Source of the DNA: Cenococcum geophilum
Taxonomy: Eukaryota
Direction: 5' to 3'
NCBI GenBank assembly: GCA_050273025.1
Contig: CP158635.1
Span: 4,588,001 to 4,652,000 of the forward strand
Length of the DNA stretch: 64,000 nucleotides
Part shown: positions 1 through 64,000 of the stretch, piece after piece
Layout: the number at the start of each line of letters is the position of its first letter
Position numbering within the stretch: position 1 is the stretch's first letter
Program-made: the position numbers and the translations under genes
Notes under the pieces: model-generated
What the model was told of the DNA's origin: nothing
Database searches by the model: none
Seen by the model: only the letters and a program-made list of their open reading frames with translations

Positions 1-2238
1 CAGGGCACACTTTGCCGTAGGCTACTACCCGCGACTTAGAAGATCTATAACGACGGTTATTCTACGTAAAGAAGATAAAGTAGATTACTTAATCCTAGGA
101 AGCTACCGCCCTATTACCTTAAAAAACACCCTTAGTAAGATTTTAAAAAAGGTAATAGTGGACTATATAGTAGATACGGCTAAGAAATATAACCTATTAC
201 TATAAAGCTAAATAGGGGCAAGAAAGAACCGCTTAACACTATTAACACTTACGCTACTCGCTACTACTATTAAATCCGCATAGGCGATATAAAGGGACTT
301 TATAGTATTAATACTTAGCCTAAATATTAGCGGCGCTTACAATAATATACCCTATAAGCGTCTCCTATATATTATTAGGGCAAAAGGCTTCCTAAAATAG
401 ATTATATAATTTATTTAAGGGTTTATAGGTTAAAAAGAAATATTATTAGTCTTTAGCGGATATCAGAGCCCCTATATTATAGTTACAACAGGAATACTAT
501 AAGGATTACCCCTCTTACCTATACTCTTCCTTTTCTTTATAAGTAACCTACTTAACTTCTTTAAAAAAGGGGCGACCTAGGGGATAGGCTTTATTAATAA
601 TATAAACCTAATTATATACGGGCTAATAGCCGCAAAGAATTATAGAATACAAAAAAAGCTTATAATACCTATATAAAATAGGTAAGACAATATAGAGTCT
701 AATTCTCACTAGAGATATACTAGCTAATTTACTTTATAAGAAAATATAACTAATCTATAGATCTCTAGCATATAATTTATATCTAAGGCTTTAGGGGTTA
801 ACCAGTTTAGGGCCTAAGGGTATTAGGAGTATAGGTAGATAATAAGCTCTAGTAGAGCGCTTATACGGCGCAAGCGGCCTATAAGGGCTAAGTATAGTAT
901 ATCGCATTATCTAGGATTATTAATTCTATATAGGGTCTATGCTTTTAGAGGTTACGCCTACTATATATAGCAGTTGTCTAGCCAACCATAATATATAGGT
1001 CCAGTATTTAGGCCATAGGAGAATCTAAGAAAGGCCCCCTTAAATCGCTCCTTAAACTACTCTAAAAGGTTAAAATAGCCTACTTTTAGAGTATAATAGG
1101 CGGATATAAGCGAACGGCTACAGTACTGCTTAAAAAGGAAGCTAATATTCCCCCCCTATATCTATATATTAAAGCCGCTGTAATATAAAAGGCGTAAAAT
1201 AAATATAACTTTAATATTATAAAGTATATTAAGACACGCCTAAATAAACTATAGAGGGACCTTAGGGCGCCCTATAGGAGAATAAACTAATAACCCTAAA
1301 GTAGGGAAAATATATTAGAGAAATAGGTAAAGAAAGTAGAAGAAGAATAGTGCTACTTTAGGGCCTAGGCCTATATAGAGGAGAAAGGGAGACGCGTAAG
1401 AGGCTAGTAAAGATAATAGTAAGAGAGAGAAAGGAGCTAAAGTAGAGTATAAAAGAATGCTAGGAAACTATCTACCGTAATATAATACTGGCTAAACTAA
1501 CGCTAGAGAGGTGTATAGGAGTTAAAGGTATAGAGGCTAACTAAGGTAAGAGGAATCTAAGCTATAGCATAGTTAACGCTATAGGGGGTAAATACTTTAG
1601 GGCTCCGAGAAGGCCTAATAAAGGCAGAAAATATAATAGTAATACTCTTAAGAATAGGAATAATAGGACTAAAAAACTAGCTCTACTAGGTGGGTATTCT
1701 AGTAAGTAGCCTAAGATGTAAATATAGCTGGCTAAGATAGATACCAAAATATATAATACTATTATACCCCTTACACACTAACTAAGAAGTAATACTCTTA
1801 GTAGCTAGTATAGAGAACTATAATACACTACTCTTAATATAAAAAGGCCTTAAGGCGGTTACCTAGTAGCTTATTAGCTAAAATATATTAAGCTAGTTTT
1901 GGGTTATAAAGAAAATAGTAATAGAGGGTGGGGGGGTAAGTAATAGGCGCCCCCTAATAACTCTATAGTGGTAGAGTAAGGTTTATAATACTAGCGCGTC
2001 CGTAGGCTTATTACGGCAGCAGTGGTTCCTAAGAAGGTTAAAAAGTAAGGTAGTAAAGCACTATAAGTGACTTATAGGCGCCGCGTAGGCGCCTTATAGG
2101 CGAGTCCTAAAAGGCGGGGAGATAGATTACGGGGTTTTCTTAAATAGAGTTTTCTCCCCATATATATATAAGGAGTAGTCCGCGTGGGCCCAATAAGGAT
2201 CCAAATTAGACGTTAAGTAATGAATAATAATAATAATA
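1..2238 (+). mobile_element. Tad1-like LINE, 3' part (RT, C-terminal Cys/His finger, 3' UTR, (TAA)n tail), RIP-degenerate; runs off the window start
   Basis: De-RIP motifs GIPQGSPLSPILFLFF (~491-540), GFIDDTNL (~587-610) and CxCGWPRQTPKHVILLCP (~1717-1770). Ends in AATAATAATAATAAT at ~2223-2238. Reverse-complement match to 2930-5154. Confidence 0.9.
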
Positions 2239-2915
2239 TATATCTGCATAACTTTATTAATAAATTTATCCAAGCTTAAAAATATATACCATGCTTCTAA
2301 GTTAGTAGTTATTAACCTATTAGCTTATATCTCTATAAGATAGGTTTAAACTACTCTAATATCTAACCTGTTAAGATTAACTTTATATATACTACTTAGT
2401 TAATTAGTTCCGCTAGTTTGCTTCTTTTTTATTAAATCTTTAATCGTATCTATATAAGGAATCCTTTTAGCCTATTCTTTTCTCCTATAAACCCTCTAAT
2501 TAATAGTATCTTAATCTTTTCTCTTTTTATATCTAATAATTATTTAACTAGCACTAAATAATTATTATCTGCCTAAGCTATAAAGTCTTTAAGTTATATA
2601 CTATTACAACTACTTAAGAGTTATTATCCTATATACTAGTATCTCCTCCTAACCCTAAGGTAGTTACTACCGTAAATAGCGTTATAACTAGTTATTTTTA
2701 CGCTTTAGGTAATATCTTATTAACTAACTTTTACTATAACTATAGCAGTAAATATATAACGAAGCCTTACAGTAAATACTATAATAGACTTGTTGATAGG
2801 CTAGATATATAAATAGAAATAATAATAAGATCTAACTATAGAGTAAGTGCCTAATAGATTAACTTTAATTATATTCTAAGATTTACAATAAAGAGAGAAC
2901 TATTTAGGTAAGGAC

Positions 2916-5900
2916 TAATAATAATAATTCATTGCTTAACGTCCGATTTGGATCCCTATTGGGCCTACGCGGACTACTCCTTATATATATATAGGGAGAA
3001 AACTCCATTTAAGAAAACCCCGTAATCTATTTCCCTACCTTTTAGGACTTACCTATAAGGCGCCTATAAGGCGCCTGCGAGTTACCTATAGTGCTCCTAC
3101 TACCTTACTTTTTAACCTCCTTAGGAACCACTACTGCCGTAATAAGCCTACGGACGCGCTAGTATCGCAAACTTTACTCTACTACTGTAGAGTTATTAGG
3201 GGGCGCCCGTTACTCACCCCCCTACTTTTTATTACTATTTCCCTTATAACCTAGAACTAGTTTAGTATATTTTAGCTAATAAGCTACTAGGTAACCGCCT
3301 TAAGGCCTTTTTATATTAAGAGTAGTGTATTATAGTTCTCTATACCAACTACTAAAAGTATTACTTTTTAGTTAGTACGTAAGGGGTATAACAGTATTAC
3401 GTGTTTTAGTGTCTGTCTTGGCTAGCTATATTTACATCTTAGGCTACCTACTAGGACACCCACCCGGTAGAGCCAGTCTTTTAGTCCTATTATTTCTATT
3501 CTTAAGAGTGTCGCTATTATATTTTCTGCCTTCGTTAGGCCTTTATAGAGCCCTAAAGTATTTACCCCCTATAGCGTTAACTATACTACAGCTTAGGTTC
3601 CTCTTGCCTTAGTTAGCCTCTGTACCTTTAACTTCTATATACCTCTCTAGCATTAGTCTAACCAGTATTATATTACAGTAGATGGTTTCCTAGTATTTTT
3701 TTTATGCTCTACTTTAGCTCCTTTCTCTCTCTTACTATTATCTTTACTAGCCTCTTACGCGTCTCCCTTCCTCCTCTATATAGGCCTAGGCCCTAAAGCA
3801 GCACTATTCTTCTTCTGCTTTCTTTACCTATTTCTCTAATATATCTTCCCTACTTTAGAGTTATTGGTTTATTCTCCTACGGGGCGCCCTAAGGTCCCTC
3901 TATAGTTTATTTAGGCGTATCTTAATATACTTTATAATATTAAAGTTATATTTATTTTAGGCCCTTTATATTGCAGCGGCTTTAATATATAGTTATAGGG
4001 GAGGAATATTAGCTTCCTTTTTAAGCAGTACTATAGCCGTTTGCTTATATCCGCCTATTATACTCTAAAGGTAGGCTGTTTAGACCTTTTAGAGTGGTTT
4101 AAGGAGTGACTTAGGGGGGCCTTTCTTAGATTCTCTAATGGCCTAAATACTGGACCTATACGTTATAGTTGGCCGGACAACTACTATATATAGTAGGCGT
4201 AACCTCTAAAAGTATAGGCCCTATATAAAATTGACGATCCTAGATAATATAATATACTGTACTTAGCCCTTACGGGCTACTTACGCCGCATATACGCTCC
4301 ACTAGAGCTTGCTGTTTACCTATACTCCTAATACCCTTAGGCCCTAAACTGGTTAACCCCTAGGGCCTTAGATGCGGATTATATACTAAAGATCTATAGA
4401 TTAGTTACGTTTTCTTATAAAATAGATTAGCTAGTATTTCTCTAGTAAGAATTGGACTCTATATCGTCTTGCCTATTCTATATAGGTATTATAAGCTTTC
4501 TCTAGCATTCTGCAATTCTCTACGGCTAATAGCCTATATATAATTAGGTTTATATTATTAACGAAGCCTATCCCCTAGGTCGCCCCTTCCTTAAAGAAGT
4601 TAAGTAGGTTACTTATAAAGAAAAGGAAGAGTATAGGCGAGAGGGGTAATCCTTATAGTATTCCTATTGTAACTATAATAGGGGGGCTCTAGTATCCGCT
4701 AAAGACTAGTAATATTTCTTTCTAACCTATAAACCCTTAGATAAATTATATAATCTATTCTAGGAAGCCTTTTGCCCTAAGGATGTATAGGAGACGCTTA
4801 TAGGGTATGTTGTCGTAGGCGCCACTAATATCTAGGCTAAGTATTAATACTATAAAGTCCCTTCGCATCGCCCATGTAGATTTAATGGTGATAGTAGGTA
4901 GCGTAAGTGCTAATAGTGTTAAGCGGTTTTTTCTTACCCTTATTTAGCTCTATAGTAGTAGGGCGTATTCCTTAGCCGTGTCTGCTATATAGTCCGCTAT
5001 TACCTTTTTTAAGATCTTACTAAGGGTGTTTTTTAAGGTAATAGGGCGGTAGCTTCCTAGGATTAAGTAATCTGCTTTACCTTCTTTTTATAGGATAACC
5101 GTTATTATAGATCTTCTAAGTCGTGGGTAGTAGCCTATTATAAAGTATACTCTGGCTATATCTATAAGCTAGGGTGCTATAAGTAGTCTATAGGTCTTTA
5201 AGGCCTTATTTGGAATCCTATTTGGACCTAGTACTATATTATTTAAAAGGCGGCTAATAGTTCTGGCCATTTCCTCTATTATTATATTGCTATTAACCCG
5301 TAGGCAAGTCACCGGTGCTTTACCCGTAATATTACTAAGGTCTACTAGAGCCAGTTAGGGGAAGAACCTCTCTATAAGGATCTTTACCTTCTTATTATTA
5401 TTATTAGTAGCCTATAATTCCCCTGCTCTTTATAGGGGTAGTAGGTATAAATTTTCTGCTAGTCGCCCTACCTTTTTCTTTACCTATTTTGCTATAGCCT
5501 ACAGGCCCTTATTATAGGGGAGGCTCGGGTTAAAAGTATGCTTATTTATAAATTGTCTCTAGTTATTCCTTATTTCTTTTTTTAGGGTATTCTTTAACTG
5601 GTTTCTTATATCTTTATATTGTCTCTTATCTTTAGGGTTATAGCTACTTAAGTATTTCCTTCTTACTTGTTGTTAGCTAGCTATAAAAACCGCGCATTAT
5701 ACGGACTATACATATTACGTATAGGGGCCTAGTTTTAAGACCAAGTAGTACTCTTCTAGCCTATTTTTAATCGCTACCTAGATCCTTTCTAGTCTTTAGT
5801 TAATTTCCTTAGGGGTGGCTAATAAGCCTCGCTTGTTTAGTATTAGGTGGATTTCTTCTAGGTCTTAGAGTTATTGTTCTACTATATTAAGGAAACTGTT

Positions 5901-8520
5901 TACCTTAAGCATCCTTATTACGTATCTTTTGCTATTTAGTTACGCCTTAATATCTAAATCTAGCTGTATCTAGATGGGGATATAGTCTAAGGTAAGTGCC
6001 TATTCTTCTTTGGGGTTGTACCTTTTAAGTCTCTAGTATAGGCCTTCGTCTATAAATGTAAGGTTAATTATACTTTTAGCAGGTCCTCGTTACCATATAA
6101 TTGCTCTAGGGGAAGTGGCTAGCTTAAGGCCCTAGGTGTCTATAGCTTTTAGTAGGTACTCTACCTATTATTTAGCAGCGATATAGATACCCCTCTACCA
6201 CGGGTGGTAGAGGTTTATATCTCCTAATAGGATAGACTCTATGCCTTTGGTTTTAAGTAGGCTTATTACTAATATAATATTCTCTATTTATAGGACCCCT
6301 TTAACCCTAGGGTTATATATATTAATAATTTGTACCAGTCCTCTATAATATCTAGATTGACTGCCTGCTATAACCATAAGGATAGGCTAATAGTTTTGCT
6401 AATTATAAAGCATACGCGTATGGCTGCTTTTAGTTTATATAGGAGCTAGAATCCTTAGGGGCAGTATATTAATTATATATAGGTATTATAATACGGCTCT
6501 TATATAGTAAGGATATAGTATTTATCTAGGTCTAGACTATCTAGTAAGGGCCTTGCAAGACGGTGGTTTGTGTTGCTACAGTTATACTATATAATGGATA
6601 GGTGGCGGACCCCCAGCGAGGGTCCTTCGCCTCTTTATTATTCCTCGCTTTTTCTATTTCTACTTTCTCTAGAATATTTAAAACTTCTATCTCTTATATC
6701 TGCACCCTAGTTACTACTTATTTTATATAGAGCTTTCTATTCCCGTATTTTATGTTCCTACTAGCGCTTTTATATCTAAATCTATTATTATCTTCGGTTC
6801 TTCCCCTATTCTTACTAGTTAGCTATATACCCTTTAAGAGTCGGCTATAAATGTTATATTTGCCGCGTTAAGTCTAATTCTTAATTATCCCGGTCTTAAG
6901 CTTACTGTAGCTGTCTATAAGGGTCTTCCTATAGGGCGTCCTCTCCCTTATGTCCCCTATAACCCTTATATCCCTATACAGTTTAGTAATATTACGCGGC
7001 GTCGCTTCTGGCCCGTTAAGGCTTAGGATAGCTGGCCTAGCCCCCTAGTATTAAAGGTAGGAAACGCTAGAAGGGCACCTGCGCCCCCCTAGCTTATCGC
7101 CTATTATTTCCATTTATATAACCTAGCGTGCAGTTATTCCCGCAGCTGTTAAGCCCTTACCTTTCGTCTCCTGTATTTAATACAGTCTTCTCTCTTCTAC
7201 GCCTTATATATACTTCGGTAGCAGTTTACGTATTTTATTTAGTCTTAATTTAAGTAGTGTCTTATATTATAGGGGCCTGTATAGTAGCCGTAGCATACCT
7301 ATACTGCGTATGTGGATTAGGTGTGCCCCTATTATACGCAGTAATAACATTATTCTAGGCGGAGTTTATGGTTATAGAGCCTTATATTGTATATAAGGCC
7401 ATTTATAATAATACCTTTTTAAATAAGGAGTTTTTGCATTCCTAGTGTATATATACTAATAATAAGGGAGCTATACATTTAACTGGCGTTTCCCTAGCGA
7501 GTCTCTAGCGGCCCTTATATTCTTTTATTATTCTTATTATATACTTAGTTTACATTTTCCTGTTAAAGCCATTAGATTTAGGTAATCTTAAGTCCTAGTA
7601 TAAGGCGTTCCATTTGTTTTACTATCTTATATATAGTTGCTGTATTATCCGCCTAGCGTTTCTTTTTTACCCTAAGGCTTAGGGGAACCGCTAGGACTTT
7701 AACTAGGTAATCTTTACGGAGCACTTTTATGCTAATACGTTCTCCTAGCCTATCCCCTACCCTAACGGCTCGTTCCTTTACCTATTGGTCCCTTAGGGTA
7801 ACTCTAATATCTCCGCTTCTAAGGTGTTAGACTATAACAGCGTTATAAACCTCTTTACGAATCTCCGTAAGGACTTCTATTTCTAATTATCCCCTAAGCC
7901 CCTCTGCTTTTTCTATATTTAGTTATATTATAATTATATACCCAGATATTGTCTTTAGGGGGGTAGGTTCCCTATGCTATAGACATACAGCTACGGCGGC
8001 CCAGGTGCGGTTCGCCGGTAAGGTAGGGTTTTATTTATTTTTAATTTTACTTAGCCGTTAGAGGATTTAATCAAGGGTTTGCTAGAGGGGCGCCTAAGGT
8101 TCGCTAGACTGGCGGAGCCATTCTACTAGCTGTATTAGTTCGTTATAGCTAATAGTTGCTCCCCCGTAACTACGGATACTAAACGCGTCTAATAGGCTTT
8201 ATATTTTATTAGATGCCTTCTTAATAGAGGTCTTTCCGCTTTATAGTGTAGTATTTACCCGTTCTTATTGTAGAGGGCTATTGCTAGGCGTAGTTCTGGT
8301 GGACGCGCGCGAGTATAAACCACCGTTATTTAACGTGTGCCTCCCCTGCGATATATGCATCTTAGGGGGATTCTCTAGGTGTTTTTTAGGGTTCTTTTGG
8401 TTGGTTTTAGTCTTTTTAGGCCAGGTGCAGCAAGAGCTCCTTTTTATTACTAATGACTTTACGAGTTTAGGTGAGGACTATAGTCCTTTAAAAACCTAAC
8501 AATACTTTTAAAAAACCCCT
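2916..8520 (-). mobile_element. Near full-length Tad1-like LINE of the same family (ORF1 gag with zinc knuckles; ORF2 APE endonuclease + RT), RIP-degenerate
   Basis: Minus strand: ORF1 knuckles CxxCxxxGHxxxxC and CxxCxGxH (~7260-7350), endonuclease motifs ILAIQEPY (~6490-6520) and GDxNLHHPWW (~6195-6230), RT mirrored by the copy at 1-2238. The 5' end is approximate. Confidence 0.88.
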
Positions 8521-9344
8521 TTATATATAATATACGAGTTATATATATAATACGCGGCCGTACTCTATATTCTTATTGTATAATATATATAAAGTTATAT
8601 AACTTCGCTTACTACTCGTTATATAGCTTTACTAGTTCTACTATAGCCCGTACTATACCTTATAGCCTATTTAGCTCGCTAAAAAGTATTTATAACATTT
8701 CTATTATAAGGTCTATAATAATTAAGTAGTTTAATTAACTATATTAACCCTAATAGAGCTTTAACTATACTCTAGTTAATAAGTTTAAATACTAATCTTA
8801 TTAGCTGTAAGCTAACTATAAAGATATAAAAGCTAGCTTCAATGTGTCCAACAGTTAGCTTAGTTACGAGCTTGAGGAAAATAGCTAACTGACTGCGTCA
8901 ATTGAATCGCTCGCTGTCCGCTCGCTATTAGGCAATGTAAGCTGACTATTAAGCTGTTAGCTAGCTGTCCCAATTAGGAAATTTGTATAGACTTTATGGT
9001 GTTTCATTTCGGATTTTTAGTAGCACCTCTCTATATACAAATATCAACATTGCCCGATTAAAATTCAGCCCTAATTTACCTAATATAGTATCTAAATATA
9101 GCCAAATTCGTCCCGCACCCGTAGAGGCTTAAAAGGTAAATAGAATAGTTAGTAGTAAGGACTCCGGAAGCTCTATTTCTATATTAGATTTAGTTAAATA
9201 TAAAGCTCTATTAAGTACCTTACTAAGCTAGCTTTTCTGCCTCTATAGTTGGCTTATAGCCAATAAGATTAATATTTAAGCTCGTTAACCAGGGTGTAGT
9301 TAAAGCTCTATTAGAGTTAATGCAGTCAATTAAACTGCTTAATA

Positions 9345-11830
9345 AAAGGCCTTTAATTAACTACCACTTCTGATATTAATTTGCTTTAATTATGTCGGCC
9401 AAAAGTCTATTACGCTTATTAGTAATAATCTTTTTAGCTTAACTAAAGGCTTATTCGTATATAGAGCTTATTACTAGTATAAAAAAATATATTAAGAGCA
9501 ATCTTAGCAAGCATTAGATAAAGAATTTAACTAATTTTAAGCCACTAGTGTGGTAGTGCAGATTGGACGTCGCCTACTATCTTGGCATTTTCCTATATTT
9601 ATAGAGCCTTCGGCTTCCTTCCTTCTTCCCCCTATCCTATATACATTACGACTCTACCAGTTACCGGAAATACACTCTTTTCTTTCTTTCTTACTGACTG
9701 TTCTACTAACTGATTACAACTAACTGACTGACTAACTGACTGACCGACTGACAGACAGACAGACAGATAGCACTGTGACTTTCCCATCTTAGAGAGGTCG
9801 TACCCTCCCACACTAGTTAAGAGGATTAGGAACGATATTATTTCGCTTATTACCGTTATTGGAACGGATCTTAATAAACTTAAGGCCTATATTATAGTAG
9901 TGGTTAAGCTTACTAGCCAGCTTAATACGCTTTTAATTACGCTTTAAGGAAGTAAGGCTCTTATCTATAACTAAGGACTATGCATATTTATTAGCTAAAT
10001 CGTTATTAGATTTATAAGGAACCTTTCTATATTATAGCTTAGCTAGTTCCTTATCTTCCTTATCTACTTACTTATTAATATAGTTATTAAATAAAGTCTC
10101 TATGCACCGCTTAGCGTACTTCTACTACTAGGGCCACCGTTTCCACTTATCGCGAAAGTAGGCGCGTTTAAGAGACGGATAAAGGATTACTACGGTAAAA
10201 TAGTAAGGGCTCTCGGCCTTTATTTTATTAAAGTATTTATTAATCTTTTCGATAGCTATATTAAGGAAGGAGTCGCATTTGTTCTTAAGGCTTAGCTAAG
10301 TCCGCTAGAGGATTTAATAGAGGAGCTCTATATTAGTAATTAACTCCTATAGAGCGCTATATAAGCCTTTAATGCTAGGACTGTTGGCGTTGCCTTTTAT
10401 ACGCTTAGTAGCTAATATAAAAGGCTTTAGGATCTTAATAAGCTGCTCTACCTATTACTAATCTTCGTTAGTAAGCGCGTCCTAAAATAGATTATAGCTA
10501 TTATTAGCGGGCTTCCTCTAAGCCAGTAGATATTTATTAATTACTTTATAAAAAAGTAATGCACGGCGGAGCATAAAGTAGGTAAAATTCCACTAAACGC
10601 CTCCGTCCTTAATAAGCAGAAGCTCTACTTAATTAAAAAAAATTGTCCTTAATATAGGCCTTAGTCTGGTTCTCAGTAAAGTCCTTATAGCGTTTATTAA
10701 TCGTATAATATATTTAACAATATTATAAAGCTTGCCTATAAAGCCTCACTGCCGTATAAGATCAAATTTAACGTAGTCGCTTGCGCCAATTATTAAGCGT
10801 TTAAGCTTGCTTACGCCTTTACTGTATATTAAAGCCTTAACAATAAGGTTAATAATATAGCCAATACACTAAAGCCGCTCCTTTTTGGCCACTAAGAGGC
10901 TTTATAAAAGGTAGTCGTAGAGCTTATTATTATTACTAGTGTTATCGGTTATTAAGGAGCCAAGCTTATAATTAAATTAATACTTTTAAATTACCGATAC
11001 TAGGGCTGTTACTATATTCTTAGTAGAGTGTAATTCTTATAGTCGCGGAAGGCCTAAAAGCACTAATTAAAGCCTTCTACCTTTATTAATAAAATAAGTC
11101 ACTATACTAAGTAATGACATTCCGTTTATAGATATCCAGATATTATAAGTAAGATTAATTTTACTAAGTGCGGTAAGGAGAAGGTCTTTAATATTAACGC
11201 GTCGCTATTTAAATGCGGTTTTAATCTAATTGCTTAGTAATATAGGCGCCTTTATAAGATAGTCTTGGATCTAAGGATGGTTAAATATTAGTAGAGTGCG
11301 TATAGAAGGACTTATAGCTTAACAAAAGGTAATATCTTATAGAATTGTCTAATTAATATAGGCTTAAACATAGCCAGCTGCCCAGAACGGCTAGCATTTA
11401 TAACTACCAGCGGAAGTAAAAGTAGAAGCTTCTGCGGCTAGTAGCTATATTCTACCACTATAACTTTTAGGGTTAATAGGAAGGTTGTACTTTAATTTTA
11501 AATGGCCATTAATATAATCGTTGCCGTTAATTATAAGTAAAGCACCTAGTCTTTAAGCTAGATAGTAGAGCTTATATAGCTAGAGCCTTTTTTACCCAAA
11601 GGGCTATTCTAAAAAAGGTCTACCCTATACTTCTATATTAGTAATATAGGAGCTTTACTTAATAGTAACCGCTTATTAGTAACTCGGTATCCATATTTAC
11701 TAGTAAGCTTACCGTATATTATTAGGTAGAGATTACCCTAATTAATAGGAAAGATATAGCCGTGTTCTAGTTACTAGAGAGCTTTACAATATAGAATTAT
11801 CTTAATCGCCCAATTTGATATTATCGTCAA
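9345..11830 (-). pseudogene. hAT transposase, RIP-inactivated and interrupted by a solo LTR
   Basis: De-RIP motifs SKIxLTYDIWxS (~11130-11165), TDNASNND (~10930-10950), RLRCIGHIINLIVKA (~10835-10880), RWNSTYFMLRRAL (~10560-10600) and dimerisation domain IPAMSSVCERAFS...RNRLSADIIEA (~9380-9485). Boundaries approximate. Confidence 0.85.
9549..9812. mobile_element. Solo LTR with 4-bp TSD CTAG
   Basis: TGTGGTAG...CTCCCACA flanked by CTAG on both sides. Contains (GACT/GACA)n and is similar to 44722-44969. Confidence 0.85.
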
Positions 11831-12317
11831 TTGGAAAAAAGGAGGAAGTAGTTAATCTATAAACCTTACGCGGTACTAGAGTTAAGTAACACGTAAATTA
11901 TAGATTTAATAAAGAAATAGAGGAAGAAATAGAGGAAGAAGCAGAGGAAGAAGCTCTACTGCCTAGTTAACGCGTAAAATGTAATATACGTTGTATTTTA
12001 TATAGGTAGTATAGGGGAACGGGCTCACGGCGCGCAGTAGAGATATTAGGGAAAATGCTTTATTTACTATGGCTAAGCAAGAGATTCCTATGGGTTTCTT
12101 ATTGCTTAGCGTATAATCTTAATCAAATATTTAAATATCCTCAACTTCTACTAAAAGCTTTAACTTACCACCAAATCTTACTACTAAGGCAGCGAGCTGT
12201 TAGCTAGCTGCAGTTTTATAGCTAACTACTGTCACAACTCTATAAGCTCGCTGACTGCTTACGTTATCAGCCTCTTGGCAGCAACGCTGACAGCGACGCT
12301 AACTCTTAGACATACTG

Positions 12318-12711
12318 ACTAGCTTAGTAAAATATATTTAATAGAACTTTATATTTAACTAAATCCAATATAAAAATAGAGCCTTTAAAGCCCTTACTAC
12401 TAACTATTCTACCTACTTTTTTAAGCCTCTATAGGTATGTAAAATAAATTTAGCCAAATCTAAATATTATATTAGGTAAACTAGGACTAAAATTTAATTA
12501 GGTAATTAATTTTTATATATAGAGATGCTACTAAAAATCCGCAATAAAATACTATAAAGTCTATACCACTTTCCTAATTGGGACAGCTAGCTGATAGCGT
12601 AATAGTTAGCGTACGTTATCCAACAGTCAGCTGACAGCGAGCGATCCAATTGACGCAGTCAGTCAACTATAAGGGTCAAGCTCGCAGTTAGGCTGACTGT
12701 TAGACACACTG
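12318..12711 (+). mobile_element. 3' terminus of an outer, related hAT copy (continues at ~8721-8839), split by the inner copy
   Basis: Diverged reverse complement of 8840-9232, ending in TTAGACACACTG. 8721-8839 is the reverse complement of 9225-9343. Confidence 0.85.
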
Positions 12712-12843
12712 TTCATTGGTACTTTGTGGCGCGTAGACGACGCATACACAGAACGTGTTCTACAGTTTCCATATCTTCAGATTGCCTGATATTCAGCAGT
12801 GGTCGTGGCGAAGTCCGTCAGCTCTGAGCTTAGAGATGCGTAC

Positions 12844-13641
12844 TCATTTGCCTACAGGTTGCGTTGTCATTAGCCCTTTGTGTTCATTTCGGATAATGTA
12901 ATATGCAGACGGCGTCCCTACTCCCATTGCAGCTTGTGCGGCATCCTTTGTCCGATATCCTGAAAAATTTATCACGGTCTCATTATCTTCCCTTGAAGCG
13001 GCAATCGTCATGAACTCAGGGCGATTTTCTTCTCGGGTTATCGCTAGATACCGGGCGAATGATGCAGCAAGCTCTCCTTGCCTGCTAGTGGGTACTTTCA
13101 AGATCGAAACCACATAGCACCCAGCTTTCGGAGTCAGCGCTGCCCCAGGCAGTATCATATGGTAGCTAGCTATCTATCAGCGCAATCTACATGGATGATT
13201 TATGAACATACCATGTAAAGCTAGAGTCATTGGCATCCACCAGCTCAGCAAATAGTGGCTTCATTGATTGGTATGCTTCGGCTTTTAAAGATTAGCTCTG
13301 ACTGTGGCCTGCAGGGATTTGTCCAAACGTTTATGCTTGTCTAGGTTCTCGTACTAGGTTCGATAACATCTTTCTCTTCAGCAGAGGTCCAGTCCACTAT
13401 GGTCACAGACATGCGTTCGCCTGAGCCCATCTCACCCGCTAGAATCTGTCGTAATACCGAGAGCTGGGAGAAGATTCTCGTGATACTGTCAAAAGTTTCT
13501 TTAAACTAATGGAGGCGGATTGCTTTAGCTAGGGTAATCCTAGAAAGGATCAAGACAGTTTACCCTACTATCTAGAGTTTGGCTTCGTCGGAATGTGGCA
13601 ATCTCCAGAAGGCGGCCAGGTCCATCGACCTTTGGAAACAT
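12844..13641 (-). CDS. 206-aa hypothetical protein, probably a dimeric alpha/beta-barrel (ABM/Dabb-like) fold; 4 exons
   Basis: Exons 13641-13564, 13505-13355, 13281-13212 and 13165-12844 join in frame (621 nt). GT-AG introns of 58, 73 and 46 nt with branch-like CTAA/CTGA. Sequence MFPKVDGPGRLLEIATFRR...VTIVDWTSAEEKDVIEPTEAYQSMKPLF...VINFSGYRTKDAAQAA. The fold is inferred from the repeated (W/Y)x(S/T)x(E/D) pattern. Confidence 0.75.
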
Positions 13642-14773
13642 TAGGGGAAGAGACATTGTAAAGGCCAAGAGTAATTGAAGAGAGGAGTCGAAGTGGGGAT
13701 TTCAGGCCATAAGGAATTTAGAGGTTAGCTCGTAGCAGCTCGTTTACTCTGCATTCATAAATCGTGATGTAGGGAGGATCAACGTAGGGGCGCAGGGCCT
13801 ATCATAATTCATGGAAACCCAATAATGTACTCAGCATAACTTCGCATAAAAACTCAGTATCGATACCGAGAACTGTACAGACGCTCGGAAAACGGCAATC
13901 GGGGACCCTTGTAGCTATTGGTTGGATATTATGGCGCCATGGTTGGTGGATAGTTCGGTCGACGGGATCACGGCGCAGTTCCGGACAGCGTTTAAAAGCG
14001 CATTTACTCGCTAATCTAGAGAGCTGATTGGTTCTTAGGTGTTCTCTGGAGAAAGTTGATTAACAGCGGGGGGATGAGCGTTGGATGCGACTAGACGCAA
14101 ACCTCGACCTAAAGCTTACAAATCAAGATATAGGAGTTCTATAATTGGGTCTGCTGGACCTTAGGCTGCCATGGAATCTGTCGCTGAGCCCTACCCTGTC
14201 AGGGAATAGCTGAAATTTAGCTTTCGCCGATTCCAGGCGATTGATGTGACAGGAGTGCCAAAGCGGGGTTTTTCGCTCCTTTAACGTCTATTACTTCTTT
14301 CAGTGATATCCGAATCGCCTACTCGCGTATACATGCTGAACCTTAAATCCCTACCGGGGGATATGCCGGGATAGGTTCTGGGGTCTTGAGAGACTAGGTC
14401 GGTGGATGGGTACTTAATGTATTCAATTTTCTGATACATTAACTCCCGTAACTGGTTCATCGCTGATGGCCACCATAGCGAGCCATGACATATGTACTGC
14501 CGGGGTAATAGTATGTTACTTCAGTACCTTAACATCTATAACCGCTTCAATCCAGCTCAATGGGCAAGCCGTAGTATTTGAGATACATAGCCTGGGAAAC
14601 GCCCAGCGGAAAAGTTTTCCCGCCCAACAAAATCTTTCATTAATGCCCTATTTGCACCTTGTGCGAGTTCAACTGGAATGTTGCAGTTAGATGCAAAGGC
14701 AAATACAAAGTGTTTGCAATATTTAGGTTGAACTGGGATCGGGTATTTCTGCCTCTCATGCCTCCAGAGATAT

Positions 14774-14938
14774 GGAGGAACGCGCGACAAGCTATTTCCC
14801 CGTCCTTTTTGGGATTAGCGGTTTTCCCCCATAAAGACGCCGATGGCCCAAAATCTCGTTGCTTAGGCGATAGAGCCCCCGTAACTCTGGGGAGTAGTCC
14901 CAAAAAGGAAGGGGAAATCGCTTTTCGCGCAATCCTCC
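14774..14938. promoter_or_regulatory. 44-bp imperfect inverted repeat in the divergent intergenic region
   Basis: 14774-14817 GGAGGAACGCGCGACAAGCTATTTCCCCGTCCTTTTTGGGATTA pairs with 14895-14938 TAGTCCCAAAAAGGAAGGGGAAATCGCTTTTCGCGCAATCCTCC. A TATA-like TATAAAA lies at ~15050. Confidence 0.6.
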
Positions 14939-15147
14939 GCGTAGGTTCCGCCCTTCCGCCGCTAGCAACCTTACGAGCAGTCAGCCCCGCCCCTCAGGAG
15001 ACCTGCGGATGTTTATCTCACCATCCCGTCCCTATTGGCCTTCTTATCATATAAAACGCCGTTGTCGTGTTCCCACAATACGCCTTAGCTCTTAGGAGAT
15101 CTGATAATTCGCCTAAGAAATCCTCCGGTTTTGGATTCAAGACCATT

Positions 15148-16262
15148 ATGCCTGCCGCAACTCTACCCCTAGACTTCCAATCAATAGTAATTGTCAAGTT
15201 ATCTAATGATGAAAGAATATCCGAACAACTCACACTAGAAAATATGGGCATTGCCATCTCTGCATTTCACCGGGACGGCGTTGTCGTTCTGGAAAATGCT
15301 GTGGATCTTGAACATGTCGATAAGCTAAACGCGATACTTTCTGTGGATGCACTAGAAATGGCTAAACTTCCTACAACACATTTCAACGATGTAAGTGCAG
15401 TATTCCACTTTATATCTACATAGGCTCTCGGTATGCAGGACAAAGTAATTGCCTCTACTTACCCTGCTCCAAGTTTGGACCTGGCCCACCAACTGGAAAT
15501 ATGTCACAAGGTCCACCGCTCGAGCCTTCTCTCATGTACTCCGACATCTGGGCAAACGGCCCTGCAGTCTCCGTAATGTCCGCTATAATCGGCCCGAAAC
15601 CACGCGTTAACTACGTCAACGGCAACACGGCCCTAGGTGGCTTCATAGGGGCGCGCCAACCCGTGCATGCTGACATCACCTGGAACCACGCCAAGTCCCC
15701 ATTTGGCATTGTCACAAATTACTACCTGGTAGACGTCTCAGCTGCAAACGGCAGCACGGAGCTATGGCTTGGTAGCCACCGCGACACATCGTTTGCCGAT
15801 CACTGGAACTACAAGCCGGACGACCCCGACTTCAAAGTAAAAAAAGGCTTCATGTTTGGCATTCGGGACGAGAAGTTCGAACCCCGCCGCGAACAGGCAC
15901 CGCCAATCCAGCCAACTGTAAAGCGCGGGTCCGTAGTCATCCGCGACTTGCGCCTCTGGCATGCAGGCATCTCGAATCCCTCGCCGGATCCGCGGATCAT
16001 GCTTGCGTTCGTGCATACGCCGTGGTACTATGAGTGTCCCGGGAAGGTGGCGCTTCCAGAGGGAGCGAGAGGCCTGGTTGAGGAATGGGCATCCCGAGAG
16101 AACAATCCCGTGGTATATAACGCTCACTTCGTCCCTACGCAGTTGGATCACAAGGTTGTTCCGTTTACTCCGAACTTCAGCAGTCGGAATAAGGGGTTCC
16201 AGGCCATGCTACCAGACCTACCAAGAGGGTTTGTGTATGGAGAAGATGAGATGGCAGATTAA
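15148..16262 (+). CDS. Fe(II)/2-oxoglutarate dioxygenase, phytanoyl-CoA dioxygenase (PhyH) family, KanJ-like; 343 aa, 2 exons
   Basis: Exon 1 15148-15390 (FHRDGVVVLENAV), intron GTAAGT...AAG 15391-15473, exon 2 15474-16262. Motifs: HxD (RQPVHAD), NGSTELWLGSH, distal His (RDLRLWHAG) and the 2OG-binding Arg (PRIML). No RIP damage visible. Confidence 0.92.
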
Positions 16263-16567
16263 GAGATAAAGATGAATGCATAGTTTTCAGCAACCGTTTT
16301 TCAGGGTGTTACTGTTGGCTCGTTATTTAAATGTTTTGATATAATATCTATTTTATTGCTCGAGATTAGCGATTGCCTCCTGGGGCCATCCTATATTTCT
16401 TTCTATCCGCTTACTAAGAGGCTCATTAACGCCCTCCTCACATCTCCCAAACCTATTCAGGAGCCTCACGAAAGATTCAGCCTGATCTTTGTGACTGCTA
16501 TAAATAGTAGAGATACAAATTCTTAACTTATATCAGAGGCTTAGAGTCACCCTGATATAGTATTACT

Positions 16568-16974
16568 CTAGCGACGTAAAAATCTCCATCTATGCTCGCT
16601 CTTTTCACTTTCAAAAGCTGCTTCAGTACGAAGCCGCCGGTTTATCTCCTCATCGGCAAATTCTATTCGAACCAACATATCAGGCCTAGCAGCGGAAGGC
16701 CACTCATCGCCTAAAGTATAATAGGGAGAAGAATTGATGTAGATACGAACTTGCTGTGATGAAATAGCTAGTGAGTTCTTATCGATAACCTGGGTGCCCA
16801 TTTTAACGGGTTAAGGGATACCCACGTTTCCAGATTGAAGTTAGAAGGTCCTAGAATTTTGGTCAATACGTCACCCAAATCTACGCGAGGTAAAGTGTAT
16901 GAAATACGTACATTGTAGCGCCCATGAACTCTTAGACGCTTCGTTGTAGAATTCAAAAATGTAGGGAGCAGATA
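16568..16974 (-). pseudogene. 3' remnant of a spliced gene of unknown function, cut at its 5' side by the TIR element
   Basis: Exons 16974-16912, 16850-16826 and 16767-16568 join in frame through introns GTACGT..TTGAC..TAG (61 nt) and GTGGGT..CTCAC.TAG (58 nt): YLLPTFLNSTTKRLRVHGRYNDLLTSIWKPISSQQVRIYINSSPYYTLGDEWP...FLRR*. No start codon before the TIR at 16975. Confidence 0.5.
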
Positions 16975-17814
16975 TGTTATCTCATAAATCAGACGCTCCG
17001 CAGAAGATTTGTTCCGTGACACGGGATAACGCATAGACCCTCTAAAACGCCTGCAAACTCCTAAGCCAATTAGAATAGCGCCCTAACTCCTGCCAACTCC
17101 TGCTAACTCCTAGACCAATTAGAACAGCGCACTAATTTCAGCCCCCTACGCACCCCTATCACCCAATAAAATCCTCTATAAAGCGTCTAAGAGCTTATAG
17201 GCGTCGCTTTAGTAAAATTTAAATATTTTAGATCGCGTATTTTAACTTTAACTGGCTCTATAAAAGGCCCCACCAACAGTTATTAATGCTTTATTTAATA
17301 TATTTCAATCTTAAGGTAATAGTCTTTAATTCTATACATATAAAAGCTAATTATAACGCAGTTAAAGGTATAAGATACATTATGTAAAACCTTAACTATA
17401 TTTTAGATTTAAATATTTACAACACTTATAAACCGTTCCTCCTATTACCATCTACACCATAACCATATTACGTCTACTTTTATTATCGGCTAAGTCCTAT
17501 AACCTCCTTTGAACTCCTGCGAACTTCTACAATCTTCTAGGCCAATTAGATTGCTTATATATAGGACCCTAGGGCGTATCTAGCGTTACTCCTCTATATA
17601 TACCACCTATTACCAATTAGAGCACAGCCAATTCGTATTCTTTTTAACTCCTATAAACTCCCGCGAACTCCTACAAACTCCTATAAACTCCTAGGCCAAT
17701 CAGATGCCTAAACAAAATCGCGATTATAGGAAGAAATGGTATAAGGGTTAGCGGAAGACAAGGGCGGGCGAGACAGAGATTCGTCTGCGTCTAACACTAC
17801 AACTAGGTCGTATT

Positions 17815-20538
17815 ATAGCAATCAGCTTAATAGACCTAGAAGAATTACCATCTATTATTAAGGAAGCTCGGCGTAAGGAAAATATTCTATTATAGATAGC
17901 CGTTCTAAAAGCATATCTTAAGTAAATACTCTGGTATATAAACCTAGGAGGCCACCCTTAAACCCCTTATTTTAAATAGATACGCACCTTAAGACGTCTA
18001 ATATTTGGTTTTAGTAATATACTTCTTATTACACGCACGGGTTTTAGAAAAAGTTTTATTTTTTATACTTTTTTAATCTTAACGGGCAAGATTACTATTT
18101 AGATAGTCCTATTAAGTAAGCTTAGTAATAAATAGTTAGATAATATCCGGAAGCTTAATAGTTCTAATCCGTGTCTTATTACTACTAAAAGTAGGAGCCT
18201 AGATAAGGCCCTAATTAGAAAAGTAAAGGATGGTGTATATATATATATACTTCTTAGTCCTAAACAGGCCTCGTTAAAGTCTTTTTAGAATATATTAAAG
18301 AGCCCAGAACTATAGGCTAGGATTAGACTTATTATAATTAATAAGTATTATCTAGTAAAGTAATAGGAATCGTTCTAACCGACGTTTATAATATTAGGCG
18401 AGCTATAAACAATACTTTATTAGGATATAGTTTAGTTTAGTTATTCTATTATACTTAATAAGGAGGCAGAACAACTAGTTCTTAGTAACACCAGTTTTCG
18501 CTCTATAGGTAACTACATATACTAGACTAAGGTTATTAGGACTTTTATAGATCGCCCTAATATCTTAATCTGTGTACTGCCGCTTAGTAAAGGTAAGGTA
18601 GATTTATAGGACGCACTATACTTCCTATTAGACGCGTATATAGATTTAGATACCGCAGTCCCGGAGTAAATACTAAAGACGATTATCTTTATAGACGGTT
18701 GTTGGTCTATCTAGGAAGCAGCGGTATACTTCTAAAGAGCACTCCTTATAAAGACTTTAACCTTTATACCTAATAAATAGTATACTACCAATGCTAATAG
18801 TAAAGCTTATTGTGTTACTAATGTGGTCTAGGTATATACTGTATATATTTAAGAGTATAATCGTACTACTTAATATAAAGAGTTTAAGAAATCCTTATCG
18901 TCTATAAGGATTATGGTGGCAATAACCTTTTTTAGTATAGGTATTAATGTCCCAGATATTAAATAGGTAGCGCTTTAGAAGTTTCTAATTATAAAGAGTT
19001 TTATAGATTATTAGCAGCGTCTTAGTTATAGTAGACGGGGCTATAGTCGGACTAGTAAAGGTTATATATTTTTGCCGTATTAGGCCTTTAATATAGAAGG
19101 TGTTAATAGACCAGAAATTAAATAGTTATAGTTATAACTAGACGCACCTTAGAAGACTACTTATAGGCTATATCGGAATTAACTACTAGCTAATTAAGTA
19201 ATAGCATGTAATTAACTAGCCAACGGCTATACACCTAGCGACGTAAGTGACACGGAAAGTGTTTCCTCTTAGATATCAGCTTTAAGCCAGGCTCCTACTC
19301 CTATTAATAACGCTATAATAACTAGATTTTGGAGCAAGGTAGAGATATTTTATTGCGCTAGGCTATTAGCTATATAGATAGAAATAATTAACGGTATATG
19401 CCATTAAAAGGCCTTTCTAACTTACCTTAGTGAGGATTAGTTACTACTATAAGTTTAGGTTACCCACGTACCACCAGATTAATATTATAGTTATTATAAT
19501 CCAGCACTGCTTCTAACTCTTACTTAGGCTTTAGATATCCTATAACTAATTACTTAGCTAAGAAATAGTACGCGAGCTTACTTTACCCTAACTCTTATTA
19601 ATAAATGGGCAACTACGCGGGTAGAAGTATTATATAGCAGTATATATAGGCGCATCCCTATACCGCTATCTGCGTATATAGATATAATATACCGCTAGTA
19701 GCTTGCGTATACGTATAAACTAGGACTAGACTTTTAGGACACGCTAACCTTTAATTATCTCTATGCTAAAGCTCCTCTACTTTAGACGTGGCCTTATAGA
19801 GAGAAATCTGGGCAACTATTAGTAGAGCAACTTTAGTACTTTATTAGGGAGGTTAACGATTTATATACTAAGATAAAGAATATAAAATATGCAAGAAAGT
19901 AATAATAGTAGCTATAGGAGCTATAGGGCCAGTATAGTTAGGAATCTCGTACCAGTGCATTTAATTATACTGCAACTATTTGTAAAAGGGATAACACTCT
20001 TGCTACACAGGTTGTAAGATAAGAGGTATTAAGGGCTGTATAGTTGCGTATAATTAAGACGGCTAGAGTAAATAAGCGTACGTTATTAGATATAGCGAGA
20101 GTTAGTATACCGCCGTTAACCTTATAACTAGAAGAATAGGTTAACGGAGTTATTAGTACGCTAGTATTGCTATTACTAACCGTACCTGTCCTACCTAATA
20201 GTATACTAAAAGGTATTTAGCGTGCTATAAGATAGCTTAAATAAGCTTATACTTTAGGAGTAAATGTCGCTAGGTATAGCCCTAATAGCAGCTAGTTGAA
20301 TATCTAGTAGCTAGTTATTAATGTATTAGATATATAAAAAAGCGCTACTCCTAGTTAAAAAAGATAAAGGTAGAGGTGTGAAAATATAAAGCTAACAACC
20401 CTATTAATACATCAGTTGCCGTTAGTAGAGAGAGATTTAAATACTAATAAAATACTAACCTTTATACCTATTTTAAAGAGAGAGCGTGTAAGGCAAGCAA
20501 CTCTAAAGGGTTTAGAGAACTTTTATATTAATATATAG
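17815..20538 (+). pseudogene. RecQ-like superfamily 2 DExH helicase (~900 codons), RIP-inactivated
   Basis: De-RIP motifs: Walker A LLIARTGFGKS (~18022-18054), Ia QIVPLSKLGDEQ, SPEQ, II IDECHLVKQWESFRP (~18337-18380), III GCSATL, SIDRPNI, IV PKTIIFID, V RIMVATTxxGMGIDVPDI (~18907-18960), VI WQRLGRGGRG (~19012-19040). Followed by a RecQ Zn-like CxR...CCxxCNP (~19397-19503). Confidence 0.88.
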
Positions 20539-20699
20539 AATATATTTAATTGGTCTAGGAGTTTATAGGAGTTTATAGGAGTTTATAGGAGATAATACGT
20601 TATTTTTATTAGCCTAGGAGTTTATAGGAGTTTGTAGGAGATAGTATATTATTTAATTGGCCTAGGAGTTTATAGTAGTTTAAAGTAAATATAAATTAA

Positions 20700-22167
20700 A
20701 ATTCTAATTTTATTTAATAATATCTTTAACCACTTTAAAATTGTTCTTTATACTTATACCTATTAACCATCTCCCATTAAAGCTTTTAATAAAAAGCTTT
20801 TAAAATGTCTCCTCCTACTCTCTAGGTGCGTGCGTACCCCCCTAACGTCCTCTTTAATAAGAAGAGAATACTGCGGGCTACGGCCCTTTTTTGTTATTGC
20901 TAGCTTTGGTCTAGCAGAATCCGGGTTAAGACGTAGTTAGTATTAGAACTCTAACTATTAACTATAAGATATAACTAACTGGTTTTAATAGGCGCCCTCG
21001 CCTTTGCCGCTGCCCTCCCCTCCTAATAGCAGTAGTAGTAGTAGTAGCAGTAGCAGTAGCAACAGCAATAGTAATAGCAGCACCGCCGCCGCCGCCCGCC
21101 GCCGCCGCCGCTGACGACGATAACGACGACGATAATGATAAGAATAAATAGTTTGGCGGTAGAGAGTTAGAAAAGGAGCCGTAAGTATTAATAACTGCAT
21201 AGTATGTACTTAGCTTAAATATGTTTATAGACCACTACTACTATTACTATTACCGGCCCCGGCTCTGGCTTCTGCTCCTGCTCCTACCCTAGCTCTTGCT
21301 TCTACCCTAGCCTTTCCCCTATTACTGGCCCTCCTGCCATTAGCCCTTACTGCCGCTAGGTTTGCCCTCGCCTAGTACGCTAACCCTATCCGCCTGCTAT
21401 AGGCTTAGGCCCCCTACGGTAAGGCAACTGCTACATACGCCCCTACCGCCTAAGGCAAATAGTGGTTGTAGTTGGCGGTGGGGTTGGCGGCTATAGGGCC
21501 GAATAAGCGGAGAGACTAGGGCTATATCGGCCGGATAATGGAGACGGAGTTAGGGGTAGAGTTAGTGGGTAGTAAGCAATACACTACCTACCAAGCCTCG
21601 GGTGAGGAGTATTAGGTATACTCTAAAAAGGGTATATAGTAGGTGAGCAGGCCTAGGGACACCTGCGCTCACTGCTAAGTAGCGGCTTATTTTAGCGGGT
21701 GTAGCCTCTCAAAGCGGAAGCGTAAGGACCCTAAGGATCCCTTATCCCTACCTTCTAGGCTAAGGTCTTTAGCGGCATATAAGCCGTCTAGTAGTCCACT
21801 ACTAGGTCCTAGCGGTAGTGGTATTACGGTATAAGGGGGAGGGGGGGGGGGGGGGTTGGCGTTACTTTCTGGCACTCCGGTAAGCTAAAGTGGCGGCTTT
21901 TATAGTATATTTTTTGTAGGTAAGCTTTAATCCGGCTGCGTTGATCTAAGGGGTAAAACCTAGACAACGATACTGTCTAGTGCGGGCTAAATTGTAAGGC
22001 ATCCTTTATAAGTAAGCTTTAATCTAGCTGTGTTAATCTAAGGGGTAATTCTAAATAACGGTACTGTCTAGTATGGGCTTAACTGTAAGGTGTTATGGAA
22101 GCCCTAGAGTTGTCTAGTAGGTAGTATAGGTAGATAGTGGTTAAATATAGTTGCTAGGTTTTGTCAT
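20700..22167 (-). pseudogene. Third gene of the TIR element: unknown low-complexity protein (Pro-, Ala/Gly-, Arg-rich), probably spliced
   Basis: ATG at 22167. Long GC-rich frame whose stops are RIP-type (VPESNANPPPPPPPYTVIPLP...GSLRFRFERLHP...). Intron-like GTTAGT..CTAAC..CTAG at ~20980-20910. A ~80-bp duplication at 21921-21999/22012-22090. Confidence 0.45.
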
Positions 22168-22477
22168 TGCCTTATATATAAAAGTTTATATAAAAATTTA
22201 TATAAAAGGTCGTGTAAAAGGTTGTGTAAAAGGTTGTATAAAAGGTTGTGTATAGGTTTGTGTACAAGTTCGTATAGATTAGTTAGCCTAGTTAAATAGA
22301 AATATAGGCATCTAATTGGCCCAGGAGTTTGTAAGAGTTCATAGGAGTTTAAGGACTAGGTAAATTTAACCTAAGGAAGTTATTGCGGGTATGCTGGTTT
22401 AGAGCATTAATAAATATAGGCATTTAATTGGTCTAGGAGTTTGTAGGAGTTTGTAGGAGTTTATAGGAGTTTAGGGA

Positions 22478-25195
22478 TTAGTCAGCTACTCTAATTCCTG
22501 TAAGATTGATTGTGTTAATTATTATAAGGTTAATTATTAGATTAATAACCCTATCTAACCCCTCCCCAACCTAGTTAGTATAATCTTCTATATTAGTAAA
22601 TCTATTAAGATTATCTGGGGTATTAGAAGGGTACGACCCCCTAAGCGTACCTAATTGTTAGATATGCTGCTAGTTAAACTAATTGACTTTATCTGCTAGT
22701 ACCTTAATGCCTTCTTATAAGATGTTATAAGAATTAAAAAACTTCCTATTAGCTAATTATTTAGCACTCCGCGGTTTAGCCAGATTTAAAGTAAAGAGGG
22801 TATAAGTGAGTAAAAATATATCCGGTAGTATAGTAGTAGTAGTATAAGTCCCGGGCATATACTCGCTAAATATAGCCTCTACTTTTTTATGTAACGCTCT
22901 AACCTAAGTATTAGATAGACATACTCGGTTAAATATAATATTTATATTATAGGTTAAGTTCTTATAACACTTTATTTTAATCTTATAGCTACTGTTAAGA
23001 TACTTAAGCCTAAGGTTAATTGCTTTATATATAGTAACCCTACTAGGCTAGTTAATAAGCCTAGAGGATAGTATTATATGCTATAATTTAGAAGTATTTA
23101 CTAAGGAAAGATTTTATTAATAGAATAATATCTCGCGGCTATAGTTAAGCTGGGACGCGCTAAAAAAGTAGACAATAAGAGGGTTAATAAAGTGCCTTAG
23201 TATGCTTATATTAGTATGTTTAATAGTATACTAAATAGTTAGAAATAGCTTAACCTCCTAAAGTATATAATATATTGTCCGGAATTTAATATTGTTATAC
23301 GGTTGCTTATTAGAGCTATTACTATTCTATATATCTAATATAAAGGCGGCTAGACGGACGTCTTTAATAAGTTCTAAAAATTAATCTAGTATAAGAGAAC
23401 AAATAGCGTCGGTAACGTGGTCTATTTGCTTAAAGAAGTCTCTGCTAGAGGTAATAAGGTAGCCCTTATATCGCATTACTGCATAGAATAATATAACTAT
23501 ATATGCTGTAAAGCCCTACGTAATAATTGGTTCTATTAGGTAATATTTAGCGTTCTCCCGACTATACTAACTGCGACCCTATATAGTAGTATTAGCTTGT
23601 AAGTAATGATAAGCCTCCTCTTTAGAAATAATAGGTGCCTAATGCGTACGGATAATAGTATTTAGTAAGTTTATCTGGATATGGAATTACGTAGGTATAC
23701 TAAAAAGCCAATCCCGTTAATTATATAGTTGGCAAGCCTAGGTTTACTTGTTTTTAATAGCCCTAATACGGATTGCTATAAGTTAGTCTTTATAGACTAA
23801 GCTAGTCTAGAAATATACTTTTATAGACGCTATATATACCTTTAATAGTACCCTTATCCTTAAATATAGCGCCAAATTGCTAGAACGTAGTCTTATTTAT
23901 AGGAAGGCAATATATACTTAGCATTTTAGGATAGCGATCACTATCTCTAAATATAGTATTAACGCCATCTATATAAATTCTCTTAAGTGCATCTAATATA
24001 AGGCTTCGTGTAATATTTACCCTAATCCTATTATCTTTACTAGATATACCAGGTGCATTTAGTATATCTTTAAGCCTAAGTAGTATTGTTGGATTGTGTA
24101 TGCCTTAACGTAAACCTAAAGGTAGTAGCTTAGGGCAAAGAATAATAGCCGCCGTTGTTATTGCCTGTATTGTAGCCATATGGCCTATAACCTTGTCACG
24201 TTTCTTGTCCTTAAAATTAATGTTGTTATAGATAATTACTGCCTACTTACTAAACGCTTAACGCTAGAGCTATCTCTAAGGAAGTTAGCTAATTAGCCTA
24301 GGAGTTTATAGGAGTTTATAGGAGTTGGGTACTGTATCTCTACCTCCTTAGCGACTTTAACTATTAACCGATTAGCCTAATAATAACTATAATATATTCT
24401 AAGCCCTAATAGAGTCTTAATTACTCGCCGCTTTATATTAAAGCCTATTAAATAGATATTTAGTATTAAAGAGAGGAAGCTAGATTGCTTTTTGGCCCGA
24501 GAATAATATACTATACTAGTAATAGTAAATAATCGCCTAGATAACGTATTAGACTAAGATATAGCGTTATAACTAGCTTAGTGGGCGCGCTAATTGCTTA
24601 TAAGTTTTAAAAGAATAGTATACTATATTAGAGTAACCTCTTAGATAATTCTAAAGGCTAGCTTAAAGTCTAGTATCTCTAGGTCTGTAGTATAATTAAA
24701 TTAACTAAAGTAGGGCTAATGGATAAGATTATTAAGCTCTATAGCAAAAGAATCTACTAAAGAAGGACGCTGGTAGATAACCCTTATATATAGATCGTCT
24801 ATAGCACGCATTAGTACACGCTATCGCTATTATAGTTGGGCATATTAGAGGTACTAAATTATAACTACTTTACCCTTTTCTGCCCCAGCCTAAGCAAGTA
24901 TAAAGGTTTAAAAACTCCATTAAACGCGGCGGAGTGTATTAGCCACCTATTATAGCTTAAATTGCGTAAACTACCGTTCCTTAGAGCTTATATTATATTA
25001 ACCGCGAGTAAAAAAAGGTTTATTAAAGGAAGGCTGAAGAGCCTTAATAGCGTCGCTATTAAGCTTATTATTAAGGTAGTCCATATTGCTGTTAGAATAT
25101 TCATCTGGGTGTCTATTAGGGTATCCATTAGGAGGCAGAAGAGGGCTAAAAAGGGCGCTAGATAAAGGACTTTGCGAATTATCAGATAGGGGCAT
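22478..25195 (-). pseudogene. Academ-type (DUF6589-like) DDE transposase, RIP-inactivated, at least one intron
   Basis: De-RIP motifs GxGVKRRVIETLSGLGICHSY (~24445-24383), IIYDNINF (~24238-24215), LVYGDQLTAIRIR...WLFGVPAWFHIQMNLL (~23800-23665) and LINWxGRxxxYKAIDLGLEHLN (~23060-22995). Probable intron at ~24340-24270. Confidence 0.82.
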
Positions 25196-25566
25196 ATATA
25201 TTAGGCCGGCGACGTCTATTATTTCTTAATTAGATAGAGTAAATAAATAGCTTTTAATTAATTCCGATTGCAAATGTTTTAGAGTTAATTTAGGGTATAA
25301 GATATAGCGTTGTAATAGAAGAGTTGTCGCCTAATAAGAAACATTAAGTTCTTATATAAAGGGCGCCTATAAGCTCTTAGACCCTTGGGGAGAAATTCTT
25401 TTTAGTATAATCTAATTGGTTTAGGAGTTCGCAGGAGTCCACAGGACTAGGGTAAGGTGATTTTATTGGCTTAGGAGTTTGCAGGACTCTACAAGCGCAG
25501 CACTAGCCCTTAGCGCCACGCCGTGGCGCAATTTCTTCCCGGGGGTCTGATTTATGAGATAATAGG

Positions 25567-27855
25567 TATTAGAGGTCTAGGTTAGGCTTAGTATAACCTT
25601 AGGTTACGTATAACCCCCTAAGGTCCGCGATATATTATCTAAATAGTACTAGGTTAGTATAGAGGTTCTTATTATATGCCTTTAACCTTATTATTGCCTT
25701 AATAATCTATTTTTTAACCCTCTTTTTATTCTTTTACCCGCGCTAGTTTCTAGCTTATATAGGGCTTTTAATTTTATATAAAACGGCCTACTATAATTAT
25801 AATTATATAATATAGAGCTTTCTTCTTTTCCTTCTCTATTAATATTTACGCGTTTAGTAGCTTTATTTACCTATACCCGCGCCACACTTATATATCTTCC
25901 CCCTAACCTCTTACAGAGATAAAGTCTTTTAAAAATCTTCTTACCCTACGGTCTACTTTATAGTTAAAGAAAGCCCCTTTTACCTCCTTGTTTCCCTCCT
26001 CCTATAGCCTTTAAAATAAATTTAAGGCCTAAATAACACGGCTATATAATATTTATAAGGCCTAGCGCTTAAAAAAAATACTATAAGGGCGTATAAGCTA
26101 AAGTAAAAAGAGTAGAAAGACTAGTATATAAAACTAAAAGGTAATATAGACGGCGCCTAGGTAATAAAAGATAAGCTTTACCTATTTTTAGAGTAGTGTT
26201 ACGGCACTAACCTAACGCATACTGTTTTATACTATCTCGTACTATTTCCTACTATTAGCTGGCCCACTACTAGTGACTTAGCGGCTAGCCCTACTATTTA
26301 TATATAATACCCCCTTTCCAACTTCTTCCCCTCTTTATACTATAACGTAGTTATTTAGTCTACTTTATTGCAGCACTGTAACAGTTTATAGTATCTTTAA
26401 TTTGCGCCCTATCGTAATCACTAATTCCTTATACCCTAGCTAATTAACCTCTACCCTAGAGTAATCGCGACCTATATACGCCTCTACTAAACCTAATACA
26501 TCCCTAGTACAGTCCTAGAATAATCTTTAGTTTTTACCTAACGCCTAAATAGGCGACACTATTAACGCCAAAATAGCCGAAACCTAAAACCCTTATAACA
26601 TTTTTATAGACCTCTTTATAGAGACACACCCTAATATTATATAGATAATCCGCCGCTCCCTACTATACCCTAAGACCTTTAAGCCTAGTAAAGCTTACCT
26701 TACCCTTATTAACTATACTAATAAGTTCCTTAATAATATTAAAGTAGGACTATAGTGTATATATAATATAAACACCGCTAATAAAAAAGCTAATAAAAAC
26801 CTTAGTGCCCTTATTACTTCTTAGATAGGAACTATTAACTCCTAGGTAAAGACTATCGCCGTTTTAAAATAATTAACCCCTATAATAATAGTAGTAACCT
26901 AGTAAAAAAAACAAAGATCTAAAGACCTGCTAATATTTAGCGGAAAAGGTACCCTATTAGAATAATAAGCTAATTTTAAGACCTAGTATATTAAGATTAA
27001 GGGAGTCTTTAACCGGGACTAGGACTACTTTAATACAGTTTAATCCTAAATCCTTTATATCTTGTATATACTAAAGGATAAGGCCTATAAGTTTATTAAG
27101 TAGGGCTTAAAGCTTATATACGAGAACCTAAACAATATATCTGCGTAGAAATGGCCTACTAAGGAAGATATACTTAAAGACCTTACTGCCTATTATAAGG
27201 TCCTTAATATAACCTAGGTTATAAAGAATAAGCTTAACTATTTCCCCTAGGGCAAGCGTAATTACTAGTCCTAGAAGGGAGAGCTTAATAAGCTAATAAT
27301 CCGCGCTAAAAAAATAGATAAATAGAAGGTGAACCTACTCTAAAAGTTTATTTCTCTAAAGATAGAAGAGCTAGTACTTAGACTTGCCTATAAAATTAAC
27401 GATAGTAACTATATAGGTTAGAGTAAGTAGATAGATATATTTGCTAAAAACCTTACAAACTATACACACTAAGCTAACCTTAAGAAGAACGCTAACTACT
27501 ACCTACTTACCTAAGCCTCTGCCCCTATATTAACTTTAACCCTAGTAATAACTAAAGAACCTATAGACCTTAATAGAATCTTAAATACGGAGCGTAAGCG
27601 CCGCGTTAATAATAGACTATACCTTACTTATAGCCTGCCCGGATACTAAAAGGACGCCTATAACCCTATTAAATAGTAAACCTAGTCCTAATGCCACCCT
27701 ATTAAATGACGTAAACTAATAACCGTAGACGCGGTGACTATAGAGTCTATTATAGACACGGCGACTACGGAGCCTATTATAGCCGCAGCGGATAATCCTT
27801 TCCCCCCTTTAACCCTATAGCTTAGTTACTCTAAACTATACCCTATATAGAAGCC
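25567..27855 (+). mobile_element. Gypsy-like LTR element A, 5' part (probable LTR 25567-25704, gag), truncated by element B
   Basis: De-RIP gag KDPPMFSGKG...FETWxIKI (~26920-27000) and EPMDLDRISDTERKRRVDNGLCLACGLPGH (~27557-27646). LTR bounds are tentative (TATTAG...TTAATA, read as RIP-modified TG...CA). Confidence 0.65.
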
Positions 27856-30800
27856 TGTAACAGGACTAGCCTAGTTATAATAGAAATATCTTAATAAAAC
27901 ACTCAATAGATAAATTCCGACGCTTTAACCGAATTCTGCTAGATTAATTAAATTTTACTAAAGTCTATTAAGGACCGCGTGCGTATATACGTACGCATTA
28001 ACCACTAAGCCCCTAACTATTTAATTATATAATTCCCTTATTATTCCCTTCCCTTCTTTACGCAATGTCTTGTTCTTAGCGAGAGCTATATACCTTTAGA
28101 TTTAGATAGAATTTATATTATTCCTTTAAATCTTCCCTAGAGTCTCTCCGCGCCCTTATACTACGTTATGTTAATACTAATACCCTTAAAATAGTAAACA
28201 AACTTAAATCCGCCACGTCAACTATTATAGCCCTAGTTAGGGAATAAATAACTATAATGCAATAGTCCTTTATAGATGTCTTGGCCTAGTAACAAACTAT
28301 ACTAAAAGCTTAGTATTAGTAATTAATTAAAGCAATACGCAAAGAACTCTATAACGCCAAAGTACTTACATTAAAGACCCTAATAGCAATACCTATAAAT
28401 AAAATCGAAATAACTATATGTAAACCCGACCCATTAAATATAAACCCTAAACTAGTAATAGCAGCTTAACCCGTACCTATAACGAACCTAGTACCTACTA
28501 CAAAATTAGAAAAGCTCCCTAACCCTCTAATATTTAATAGAAATTAAAATAACCTATATCCCTTTATAACTAAGCTCTATTTTAAACTTTTAATAAACTA
28601 TAACTAATATCCTACTAAAGCTAGTAAGATTAGCTATGGAATGTCTCGTTTAAGTAAAGACGCTATACAAACTATAGACCCATTCTTCCGTAATAGCACC
28701 TTTATTAATTTTAAAATCTTTATCTTTTTACTAAAACGAATATGTAATAATACCAGCCGCAAATACACAGCTGTTACTAAACTTAAAAACCTATAATAAC
28801 GGAACTAAGACTTTACTAGCTTCTTTTTGGAATTTTTAGGCCTTATTAGTAAACTAGATTAGAATAAAGCCGCTAAAGTTACTACTCTCCGCCAAGCTAT
28901 TTTAGATAAAATTAGAGTATAGTTAGTAGGCAAAGAACTGCTAAAGGACTTATCCAAATTTACTATAATATATTAACAAATTAATAAGGACCTTTAATAT
29001 AATAAATAGACTTATTCCCTAAAGCCAACTACACCTTATATTTAAAACTCTACGAAACTGGTATATACCCTAAAGCGCGATCCGTCTCTAAGACCTAAAA
29101 GTCCTATATATAACCCTATAAACCTTAACGCTACTTAATCTTATATACCCCTAGAAGCTAATAAATAAAGAATATAGGCTGTAAATGGAGAATATTTTAG
29201 ATATAGAAAAAAGGGATACATTTAAAGGGATTGCTAAACTTACCCTTTTAAAAAGGTCCGCCGTAGCTCCTTTTAATCCTTAAGTTATACTTATTCTATA
29301 AATTATACTTAGTCGCTATAAAGCATCTCGCCTTTAATTAACTTAGAAAACAAATTATCCTAGGGCTAAGTTGCGCTTTAAGATAAGAAGTGGAAGAGTA
29401 TAAGTATTTAGGCTCTTTTAGCGCTAATATATTACACGACTCCCTTAATATACTTAGCAAAATTTAAATACTTAAAAAATAGAAGAAAGTACAAATCCTT
29501 ATAGATAGCGGAGCTACTAATATAGGCTTTATTAATACGAACTATGTAAAAACTTAACGCTTAAATTTAAAGAAACTTAATAAGCCCTAAGGCCTATAAG
29601 GCTTTAATAGTAAGCCTTTAATATACGGCGAACTAACGCACTATACTTTTATAAAGATATAAATAGGCAAACACCTTAAATACATTTCCCTATTTATAAT
29701 ACCCTTAAAGCATTATAAGGTAATACTTAGATATAGATAGCTAAAACAATACAACCCTTTAATTAGCTAGGTTAAAATAATACTAAAATTCCGTACAACT
29801 TATTGCTAAAGTTATTACTTAAAATACCACTTACCCTATAAATATATACACGACTATTTAAATTTAATATAATATAAATTGCCCTTACTATAAACCTTAA
29901 ACCAATATAATAAAGTTATAACTGCTAACCGCGGTAAAGAATGCGAAGATAATATATTAAAACTTCTTAAAATTTATATAGTATAAGCCGCACCCTTTTA
30001 TTTATTAGTAAGAAAATAAGACTATAAGATCTTTATTATAACACTAAAAGATATTAAAAAGGCGTTAGAACTAAAATAATATATTAACCCCTAACCTTTT
30101 ATACCTAAAGAATATTATAATCTAATTAATACGTTTAAGAAATAATTTATAAACTAACTACCCCCGTATTAAGATAAGTATAATTTTAAGATAGAACTTA
30201 AACCTAGTATAACGCTAAAGTTTGGCCCGTTATATAGTATATTATAAGAAGAGCTGCTTATAATATAATAATACCTTAAAGAGCACCTAGAGAAAGGATT
30301 TATTCGCCCTAGTTAATTACTATTTGCCTTATTTATACTATTCATTAAGAAACCTAGAGGAGGCTTAAGGTTCTATATTAATTATTAAGCCCTAAATACG
30401 ATTATAATTTAAAACCGATATCTAATTCCTCTGCTTTAAGAAACGCTTAACTACTTAGTAAAAGCACGATACTTTATAAAGCTTAATATAGTTACTACCT
30501 TTAATCGAATCCGTATTTGCGAAGGAGATAAAAAGTATACGGCTTTCTGTATACAATAGGGACTTTTTAAATACCTAGTAATGCCGTTTAGTGTAAAAAA
30601 CAGTCTTAGTACGTTTTAGTAATACGTTAATAATACGCTTCGCGAATCCCTTAATATATTTATTACCGCGTATATTAATAATATCTTAATCTATTTATCT
30701 TTGCTTTCTAAGTATTAGAAACACGTCTAAATAGTCCTTAAACGCCTATAAGACGCGGGCTTATAATATAATATTAAGAAATGCAAGTTCTATACGTCTA

Positions 30801-32571
30801 AAGTTATATACTTAGGCCTAATTATATCCCGTAACGGAATTAAAATAAACCCTAAAAAAATCGCTGCGATTATAAACTAGAAAAGTCCTAGTAGTATATA
30901 AGATATCTAAGGATTTCTAGAATTCGCAAATTTCTACTATTAATTTATTAATTACTTCTTAAAAATTATTTAGCTATTAGTAAACTTAATAAGGAAGAAT
31001 ATAAAATTTAAATAGACTACTAAATATAAATAAGCTTTTAACAACCTAAAATATCGTTTTATAACTACTTTAATTTTTACTTACTTTAATCTGGACCTTA
31101 AATACATCGTTAAAATAAACTCGTCTAATTATGTACTAGAAGGAGTATTATCGCAATATAATAAGAACGGTGAGCTATACCTAGTAGCTTTTCTTTTCTA
31201 AAAACTTACCCCTACTAAATTAAACTATAAGATATATAATAAGGAACTGCTTACAATTATTAGATACTTTAAATAATGGCGTTTAGAACTTAAAGGATTA
31301 TTATTCTTAATACACGTATTAACAGACTATAAAAACCTATAGTACTTTATAACTATAAAGCAATTATTATAACGCTAAATTTGTTAGGCCGAATACCTTT
31401 TATAATTTAACTTTAAGATTACGTATTAACCTAGTAAACTTAATTAAAAGCCTAACTTATTAATATAATAATTATAGAACTTACCTATAAACGCCTCTAA
31501 TAAACGGATTATAAATTAATTATAAATTCTACTGCCCCCTAAACGCTTTAAGAAACTATACCCTATATTTTTAAACGCGAAGCTTAACAGAAATGGTTTA
31601 GAAATTAATAAGTAGGATATAAAAATTGATAAATTAATAGAGCATAAATATAAGAACGACCCCTAAATAGTAGATATAATAAAAGCGATTTAAGCAGGGA
31701 AACGGCAATATAAGAATATTACACTCGCTAAATGCGAAATCTGTAATAATTAATTATACTATTAACAGAAGATAGTAATCCTAAATTCCGAACCTTTATA
31801 ATTTAAGATACTTAAATTTATACACAATTCCCTTATAGTAGGGCATCTTAGCCATATAAAGACCTATAAGATTATCTAACGAGTATATTACTAGCCTATA
31901 ATGCACAACTATATATAAAAATACGTTTAAGTATATAGAACATATATGCGTGGGAAAACCTCTTATATAAAGAAGTAAGGAGTACTTTAACTATTGCCAA
32001 TTCTAATATAAAAATGGCGAAATATCTTAATTAACTTTATAGTTAACCTGCCTAACAGTAATAGGTTTACAAATATTATAGTAGTTATTAACCATTTTAT
32101 AAAAATACAACATATAATTCCTATGGACTTAATTAATGCAATATTAGTAGCTGATTATTTTATTAAGTACGTCTTTAAGCTATATAGACTTCCTAATTTA
32201 ATAATATCTAATTACGGAAGCTAGTTTGTTTTAGACTTCTAGTAAGCCCTATATAAATAATTAAGTATATAAATACAACTCTTAACTATATTTTATCTAG
32301 AGATAGATAGTTAAACTAAAATTGCAAACGCGATTATAGAATAATACTTATAAATATACTACTCCTACCTATAAGACGATTAGGAAAAGTAGCTACCTTT
32401 AGCTAAGTTTACTGTAAATAATATAAGAAATAAATTAATAGGCGTAACGCCGTTCTACGCAACCTACGGATAAGACCCTTAACTTAGATTTAAACTATAA
32501 CCCGAAATTAATATAATAGGACCTGCGATTAAGAGGATTTAACTAATTAACGCGTATAACTTCGCTAATTA
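27856..32571 (+). mobile_element. Gypsy LTR retrotransposon B: 5' LTR (27856-28160), gag, protease, RT, RNase H, integrase; 3' end missing
   Basis: LTR TGTAAC...CTTATA matches 45542-45885. Motifs ILIDSGAT (~29496-29519), KKPGGGLRFCIDY (~30347-30385), YIDDILIY (~30671-30694), NYEIYDKELL (~31223-31252) and FHPETDGQTE (~32291-32320). Confidence 0.9.
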
Positions 32572-35500
32572 TGTTACGGACGCTTTAAGTATAATATTAC
32601 GACTACTTGGGGAAGAGTTGGACGAAGCTAGTTAGTTAATTAAAGTACGGTCTAGGATGGAGCCGATAGAGCTATATAACGAGGAATGGTAACCAAGGTC
32701 ACGTAAGGTGATTTATATAATCTATAGGATCTGCGTAATCCGCGACAGAATAAATAGAGTATATATACATCACGTATAAGAAGGATTTCATAGGAGTACG
32801 GTTGTGTATTTAAGGACCTTTAGTCCCTACCTAGATAGTTCCTTCCTTATAGTGATTCTTAGAATATAATTAGAGTTAATCTATTAGGCAACTACTCCAC
32901 CAGTTATTATTACGTTGTTGACTTTAATTTACATTACCTATACACCTAGCCTAATAACGAGCCTACCGTAGTACCTACTACAAGGTTTTATTATATAATC
33001 ACTACCTAGTTATAGTATTAAATATAAAAAGTCGAACAACATACTACTAAAAGCAGCCACTATAACGCCATTGACGGCAGCAACTACTTTAAGGTTAGGT
33101 GATACTAGTATAGCAGATACTGACTTATAGTAACCTGTGACGGTCGGATAGTTATAAGAGATAGTTAACTAGTTAATAGCTAATAATGCAGTAATAGAAG
33201 AAAGGGTTAATGGGATAGGAGCGGCGAGGATTAAGCTACTATTAATTAAAAGGTATTTAGGTAAGAGGTTAAAGCTTAAAGGATTCCTTACGCAAATGCA
33301 CTTTAAGGTTATATAAGAAGGGGCAAAGTTGCCAACACCTATAGATTGAATAGCCTATACAGGACTATTCCTATTAGGAAGAGCACTTAAGTAATTTAAG
33401 CCTTACCTTATAGAAATATAGGTAAATAGAATAAAAACTACTAATTAAGAGGTGCGATTTATATTCTTAAGCTAGGAAGGGTTTATAAAGCGACTTACGC
33501 AAATATTTAGAGACCTAGAGGTAGTAACTACGGCAGAAAGAAAACTCTAAGATATTACGCAATGAATATTAGCAATTAAGTATATAATATAGTTCCAGAC
33601 GTTAGTAATATAAGTTAAGTAGAATAATAAGGCGCTTATAGCACAGTATAAATAAAGGCTTAAGGCTAAAGTCTAGAATATAATTATCCTAATAGAAGAT
33701 ATGGATACCCTATAGGATTTAATAGATTAAGCGATTAAGATTAACAATTAGATCTACTAGAGGGAATAGGCTAAGAGAGGTTAAGATAGAGTTCTATAGT
33801 TATATAAGGCGTAGAGTACGCATTAACTAAAGCTAAGTTAGAAACTATAGTATGGCGCAGAGCTAATAGACCTAAGTGGTACTAAAGAAGCCTATAAGAG
33901 ATAGAGTAAGAAACTATAGAAACCTAAAGGTTAAGGATTTAGTAATTATAGGATTAAGGAGTAGAGGCTAAACTAGGGATCTTAGTAGTAGAAGGCGTTT
34001 AGGCGGACTCTATAATAAAGTTAATAGTTTAAAGATAGAGCTTATATAAATTGCGGAAAACAAGGTTATTTCGTAAGGGATTATAAAAATAGTTAGAGTT
34101 ACTATATAATAAAGGGAACCCGGCTAGTAAAAGACATATATATATAGAGGGACAATAGTATACTGCAAGAAACAAAAGAATATTTAATTAGAAGTTTTGC
34201 GTTCTGTTATAATAACGCATACTAAATTTATAAAGACGCTAAGTACGGCGTAAGCTATTAGCTATAGGAGCTAAAATCCTTAAAATATAGAGGGACTAAT
34301 AAACTAGTTCGTAGATCGGATATTAAAGATAATAAATTTAATAAAGGCGAAACATTTTATAACGATAAAATAATAAAGGCAGCTTACTAGAAGTATGTAA
34401 ACCTTAAAGATATTATAATAGAGGTAGAGGATAATTCCACTATAGAATAGGGAATATTAGTAGGGATTAAGACCCCACTAAACACGATATCTATCGCTTT
34501 ATAAGACGTAAGAGAAGTAGGGCAGTAAACCACTTTGGCACTTAATAAAGGTAAGAAGCTAAAGGCTTAAGAATTTTAAGACGAGATAAGAGATGACTAA
34601 GATTATTAAGATAAGATGAGGTAAACCTAAGGACCTATAATGGATAGAAACTAATAGAGTAGGGTAGTAGCTTAGTTTAAGGATATACGAATAAGCTTAG
34701 GATAGAGTTTCCCATAGGTATAAGATTCTTAAAATAAGATAAGTAAGATTTAAGACTCTTAAGATAAGATAAGAATACTAAATAAGCCTAGTTAAACTAA
34801 GGTAGAAGTAAAGCTTAAGTTAGAAGCAAGCTTAGGATTAAGAATCCTATAAAACTAAGACTTTAAGATATAAATAAGGACCATCGATAAGATTAGAGAA
34901 TCTATAGTATAAACAGCAACTAGACTAAGAGACAGATATATAGACCTAAAGGACTTACTAGGGGAATATAGTATTTAGCCTAAAAATCAAAAAGCTGATA
35001 CCAAGATTAAGAAGTAAGAAGACTTTAAGGATCTACTTATAAGACGCAAAAAGAAAGAAACTATAAAGGAATTTAGAGTAAGAATTACCTCATAGCAAGA
35101 ACAGAAACTAGATAAGAGATCTAGTACGTTAGGACGTATAAGGGACAGAGCACCTATATAAAGAATTACTAATAGGCCTAGAATAGGCACACTAAGAGCT
35201 AAGTGGCTTACTAAACTGGAATAAGAAGAGGATCTAGGGATTTTAACTAAATTCGAAGAACGACATATAAAAGGCTGTCACAACGCAGTAATAAGAAGAT
35301 ACTTCCTTACGAATAAACTATATATACTTTAGTAGCTGTACTAAAAGTGGTATAGGTAACGATATAATAATAAATAAGAAGATTTCTATATATGGTTAGA
35401 TAAAAAGGTTATTTAAGACCACCCGATTACAGAAAAGGCGATAAGTCATATTAAAGGAGCCTTAATTATAACATTAAAAGATCTAGAGGAACGTTTAGAG

Positions 35501-38500
35501 GATTAAAGAAGTAAAAGATATATCTTAATACCTGCGAATAAAGTTATAACGTTTAGATTAATATAATAGAGGTTTAAACTTAAGGATAAAGACGAACTAA
35601 GAGTTAACCCAAAACACTAAGTATATTATACGCTATTATAGATCGTATACATGGATGATATGTATAATATATACAGAGCACTAAAGGATAAGTATTGGAA
35701 ATACCCTATAAGAATATATTAGCTAATAGAAGAGTAAAAGTATTAAAACGCTAAGTACATACATGGCTGGTATCTAGTAAAAGTTTAGGAGTTAGAAGAC
35801 TTAATACTTTAACTAGGAAGATTCCTTATAGAAGAATGCCTAGATGGATAATAGTGGTGGGAATGCCTAGAAAACACGTATCTATAGTATATTAAAGATA
35901 AAAAGCGAATAAAGTATTGGCTAAAGATAGACCAAGTACAGACAGGATTAAATAGTTAATAGTTGGGAAACGTAGAGGCCTATAGGACTAAAGGGAGCTA
36001 GTAGTAGAGCCTTAGACCTTTAAAGGAATTTAAGAATAATACCTAAATTTATAAGTTAAATAGCAAAATTAATAGTTTAAAGCATTAATAGATAGTAGAG
36101 TAATAAGAAATTATATCTCACTAACAGTAGTTAAAAGAAGAGGATTACTATATAGGAAAAAGAAATGTGCTTATTTATTAGTAACGATTTTAGGAGATCC
36201 GATAACCTATAAAGGAGGGATTATTAATCTAGAAATAGGACCTATTTAATTAACTATTAAAGGGAGATAAATTGAGATATTTTTTAATGTATTACTATTG
36301 GGGAATAATAAGGCAGTACTAGGAATGCCTTAGTTATAGGAATATAATTTAAAAATTGATTGGGTTATAAGTTAGGTCAATATTAGGGATACTTAATGAC
36401 GTAAAATATAATAACAAGCTAAGTTAGTATAGTACTAAGTTGGAGCGATATATAAGGAGACTAAGTAAGGCTTAAGTTATATACTAAAGAGATACTATAA
36501 GTATGGTAAGAAACTATAGTTACTAGAGAGTAAGAAGCTGTTAGAATATATAGCATAGGACTATAAGATAGAATTAGAACTAAAAATAAGTTTAAGGTTC
36601 TTTCCAATCTATAAACTTACTAAAGAAGAAGGTAGAGCACTAAAAGAGTTTATCTAAGAAAACTTATAAAAGGGATATATTAGACCATCGCAGTTATTAG
36701 CGGGTTATCCAGTACTATTTATACTAAAGAAGAATAGTAAACTAAGGCTGTATATTAACTATAGACAGTTAAACAGCATTACTAGAAAGGATAGGTATCC
36801 TTTACCCTTAATTAGCGAAGTCTAAGATAGGATAGGTAATATACAAATCTTTATAAAGATAGATCTAAGATAGGCGTACTATTAGATTAGAATTAAGGAA
36901 GGCAATAAATAGAAGGCAGCCTTTAGGTTAAAGGAAGGACTATACGAACTATTAATTATATAATTTAGGCTTATAAACGCACCAGCAATGTTCTAGAAGC
37001 GTATTAACAATATATTAGGAGAACACTTAGATAAATTTATTATAGTATACCTTAATAATATTATTATCTACTTAATAATAGAGGAAGAATATAGAGAATA
37101 TATTAAATGGGTTTTAAAGAGACTATAAGAAGAACAGATGCTAGTAGCAATTAAGAAATGCAAGTTCTTCACTAGAAAGACCAATTTTGTTAAATTTATT
37201 ATTAAACTAGGCCAACTTAATATAGATCTAAAGAAGATTAAGGCTATAGTAAATTAGTAAGAACTAGAGAATGTTATAGAACTAAAATTGTTTTTAGGGT
37301 TTTATAATTACTATAGAAGGTTTATAGCGCAATAGTTAAAAGATATTAAACTATTTACGCGGTTAACAAAGAAAGAAGAACTATAGGTATAGGGAGAGAA
37401 ATAGCGAGAGTTATTTAAAAAAGTTAAAGAGTTGTTTACCTAGGAGCTAGTTCTTAAGATCTATTAACTAGGACTAAAAACGGTTATAGAAATAAATATA
37501 TTAGATTATATACTAGGGGTATGCTTTATATAGAAATATTAAGATAGATAGTATCTAGTGGTATACTATAATCGGAAGATAATACCACTAGAGTTAAACT
37601 ATAACATCTATAATAAGGAGTTATTAGGTATAGTTACAGTACTAAAGAAATAAAGAGTATTCTTATAAGGTATAGAGAAACTATTTATAGTTAAGACGGA
37701 TTATAAGAACCTAATAAGATTCCTAATAATAAAGGAACTTAACTAAAGATAAGTTAGATAGGCAGAGATGCTTGCAGAATATTACTTTAAGATTTAGTAT
37801 ACTAAGGGTATAGATAATACATAAGCAGACGCTTTAAGTTAGAAGGCTAAACTACAGAATAATAAAAAGCTATTAGGGGCTTTACTGTAAAAGGATATAG
37901 ACGGATTAATTAGGTATAATTATCTAAAGATTATAATAACCTAGGAAAACAAAAAACTAGAAAGAGTCTATAAGACACTAGAGAGCTTTTAGGTATAAAG
38001 AATTTTAAAAGCATAGCTAGAAGATTTATAGGCGGATATATACAAGAATTAAGAAACTAAGTATATCCTAAGAAGCATAACAGAAGATTTTATAGAAGAT
38101 TTCTATAAAGGAATAACTTAAGGACACAATGGAGCTATAGGCTTAGTGTTAAGACTCTAAGAGGAATATATTATTAATAGAATCTAAGGCTTAGTACGGA
38201 AAGTTATAAAGGAATATTTAGATTATTAGAGAAATAAACCAACGAGGCATAAGCCATATAGAGGGCTATAACCTATTAAAATACTAAAGAAACCATAGGA
38301 GGTTATATTATAGGACTTTATTATTAAGTTACTAAAATTAAGAAATCCTATTACCGGGCGAGATTATAACGCGATCTTAGTAATAGTAAATAAGCTTATA
38401 AAGTGGGGGTACTTTATAGTATATATAGAAGAAATATTAGTAGAAGATGTCGCTAGAATCTATATTAAAGAAGTATTTATAAGACATGGGGTACTAAGTA

Positions 38501-40500
38501 AGATTATATTAGACAGAGATTTAAGATTTATAACAGCATTTTAGGAGGTATTCTTAGCGGAATAAGGAGTTAGAGTAGTAACTTCTACTATATATTATTT
38601 ATAGACAGACGGTTAAACAGAAAGACTAAACTAGACACTAGAGTAGTATCTAAAGCACTATATTAATTATACACAAAATAATTGGGTATCGCTATTACTA
38701 GTTATATACTACAACACCATAAAAAGAAATAGGCATATTACTATTTAAGGCAAATTATGGGTATAAGCCAAAAATATTATTGTTACTACAGTAAGCGAAG
38801 AAAATAAGTAGTATAGCTAAAGAAAGAATAAAGACGTTAATAAATCTTTATATAGACCTTATAGAATTAGTAAAGAAAGTATAAGAGAGAATAAAAAAGT
38901 ACTATAATATTAAGAGATCTAAGGGACTAGATCTTAAGGAGGGAGATAAAGTGTAGCTACTATATAAAAATTTTAAAAGTTAATAACTAAGTAAGAAGTT
39001 AGACTATATTAGACTAGGACCTTTTAAAATTATATTTTACTGGTTATATTTAAGTTAAACCTACTAGCTAAGATAAAGATCTACCCTATATAGCATATTG
39101 CAATACTAGAGCCAGTATATAGGAATATTAAGCCACTAGTTTATAAAGTAGACACGTATAGAGGATAAGAGGAAGACAAATAATAAGTTTCGAAGATTGT
39201 TAGTTATAAGGACATCGATAATAAAATATAGTATAAGGTTAAGTGGATAGGCTATACTAAGACTACCTAGGAACTACTAAAAAATTTAAAAAACGCTATA
39301 GGAAAGGCATAGAAGTATCGGAAGAGATTAGGTTAGGTAGTATTAATAAAGAAGGATTACTAAAGAATAAGTTACCTAGGGGGGACCTAAGAGGAGTAGT
39401 TACTAAACTATTTAGATCTGTTTCCTTCTTAGCCGGAAAAAAGTCCGTTCTTTTATTACTAAGTTCCTATAAACCTTATTCTATAAGTTTCTACTTTTTA
39501 GAATAAACCTTCTTATAACCCTTTTTAAGACGGATTAACTAAGTAAATACCGCAAGACGAGACTTAAGGGCCCGTTGCTAAGCATCGGCAGCCTCCCGTT
39601 TAGCGTCTTAGGAACGGCGCAACTTTGCCAAAGTAATAGATAGTTTATTATCCAGCCGCGTAGCAGTAAATTAAATACGAGATCCTAAGATAAATTAATT
39701 AGGGAACTAGATGACTACTAAAAGTAATAAGTTATATATATTTAGCATTAGAGATAGAGCGAACGTTATAAGACAAACGAATATTTGCTTTAGTATACTC
39801 TAAATAAAAAAACAGTTATTGCAAAGATAGGTTCGCTAACGCAATATAGACTAACCCCTCTTTTACACAGCAAGAATATGGAGATAGTATAATCTTACTA
39901 AGAGATAGTATTATAGTAATAATACGAATACAACAAGCGGTTAAGGAAGAAGAAATTGCTTTAAGTATAATAAGCAATAATATTAACCAAATTAATTAGA
40001 TAGATATTATACCTCTAGTAAACGACTTAGAGATATTTAGAATCTTTAAGGACAAAGATAAAAAGGAGGGAGATGGTATTATGGACGCTTTAAGTATAAT
40101 ATTATAACTACTTAGGGAAAAGTTGGATAAAGCTAGTTAGTTAATTAAAGTACGGTTTAGGATAGAGCTAATAAAGCTATATAACGAGGAATGGTAACCA
40201 AGGTCACGTAAGGTAATCTATATAATCTATAGGATCTGCGTAATCCGCGATAGAGTAGATAGAGTATACGTATATTATATATAAGAAGGATTTTATAGGA
40301 GTACGGTTGTATATTTAAGGACCTTTAATCTCTACCTAGATAGTTCCTTCCTTATAGTGATTCTTAGAATATAATTAGAGTTAATCTATTAGGCAACCAC
40401 TCCACCAGTTATTATTGCGTTATTAACTTTAATTTATATCACCTATACACCTAGCCTAATAATAAGCCTACTATAGTACTTGCTATAAGGTTCCATTACA
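32572..40500 (+). mobile_element. Gypsy chromovirus C with two 424-bp LTRs (32572-32995, 40077-40500)
   Basis: Matching LTRs TGTTACGG...ATTACA. PPT AAAAAGGAGGGAGATGG precedes 40077. Gag knuckle ~34045-34085, ALIDSGA ~36082-36102, RT YLDDIIIY ~37048-37071, RNase H, integrase, and chromodomain (WYEVKWxGYxETTWEP) ~39180-39300. Flanks do not form a TSD. Confidence 0.92.
39400..39912 (-). pseudogene. Antisense accessory gene inside chromovirus C: six-Cys (Zn2Cys6-like) domain plus coiled coil
   Basis: Raw frame ILSLSKIILSPYSCCVKEGLVYIALANLSLQ*LFFYLEYTKANIRLSYNVRSISNAK de-RIPs to PCSRCVKEGLVCIALAxPSSRQPSSCSECTKANIRSSCDVRSVSDAE. Then an intron-like stretch (CTAAT..TTAG at ~39685-39700) and ARLDxxLSxTLAKLRRSQDAxREAADAQQRAL. 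Confidence 0.6.
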
Positions 40501-43500
40501 GGCTTGCTTTAAAGTAATTACTAGAAGAAGTGCTACGTTTGTAAAAAGCCAAATTACTAGTTAACTAGATACTCCCTTAATAAGCAAAAAAAGGCATATA
40601 ATAAGTTCCGTTAGAGTATAAGAAATGTTAGAAATTATAAAGTTATTATAGCCTACTTTTAAAGCTTTCTAGTTTAATATAAAGGCGTAGAAAATCTTAA
40701 GGGTAAGGTTAATAAGACTAAACAGCTCCTTATAGATATAGAAATTAAGGACTATTTACCTAACTAATACTTTACTAAGTATAGTAAGGTAAATGGTATA
40801 TAAACCGTTACTATTCTTAATAACTAATCTACGCTCCATTCTATTATAAAGTTAGATATCTTTAATAAGCCAAAGAAGAGCTTCGCGTTTTCCTTTAACG
40901 ACAAATACTTGGCAAATGTCTTCTATAGTATTATACCGGATACTAAAGCCGCAGGAGTATCTATAGTAGGAGAACCTTAAGTTTAAGCCCTTTAGTAGCT
41001 TAATAGCTCTATTTAAATTGACTATTTAACAGCAGGCCAACACACAATTTGTTTTAGTAAGGGTACTACTATCTCTCTTAGTATAATTAGGGTTTAAACC
41101 CCCTTAGGGTATATTACTTTTTATATTATTCCTATAAACACCCCATTTCTATTTTATATTAAAGATATAAATAAACTAGGCGTTAAGCTTAATAACCTTA
41201 AGAATATGCTCGTGTAAGGAGATAATTAGATGCCTATTATACGTAAGTAGGGTTACCCTTAGCTACTCCTTTAATAACTAGAAAAGAGTATTGCTTAAAG
41301 CTATTTAACTAAATTAAAGTTACGCCAACTATACCGTTATTTTAGTTACCTATTAGTTTACTAATTACTTAGGGTTCTTTAGTAAGTAGGCTATAAAGTT
41401 AAGGTTAAGGCAATTAAGTATCTTATAAAATACTACTACCACTGCTAAATAAACTAGAGGTCCCCTAGCCGATTTAAGTTCACCCTTAAAGATAACTATA
41501 ACTTTAACTTCTATATTATTATTAACGTTATATATCTTAGCAGCAAGCTAGTATTTTAAGTTATTAACTTCTTAACCTCCTTTTAAGCCGCATAATTCTT
41601 GAAGGATATATTAGCTAGAAACGTATAGGATACCCTTTAGTTATACTAGATTAATGTCTACCTAAGACCCCCTAATTAAATTGTCTATAATATAAAAAAG
41701 AACTTCTTATCTATAGAGTTCTGATAATAAATAAAGGCAATAGCAATTAAGGTTAAGGAAGTCCCTATTAAGGTATATAATAGTATTAAAAAAGTAGAGC
41801 GATATTACGCGCTATTACGCCGTATATATAAGATTATCTCTTTAAAACTAAAGGATGCTAGTAAAGAACTTACCTTATAAATGGCTATTAAAGCTATTAA
41901 TAATTCCGCTAGCCCGGATAGACTTATACCTATATTACTAGTCTTTAGCGCCTACCTATAAATAACTAATAATTCTCTACTATCTCCCTCTATTATATAA
42001 TAAGCTAAGGTAATTTATAAGGCAATAAAGGAGGTATAACGCCTCTATGCTATATGCTAGGTTAATAATATACTAGGAATAAGAAATGGCCTAAATACCT
42101 TAACTATAATTAATCTACTACTCTAGTCTAAGGTACGCGTATAGCGTAAAAAGGGAAAATAGTTAGGCCTATATTAACTTATTACAATTAATAGTTAAAC
42201 TTATACTATTTAGATGCCTTATAAACCCACTTAATTCCATTTAACTGTTATTAAGCCTTACTATAAAGATAACAATTCTAAGCCTTTATAGGATGCCCTA
42301 AAAGATGCTTTAGAAGAGAACTATAATTAATATACTCTAGAAGGCGACTACAATCCTAATATAATTATAGTAGATGCGCCATAACCACGATACGGTAGAG
42401 GTCGCCTAAAGGGATCATGAAATTACTAACATTTTATTAATTTTAAAGAATAATTTATTGCCGCTATTAAGAATAGAGTTAAGTTATTAATAGCCTTTAT
42501 AACAGCTAAAGAGAAGGCTGACTTTAAGCTCGTAAAATAGCTCTAAAAGGAAGGTTATATTATAACCCTAAAAGCTCCTTTCTAGGCATCTAATAAGCAG
42601 GAGATTAACGGTCTTATTATAAGAGGAGTCTTTAAATTTAAAAAGTATAACCCTACTAAGTTTAATAAAGTTCGTATATTTAAGTTAAGGATAGTTAATA
42701 AGATTAAGGGCAAAGCTACTAATACCCTATTTAAGAAATTAAGGCTTATTATCTAAGGTTATAATAATAATAGTAAAGAGATAATTCTTATATAATTTCC
42801 TATAATTTAACGAGCTAGTTAGTGAGTCATTATTATATTAGCTCCCTCCTTAATAAAGGATAGAATAGCGGTTTGTTTATAAGATATTACTTAAGCCTAC
42901 ACCTAATTAGAGACGTATCTTTAGCGCTTAATATTAGCATACCTTCTGGAGTAAATTCGCCACTAGTATCCTAAAGATATAATTATAGTTATGCTTAAGC
43001 CATTATATAAAATCGCAGAGGTAGGAACTTACTAGTAAGCTACCTATAGCAAGCACTATAAAGAGAAGCTTTTAATAACTACTTCTATATTTAATCCCTA
43101 CTTCCTTATTATAACTACAGGAACCCTATTTAGAATTATTGGTATATAAACTAATAATATAATTATCTTAGGAGACGACTAATTTTTAGCTTTTAAAGAG
43201 GATAAGCTAGTAAAGGCAAATCTTATAGTAAAGCTAAAGGAAAAGCTTAATTTAATAATACTATTACTTTTTAATGGATATATACTCTCCCTAAATAAGG
43301 ATTCTATTGCTTTGCGCTAGAAGGGTTAAGGTAAGAAGATTAACGTTATTAATATAAATTCCCTAAAGTAAGGATATGTGGAGCAACGCGCTCGCGGAGC
43401 TTATATTACTTCTATCTATTAACCTAAGGCTTTATTTAATCTCTTTATTACTACCTAATACTAGAAACTAACTAAGGATAACGTTCTTACCCTAAATAAA

Positions 43501-44676
43501 TATCTTTCCTAGTAAATAAACTATCTTAATTAGGGATTACTTTACGTGCCTATTAATCTTCCTACCACTAAGCTCTTTATATTTGTTAATGGATTGTTTA
43601 TAAATAATAAAGATTTTAGCTCCTAGTTAGGATATAAAATTATTATTACAAATAAATTTACTAAAGAGAATGACTTTATAATCTATAGCAATCTTATTTA
43701 TTAGAGCTTAACTAAGAGCAAGCGCGTTACCTAAAGTATTTTAGTATTAGAGATATATAGAATAGTTAGCGGAGTTAATATAGTAATTGCAATTAGAACT
43801 ACCCTAAAGATAATTATAGATTAACTCAAACTTCCCGTTATCCCTATAATTGTATATACCAACTTATATTCCCTCTATAAGTGTTTAGTTAAGCTTAATA
43901 CTATAAAGGAGAAGCGCCTTATAATCGATATTATGGCACTCTAGTAATCCTATAAGCGTTAAGAACTCTTTAAAATTTAATAGATTAATGGCTAAGATAA
44001 CCTAGCAGATATAATAATAAAGGCGAACCTAAATAAGGCACTAGAGACGTTTATTAATATAAATACTCTATATATATAAGTTAAAGGTTAGGTTAAAAGG
44101 GAGTCCCTAGAAATTTCTTAGTTATATAAGGTCTTAAGATATCCAGGAACTTTAACCGCCAGTTAAAGTTGTCTAATTGGTTAGATTCTCTTACTAAGAC
44201 TTTTTTAGAGGGGGGAGTATAACATTCTATAGACCCTAACTTAACCTAGCCAATTAGGATTTTCTATCCCTAGGATAGAAAATAGCTATTAGCTCGCTTA
44301 TTACTAGCGCCTTGGCGGCCCTCCGAATAAGATATCTACTTATAACTTCTAAGTAAGAAAGCACTACGTGCTAAGAGGCAGATTTTAGAATAGCGAGACT
44401 TATATTATAATGGCAATAGTAAGTAAGGAGGATTGATATTTATTACGCTAGTTAAGCGGTATATCTATGTAGATGGCAACCGTAAAAGAAGAGTTGCTAG
44501 TGTTGGGAATATAGGCAAGTTGCCGTTACATGCGGCAAGCTGCCGTTACGTGTCGCCTCGGCACTAGCGTGGCGAGGAGCCTTAAGCTCCTCGCCCTCCC
44601 TTATTAAGACGAACAGAATCAATTATCATACTATCTACGAACCGTAGCTACGTAATATCACCTTATATAACCAACA
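40501..44676 (+). mobile_element. Copia element D (GalEa-like), 3' portion: gag end, integrase, RT, RNase H, 3' LTR (44501-44676)
   Basis: Collinear with 56489-58057 and 63417-64000. De-RIP RNase H FVDGSFxNNKDFSSQLGY...KEKRLMIDIMALRQSYERRE...NPADxMTK. PPT AAAAGAAGAG then LTR TGTTGGGAAT...ACCAACA. Confidence 0.9.
44218..44409 (+). mobile_element. Possible LTR with preceding PPT (3' end fragment of another LTR element) inside the Copia D 3' region
   Basis: AGAGGGGGGAG immediately followed by TATAAC... and ending ...ATTATA (RIP-modified TG...CA). Internal hairpin TTTTCTATCC-CTA-GGATAGAAAA. No partner copy in the window. Confidence 0.35.
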
Positions 44677-44721
44677 GCTAAGTTTAGGGGCTAACCAATT
44701 TCTAGGGGTCTAAGCTTATAG

Positions 44722-44969
44722 TATAGTGGGGTAAAATGGGCCACTACTTAGTGCCTTAGTATTTTCCTGTATATACCAAGCCTTCGGCTTCTCTCCTTCT
44801 TTAGATTACGACCTACCGGAATATATTCTTTCCTTTCTTCTTACTAACTGCTTTCCTACTAATTAATTACAACTAATAACCGACCGACCGACTGACCGAC
44901 CTAATGGCCGACCGACAGACAGACAGCATTGTGACTTCCTATCTAAGAGGGACCGCGTCTACTACTATA
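44722..44969. mobile_element. Solo LTR related to 9549-9812, 4-bp TSD ATAG
   Basis: Shares AGCCTTCGGCTT, ACCGGAA and GACAGACAG..TGTGACTT blocks with the first solo LTR. ATAG at 44718-44721 and 44970-44973. Confidence 0.8.
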
Positions 44970-44973
44970 ATAG

Positions 44974-45541
44974 TTAGGTATAGGGATAACGTAGTAGTTA
45001 GAGAGGTAGGAGCTACATCTATATTTAAAGTAGAGGCCTAGCTTAGTGCGTTATTCTTATTTAAAGGACCTTAGTAAGGCGTATTCTAGGGTCCTAGTAT
45101 TAATATCTATAGCGTTAAGGCAGTTAGGCTAAGATAATAACTTAATAAACGTTTATAGGGTTGTTATATTATATTAAGAAGCGGGCTTCGGTGCTAGGCG
45201 TAGTATATTATTATACTATTTATTAATAATATTTATGTAGGCATTAAGGGCTCCTAGTAGGTTTACGCCTATTAGGGATGTTTTTAGTTTAGGGCTTAAG
45301 GTTTTAATAAGGCTGCTAATTAGTATAGAGTTATTCTAGCCTATTACCCTTGTATAGTAGTTAAATTTAGAGAAGTATATTAGGAAACTTTTTGTTCCTT
45401 AAGCTATATAGTTTATCTTTCTCTAAGTAGTAGCTTAGCAGTTTAGGTTACTATATATAGCTTTATACTAAGTTTAGCTAAAAGGGTTTAATAATATTGG
45501 CTATCTTTCCTCCTAGTTAACTTAGGGCGTAATAGAGTTAG
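44974..45541 (-). mobile_element. Gypsy gag fragment
   Basis: Minus-strand de-RIP PDAMDID...RTKLGLCFKCGxxxHxxxxC (~45120-44990). Confidence 0.6.
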
Positions 45542-45927
45542 TATAACGGGACTAACCTGGTTACAGTAGGAATGTCTTAATAAAACACTTAACAGATAAA
45601 TTTTAACGTTTTAACTAAATTCTACCGAATTTTGCTAGCTTAATTAACTTCTACCAAGTTTTACTAGATTAATTAAATTCTACTAAAGTCCGTTAAAGAC
45701 TGCGTATATATATACGCACGTATTAACCACTAAGACCCCTAATTATTTAATTATAAGATTCTCTTGTTATTCCTTTCTCTTCTTTACGCAACGTCTTATA
45801 CTCTACAAGAGCTATATACCCTTAAATTTAGATAAAATTTAGATTATTCCTTTAAATCTTCCCTAAAGCCTCTTCGCGCCCTTATATTATATTGTGTTAA
45901 AATAACTATTATTAAAATAGTAAACAA
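45542..45927 (+). mobile_element. Family-B LTR (45542-45885) plus ~40 bp of internal 5' sequence, truncated
   Basis: Direct repeat of 27856-28201 with an extra ~40-bp internal duplication. Similarity stops after AAAATAGTAAACAA. Confidence 0.8.
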
Positions 45928-46239
45928 TCAGACGGCAAGCCTGCATCAGGAAATGGACGCTCCCCGTTTGGGTAATCCGCGCCTCGCTTACGACTTTCGC
46001 GCTACACCCCAACTGGCAATCTTCCTCGACGACCAACCATAAAAGGCCCTCCCTTCGCCGTCTTTTATCCTCCATCCTTCTCAACTTTTTCTCTCTACTC
46101 TCTCCCTTCCCCCCCTCACTCTTCTGCCGTCCGTCCCAGCCGCCCTCTCCATTGTGCCCCAATCATCTATCGTAAGGCTTTTTTATTATTATCAAACTCT
46201 ACCACAGCACATACACTGTCCCTAACTCTGCTTCTGTTA

Positions 46240-49200
46240 CAGTGATAGAACTGGATTGGAGGCTATTTGGAGCTCCAGATGGAGCACCCCTTTTAGTGGA
46301 TTTAGATCAATTGATTTGATTAGTAGAGTGGCGTGGATTAAAGCTGGTGGAGCTCCTAGAGCTCCACAGCTTATACCTCTTCGGGAGGAGGATTGAGCGT
46401 CTAGTAGTTAGTGCGTAGTAAATAGCCAATTAGTGGTACTCCTTATAGCAGGGCGTTTAAAAATTATAGTCTTAGCCATCTAATATTTGACTCGTGTCTA
46501 TCGTCTAGTCCTTACCGCTGCCTGCCTATATCCAGCGCCCTCCTTAAAGCTCGTCCTCGCTACCTACCTTAGTATTACCACCTCTTCCTTAGTGTTGTTC
46601 GCCATACCCTAGGTACAGCAGCACCTCTTCCCTCTACGCTTATCTTCTGCCTCTAATAATATTATCCTTGCCCTAAAATCAATTAATCTAAATGCCGTTA
46701 ATGCTGTAAAGGATATAAAGGAGTTCTGACTAAACAGTAAGGTGTATATTTGGTGTAGAGCTTTAATAAAGCCAGTACTATATATAAAGTAGCGCACGTC
46801 GCCAATATGGAAATAGGGCGAGGATATTATAGAAAAGGGCGGTAATTAATCTAAGCAGTATTACTACTGCTACCTATATAAGAGGCAGAAGCGTTAGTAA
46901 GAGCTTATAGTTATTTTATCTAGAAGATTAACTGCCCTGGAATACCTTACTAAGGATTATTATATAGATAAGATAATAGGCGAGCTTCTTCTACCAAAGC
47001 CGTCTAATTTAGGATAGCTGATAATTAAGGAGTATCCTAAATAGGCCTCTCTTAATAGGATAAAAACGTTTACTGGCTTTAAGGCGTTGCTCGTGCACTA
47101 GATGATCTACTACCACGTCGCCTTCTTCTAATTTAAAAACGCCTACTTCCGCTAGCTATTATGCTTCCTATATTCGGGGCTTAATAAGCTCTTACCGCGG
47201 GCAGCTTATATAATTAGAAAGTGGGTAATTAAAGTATATAATGCTTATAGGAAGGCCTTAAAGTTGGAGCTCGCCTAGGCTTATAGCGCGATATTAATAT
47301 CCTTCGACTTATAGACGTCACCGAACTCCTACGCAGTCCTTAGTGTTTTAGCCCACTTTATTAATAAGTAGGGTAGGCGACGGTAGGTTATTTTAGGGCT
47401 TCGTAAGGTTCCTGGTGAATATAGCGGCGAGAATATAGCAGCGGCCCTAATTGTCCTATTTAGGGAGTATGGTATCTAGGGCAATATTAGATATTTTATG
47501 GCGGATAACGATAGTATAAATAATAAGTGTATTAACCTTGTTCTTCGAACCCTTTATAAGAATATATTAGTAAAGTAATGGAAGGCTTATCGGCTATGTT
47601 GTTTTAGCTATATTACTAACCTCTATGCTTAATCCTTTATTATAGGGAAAGATGCTAAAAAGGGTTGTAAGGAGCTTAATACTACCTACTAGGAGGGTAA
47701 TATAAGGAAGATTAGAGAGCTCTAGCGCAAGCGGGGGGCTATTAGTTTACTTTACAACCTCGTCCGGTATATTTATATAACCCCTTAGCGCCGTAACTTC
47801 TTTAAAAGGATTAAGATAGGAGGTTTATTGGCCAAATTTAATAGACTATAGGTAGGTGATATTCGCCACCTTATCTAATTAGCTGCGGAGGTGGAATTAT
47901 AATAATCCTTTTTCTACGGTCGCAATCTAACTTACCCTATACACCTCTACTAAAATAATACTAATAAATTTAATAGCTTATCTAAAACAACGCGACACGA
48001 TAGAATTCGCTATTTATGGCAATTGGTCGCTTTTTAAACTACCGCGAACGTATATAGAAGTTCTGCCGTACCTATACGCCCTTACCTAGCTTAAAGCCTC
48101 TTACTAAGGACGATATTTTGCAAGAGCGCCACTGGTAAGAGCTTGGCCACCTTTACGACCACCTTAAAACCTTCTATAAGGCTACTATTATAGTAGAAGG
48201 CAACTAGACAAATATTGGCGACCACTTCACTATATTAGATTGGCTTTTACTCTAGCTTTAAGATGCTAAGCAGAGGTTCCTAGAGCTTGCGAAAATAAAG
48301 CGTTGTTTACCTAATGTAAAGAACTATAAATATTTAGCTAGCTGCGCGGAGGCTGCGTAGATAAAGTGCGAGAAGTACTATTTAAAGGCAGATAAGACGG
48401 CTGCGTACTATGCAGTGATAGTTCTTAATCCGACTTTAAAGCTATAGTGGTTTAATAATAAGTGGGGGGACTACCTAGTAAAGAAGGATTAGATTTAGAG
48501 GGCAGTAGATATAGTAGAAGAGCTTTAGGGTAAATATAAAGGTAAGTGAGTATCTAATAAGTCATCCCCCTTTTTAATAAGAAGCCAAATACTATAACGA
48601 GCTCGCGATTAAACATATAAGATATTTACTTCTGCTAAAGCTTATAAACGCCTTAAGACGGCTTATATATTAGACAACTCCTTTACACCTTTGGCAATTA
48701 ATTACTATAAGGACTATATTAAGACAAATCCTCTACAGCTTACCAAGTATAAGCTTAACGAATTTAACATCATTAAATACTAGAACGACCGCTATTTAAG
48801 CCAGCTTACTCTTACCCGCTTCGCCCTTAATATCCTTACTATACTACCTATATCGGATAAGTGCGAACGGCTGTTTAGTAGCGCTAAGATACTACTTAAG
48901 GACCGCCGCTTGCGGCTTTAGATGGATATAATTAAAGTAAATAAGAGTCTTCGCTACTTGTACGGGCCACTACTAAAAGGGACGTTTAATAATAAGGACG
49001 TGGCGGAGGTAGAGGCTAAGGAGGGGACTATATAGATAGCATTATTTAATAAATACAAAGCCGCAGTCGCAGAGGTTTTAAAGAAGCTGGCTACTTATAA
49101 TAAGGAAGGTGATAAGGCGGAGGCTGAGGCGGACCGTTAAGTGAGTACTACTGGGGGTAGGCCTTTGGCAGAGCAACTAGCTAATCTAAAAGGCGACGAT

Positions 49201-49442
49201 ATTACTAGCGAGGTGGAGGAAGCCAGTAAGGATAGTAGTAAGGATAACAATAAGGATTAAGGGCGTTAAATTAGTGAGATTTGCACCCAAATTCCTTAAC
49301 ACCAAAAGTTTACTAAGACTTATATATATATACTATTAATAGTATAGTTACGTGCTAGAGCTCCTAGAGCTCCACCAGCTATTTACTAGATAGAGTAAAT
49401 TTAAGCCTTAATCCACTCCACTCTAATCCATTTCCATTACTA
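46240..49442 (+). mobile_element. hAT DNA transposon, complete, RIP-degenerate transposase with intron
   Basis: TIRs CAGTGATAGAACTGGATTGGAG / CTCTAATCCATTTCCATTACTA. 8-bp TSD TTCTGTTA / TTCTATTA. Motifs SISFDLWTSPN (~47295-47325), FMADN, RLCCFGHITNL, intron GTAGGT...AATAG (~47852-47976), NNATRWNS and PPISDECERLFS (~48844-48880). Confidence 0.93.
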
Positions 49443-50784
49443 TTCTATTAATCCATTCCTCCCTATCGTCTTATTTCTATATATACTGTACTATCTACTT
49501 CTAGGCACCCTAAGCCGCTGCTGGAGAAGCCGCTTCTAGGCTCGTCCCCGTAAGCAGTTCGTGGATATCTCTCCTCTCTTACACACTCTCCCTATCCTTC
49601 TCTTGTTAACTTTTACTCTCTCCTCTTAGGCGAGTCACGGCTATAGTTAAAGTAGTGATACCTCCTACCAGTCGCATAGTTAGCGCTGGCCTATGCGTTT
49701 AGGAACTTGTTCTCCGCTTTAGGGTTGCTAATAGCATTTGCTGCGCACTACCTAATGCGTATTTTAGCTAAAGAATGCATAGCACTTATGCTATTGTCTT
49801 AGCTCTAATCACCTTACATCGCACTCTTTAACTTTAACCCTTTAGTAGAATACGCTGGCTAATCTACGCCCTATTATCCATGTCCCGTTAGGGCTGGATC
49901 TCTTAGTAATAATATAGCAAGTTACTAGCATAAGGCATTAATTTCGTTCTTATAACCTTTATATTACCATTATAGCCCCTATAGAATGCTCCGCCTTATA
50001 TAAAGTATTTAGCGTTGTTATAATGTTATAATGTAACTAGTAAGGAGCTAGTGCCTAAAAGTTAGCTAATAATAGCTTAGTAATAGTGTTGGGCGCGCTA
50101 TAAGATATAAATAGAGCCCTTTAAGGCAACTGTCTAACCAGTATAGGGTAAGGCCAGCAAGAATTAGTTATTAATGCGCTATCTAATATAGCCTTGTCCT
50201 ATATAAGGGGTTAGCCAATAATTAAAGGATTGGCTAGTAGTTAGCGGTTTTATTTAAAGCAATATGGATCCTTAATTAGCTAAAAGATATAGATAGTAGG
50301 TTATAACGTAGATGGGTATACTAAAATGCGGAGAACGGTCTAGAGGGTTTCTTATAATATTTGCTAGCCAATTGCCTAAGGAGCTATATATACTCTTATT
50401 ATAATAGAGCTTTTACAGCACCTATAAGTATAATATATAATTATCTTAAAGACGCTAAGGGTAATAGGACTTTAAACTGGTCCTTACTGCCCCTAATATA
50501 GGCAGCTCCCTTATACTAACCCCTATGACTAAGCTTTTATACTAAGATACAGTATTTATACGGGTCCCTTATAATTCTACCTTAAATAGCGTTATTAGTA
50601 GCGGTATATAAAGTGACACTCCTTAGCTTAGAGAGGTAGCTATATATCTTAAACTCTAGATTAGCTCCTATTCTTATAACCAGAGAAGCTAGCAGATCTT
50701 AGCACTAAAATAGCCTCCTCTTTTAACACTCTTTTATTTACCCTTTTACTTCCTTTTATAAAATATATTTCTTATATTCCTCTA

Positions 50785-52948
50785 ATACTTAAGCCTAAAA
50801 CAAAATCTGAGGCTAAGCCTAAGGCGAAGCCTAAAATAATAAAGCCTAATCTTAGTAAAGCTAGCTACTCCAAATATAATAGAGAGTGGGCTAATATTAA
50901 TAACTTCTTAACTAATCTACTAGACTCTAAAGTATTGTGTTTTCTAAATCTGGGGCTACTGGCTCTAGTAAGATCTATTAATTCTTTAGGTTTGCTATAT
51001 TAAGGTATTATCTACATCTTAAATAGTATAAGATAATAGATATCGGCTAATATATGCGTATAGACGGTAAAGGTAGTCTTGGCCCTATTCCTCTATAAAT
51101 ACTATATAGTTACTAACCTAGCTAAAAATGAGCTAACTAGGCTATAGGTGTTAAGGAGATAAACTTAGCTATAGATAGGTTATTTAATGGAAGCAGTCTA
51201 GGTAGGCATGTTAATGGCACTATAGCTCTTATTTACTAATTAATAATAAAATTTCCTTTAGTTCTTAAGGATAACGCAGCTAAAGTAAGCTATAGCATAG
51301 GGGATATCTAATCTGGTAGTAGGTTGCTAGAATATTAGGACAATAGTCTGGACGCAGCTAGTATATATACCCCCTTTATAGAGAATACTAGAGGCGTATA
51401 TAATAGTAAGTAATCTTCCTACAGACTTATAGAGCCCCTATTTTAATATATTTAAAGATAGTCTACTAGAGTAGGATAAACCTCTTTATAAGGATCTAAG
51501 TATAATAAGTTAGCTGTCTATAATATATAAGCGGAAGCGCATTTTATCCGCTAATACGGCTATCTCCTCTATAGAAGTGCTGGACTTAACCTTAGAACTA
51601 GCTCTAGAAGACTTTTATTTAGTAAAGCGGTAGAGGTTAGCCTAGCTATAGGTAGAGAGCCTTATATCTAGTCCTGTGTATATACTAAAGTTAACACCGC
51701 TACTAGGCCGCGGTAGCCTAATTTCACCTCTTAGAACTAGTAATAATTTAAATACTAGTAACCTAGATGGTGGCAATAAAGATAATAACGCTAACATCCC
51801 GGATTTACCTTAAAGTGACATCCTTAATTTAGTAAATAGTAGGGATAGTAAATACTAAGGGCATAGGCTAGATATAGGGCCGCTAAAGCCCTTAAGATAA
51901 TTGGTCTCTCTATATAGACAAATAGAGGGCGATTAATACGTTAATAAGGATATATATATAGGTGAAGATAAAAGTAATAACAGTAATGGTAAGGTTGGGG
52001 AGAGTAATAAGGACAACCCTAATAGCGACTAGGAGGTGTCCTGTAGGGCTAGTATAGCAACTTTATAGCAACATAAATATAGCAATTGTCCGTTCTAAGA
52101 TAAGTGGCGTGGTCTAATAGGAATAAGTTTTAAATGGCTTAATAGGAGCATAAGGCCTATAAGAACATTGCGACATTTAAAGTCATTACTAGCACGCCGC
52201 CACTTTAGATCTAAAGCAAATATTACAACTTAGTCTGCCTTTCTTTAAACATCCTTTCTAGGAGTAAAGGTAGTATATAACTGCACTATTAACTATAGAT
52301 AGAGTAACTATGCGGACTATTGGCTAACTAATATTACCCTTTACTAGGTGCCAGAATGTATAATATTAGTAATAGCGATTGTATATTAGAATAAGATAAT
52401 ATTAAAGTTGTCTTTAAAACCATTAACAATTATATACAACTTGCTTAGTAATATAGGGCAACTTATCTATATAACGCAGTTAACGTTGGATTTATAGCTA
52501 TTAGTAGGCTATTAGTATAATAATACGCTAAATATATACTCCAGTCTAAGCTTAATGCAGTAAAGTAGTGACTATACCGCTAGTAAAATTAGTATATATA
52601 GTCCGCACAGCAGGGGGGGGCAATAGTAATGCTGTTAGTCTAGATAATAACAAGGATAACAATAATAGAGATAATAATTTTGAGAATGGCAGCCAAAGCT
52701 TAGGCAGCGAAAGCTTAGGTAGTAGTAATTCTAATACTAACGCTACCGCCGCTAATAATAGGCGGCTCTATAGAGAGCATAGGCGCGTATAGGTCTAAAT
52801 ATGTTAGCCGTGGCTAAAGTTAGATAATTAGCGCTTACTTGTGTATAAGAATAAGATGGGTATAAAGTGGGATGATATATTTAGTCGCTTCTTAGATTAG
52901 ACGCCAGGTATAGTATAGGCGTACTGGCACATATTATAAGGGAAGTAA
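50785..52948 (+). pseudogene. RIP-inactivated ~720-codon gene with acidic low-complexity tracts and a C-terminal Myb/SANT domain
   Basis: Long frame with RIP-type stops. C-terminus de-RIPs to PWLESDDQRLLVYKNKMGMKWDDIFSRFPDRTPGAVQxxWHMLQGK*, with three regularly spaced Trp. Possible 5'-UTR intron GTAAGC...TTAG at ~49550-49629. Confidence 0.65.
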
Positions 52949-53234
52949 TTTATTAAGGCCGCTGCGATATCCTTAGGATCTCCTAAACCATTCTTACGGA
53001 GTAAGGTTTATTATAACTATAGCACTTTATCCTATTTGCTGCTAAATTCTCTTACTATTTTATCTACAGAATTATATACACTATGCCAATATTAAGAAAT
53101 AATTCTAATCTTCCTAAAGGAGTTAGTCTCCAGAATCTCTCCTTCTCTTTATTGTCTAATTTTGTCTAGAGTAGTAAAGTTTTATAATATTACGGAAAAT
53201 TTAAAGACCTGGCCTATAATCTTCTCGCCTCTTT

Positions 53235-53934
53235 AGCTTATACTATTCTCCACAAAATTAATATATTAGAGACGGTGTTATATAACTATAGGCTTATAGA
53301 ATTAATATAGCACTTCCTCTTCTCCTATAGGAGGTAGGCGTAGTAGAGAATTAAACTAAAAGAGTAGCATAGAGACTAATCTAGGGATCTATTATATGCA
53401 TTAGGCTACTTAAGCAGATAAGAAGGAAATAGGAATATTAACGGCCTAATTAAATACTGGAAGCTAGATATTAGCGTAGTTAGAGCTATAATTAAATTTA
53501 TAAAGGAGACTGGACGTTTATACCTAAGTGTATAAGATATAAAAGGTATAAAAGCCAACATTAATAAGTAAAGACTCTTAAGAATTCCTCCTCTAATCTC
53601 CTAACTAAATATACTATAAGCCTCCTCTATAGGTATCTCTATTAGTACGTTGCTAATTAAGAAGCATATAATATTAGAACAGCCCTACGGACATAAGGCG
53701 TCAAAAACTACTTACTTAGGCTCGCCTCTAAACTCTAACTTTCCTCTAATAGTAATTTATTACTTTCCTTTATTTCTTTAGTTAAGTATAGTATTAGGCA
53801 GTAGATATATAGTTTTTATAATTGGCTTCTAAACTAGAGCAAGTATATTAGTGGTAGGAAGTATTTAGCTAGTGCCCTATAATGGCCTATACCCTAAATA
53901 GTATATAGCTATAATAGAATATACATATATATAT
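53235..53934 (+). mobile_element. 5'-truncated Tad1-like LINE fragment (different family)
   Basis: De-RIP CDCGLxESIQHFLFSCRRW...GDLSYALG...WKPDISVVRATIEFxKETGRL, followed by a 3' UTR and an (ATAC/AT)n tail. Confidence 0.75.
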
Positions 53935-54118
53935 AATGTACGTACTAAAAAAAAGCTAGGCTAGAAGTGGCCCCTTCCTAAAATAAAATGCCTAGATTAG
54001 TGTGTCTATAGTAACTAACTACTTAACTAACTTATATTGTTATTAGGCCTAAAAACGGCCTCTATAAGATATTAGGTCTAAGTTAAATAGATAAGATAAC
54101 TAATAGGGGATAGGTAAT

Positions 54119-54484
54119 TGTTAGATAATGTATATAAAGCAGTTTATTAATAAAATAGGTTAATTAATTAATAATCTTAATTAAGTCTTAATTATTAATT
54201 GACCTAGGGCCCCTACGCTTAGATAAAGAGATTTATAATACACGTGATCTATATACGTGACTTATGCACATCCTACACCTCTAAGAATATAGATTATCTA
54301 ATATACCCCCTTAGCTTTAACCTGGTTGAGGATAAAGCTAGCCACCTTTTTGTGTCCGTTAATGCGTTAATTAAACTATAATCTTATCTAAATCCCTCCG
54401 TCTCGCTTTAATATTCTCCCTTAAGTCCTTTAATTACTTCTCCTTATTTAGCTACTCCTTAATATCTACTATTCTAATTATATT
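54119..54484 (-). mobile_element. 3' end of another Copia-like element (LTR 54119-54303, PPT, pol C-terminus)
   Basis: TGTTAGATAAT...ATTATCTAATA followed by TACCCCCTT (PPT on the minus strand), then minus-strand MIGMVDIKEQL-like pol tail. Confidence 0.55.
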
Positions 54485-57400
54485 TGTCGGGAATGAGGCA
54501 ATTTGCCGTCACGTACGGCAAACTGCCGTCACATAATGGCAAGTTGCCATCACGTGTCGCCGCGGCACTAGCGTGGCGAGGAGCCTTAAGCTCCTCGCCC
54601 TTCCTCATTCCAATTAATAAGCTTTATTAACCAATATCACTGTAACCCTACTCGAGTAGTTGTTATTAGTGAGTCACCCTATATAACCAACACTAATTAG
54701 TAGTTAAATACACAGTTAACTACAGAGCAGCTAGGTTTTTAAACAGAAGAGACAGTCTTATATAGGGGTGCCATATGCGCTTATATAGAATGGATCCCGG
54801 CAATACTATACTACCTTAGACTTACGGAAAACTAGTAATAGAAGTGTTACTAAGTACTAGGAGATACCAAGTTGCGTCTATTATATAGAACAACTGCGTT
54901 TACGAAGATTTGGTTAAGTACTTTAGGTCAGAAGTATTACTAAACCTAAGGTCCTAAGTTAACGTCCAAAACGCGTTAAACAATATCTTAAATTACCTAC
55001 CTCTTAACAGTAAACCTACGAGATCCTATAAAACCGAAAATCCTACCTACCTTTAATATACGACACCCTATTAATTCTATACCTACTATGGCGTTAACCT
55101 ACCCAAAGAAGTATAAGAAAGATATTAACCCAAAGATATAAAATAAAGCTATAATTAACCTTACAAACGCTAATAAACAAGACTTAAATGGATTTTTATT
55201 ATACCATATAGCACATTACAAGGACAGTAAATACAACGATACCGCGCTATAGAAATATATAAAGGAGGACTTTATTAAATGGATAAAGAAAACATAGGCC
55301 CCTATAAATAAGGATATCGTATAGAACTTCCGTAACTTCCTTTAAGAAAATAGAGTATTTATCCCTAAGGACGGGGGTACTATTAGAGATAATATTTAGG
55401 AGCAGGTTCTTAACGTAAAAGAAAAGCACAAATAGACTGTATAAGAGATTAAGCACTAACTACGCACTATAAGGAAGCTTAACTTATAATAGAATCCAAG
55501 TAATATACTATAAGAGACACGTTCTAATTCTATTACTCTAGGCATAAGTTCTTCCGTTTTATATCTATCACCTCTACCTCTATCTTTAGTTCCCTATAAT
55601 CTACTAATTTAACCTATAACTTTAACCACTGCCTCTTAATATAAGTAAGTATAAGATCCCCTTGCTTTACAATTTACTAACCTTTAAACTCTACTAACTA
55701 GACCTATATCCCTACTATAGCCTATAATATAACTCCTACCTCCTCTATCTTAATCTTAAATTAAAGGTAGTTTAAAATTGCTTACAAAGCTTGCGAAGCT
55801 CTATTCGGATTAAGAGAAGAAGTTTAGCGGGGAATTATATAATATTCTTAATTTGAAACTACGTATCTTCTATAACTATTACTAGAAGGTAGGAATAGAG
55901 TCTAATTAATACTATAACGCCTATTCCGTTATACTTAAGGGCCGAGCTAGTACCTTTTATTATAATCGTTTAATAGGAAAAGGATATAATTTTAACCGCA
56001 TAATATATAAGTTAAGATGCTACTTTAAAACAGAAGAGAATAAATAGTAGTATATATTAGAATAGAGAGAGACTACCTTTCTAAAAATTATTGCTATAAA
56101 CCCAGGTATCCCTCAGCTTAATTATCTTCAAAAGCTCTTTAATTAACTTTAGATAATTTAGCGTGGTTTATCCAAATTATATTAAAAGGACTTCAGCCTA
56201 CGTAATTAAGTTATTAGCGTATGTTAAGGTGTTAAAGAATATAACCTTACTCTCTTTAATCCTATAAATACTTATAAAGGAGTATATACTTAATTAAGAT
56301 CTTCTATTAGCACTACTCTACGCTCTTAAAAAGTATAGCAATTTAACGCCTAACTCTAACCTACTTTAATTGACCCGCCTAACTAATACGATTATAACTG
56401 GACTAATCGAACATATGGTAGCCAGGGTAGGCAATATAGTAGAGGGTACAATTAACAACTATAAGGTAAAGGTGGAGGTCCTTATAAAGGTTTATTTTAA
56501 AGTAATTACTAGAAGAAGTGCTACGTTTATAAGAAACCGAATTACTAGTTAACTAGGCATTCTTTTAATAAATAAAAGGAGGTATATAACAAGTTCCGCT
56601 AGAGTATAAGAAATGTTAAAAATTATAAGGTTACTACAGCCTACTTCTAAAGCTTCCTAGTTTAATATAAAGGCGTAGAAGATCTTAAGGGTGAGGTTAA
56701 TAAGGCTAAATAGCTCCTTATAGATATAGAAATTAAGGAGTACTTACCCGACTAATACTTTACTAAGTATAGTAAGGTAGATAGTATATAAACCGTTACT
56801 ATTCTTAATGACCAATCTACGCTCTATTTTACTATAAAGTTAAATATCTTTAACGAGCTAAGGGAGAGTTCCGCGTTCTCCTTTAATAACAAATACTCGG
56901 CGAACGTCTTCTATAGTATTATACCAGATACTAAAGCCATAGGAGTATCTATAGTAGAAGAACCTTAAGTTCGAGCCCTTTAGTAGCTTAATAGCTCTAT
57001 TTAGATTAACTATTTAACGGCAGGCCAATATACGATTCGTTTTGGTAAGGGTACTATAATCTCTATTAGCACAATTAGGGTCCAAACCCCCTTAGGGTAC
57101 ATTACCTTTTACGTCGTTCCTATAAATACCCTATTTCTATTTTATATTAGAGATATAGACAAATTAGGCGTTAAGCTTAATAACCTTAAGAATGTACTTA
57201 TTTAGGGAGATAATTAGGTGCCCGTCGTACGCAAGTAGGGTTACCCCTAGTTACTCCTTTATTAACTAGAAAAGAGTATTACTTAGAGCTATTTAACTAA
57301 GTTAGAGTTACGTCAACTACACCGTCGTTTTAGCCACCTATCTGTTTACTAATTACTTAGGGTTCTTCAGCGGGCAGGCCATAAAGTTAAGGTTAAGGCA

Positions 57401-60400
57401 ATTAAGCATCTTATAAAGTACTACTATTAATACCAAATGAACCAGAAGTCCCCTAGCCAATTTAAGTTTACCCTTAAAGATAACTATAACTTTAACTTCT
57501 ATATCATTATTAACGTTATATATCTTAGCGGTAAGCTAGTACTCTAAATTATTGACTTCTTAACCTCCTTCTAAGCCGCACGATTCTTAAAGGATATATT
57601 AGCTAGGAACGTATAGGATACCCTTTAATTATACTAGATTAATATCTACCTAGGACCCCCTAATTAAATCGTCCATAATATAGGAAAGAACTTCTTATCT
57701 ATAGAGTTTTAATAATAGATAAAGGCAATAGCAATTAAGGTTAAGGAAGTCCCTATTAAGGCATATAATAGTATCGGAAAAGTAAAACAATATCACGCGC
57801 TATTACGCCGCGCATATAAGATTATCTCTTTAGAACTAGAGGACGCTAGTAAAGAACTTACCTTATAAATAGCTATTAAAGCTATTAACAATTCCGCTAG
57901 CCTAGATGGACTCATACCTATATTGCTAGTCTTTAGCGCCTACCCTTAAATAACTAATGATTCTCTACCATCTCCCTCCATCGTATAATAAGCTAAGGCT
58001 ATTTATAAGGCAATAAAGAAGGTATAATGTTTCTACGCTATACGCTAGGTTAATAACTGACAATCGGAAGTCCGTGCACTGATTGTAAGAAAAGAATGAT
58101 AACTCTGTCTATTGAATGGTGGCTCTAGAGCCTCTATATATACATAGGAAAGGTGTAGGAAATGAGAACGAGAAGGGGGTAGGGGGGTGGCAATGGAAAC
58201 AAGGGGTAGGTGACTGAGTCAATGATCGAGTCAATGATTGAGTCAATGACTGAGTTAATGGGAGGCAGCTGAGTCGGTGATAAGATAACCTGATTTAGGT
58301 CGACACACCCCCCCAGCTGATTAACTGGTAGGTGATTAGCTGGATATACCTAAATAGGAAATATCCATGGTGTTGAACTAAATAGAAACCATCTAAAAGC
58401 AAGAATTTGATAAGGAAATCGTGTAAATAGGTTAAATAGTACAGTCAAATCTGACTATAATAGAGTCTTGATATTAATTAGATTTAGTTGTTGAATGAAG
58501 CTTTCGTGCTTCTGCCTTGGTAGGGCCTTCGTGAGACCGTTAGCTGTTATGTCAGTAGTAGGGACCCACTTGATTACAATTGAGCCCTTTTGAACTTCTT
58601 AGCGAAGCCAATGCTGGTGGATATCTATGTGACGAAGCTTTGTGCTTAATTGGGGTCCGTTCTTGGTGAGTAGTTGAATCGTCTATAGGTTGTCGCAGCC
58701 AATTATATGTTCCTTATTCGTGTGGAGTCGTATAGCTTGAAAGAAGCGCTGCCACTAAATTAATTTGGTAGCTGCATTTGATAGAGCCTTAAGCTTAGCT
58801 TTAGTGCTTAATGTTGTGACTGTCTTCTGCTTGGTGGAGCGCTAGTTAATTGCTCCCCTAAATAGTGAAAATATGAAGCCTTTAGTGCTCTTCTGACTGA
58901 TAGGATTATTGCTAAATGCAGCGTCGCTCACACAGACGATGATCTGACTTCCAATATTCCTGTTTGAGTATTCGATTGCTAGGGTTCTTGTTTGATAGAG
59001 GTATGCAATCGCTTGATTGACTGCGGCTTTGTGTAGGGGCGACGGATTGCGAAGGAATTCTGTGAGCTTGCTCGAGGCTCGAGCGACGTTAGGTCGTGTA
59101 ATGTAGGTGGCGTATAGTAGTGAGCCGACCTTCCGTTGATATATATAGACCTGCTGCTCAGAGGCCTGTTCTGGATTAGGTAAGAGATCGTCCGTACTTA
59201 TTGGCGTATGTATTGGACGATAATCTTTTAGATGGAAGGTGCTGGCGATCTTATTAATGTAGGAATCTTAATAGAGCTAAAGCTTCCGTTAAGGTTGATT
59301 GCGGAGGATTCTGATTCCTAAGAACCAGGTTAGTTCACCTAGGTTCTTTATCTCGTACTTCTTTATCAGCTCTTCCTTAAAGAGTTAAAGCTTTGGTAAG
59401 TCTTCTGTGCGGCAGGCTGCTATAATATTGTCGACGTAGAAAAACATAATTAGCCAGTCGTTGTGAAATAGGCATGATTCTCTATTGACTGCCGTCAGAC
59501 CTAGGGTCATTAGGGTAGTTGAGAACTTATTAAGTTAAAGCAATGGTGATTGTCTGAGGCCGTATAAGGCTCTTCGAAGGAGTAGACACCTGCCCTTCTG
59601 TTGAAAGCCATCTGGAAACTCGATATAGACTGTCTCATTAATAAGGCTATTAGTGAAGGCGTTGACTGCGTTGCACTGCCAAGTCTCTAGATTGCATGCA
59701 GCGATAATCGCCATCATAGCCCTGAATATTTTTGCTGCAAGGGTTGCTGTATACGTGTCCTTTTCGCTGGGTCGTTATAAGTCACCTTGTATATAAAGAC
59801 GGGCTTTAAATTTAACTAGATATCTATTAGTGTTAAACTTATAAGTAAATACCTAGGTGACGGGTAAGACGTTAAGCGACACTGTCCGTATGACGGTCTC
59901 GAATGTCCCTCGCTGCTTGAGATTACTGAATTCCTTATTGGCGGCTTCCGTAAAGCCATCTTTGTACGGGTGAGCTTGAAGCTCCTTCCAGCTGCGAGGT
60001 AGTAATAGAAGCTCGTCGCGGTATAATCGCTTCTGGTGATATTTAATTCCGGTAGCAAAAGCTCCGTAGAAGGCAGGAAGGGTATTTGATTGCTTAATAT
60101 CTATAAGATAAGCTTCTCGACGCGTTGAGGGCTTCTTAGTTCTTCTGCTTGTTACAATATTAACATCGCCCACATCGCCGTGGATCTCCTGTCTTGGATG
60201 GGCTTGTTCTCTAGGAACGAGTTTAAATCGGGGTTTTTGCTTAATTGAGGCACTTGACGGCTCTACATTGGTAGTATCTAATTGAGGTTCTGGCGTCTTA
60301 GCTGGGGTAGGGAGGCCTGGTGTAGAGTCGTCCTCAGAGGCTTGTGGGCTGATTACGTCATCGTCCTGATCTGTCGCTTGATCTTGATTTTCATCAGCAT

Positions 60401-63400
60401 CCACCTGTCGACTTCCACTAATATCCACCTCGTCCTCCTCATCTGACGTCTTATCTGACGTCTCGTTAAGCTCTTCCTGAAGCGTCCTATTAATATTTGA
60501 CATATTGATTACCTCCAAAATTTGATCCGCGCGTTTCTGGAGCAGATTCGCGAGATCTGGCTGACTGTCGTCATAGAGCAATTGCTCGTTGAACGTCACG
60601 TCTCTCGTTCAAATTACCTTCTTTTCGCTGGGTATATAGACCCTGAAGATGTTCGTCGACTGGTACCCCACTAGGTATCCAATATGAGCCCTTGGCTCAA
60701 GCTTTCGTATGCGTGGGATTTTATATTTAAGCGGGTAAGCTCTACAGCCGTATATTCGTAGGTGAGCTATATTCGGCTTCAATGGCGAGAGCCCTAGTGC
60801 TAACTGAAGCTTCTCAAAAGGTGTCATCCAGCCGAGCTGGGCGCTTGGTGTCCGATTAATCAGATACGCTACAGCCCTAGTAATTTCTGGCCAGAGCTCT
60901 TCTGGTAATTGAGCTTCAATCCGCATGCATCGAGACTTGATAATAATCACCCCCCTAGAACATTCGGCAGAACCGTTCTGAGACTTTATATATGGGGCCG
61001 ACTGTTCTAGTAATATTCCTTTTTAGGTCCTCCAGGTGTTGAACTCGCTACCTAGAGACGTTTCGCCATTAATTCGAATTATTGCGATCTTTAGGTTATA
61101 TTAACGTTCTACCCTATTCGAGTATCGTATAATTGCTTGCGTCGTCAACGACTTATAGGCGAAGGTCTCAACCTCGTTCAAATGCAGAAATTCGTCATAG
61201 AAATGTATTGTCCAGATATAACCGTTATACGCCACAATCTCTTGAAACAAGTCAATATGCACTCGGTAGAAGGGTCTAGTTGCCTTGCTAGTAGGTGGTC
61301 TTCTTGATACAATCTCGTGAGCCTTACTAACAGCGTAGGTCTCGCAGTCGATCGTCGCTAGACCTCGAAGTTTTGCACCACCTACTTCCTGGGGTAAATG
61401 CTTAATCGCGTCGGGTCCTGCATGGCCCAGTCTCTTGTGCCAGAGTCTACTATCTACTTCCTGATCAGGAAGGGGGTCTCGCAATTGGATTGCGAATGAG
61501 GCCTTACTTGGGGTCTTTAATTGCAGCTCGTTATACTCTAGGGTTGATTGATTATAATAACGCTCGCAATATGCGAACGTCTCGTGATCGTTTTTATACA
61601 GTAGGTTCTTTTTATTGTCCCACTATATGTCCTTATTATTAAACTTTCTTAGGCAGGCTAAATTTATATAAAAACCTGGTATATAAGCTGCGTTAGCTAA
61701 GAAGATCTTTTTGGGACCTGATGGCGTCCGGATAGTAATTACCGCCGTCCCTATACCCTTGACTGGATCTATACCCGTCCCGGCATATATAAAGTTATTG
61801 CTCGGTCGGAGCTCGTCAACGAACCTTAATTGATCGTTGATAACGTGTATAGTAGTTCCGTTGTTAAGTATTACGCTGTCGCGCAGCTTATAGTCAGTGC
61901 CTGCTTTATGGGCGCCTATTTAATATACGTAAAAGGTACTATCGTCTTCCTTTTCGTCTGGGCTCCGTATAGCTTCCTTCTCTAAAGACTGCTTCCTAAC
62001 CTTCTCTAGTGTTCGCTTATACTATTTTGGGGCGTTAGCAATCTTTTTCTTAACCTTCTTGGCCGTCGCTTTATCTAATTTCCAGTCCTTTGATTGAACC
62101 AACTCATTAATATAAGGACAATCCTGGAACCAGTGAACAGCTCCGCAGTAGTACGTCGGGGTATCTTTCTTCTGTGCCGTCTTGGAGGTGGTAGGGGCCT
62201 TGTCCTTAGGAGCCTTGTCCTTAGGAGCCTTATCGATTGGCTTGCCCTGGAAGCTTACTGCATTAGCACTAAGCTGAGCTCTATTCTTCTGCTGGGTAGT
62301 CTCCAATTGTTGATAGTTTCGATATATGTTGACCAGTCGATATATGGATATCACGTGGTCCTTGGCCTAGTCGTGTTTGTTGAATTCGACCCTCCACGTT
62401 AAGGCCCAATTTGGTGATACTGGCTCTACCGCCAGCAGAAAGTCTCTAATTGCTTGGTCGCCGTCTACATCTAATAATTTAATCTTTTTATAGTCGTTGT
62501 ACGTCTTTTCCTACTGCTGTAACTAGGTCTCGAAGTTCTGATTCTTCGGGCCCTTTTTGACCTTGGCGTATTGAGTGGATAGGTAGAGCTGACGTGTAGT
62601 ATTGGTAGGGGCAACCCTCTCCTTAAGAGTTACTAGTACGTCGTATACCGAGTCGATACCCAGTATGTAGGTGTTTAGATGTCTAGCTACTATACCGGTG
62701 GTGTAGCTTCGTAGAGAAGTTAAGGCCGCCTTCTGCTTCTTATATTCCTTCTCTACTATCTTATACCTCTTATGGAGAATTCAAAGCTCGTCCTTCTCGT
62801 CCTTAGAGAGAGCTGTATATGAGGTCGTTCCTGTCTTTATATCTTGAGGTCTAGGAAAGACTGGTTTAATTAATTGGGGCAACTTGTCCCGTTTGGTTGA
62901 GGGGTCGACGTATTTCTATACGTCTCCTGTTTGGGCTTGAAGCCTAATAAAGTTGATCCATTCGTCCTAATCAGCTTAGCTCAATAATATCACCGTTGTG
63001 GTGATAGCTTGGGTAGGTGGTTGAGAAGTTATATTAAAAAGGTGCTTGCAGAAAGGTTGAAGGATTTGGTAATAAGTAGTATTTTGATAAGGGGTATATT
63101 AATTAAATAGATTAATTAAATTAAATAGTTGAATAGGGGCAATACGGTAAGCAACCCGGGCTTATAACTGATAATCGGAAGTCCGTGTACCGATTGTAAG
63201 AAAAGAATGATGACTCTGTCTATTGAATGGTGGCTCTAGAGCCTCTATATATATATAGGAAAGGTGTAGGAAATGAGAACGAGAAGGGGGTAGGGGGGTG
63301 GCAATGGAAACAAGGGGTAGGTGACTGAGTCAATGATCGAGTCAATGATTGAGTCAATGACTGAGTCAATGGGAGGCAGCTGAGTCGGTGATAAGATAAC

Positions 63401-64000
63401 CTGATTCAGGTCGACAATAACGTATTAGGAATAAGAAATAGCCCAAATACCTTAACTACGCTTAATCTACCACTTTAGTCTAAGGTACGCGTATAGCGTA
63501 AAAAGGGAGAATAGTTAGGCCTATATTAACTTATTACAATTAATAGTTAAACTTGCACTATTTAGATGCCTTATAGACCCACTTAATTCCATTTAACTAT
63601 TATTAAGCCTTACTATAAAGATAATAGTTCCGAGCCTTTATAGGATACCATAGAAGATGCCCTAGAGAAGAGCTATAATTAATATGCTCTAGAAGGCGAC
63701 CATAATCCTAATATAATTGTAGTAGATATACCGCAACTATAACGCGGTAGAGGTCGCCCAAAGGGATTATAAAATCGCTAATATCTTATTAATTTTAAAG
63801 AGTAATTTGTTGCCACCATTAAGAATAGAGTTAAGCTATTAATAGCCTTTATAACAGCTAAGAAAAAGGCTAACTTTAAACTCGCAAAACAGCTCTAAAA
63901 GGAAGGTCGTATTATAACTTCAGGAGCTCCTTTCTAAGCATCTAATAAGCAGGAAATCAATAGTCTCATTACAAGAGGGGTCTTTAAATTTAAGAAGTAT
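54485..64000 (+). mobile_element. Copia element D second copy (5' LTR 54485-54692, gag-pol), interrupted by element E and running off the window end
   Basis: LTR TGTCGGGAAT...ACCAACA is similar to 44501-44676. Palindrome ACTAATTAGT at the LTR/internal junction. Integrase ELRQLHRRFGHP (~57304-57340). Resumes at 63417 collinear with ~42066 onward. Confidence 0.9.
58058..63416 (-). mobile_element. Copia element E, complete, lightly RIP-mutated; 248-bp LTRs (58058-58305, 63169-63416), TSD ATAAC
   Basis: LTRs differ at 7 positions. ATAAC on both flanks. PBS-like GTTATAAGCCC and PPT GGGGGGGTG on the minus strand. Gag-pol ~63032-58455 includes LWHKRLGH, LINRTPS, LRIYGCRAY, LRRALYGLRQSP, FYVDDI and ADGLTKAL. 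Confidence 0.96.

Follow-up and report, generated by a model that had tools for sequence, protein, structure and literature searches.

The window, as we call the whole 64-kb stretch of DNA that was analysed, is ascomycete DNA heavily damaged by RIP, with a GC content of about 0.3 and a TpA/ApT ratio of 1.5–2 nearly throughout. Positions 32572–40500 of its + strand are occupied by a RIP-wrecked Ty3/gypsy chromovirus, bounded by a 5′ LTR (32572–32995, beginning with TG) and a 3′ LTR (40077–40500), which form a direct repeat with 90% identity over 420 nt; 47 of the 49 differences registered between them over 431 nt are transitions. A polypurine tract of the + strand is found at about 40060–40076. 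When pol was translated with stops read as X, Pfam recognized reverse transcriptase (RVT_1, E 2.6e-16) and RNase H (RT_RNaseH, E 6.5e-16) at 36601–38199 of the + strand. The RIP-damaged integrase region (38200–39000, +) gave no Pfam match and was identified by eye in the translation; the same region lies antisense in related loci. The chromodomain with the C-terminal end of pol (39040–39336, +) obtained a sub-threshold E-value of 0.073 (13.4 bits versus the cut-off of 25.1) in this RIP-damaged copy, and stands at the position expected for the end of pol. The two LTRs and the order reverse transcriptase, RNase H, integrase identify the element as Ty3/gypsy. The family is large: two first looks at genome G000 gave 3055 and 2710 candidates, 40 and 150 of which, respectively, were scored.

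The left flank of this host element is the integrase of another gypsy element and the right flank is another repeat (40497–42068, repeated at 56485–58056), while the flanking positions 32567–32571 and 40501–40505 form no clear target-site duplication, so that the locus is nested or rearranged. A second gypsy element lies on the minus strand at 26000–32500, its reverse transcriptase (30227–31426) being 38% identical to the first one, and a gag-like frame is read on the + strand at about 26400–27300. No relative of the antisense gene described below was detected in this second gypsy element, and there is no second copy of its family within the 64-kb window. At 18–5137 an inverted pair of 2.2-kb segments, 89% identical, surrounds a stretch (2237–2918) with 66% likeness to the LTR and the beginning of gag in the host element. 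A RIP-free island at 15055–16262 (+) contains an intron-bearing gene of the phytanoyl-CoA dioxygenase (PhyH) family (Pfam E 1.9e-10), and at 58053–63416 (−) an element that RIP has damaged far less is inserted in the LTR of another one; the terminal repeats of the inserted element are 97% identical, and its pol pieces are copia-like (GAG-pre-integrase, SH3).

The antisense gene occupies the minus strand between the chromodomain and the 3′ LTR, which is the location given in a preliminary description of this DNA. The limits proposed there, 39400–39912, are inside the gene and too narrow at both ends, as it runs from about 39968 to 39296. The first coding exon (39968–39740) begins with a basic/hydrophobic N-terminal helix followed by a six-cysteine cluster (39878–39768); the last exon (39684–39296) specifies a long helix (about 39684–39470) and then a tail of acidic, Ser and Pro residues up to the stop codon at 39298–39296, giving about 205 codons in total. 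The exons are separated by a 55-nt phase 1 intron (39739–39685) with a GT donor, changed by RIP in the window copy, a CTAAY-type branch site and a YAG acceptor, so the intron-like segment and the helix continuing from 39684 in another frame, both noticed earlier, are indeed present. At least 39 nt of the last exon coincide with the end of pol. Since 25 of the 140 copies considered below have CAG/CAA in place of the apparent pol stop at 39334, the true end of pol is uncertain and lies probably further right than 39336, which would make the overlap probably larger. The start codon site at 39968 is ATG in 33/140 copies and a second Met site at 39890 in 72/140. Upstream, a 5′ leader (39969–40076, −) with few transversions carries a possible splice donor at 40012: GT is present at 40012–40011 in at least 132/140 copies as part of a conserved AG/GT. 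The window copy of the gene is dead, having lost five of the six cysteines and accumulated eight in-frame stops, one in the first exon and seven in the last.

The six cysteine sites are the minus-strand codons at 39878, 39869, 39848, 39806, 39797 and 39770, spaced exactly Cx2Cx6Cx13Cx2Cx8C, as had been read from the single copy; five of them are TAT (Tyr) in the window and one (39869) is TGT (Cys). The TGC at 39872 was rejected as a cluster cysteine, its column being neither Cys nor Tyr in 74/140 copies. Over the six frames of the window, the exact C/Y spacing is seen a single time and looser Zn2Cys6-type spacings ten times, so that in DNA as AT-rich as this the pattern of a single copy proves little. 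We therefore considered 140 natural copies; G000 supplied 60 of them and three metagenome assemblies the other 80. The G000 set comprises 30 copies chosen by likeness to the window copy, which is included, one found by a Cys-rich pattern and 29 like that Cys-rich copy (L032 was left out as a duplicate of L031); the 80 metagenome copies were picked by patterns of the protein P0007. All 140 are RIP-damaged. The six sites are TGY or TAY in 839 of 840 codons, a count in which the copy choice biases the ratio of Cys to Tyr and leaves the absence of other residues unaffected, whereas in six further columns of this frame that are rich in C/Y, 74–107 of 140 copies have neither. Among the 30 copies most like the window copy, TGY was found in 6, 18, 1, 2, 21 and 4 at the successive sites, and all remaining codons were TAY except one CGT; in this unbiased set, window copy included, each site is thus Cys in at least one copy. 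The claim that the tyrosine codons are the RIP product of cysteine codons is borne out by these numbers, and neither of the two outcomes named in advance as speaking against the preliminary reading as a whole, namely retention of Tyr rather than Cys or a frame unconserved among copies, was observed in the 140 copies. All six cysteines are kept in none of the 140 copies and five in 17, while nine fetched proteins carry all six. The commonest hexamers between Cys2 and Cys3 contain one to four Lys and end with Leu-Val, and most of 81 proteins have a Pro at the third residue ahead of Cys4.

Undamaged relatives made it possible to examine the intron. P0270 (152 aa) and P0267 (239 aa), found on JGI contigs among 45 longer relatives, have all six cysteines and join the cluster to the helix via Trp exactly at the predicted intron. 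This Trp had been deduced from the intron model before the two proteins were found. At the joint, 227 of 248 matched proteins have Cys/Tyr, the reading of an unspliced donor; another 12 stop short of this position and 7 carry different residues, and Trp occurs only in P0267 and P0270. In blastp, P0267 aligned with the last exon up to the last residues (33% over 143 columns, E 4e-13), its end coinciding with the window stop at 39298–39296, and P0270 aligned with the first exon (38% over 73 columns, E 2e-10). Most probably the two proteins derive from spliced RNA, i.e. were deduced from cDNAs. P0007 was rejected as splice evidence: it is read as a deletion variant that keeps the first codons of the intron and carries one surplus residue. 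Four RNA runs mapped on copy L048 showed no joint at the intron, coverage being thin (53 reads in run X1, none 95% alike); the X1 reads over the gene all have one orientation, as antisense RNA would give if the library were stranded, and these runs were not used as evidence. The donor G is retained in 31/140 copies. Intron length differs between subfamilies (55, 61, 127 and 130 nt) with both ends kept, and all four well-supported lengths equal 3n+1, single copies having 54 and 131 nt; this is an oddity, as a free intron need not show it. Residues 3–22 of P0267 match 40101–40042, beginning within the 3′ LTR, after which the match continues in the first exon, the break lying at the AG/GT. From this one protein there are hints that the transcript starts in the LTR and that the P0267 relative has one more intron upstream. 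Such leader splicing would remove the first Met in the P0267 subfamily, suggesting that long and short protein forms may exist. That the locus carries a real spliced antisense protein gene, as the preliminary description had supposed, can hardly be doubted.

Selection was assessed from transversions, since RIP makes none. In the first exon they fall on codon positions 1, 2 and 3 in the ratio 20/6/41 and in the coil 29/19/50 when those shared by 6 or more copies are counted (with a 3-copy threshold, 39/36/57, p 0.053), while in the intron and LTR they are even over the positions; the order 3>1>2 fits minus-strand coding. Transversion-only omega of exon 1 is 0.32, the lowest of the six frames and like the 0.30 of pol. 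For the whole coil, whose first half is near saturation, it is 0.84, and the plus-strand frame that shares third positions is lower (0.51); values of 0.41 and 0.56 were obtained for the conserved half of the coil and for the tail, respectively. Judged by these values, only the conserved half is clearly constrained within the coil. Read-through of + strand pol over the whole region was also considered and found unsupported, omega of that frame being 1.43 over the coil; the stop test for it is underpowered, because RIP has left columns made up of stops alone in the pol frame too. Within the element, variability is highest in the first half of the coil (39520–39660) and the LTR block 40210–40270, with transversions in 20–27 of 30 columns (25–27 in the coil part). 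Net indels keep the frame in 48/50 copies for exon 1 and 90/94 for exon 2 versus 31/122 for the LTR, all counted as copies with indels, not as events. Helix length is 46, 50, 57 or 61 codons in 126 of 128 measured copies (12 of the 140 were unmeasured); the intact proteins have 61 and 64. Such changes by 3, 4 and 7 codons imply that the helical phase is preserved. One of the G000 copies (L034) has the first exon intact in place and from mid-intron on is replaced by unrelated GC-rich DNA.

These data bear on the idea that the antisense RNA itself, as double-stranded RNA or a source of small RNAs, is the regulator and the protein matters little. The antisense transcript does overlap the end of pol, and this route is discussed in review PMC7264820, but the codon-position bias, the omega of exon 1, the invariant cysteines and the frame-keeping indels all testify to selection on the protein, so that RNA as the sole function is very unlikely and largely refuted. 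The same is true, to an even higher degree, for the assumption that we deal with a functionless fragment of a captured host transcription-factor gene or with a chance RIP pattern. The ten loose spacings in the window would suit chance, and an intron within a retroelement can mark the capture of a host gene. Against both stand the persistence of selection over diverged subfamilies and the constant position of the gene: antisense pol lies downstream in 70 of the 71 metagenome loci with at least 900 bp of downstream sequence, the chromodomain being 510–670 bp away, a count which is no survey of breadth as the three assemblies may hold related fungi. It was also registered in 4 of the 9 shorter loci among the 80. 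No long host transcription factor of such type occurs in 150 listed representatives or in the 45 longer proteins. Capture or chance is accordingly extremely improbable as an explanation of the present gene; capture is refuted except as an account of its distant origin. On the evidence of these layouts, the antisense gene is fixed between the chromodomain and the 3′ LTR in the chromovirus lineage of the host element, and the window contains a copy, killed by RIP, of an accessory gene that this lineage carries antisense to gag-pol.

What kind of protein it encodes was approached by comparison with the fungal Zn(II)2Cys6 family (Gal4 family, PF00172). Similar are the Cx2Cx6C of the first half, the Cx2Cx8C of the second and the long helix that follows, and there is a weak Pfam similarity with a best E of 0.0045; the Pro shortly before Cys4 may be another shared trait. 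Different are the scores below the cut-off, the carriage by a retroelement and the size of only about 205 aa. The 13-residue loop is long for the family norm, there is no middle-homology region, and the Cys2–Cys3 segment seems poorer in basic residues than the recognition helix of Gal4-type proteins. With the Pfam Zn_clus cut-off at 21 bits, the best score was 17.5 bits for a genome copy, a separate set of 7 copies reached E 0.011, and ten proteins gave 16.5 at best (P0259), 13.6 for P0270 and 8.1 for P0267, all below the cut-off; DUF3716 matched two proteins as weakly as Zn_clus. In the ESM Atlas P0267 reached 0.92 to an ascomycete cluster of 204 aa auto-named Zn(2)-C6 fungal-type domain protein, its neighbours being ascomycete clusters of 204, 192 and 214 aa, and P0007 scored 0.85. 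Pfam found no family in the three minus frames of the window, and a word-index protein search with one RIP-damaged copy gave no match. A PDB sequence search with a 7-copy profile matched only C2H2 fingers, in short alignments dismissed as chance, and with a wider profile it returned nothing under E 0.4; no relative was found in the viral contigs searched. AlphaFold2 on P0270 predicted an N-terminal helix (residues 13–30) and an unbroken helix (77–151) with pLDDT >90, amphipathic with 76% hydrophobic residues at a/d positions, while the cluster region stayed at pLDDT <50 both in this model and when modelled alone. Tested with the helix alone, Foldseek gave no match, and the VIA fold search returned uninformative generic long helices and coiled coils (Z up to 7.4). 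Of the suggestion of a Zn2Cys6-like domain with a coil, for which structure prediction had been proposed as a check, there stand the six conserved cysteines and the confidently modelled long helix; membership of the family by Zn_clus score and a confident fold of the cluster do not. As the Pfam cut-off was missed, the protein is not filed as a Zn(II)2Cys6 member, but its sequence fits a stripped-down Gal4-type factor and the term “Zn2Cys6-like” is apt.

Based on this architecture one can propose how the gene may operate. Transcription would proceed leftwards from a point in or near the 3′ LTR, the presumed source of the transcript. The 55-nt intron was spliced out, as the two intact relatives show; its survival in the DNA may be due to its antisense orientation relative to the genomic RNA. 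The product of about 205 residues consisted of the N-terminal helix, the six-cysteine cluster, the long amphipathic helix and the acidic tail. Its six cysteines would hold two zinc ions, the long helix would pair two copies, and the dimer would bind sites in the LTR of its own element and control gag-pol transcription in a minimal Gal4-type mode. We regard such a dimeric zinc-cluster regulator of the element's own LTR as having close to, but somewhat less than, an even chance of being right. A scan of the LTR for CGG-type sites showed five surviving triplets, no convincing pair and no identifiable binding site; a 9-nt CGG-containing word present twice (40149–40157 and 40301–40309, 152 nt apart) is a weak candidate. 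Co-variation of gene and LTR showed no clear excess, the distance correlation being 0.70 for exon 1 and LTR versus 0.61 for pol and LTR.

The confident part of the model being the long helix only, with its matches to generic coiled coils, and the Zn_clus score being below the cut-off, the protein could instead be a structural component or adaptor that binds Gag, integrase or a host protein, for instance to enter the nucleus or to choose a target, and does not control transcription; PMC7264820 suggests roles of this sort for antisense ORFs of plants. Targeting is, however, already covered by the chromodomain of the element, and the order cluster, helix, acidic tail is that of a transcription factor, so we consider this role unlikely. 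Some DNA transposons of plants encode anti-silencing proteins of their own, and a comparable activity is imaginable here: the protein would bind the DNA or chromatin of its own element and keep methylation, heterochromatin and RNAi off. The heavy RIP applied by the host is in line with this, as is the variability of the first half of the coil, expected for a surface engaged in a host conflict. But the variability would also fit relaxed constraint on an exposed helix, domain searches found no catalytic or chromatin-reader domain, and any protection cannot have lasted, since every one of the 140 copies is RIP-damaged; an anti-silencing factor is in our opinion improbable to about the same degree as an adaptor.

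Antisense genes at this position have precedents, to which the dimeric LTR regulator proposed above may be compared. According to PMC7264820, PMC8365987, PMC4227169 and PMC5987419, Boty-like chromodomain elements of Botrytis and Sclerotinia contain, antisense and between pol and the 3′ LTR, a gene called brtn, whose function is not known. Its carrier is likewise an ascomycete Ty3/gypsy element with a chromodomain and an extra antisense gene in this place, while these citing papers, in the parts available, mention no cysteine cluster, coiled coil or intron for brtn; the likeness drawn here is one of carrier, position and orientation. No BRTN sequence was present in the searched supplements (PMC8365987), and no match named BRTN was among the protein-search matches listed. 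The gene of the window is a variant of the antisense extra gene known from gypsy elements, and possibly brtn itself. In plants, PMC7264820 describes aORF-3R of gypsy elements (Grande gene23, RIRE2, Retand, PvRetro13), also antisense between pol and the 3′ LTR. Position, orientation, pol-like conservation and a suspected nuclear or regulatory role are shared, and so is presence in most copies, on which it bears that our copy set was retrieved via the antisense-gene region itself; lineages and domains (SMC-like, transposase 28) are different. The words “zinc” and “intron” are absent from the accessible text of this review, zinc, antisense and transcription factor do not occur in PMC3248453 on fungal LTR elements, and brtn is unmentioned in the accessible portion of preprint 10.1101/2022.03.07.483234. 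Among the papers listed by a full-text literature search none describes a zinc-cluster gene in a fungal LTR element; the original description of brtn may include cysteines or an intron. As far as searched, the likely nature of such an antisense gene as a zinc-cluster regulator is not in print.

The more general proposition, that a widespread ascomycete chromovirus clade has a minimal, spliced transcription factor of Zn2Cys6 type for its own use, which recognizes its LTR, is put forward tentatively, as somewhat less likely than not. If true, it would provide a fungal counterpart of retroviral trans-regulators, and retrotransposons would be the source of many proteins of 190–215 aa that fungal annotations call “hypothetical” or “Zn(2)-C6”; on account of such genes, transcription factors would be overcounted in fungal genomes rich in repeats. 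PMC7264820 treats the function of the extra antisense genes of LTR retrotransposons as an open question, and here it becomes testable because the product has a recognizable architecture, exact exon limits and intact natural relatives. If the protein does regulate the element, fungal retrotransposons would control their own expression more actively than the usual gag-pol picture implies.
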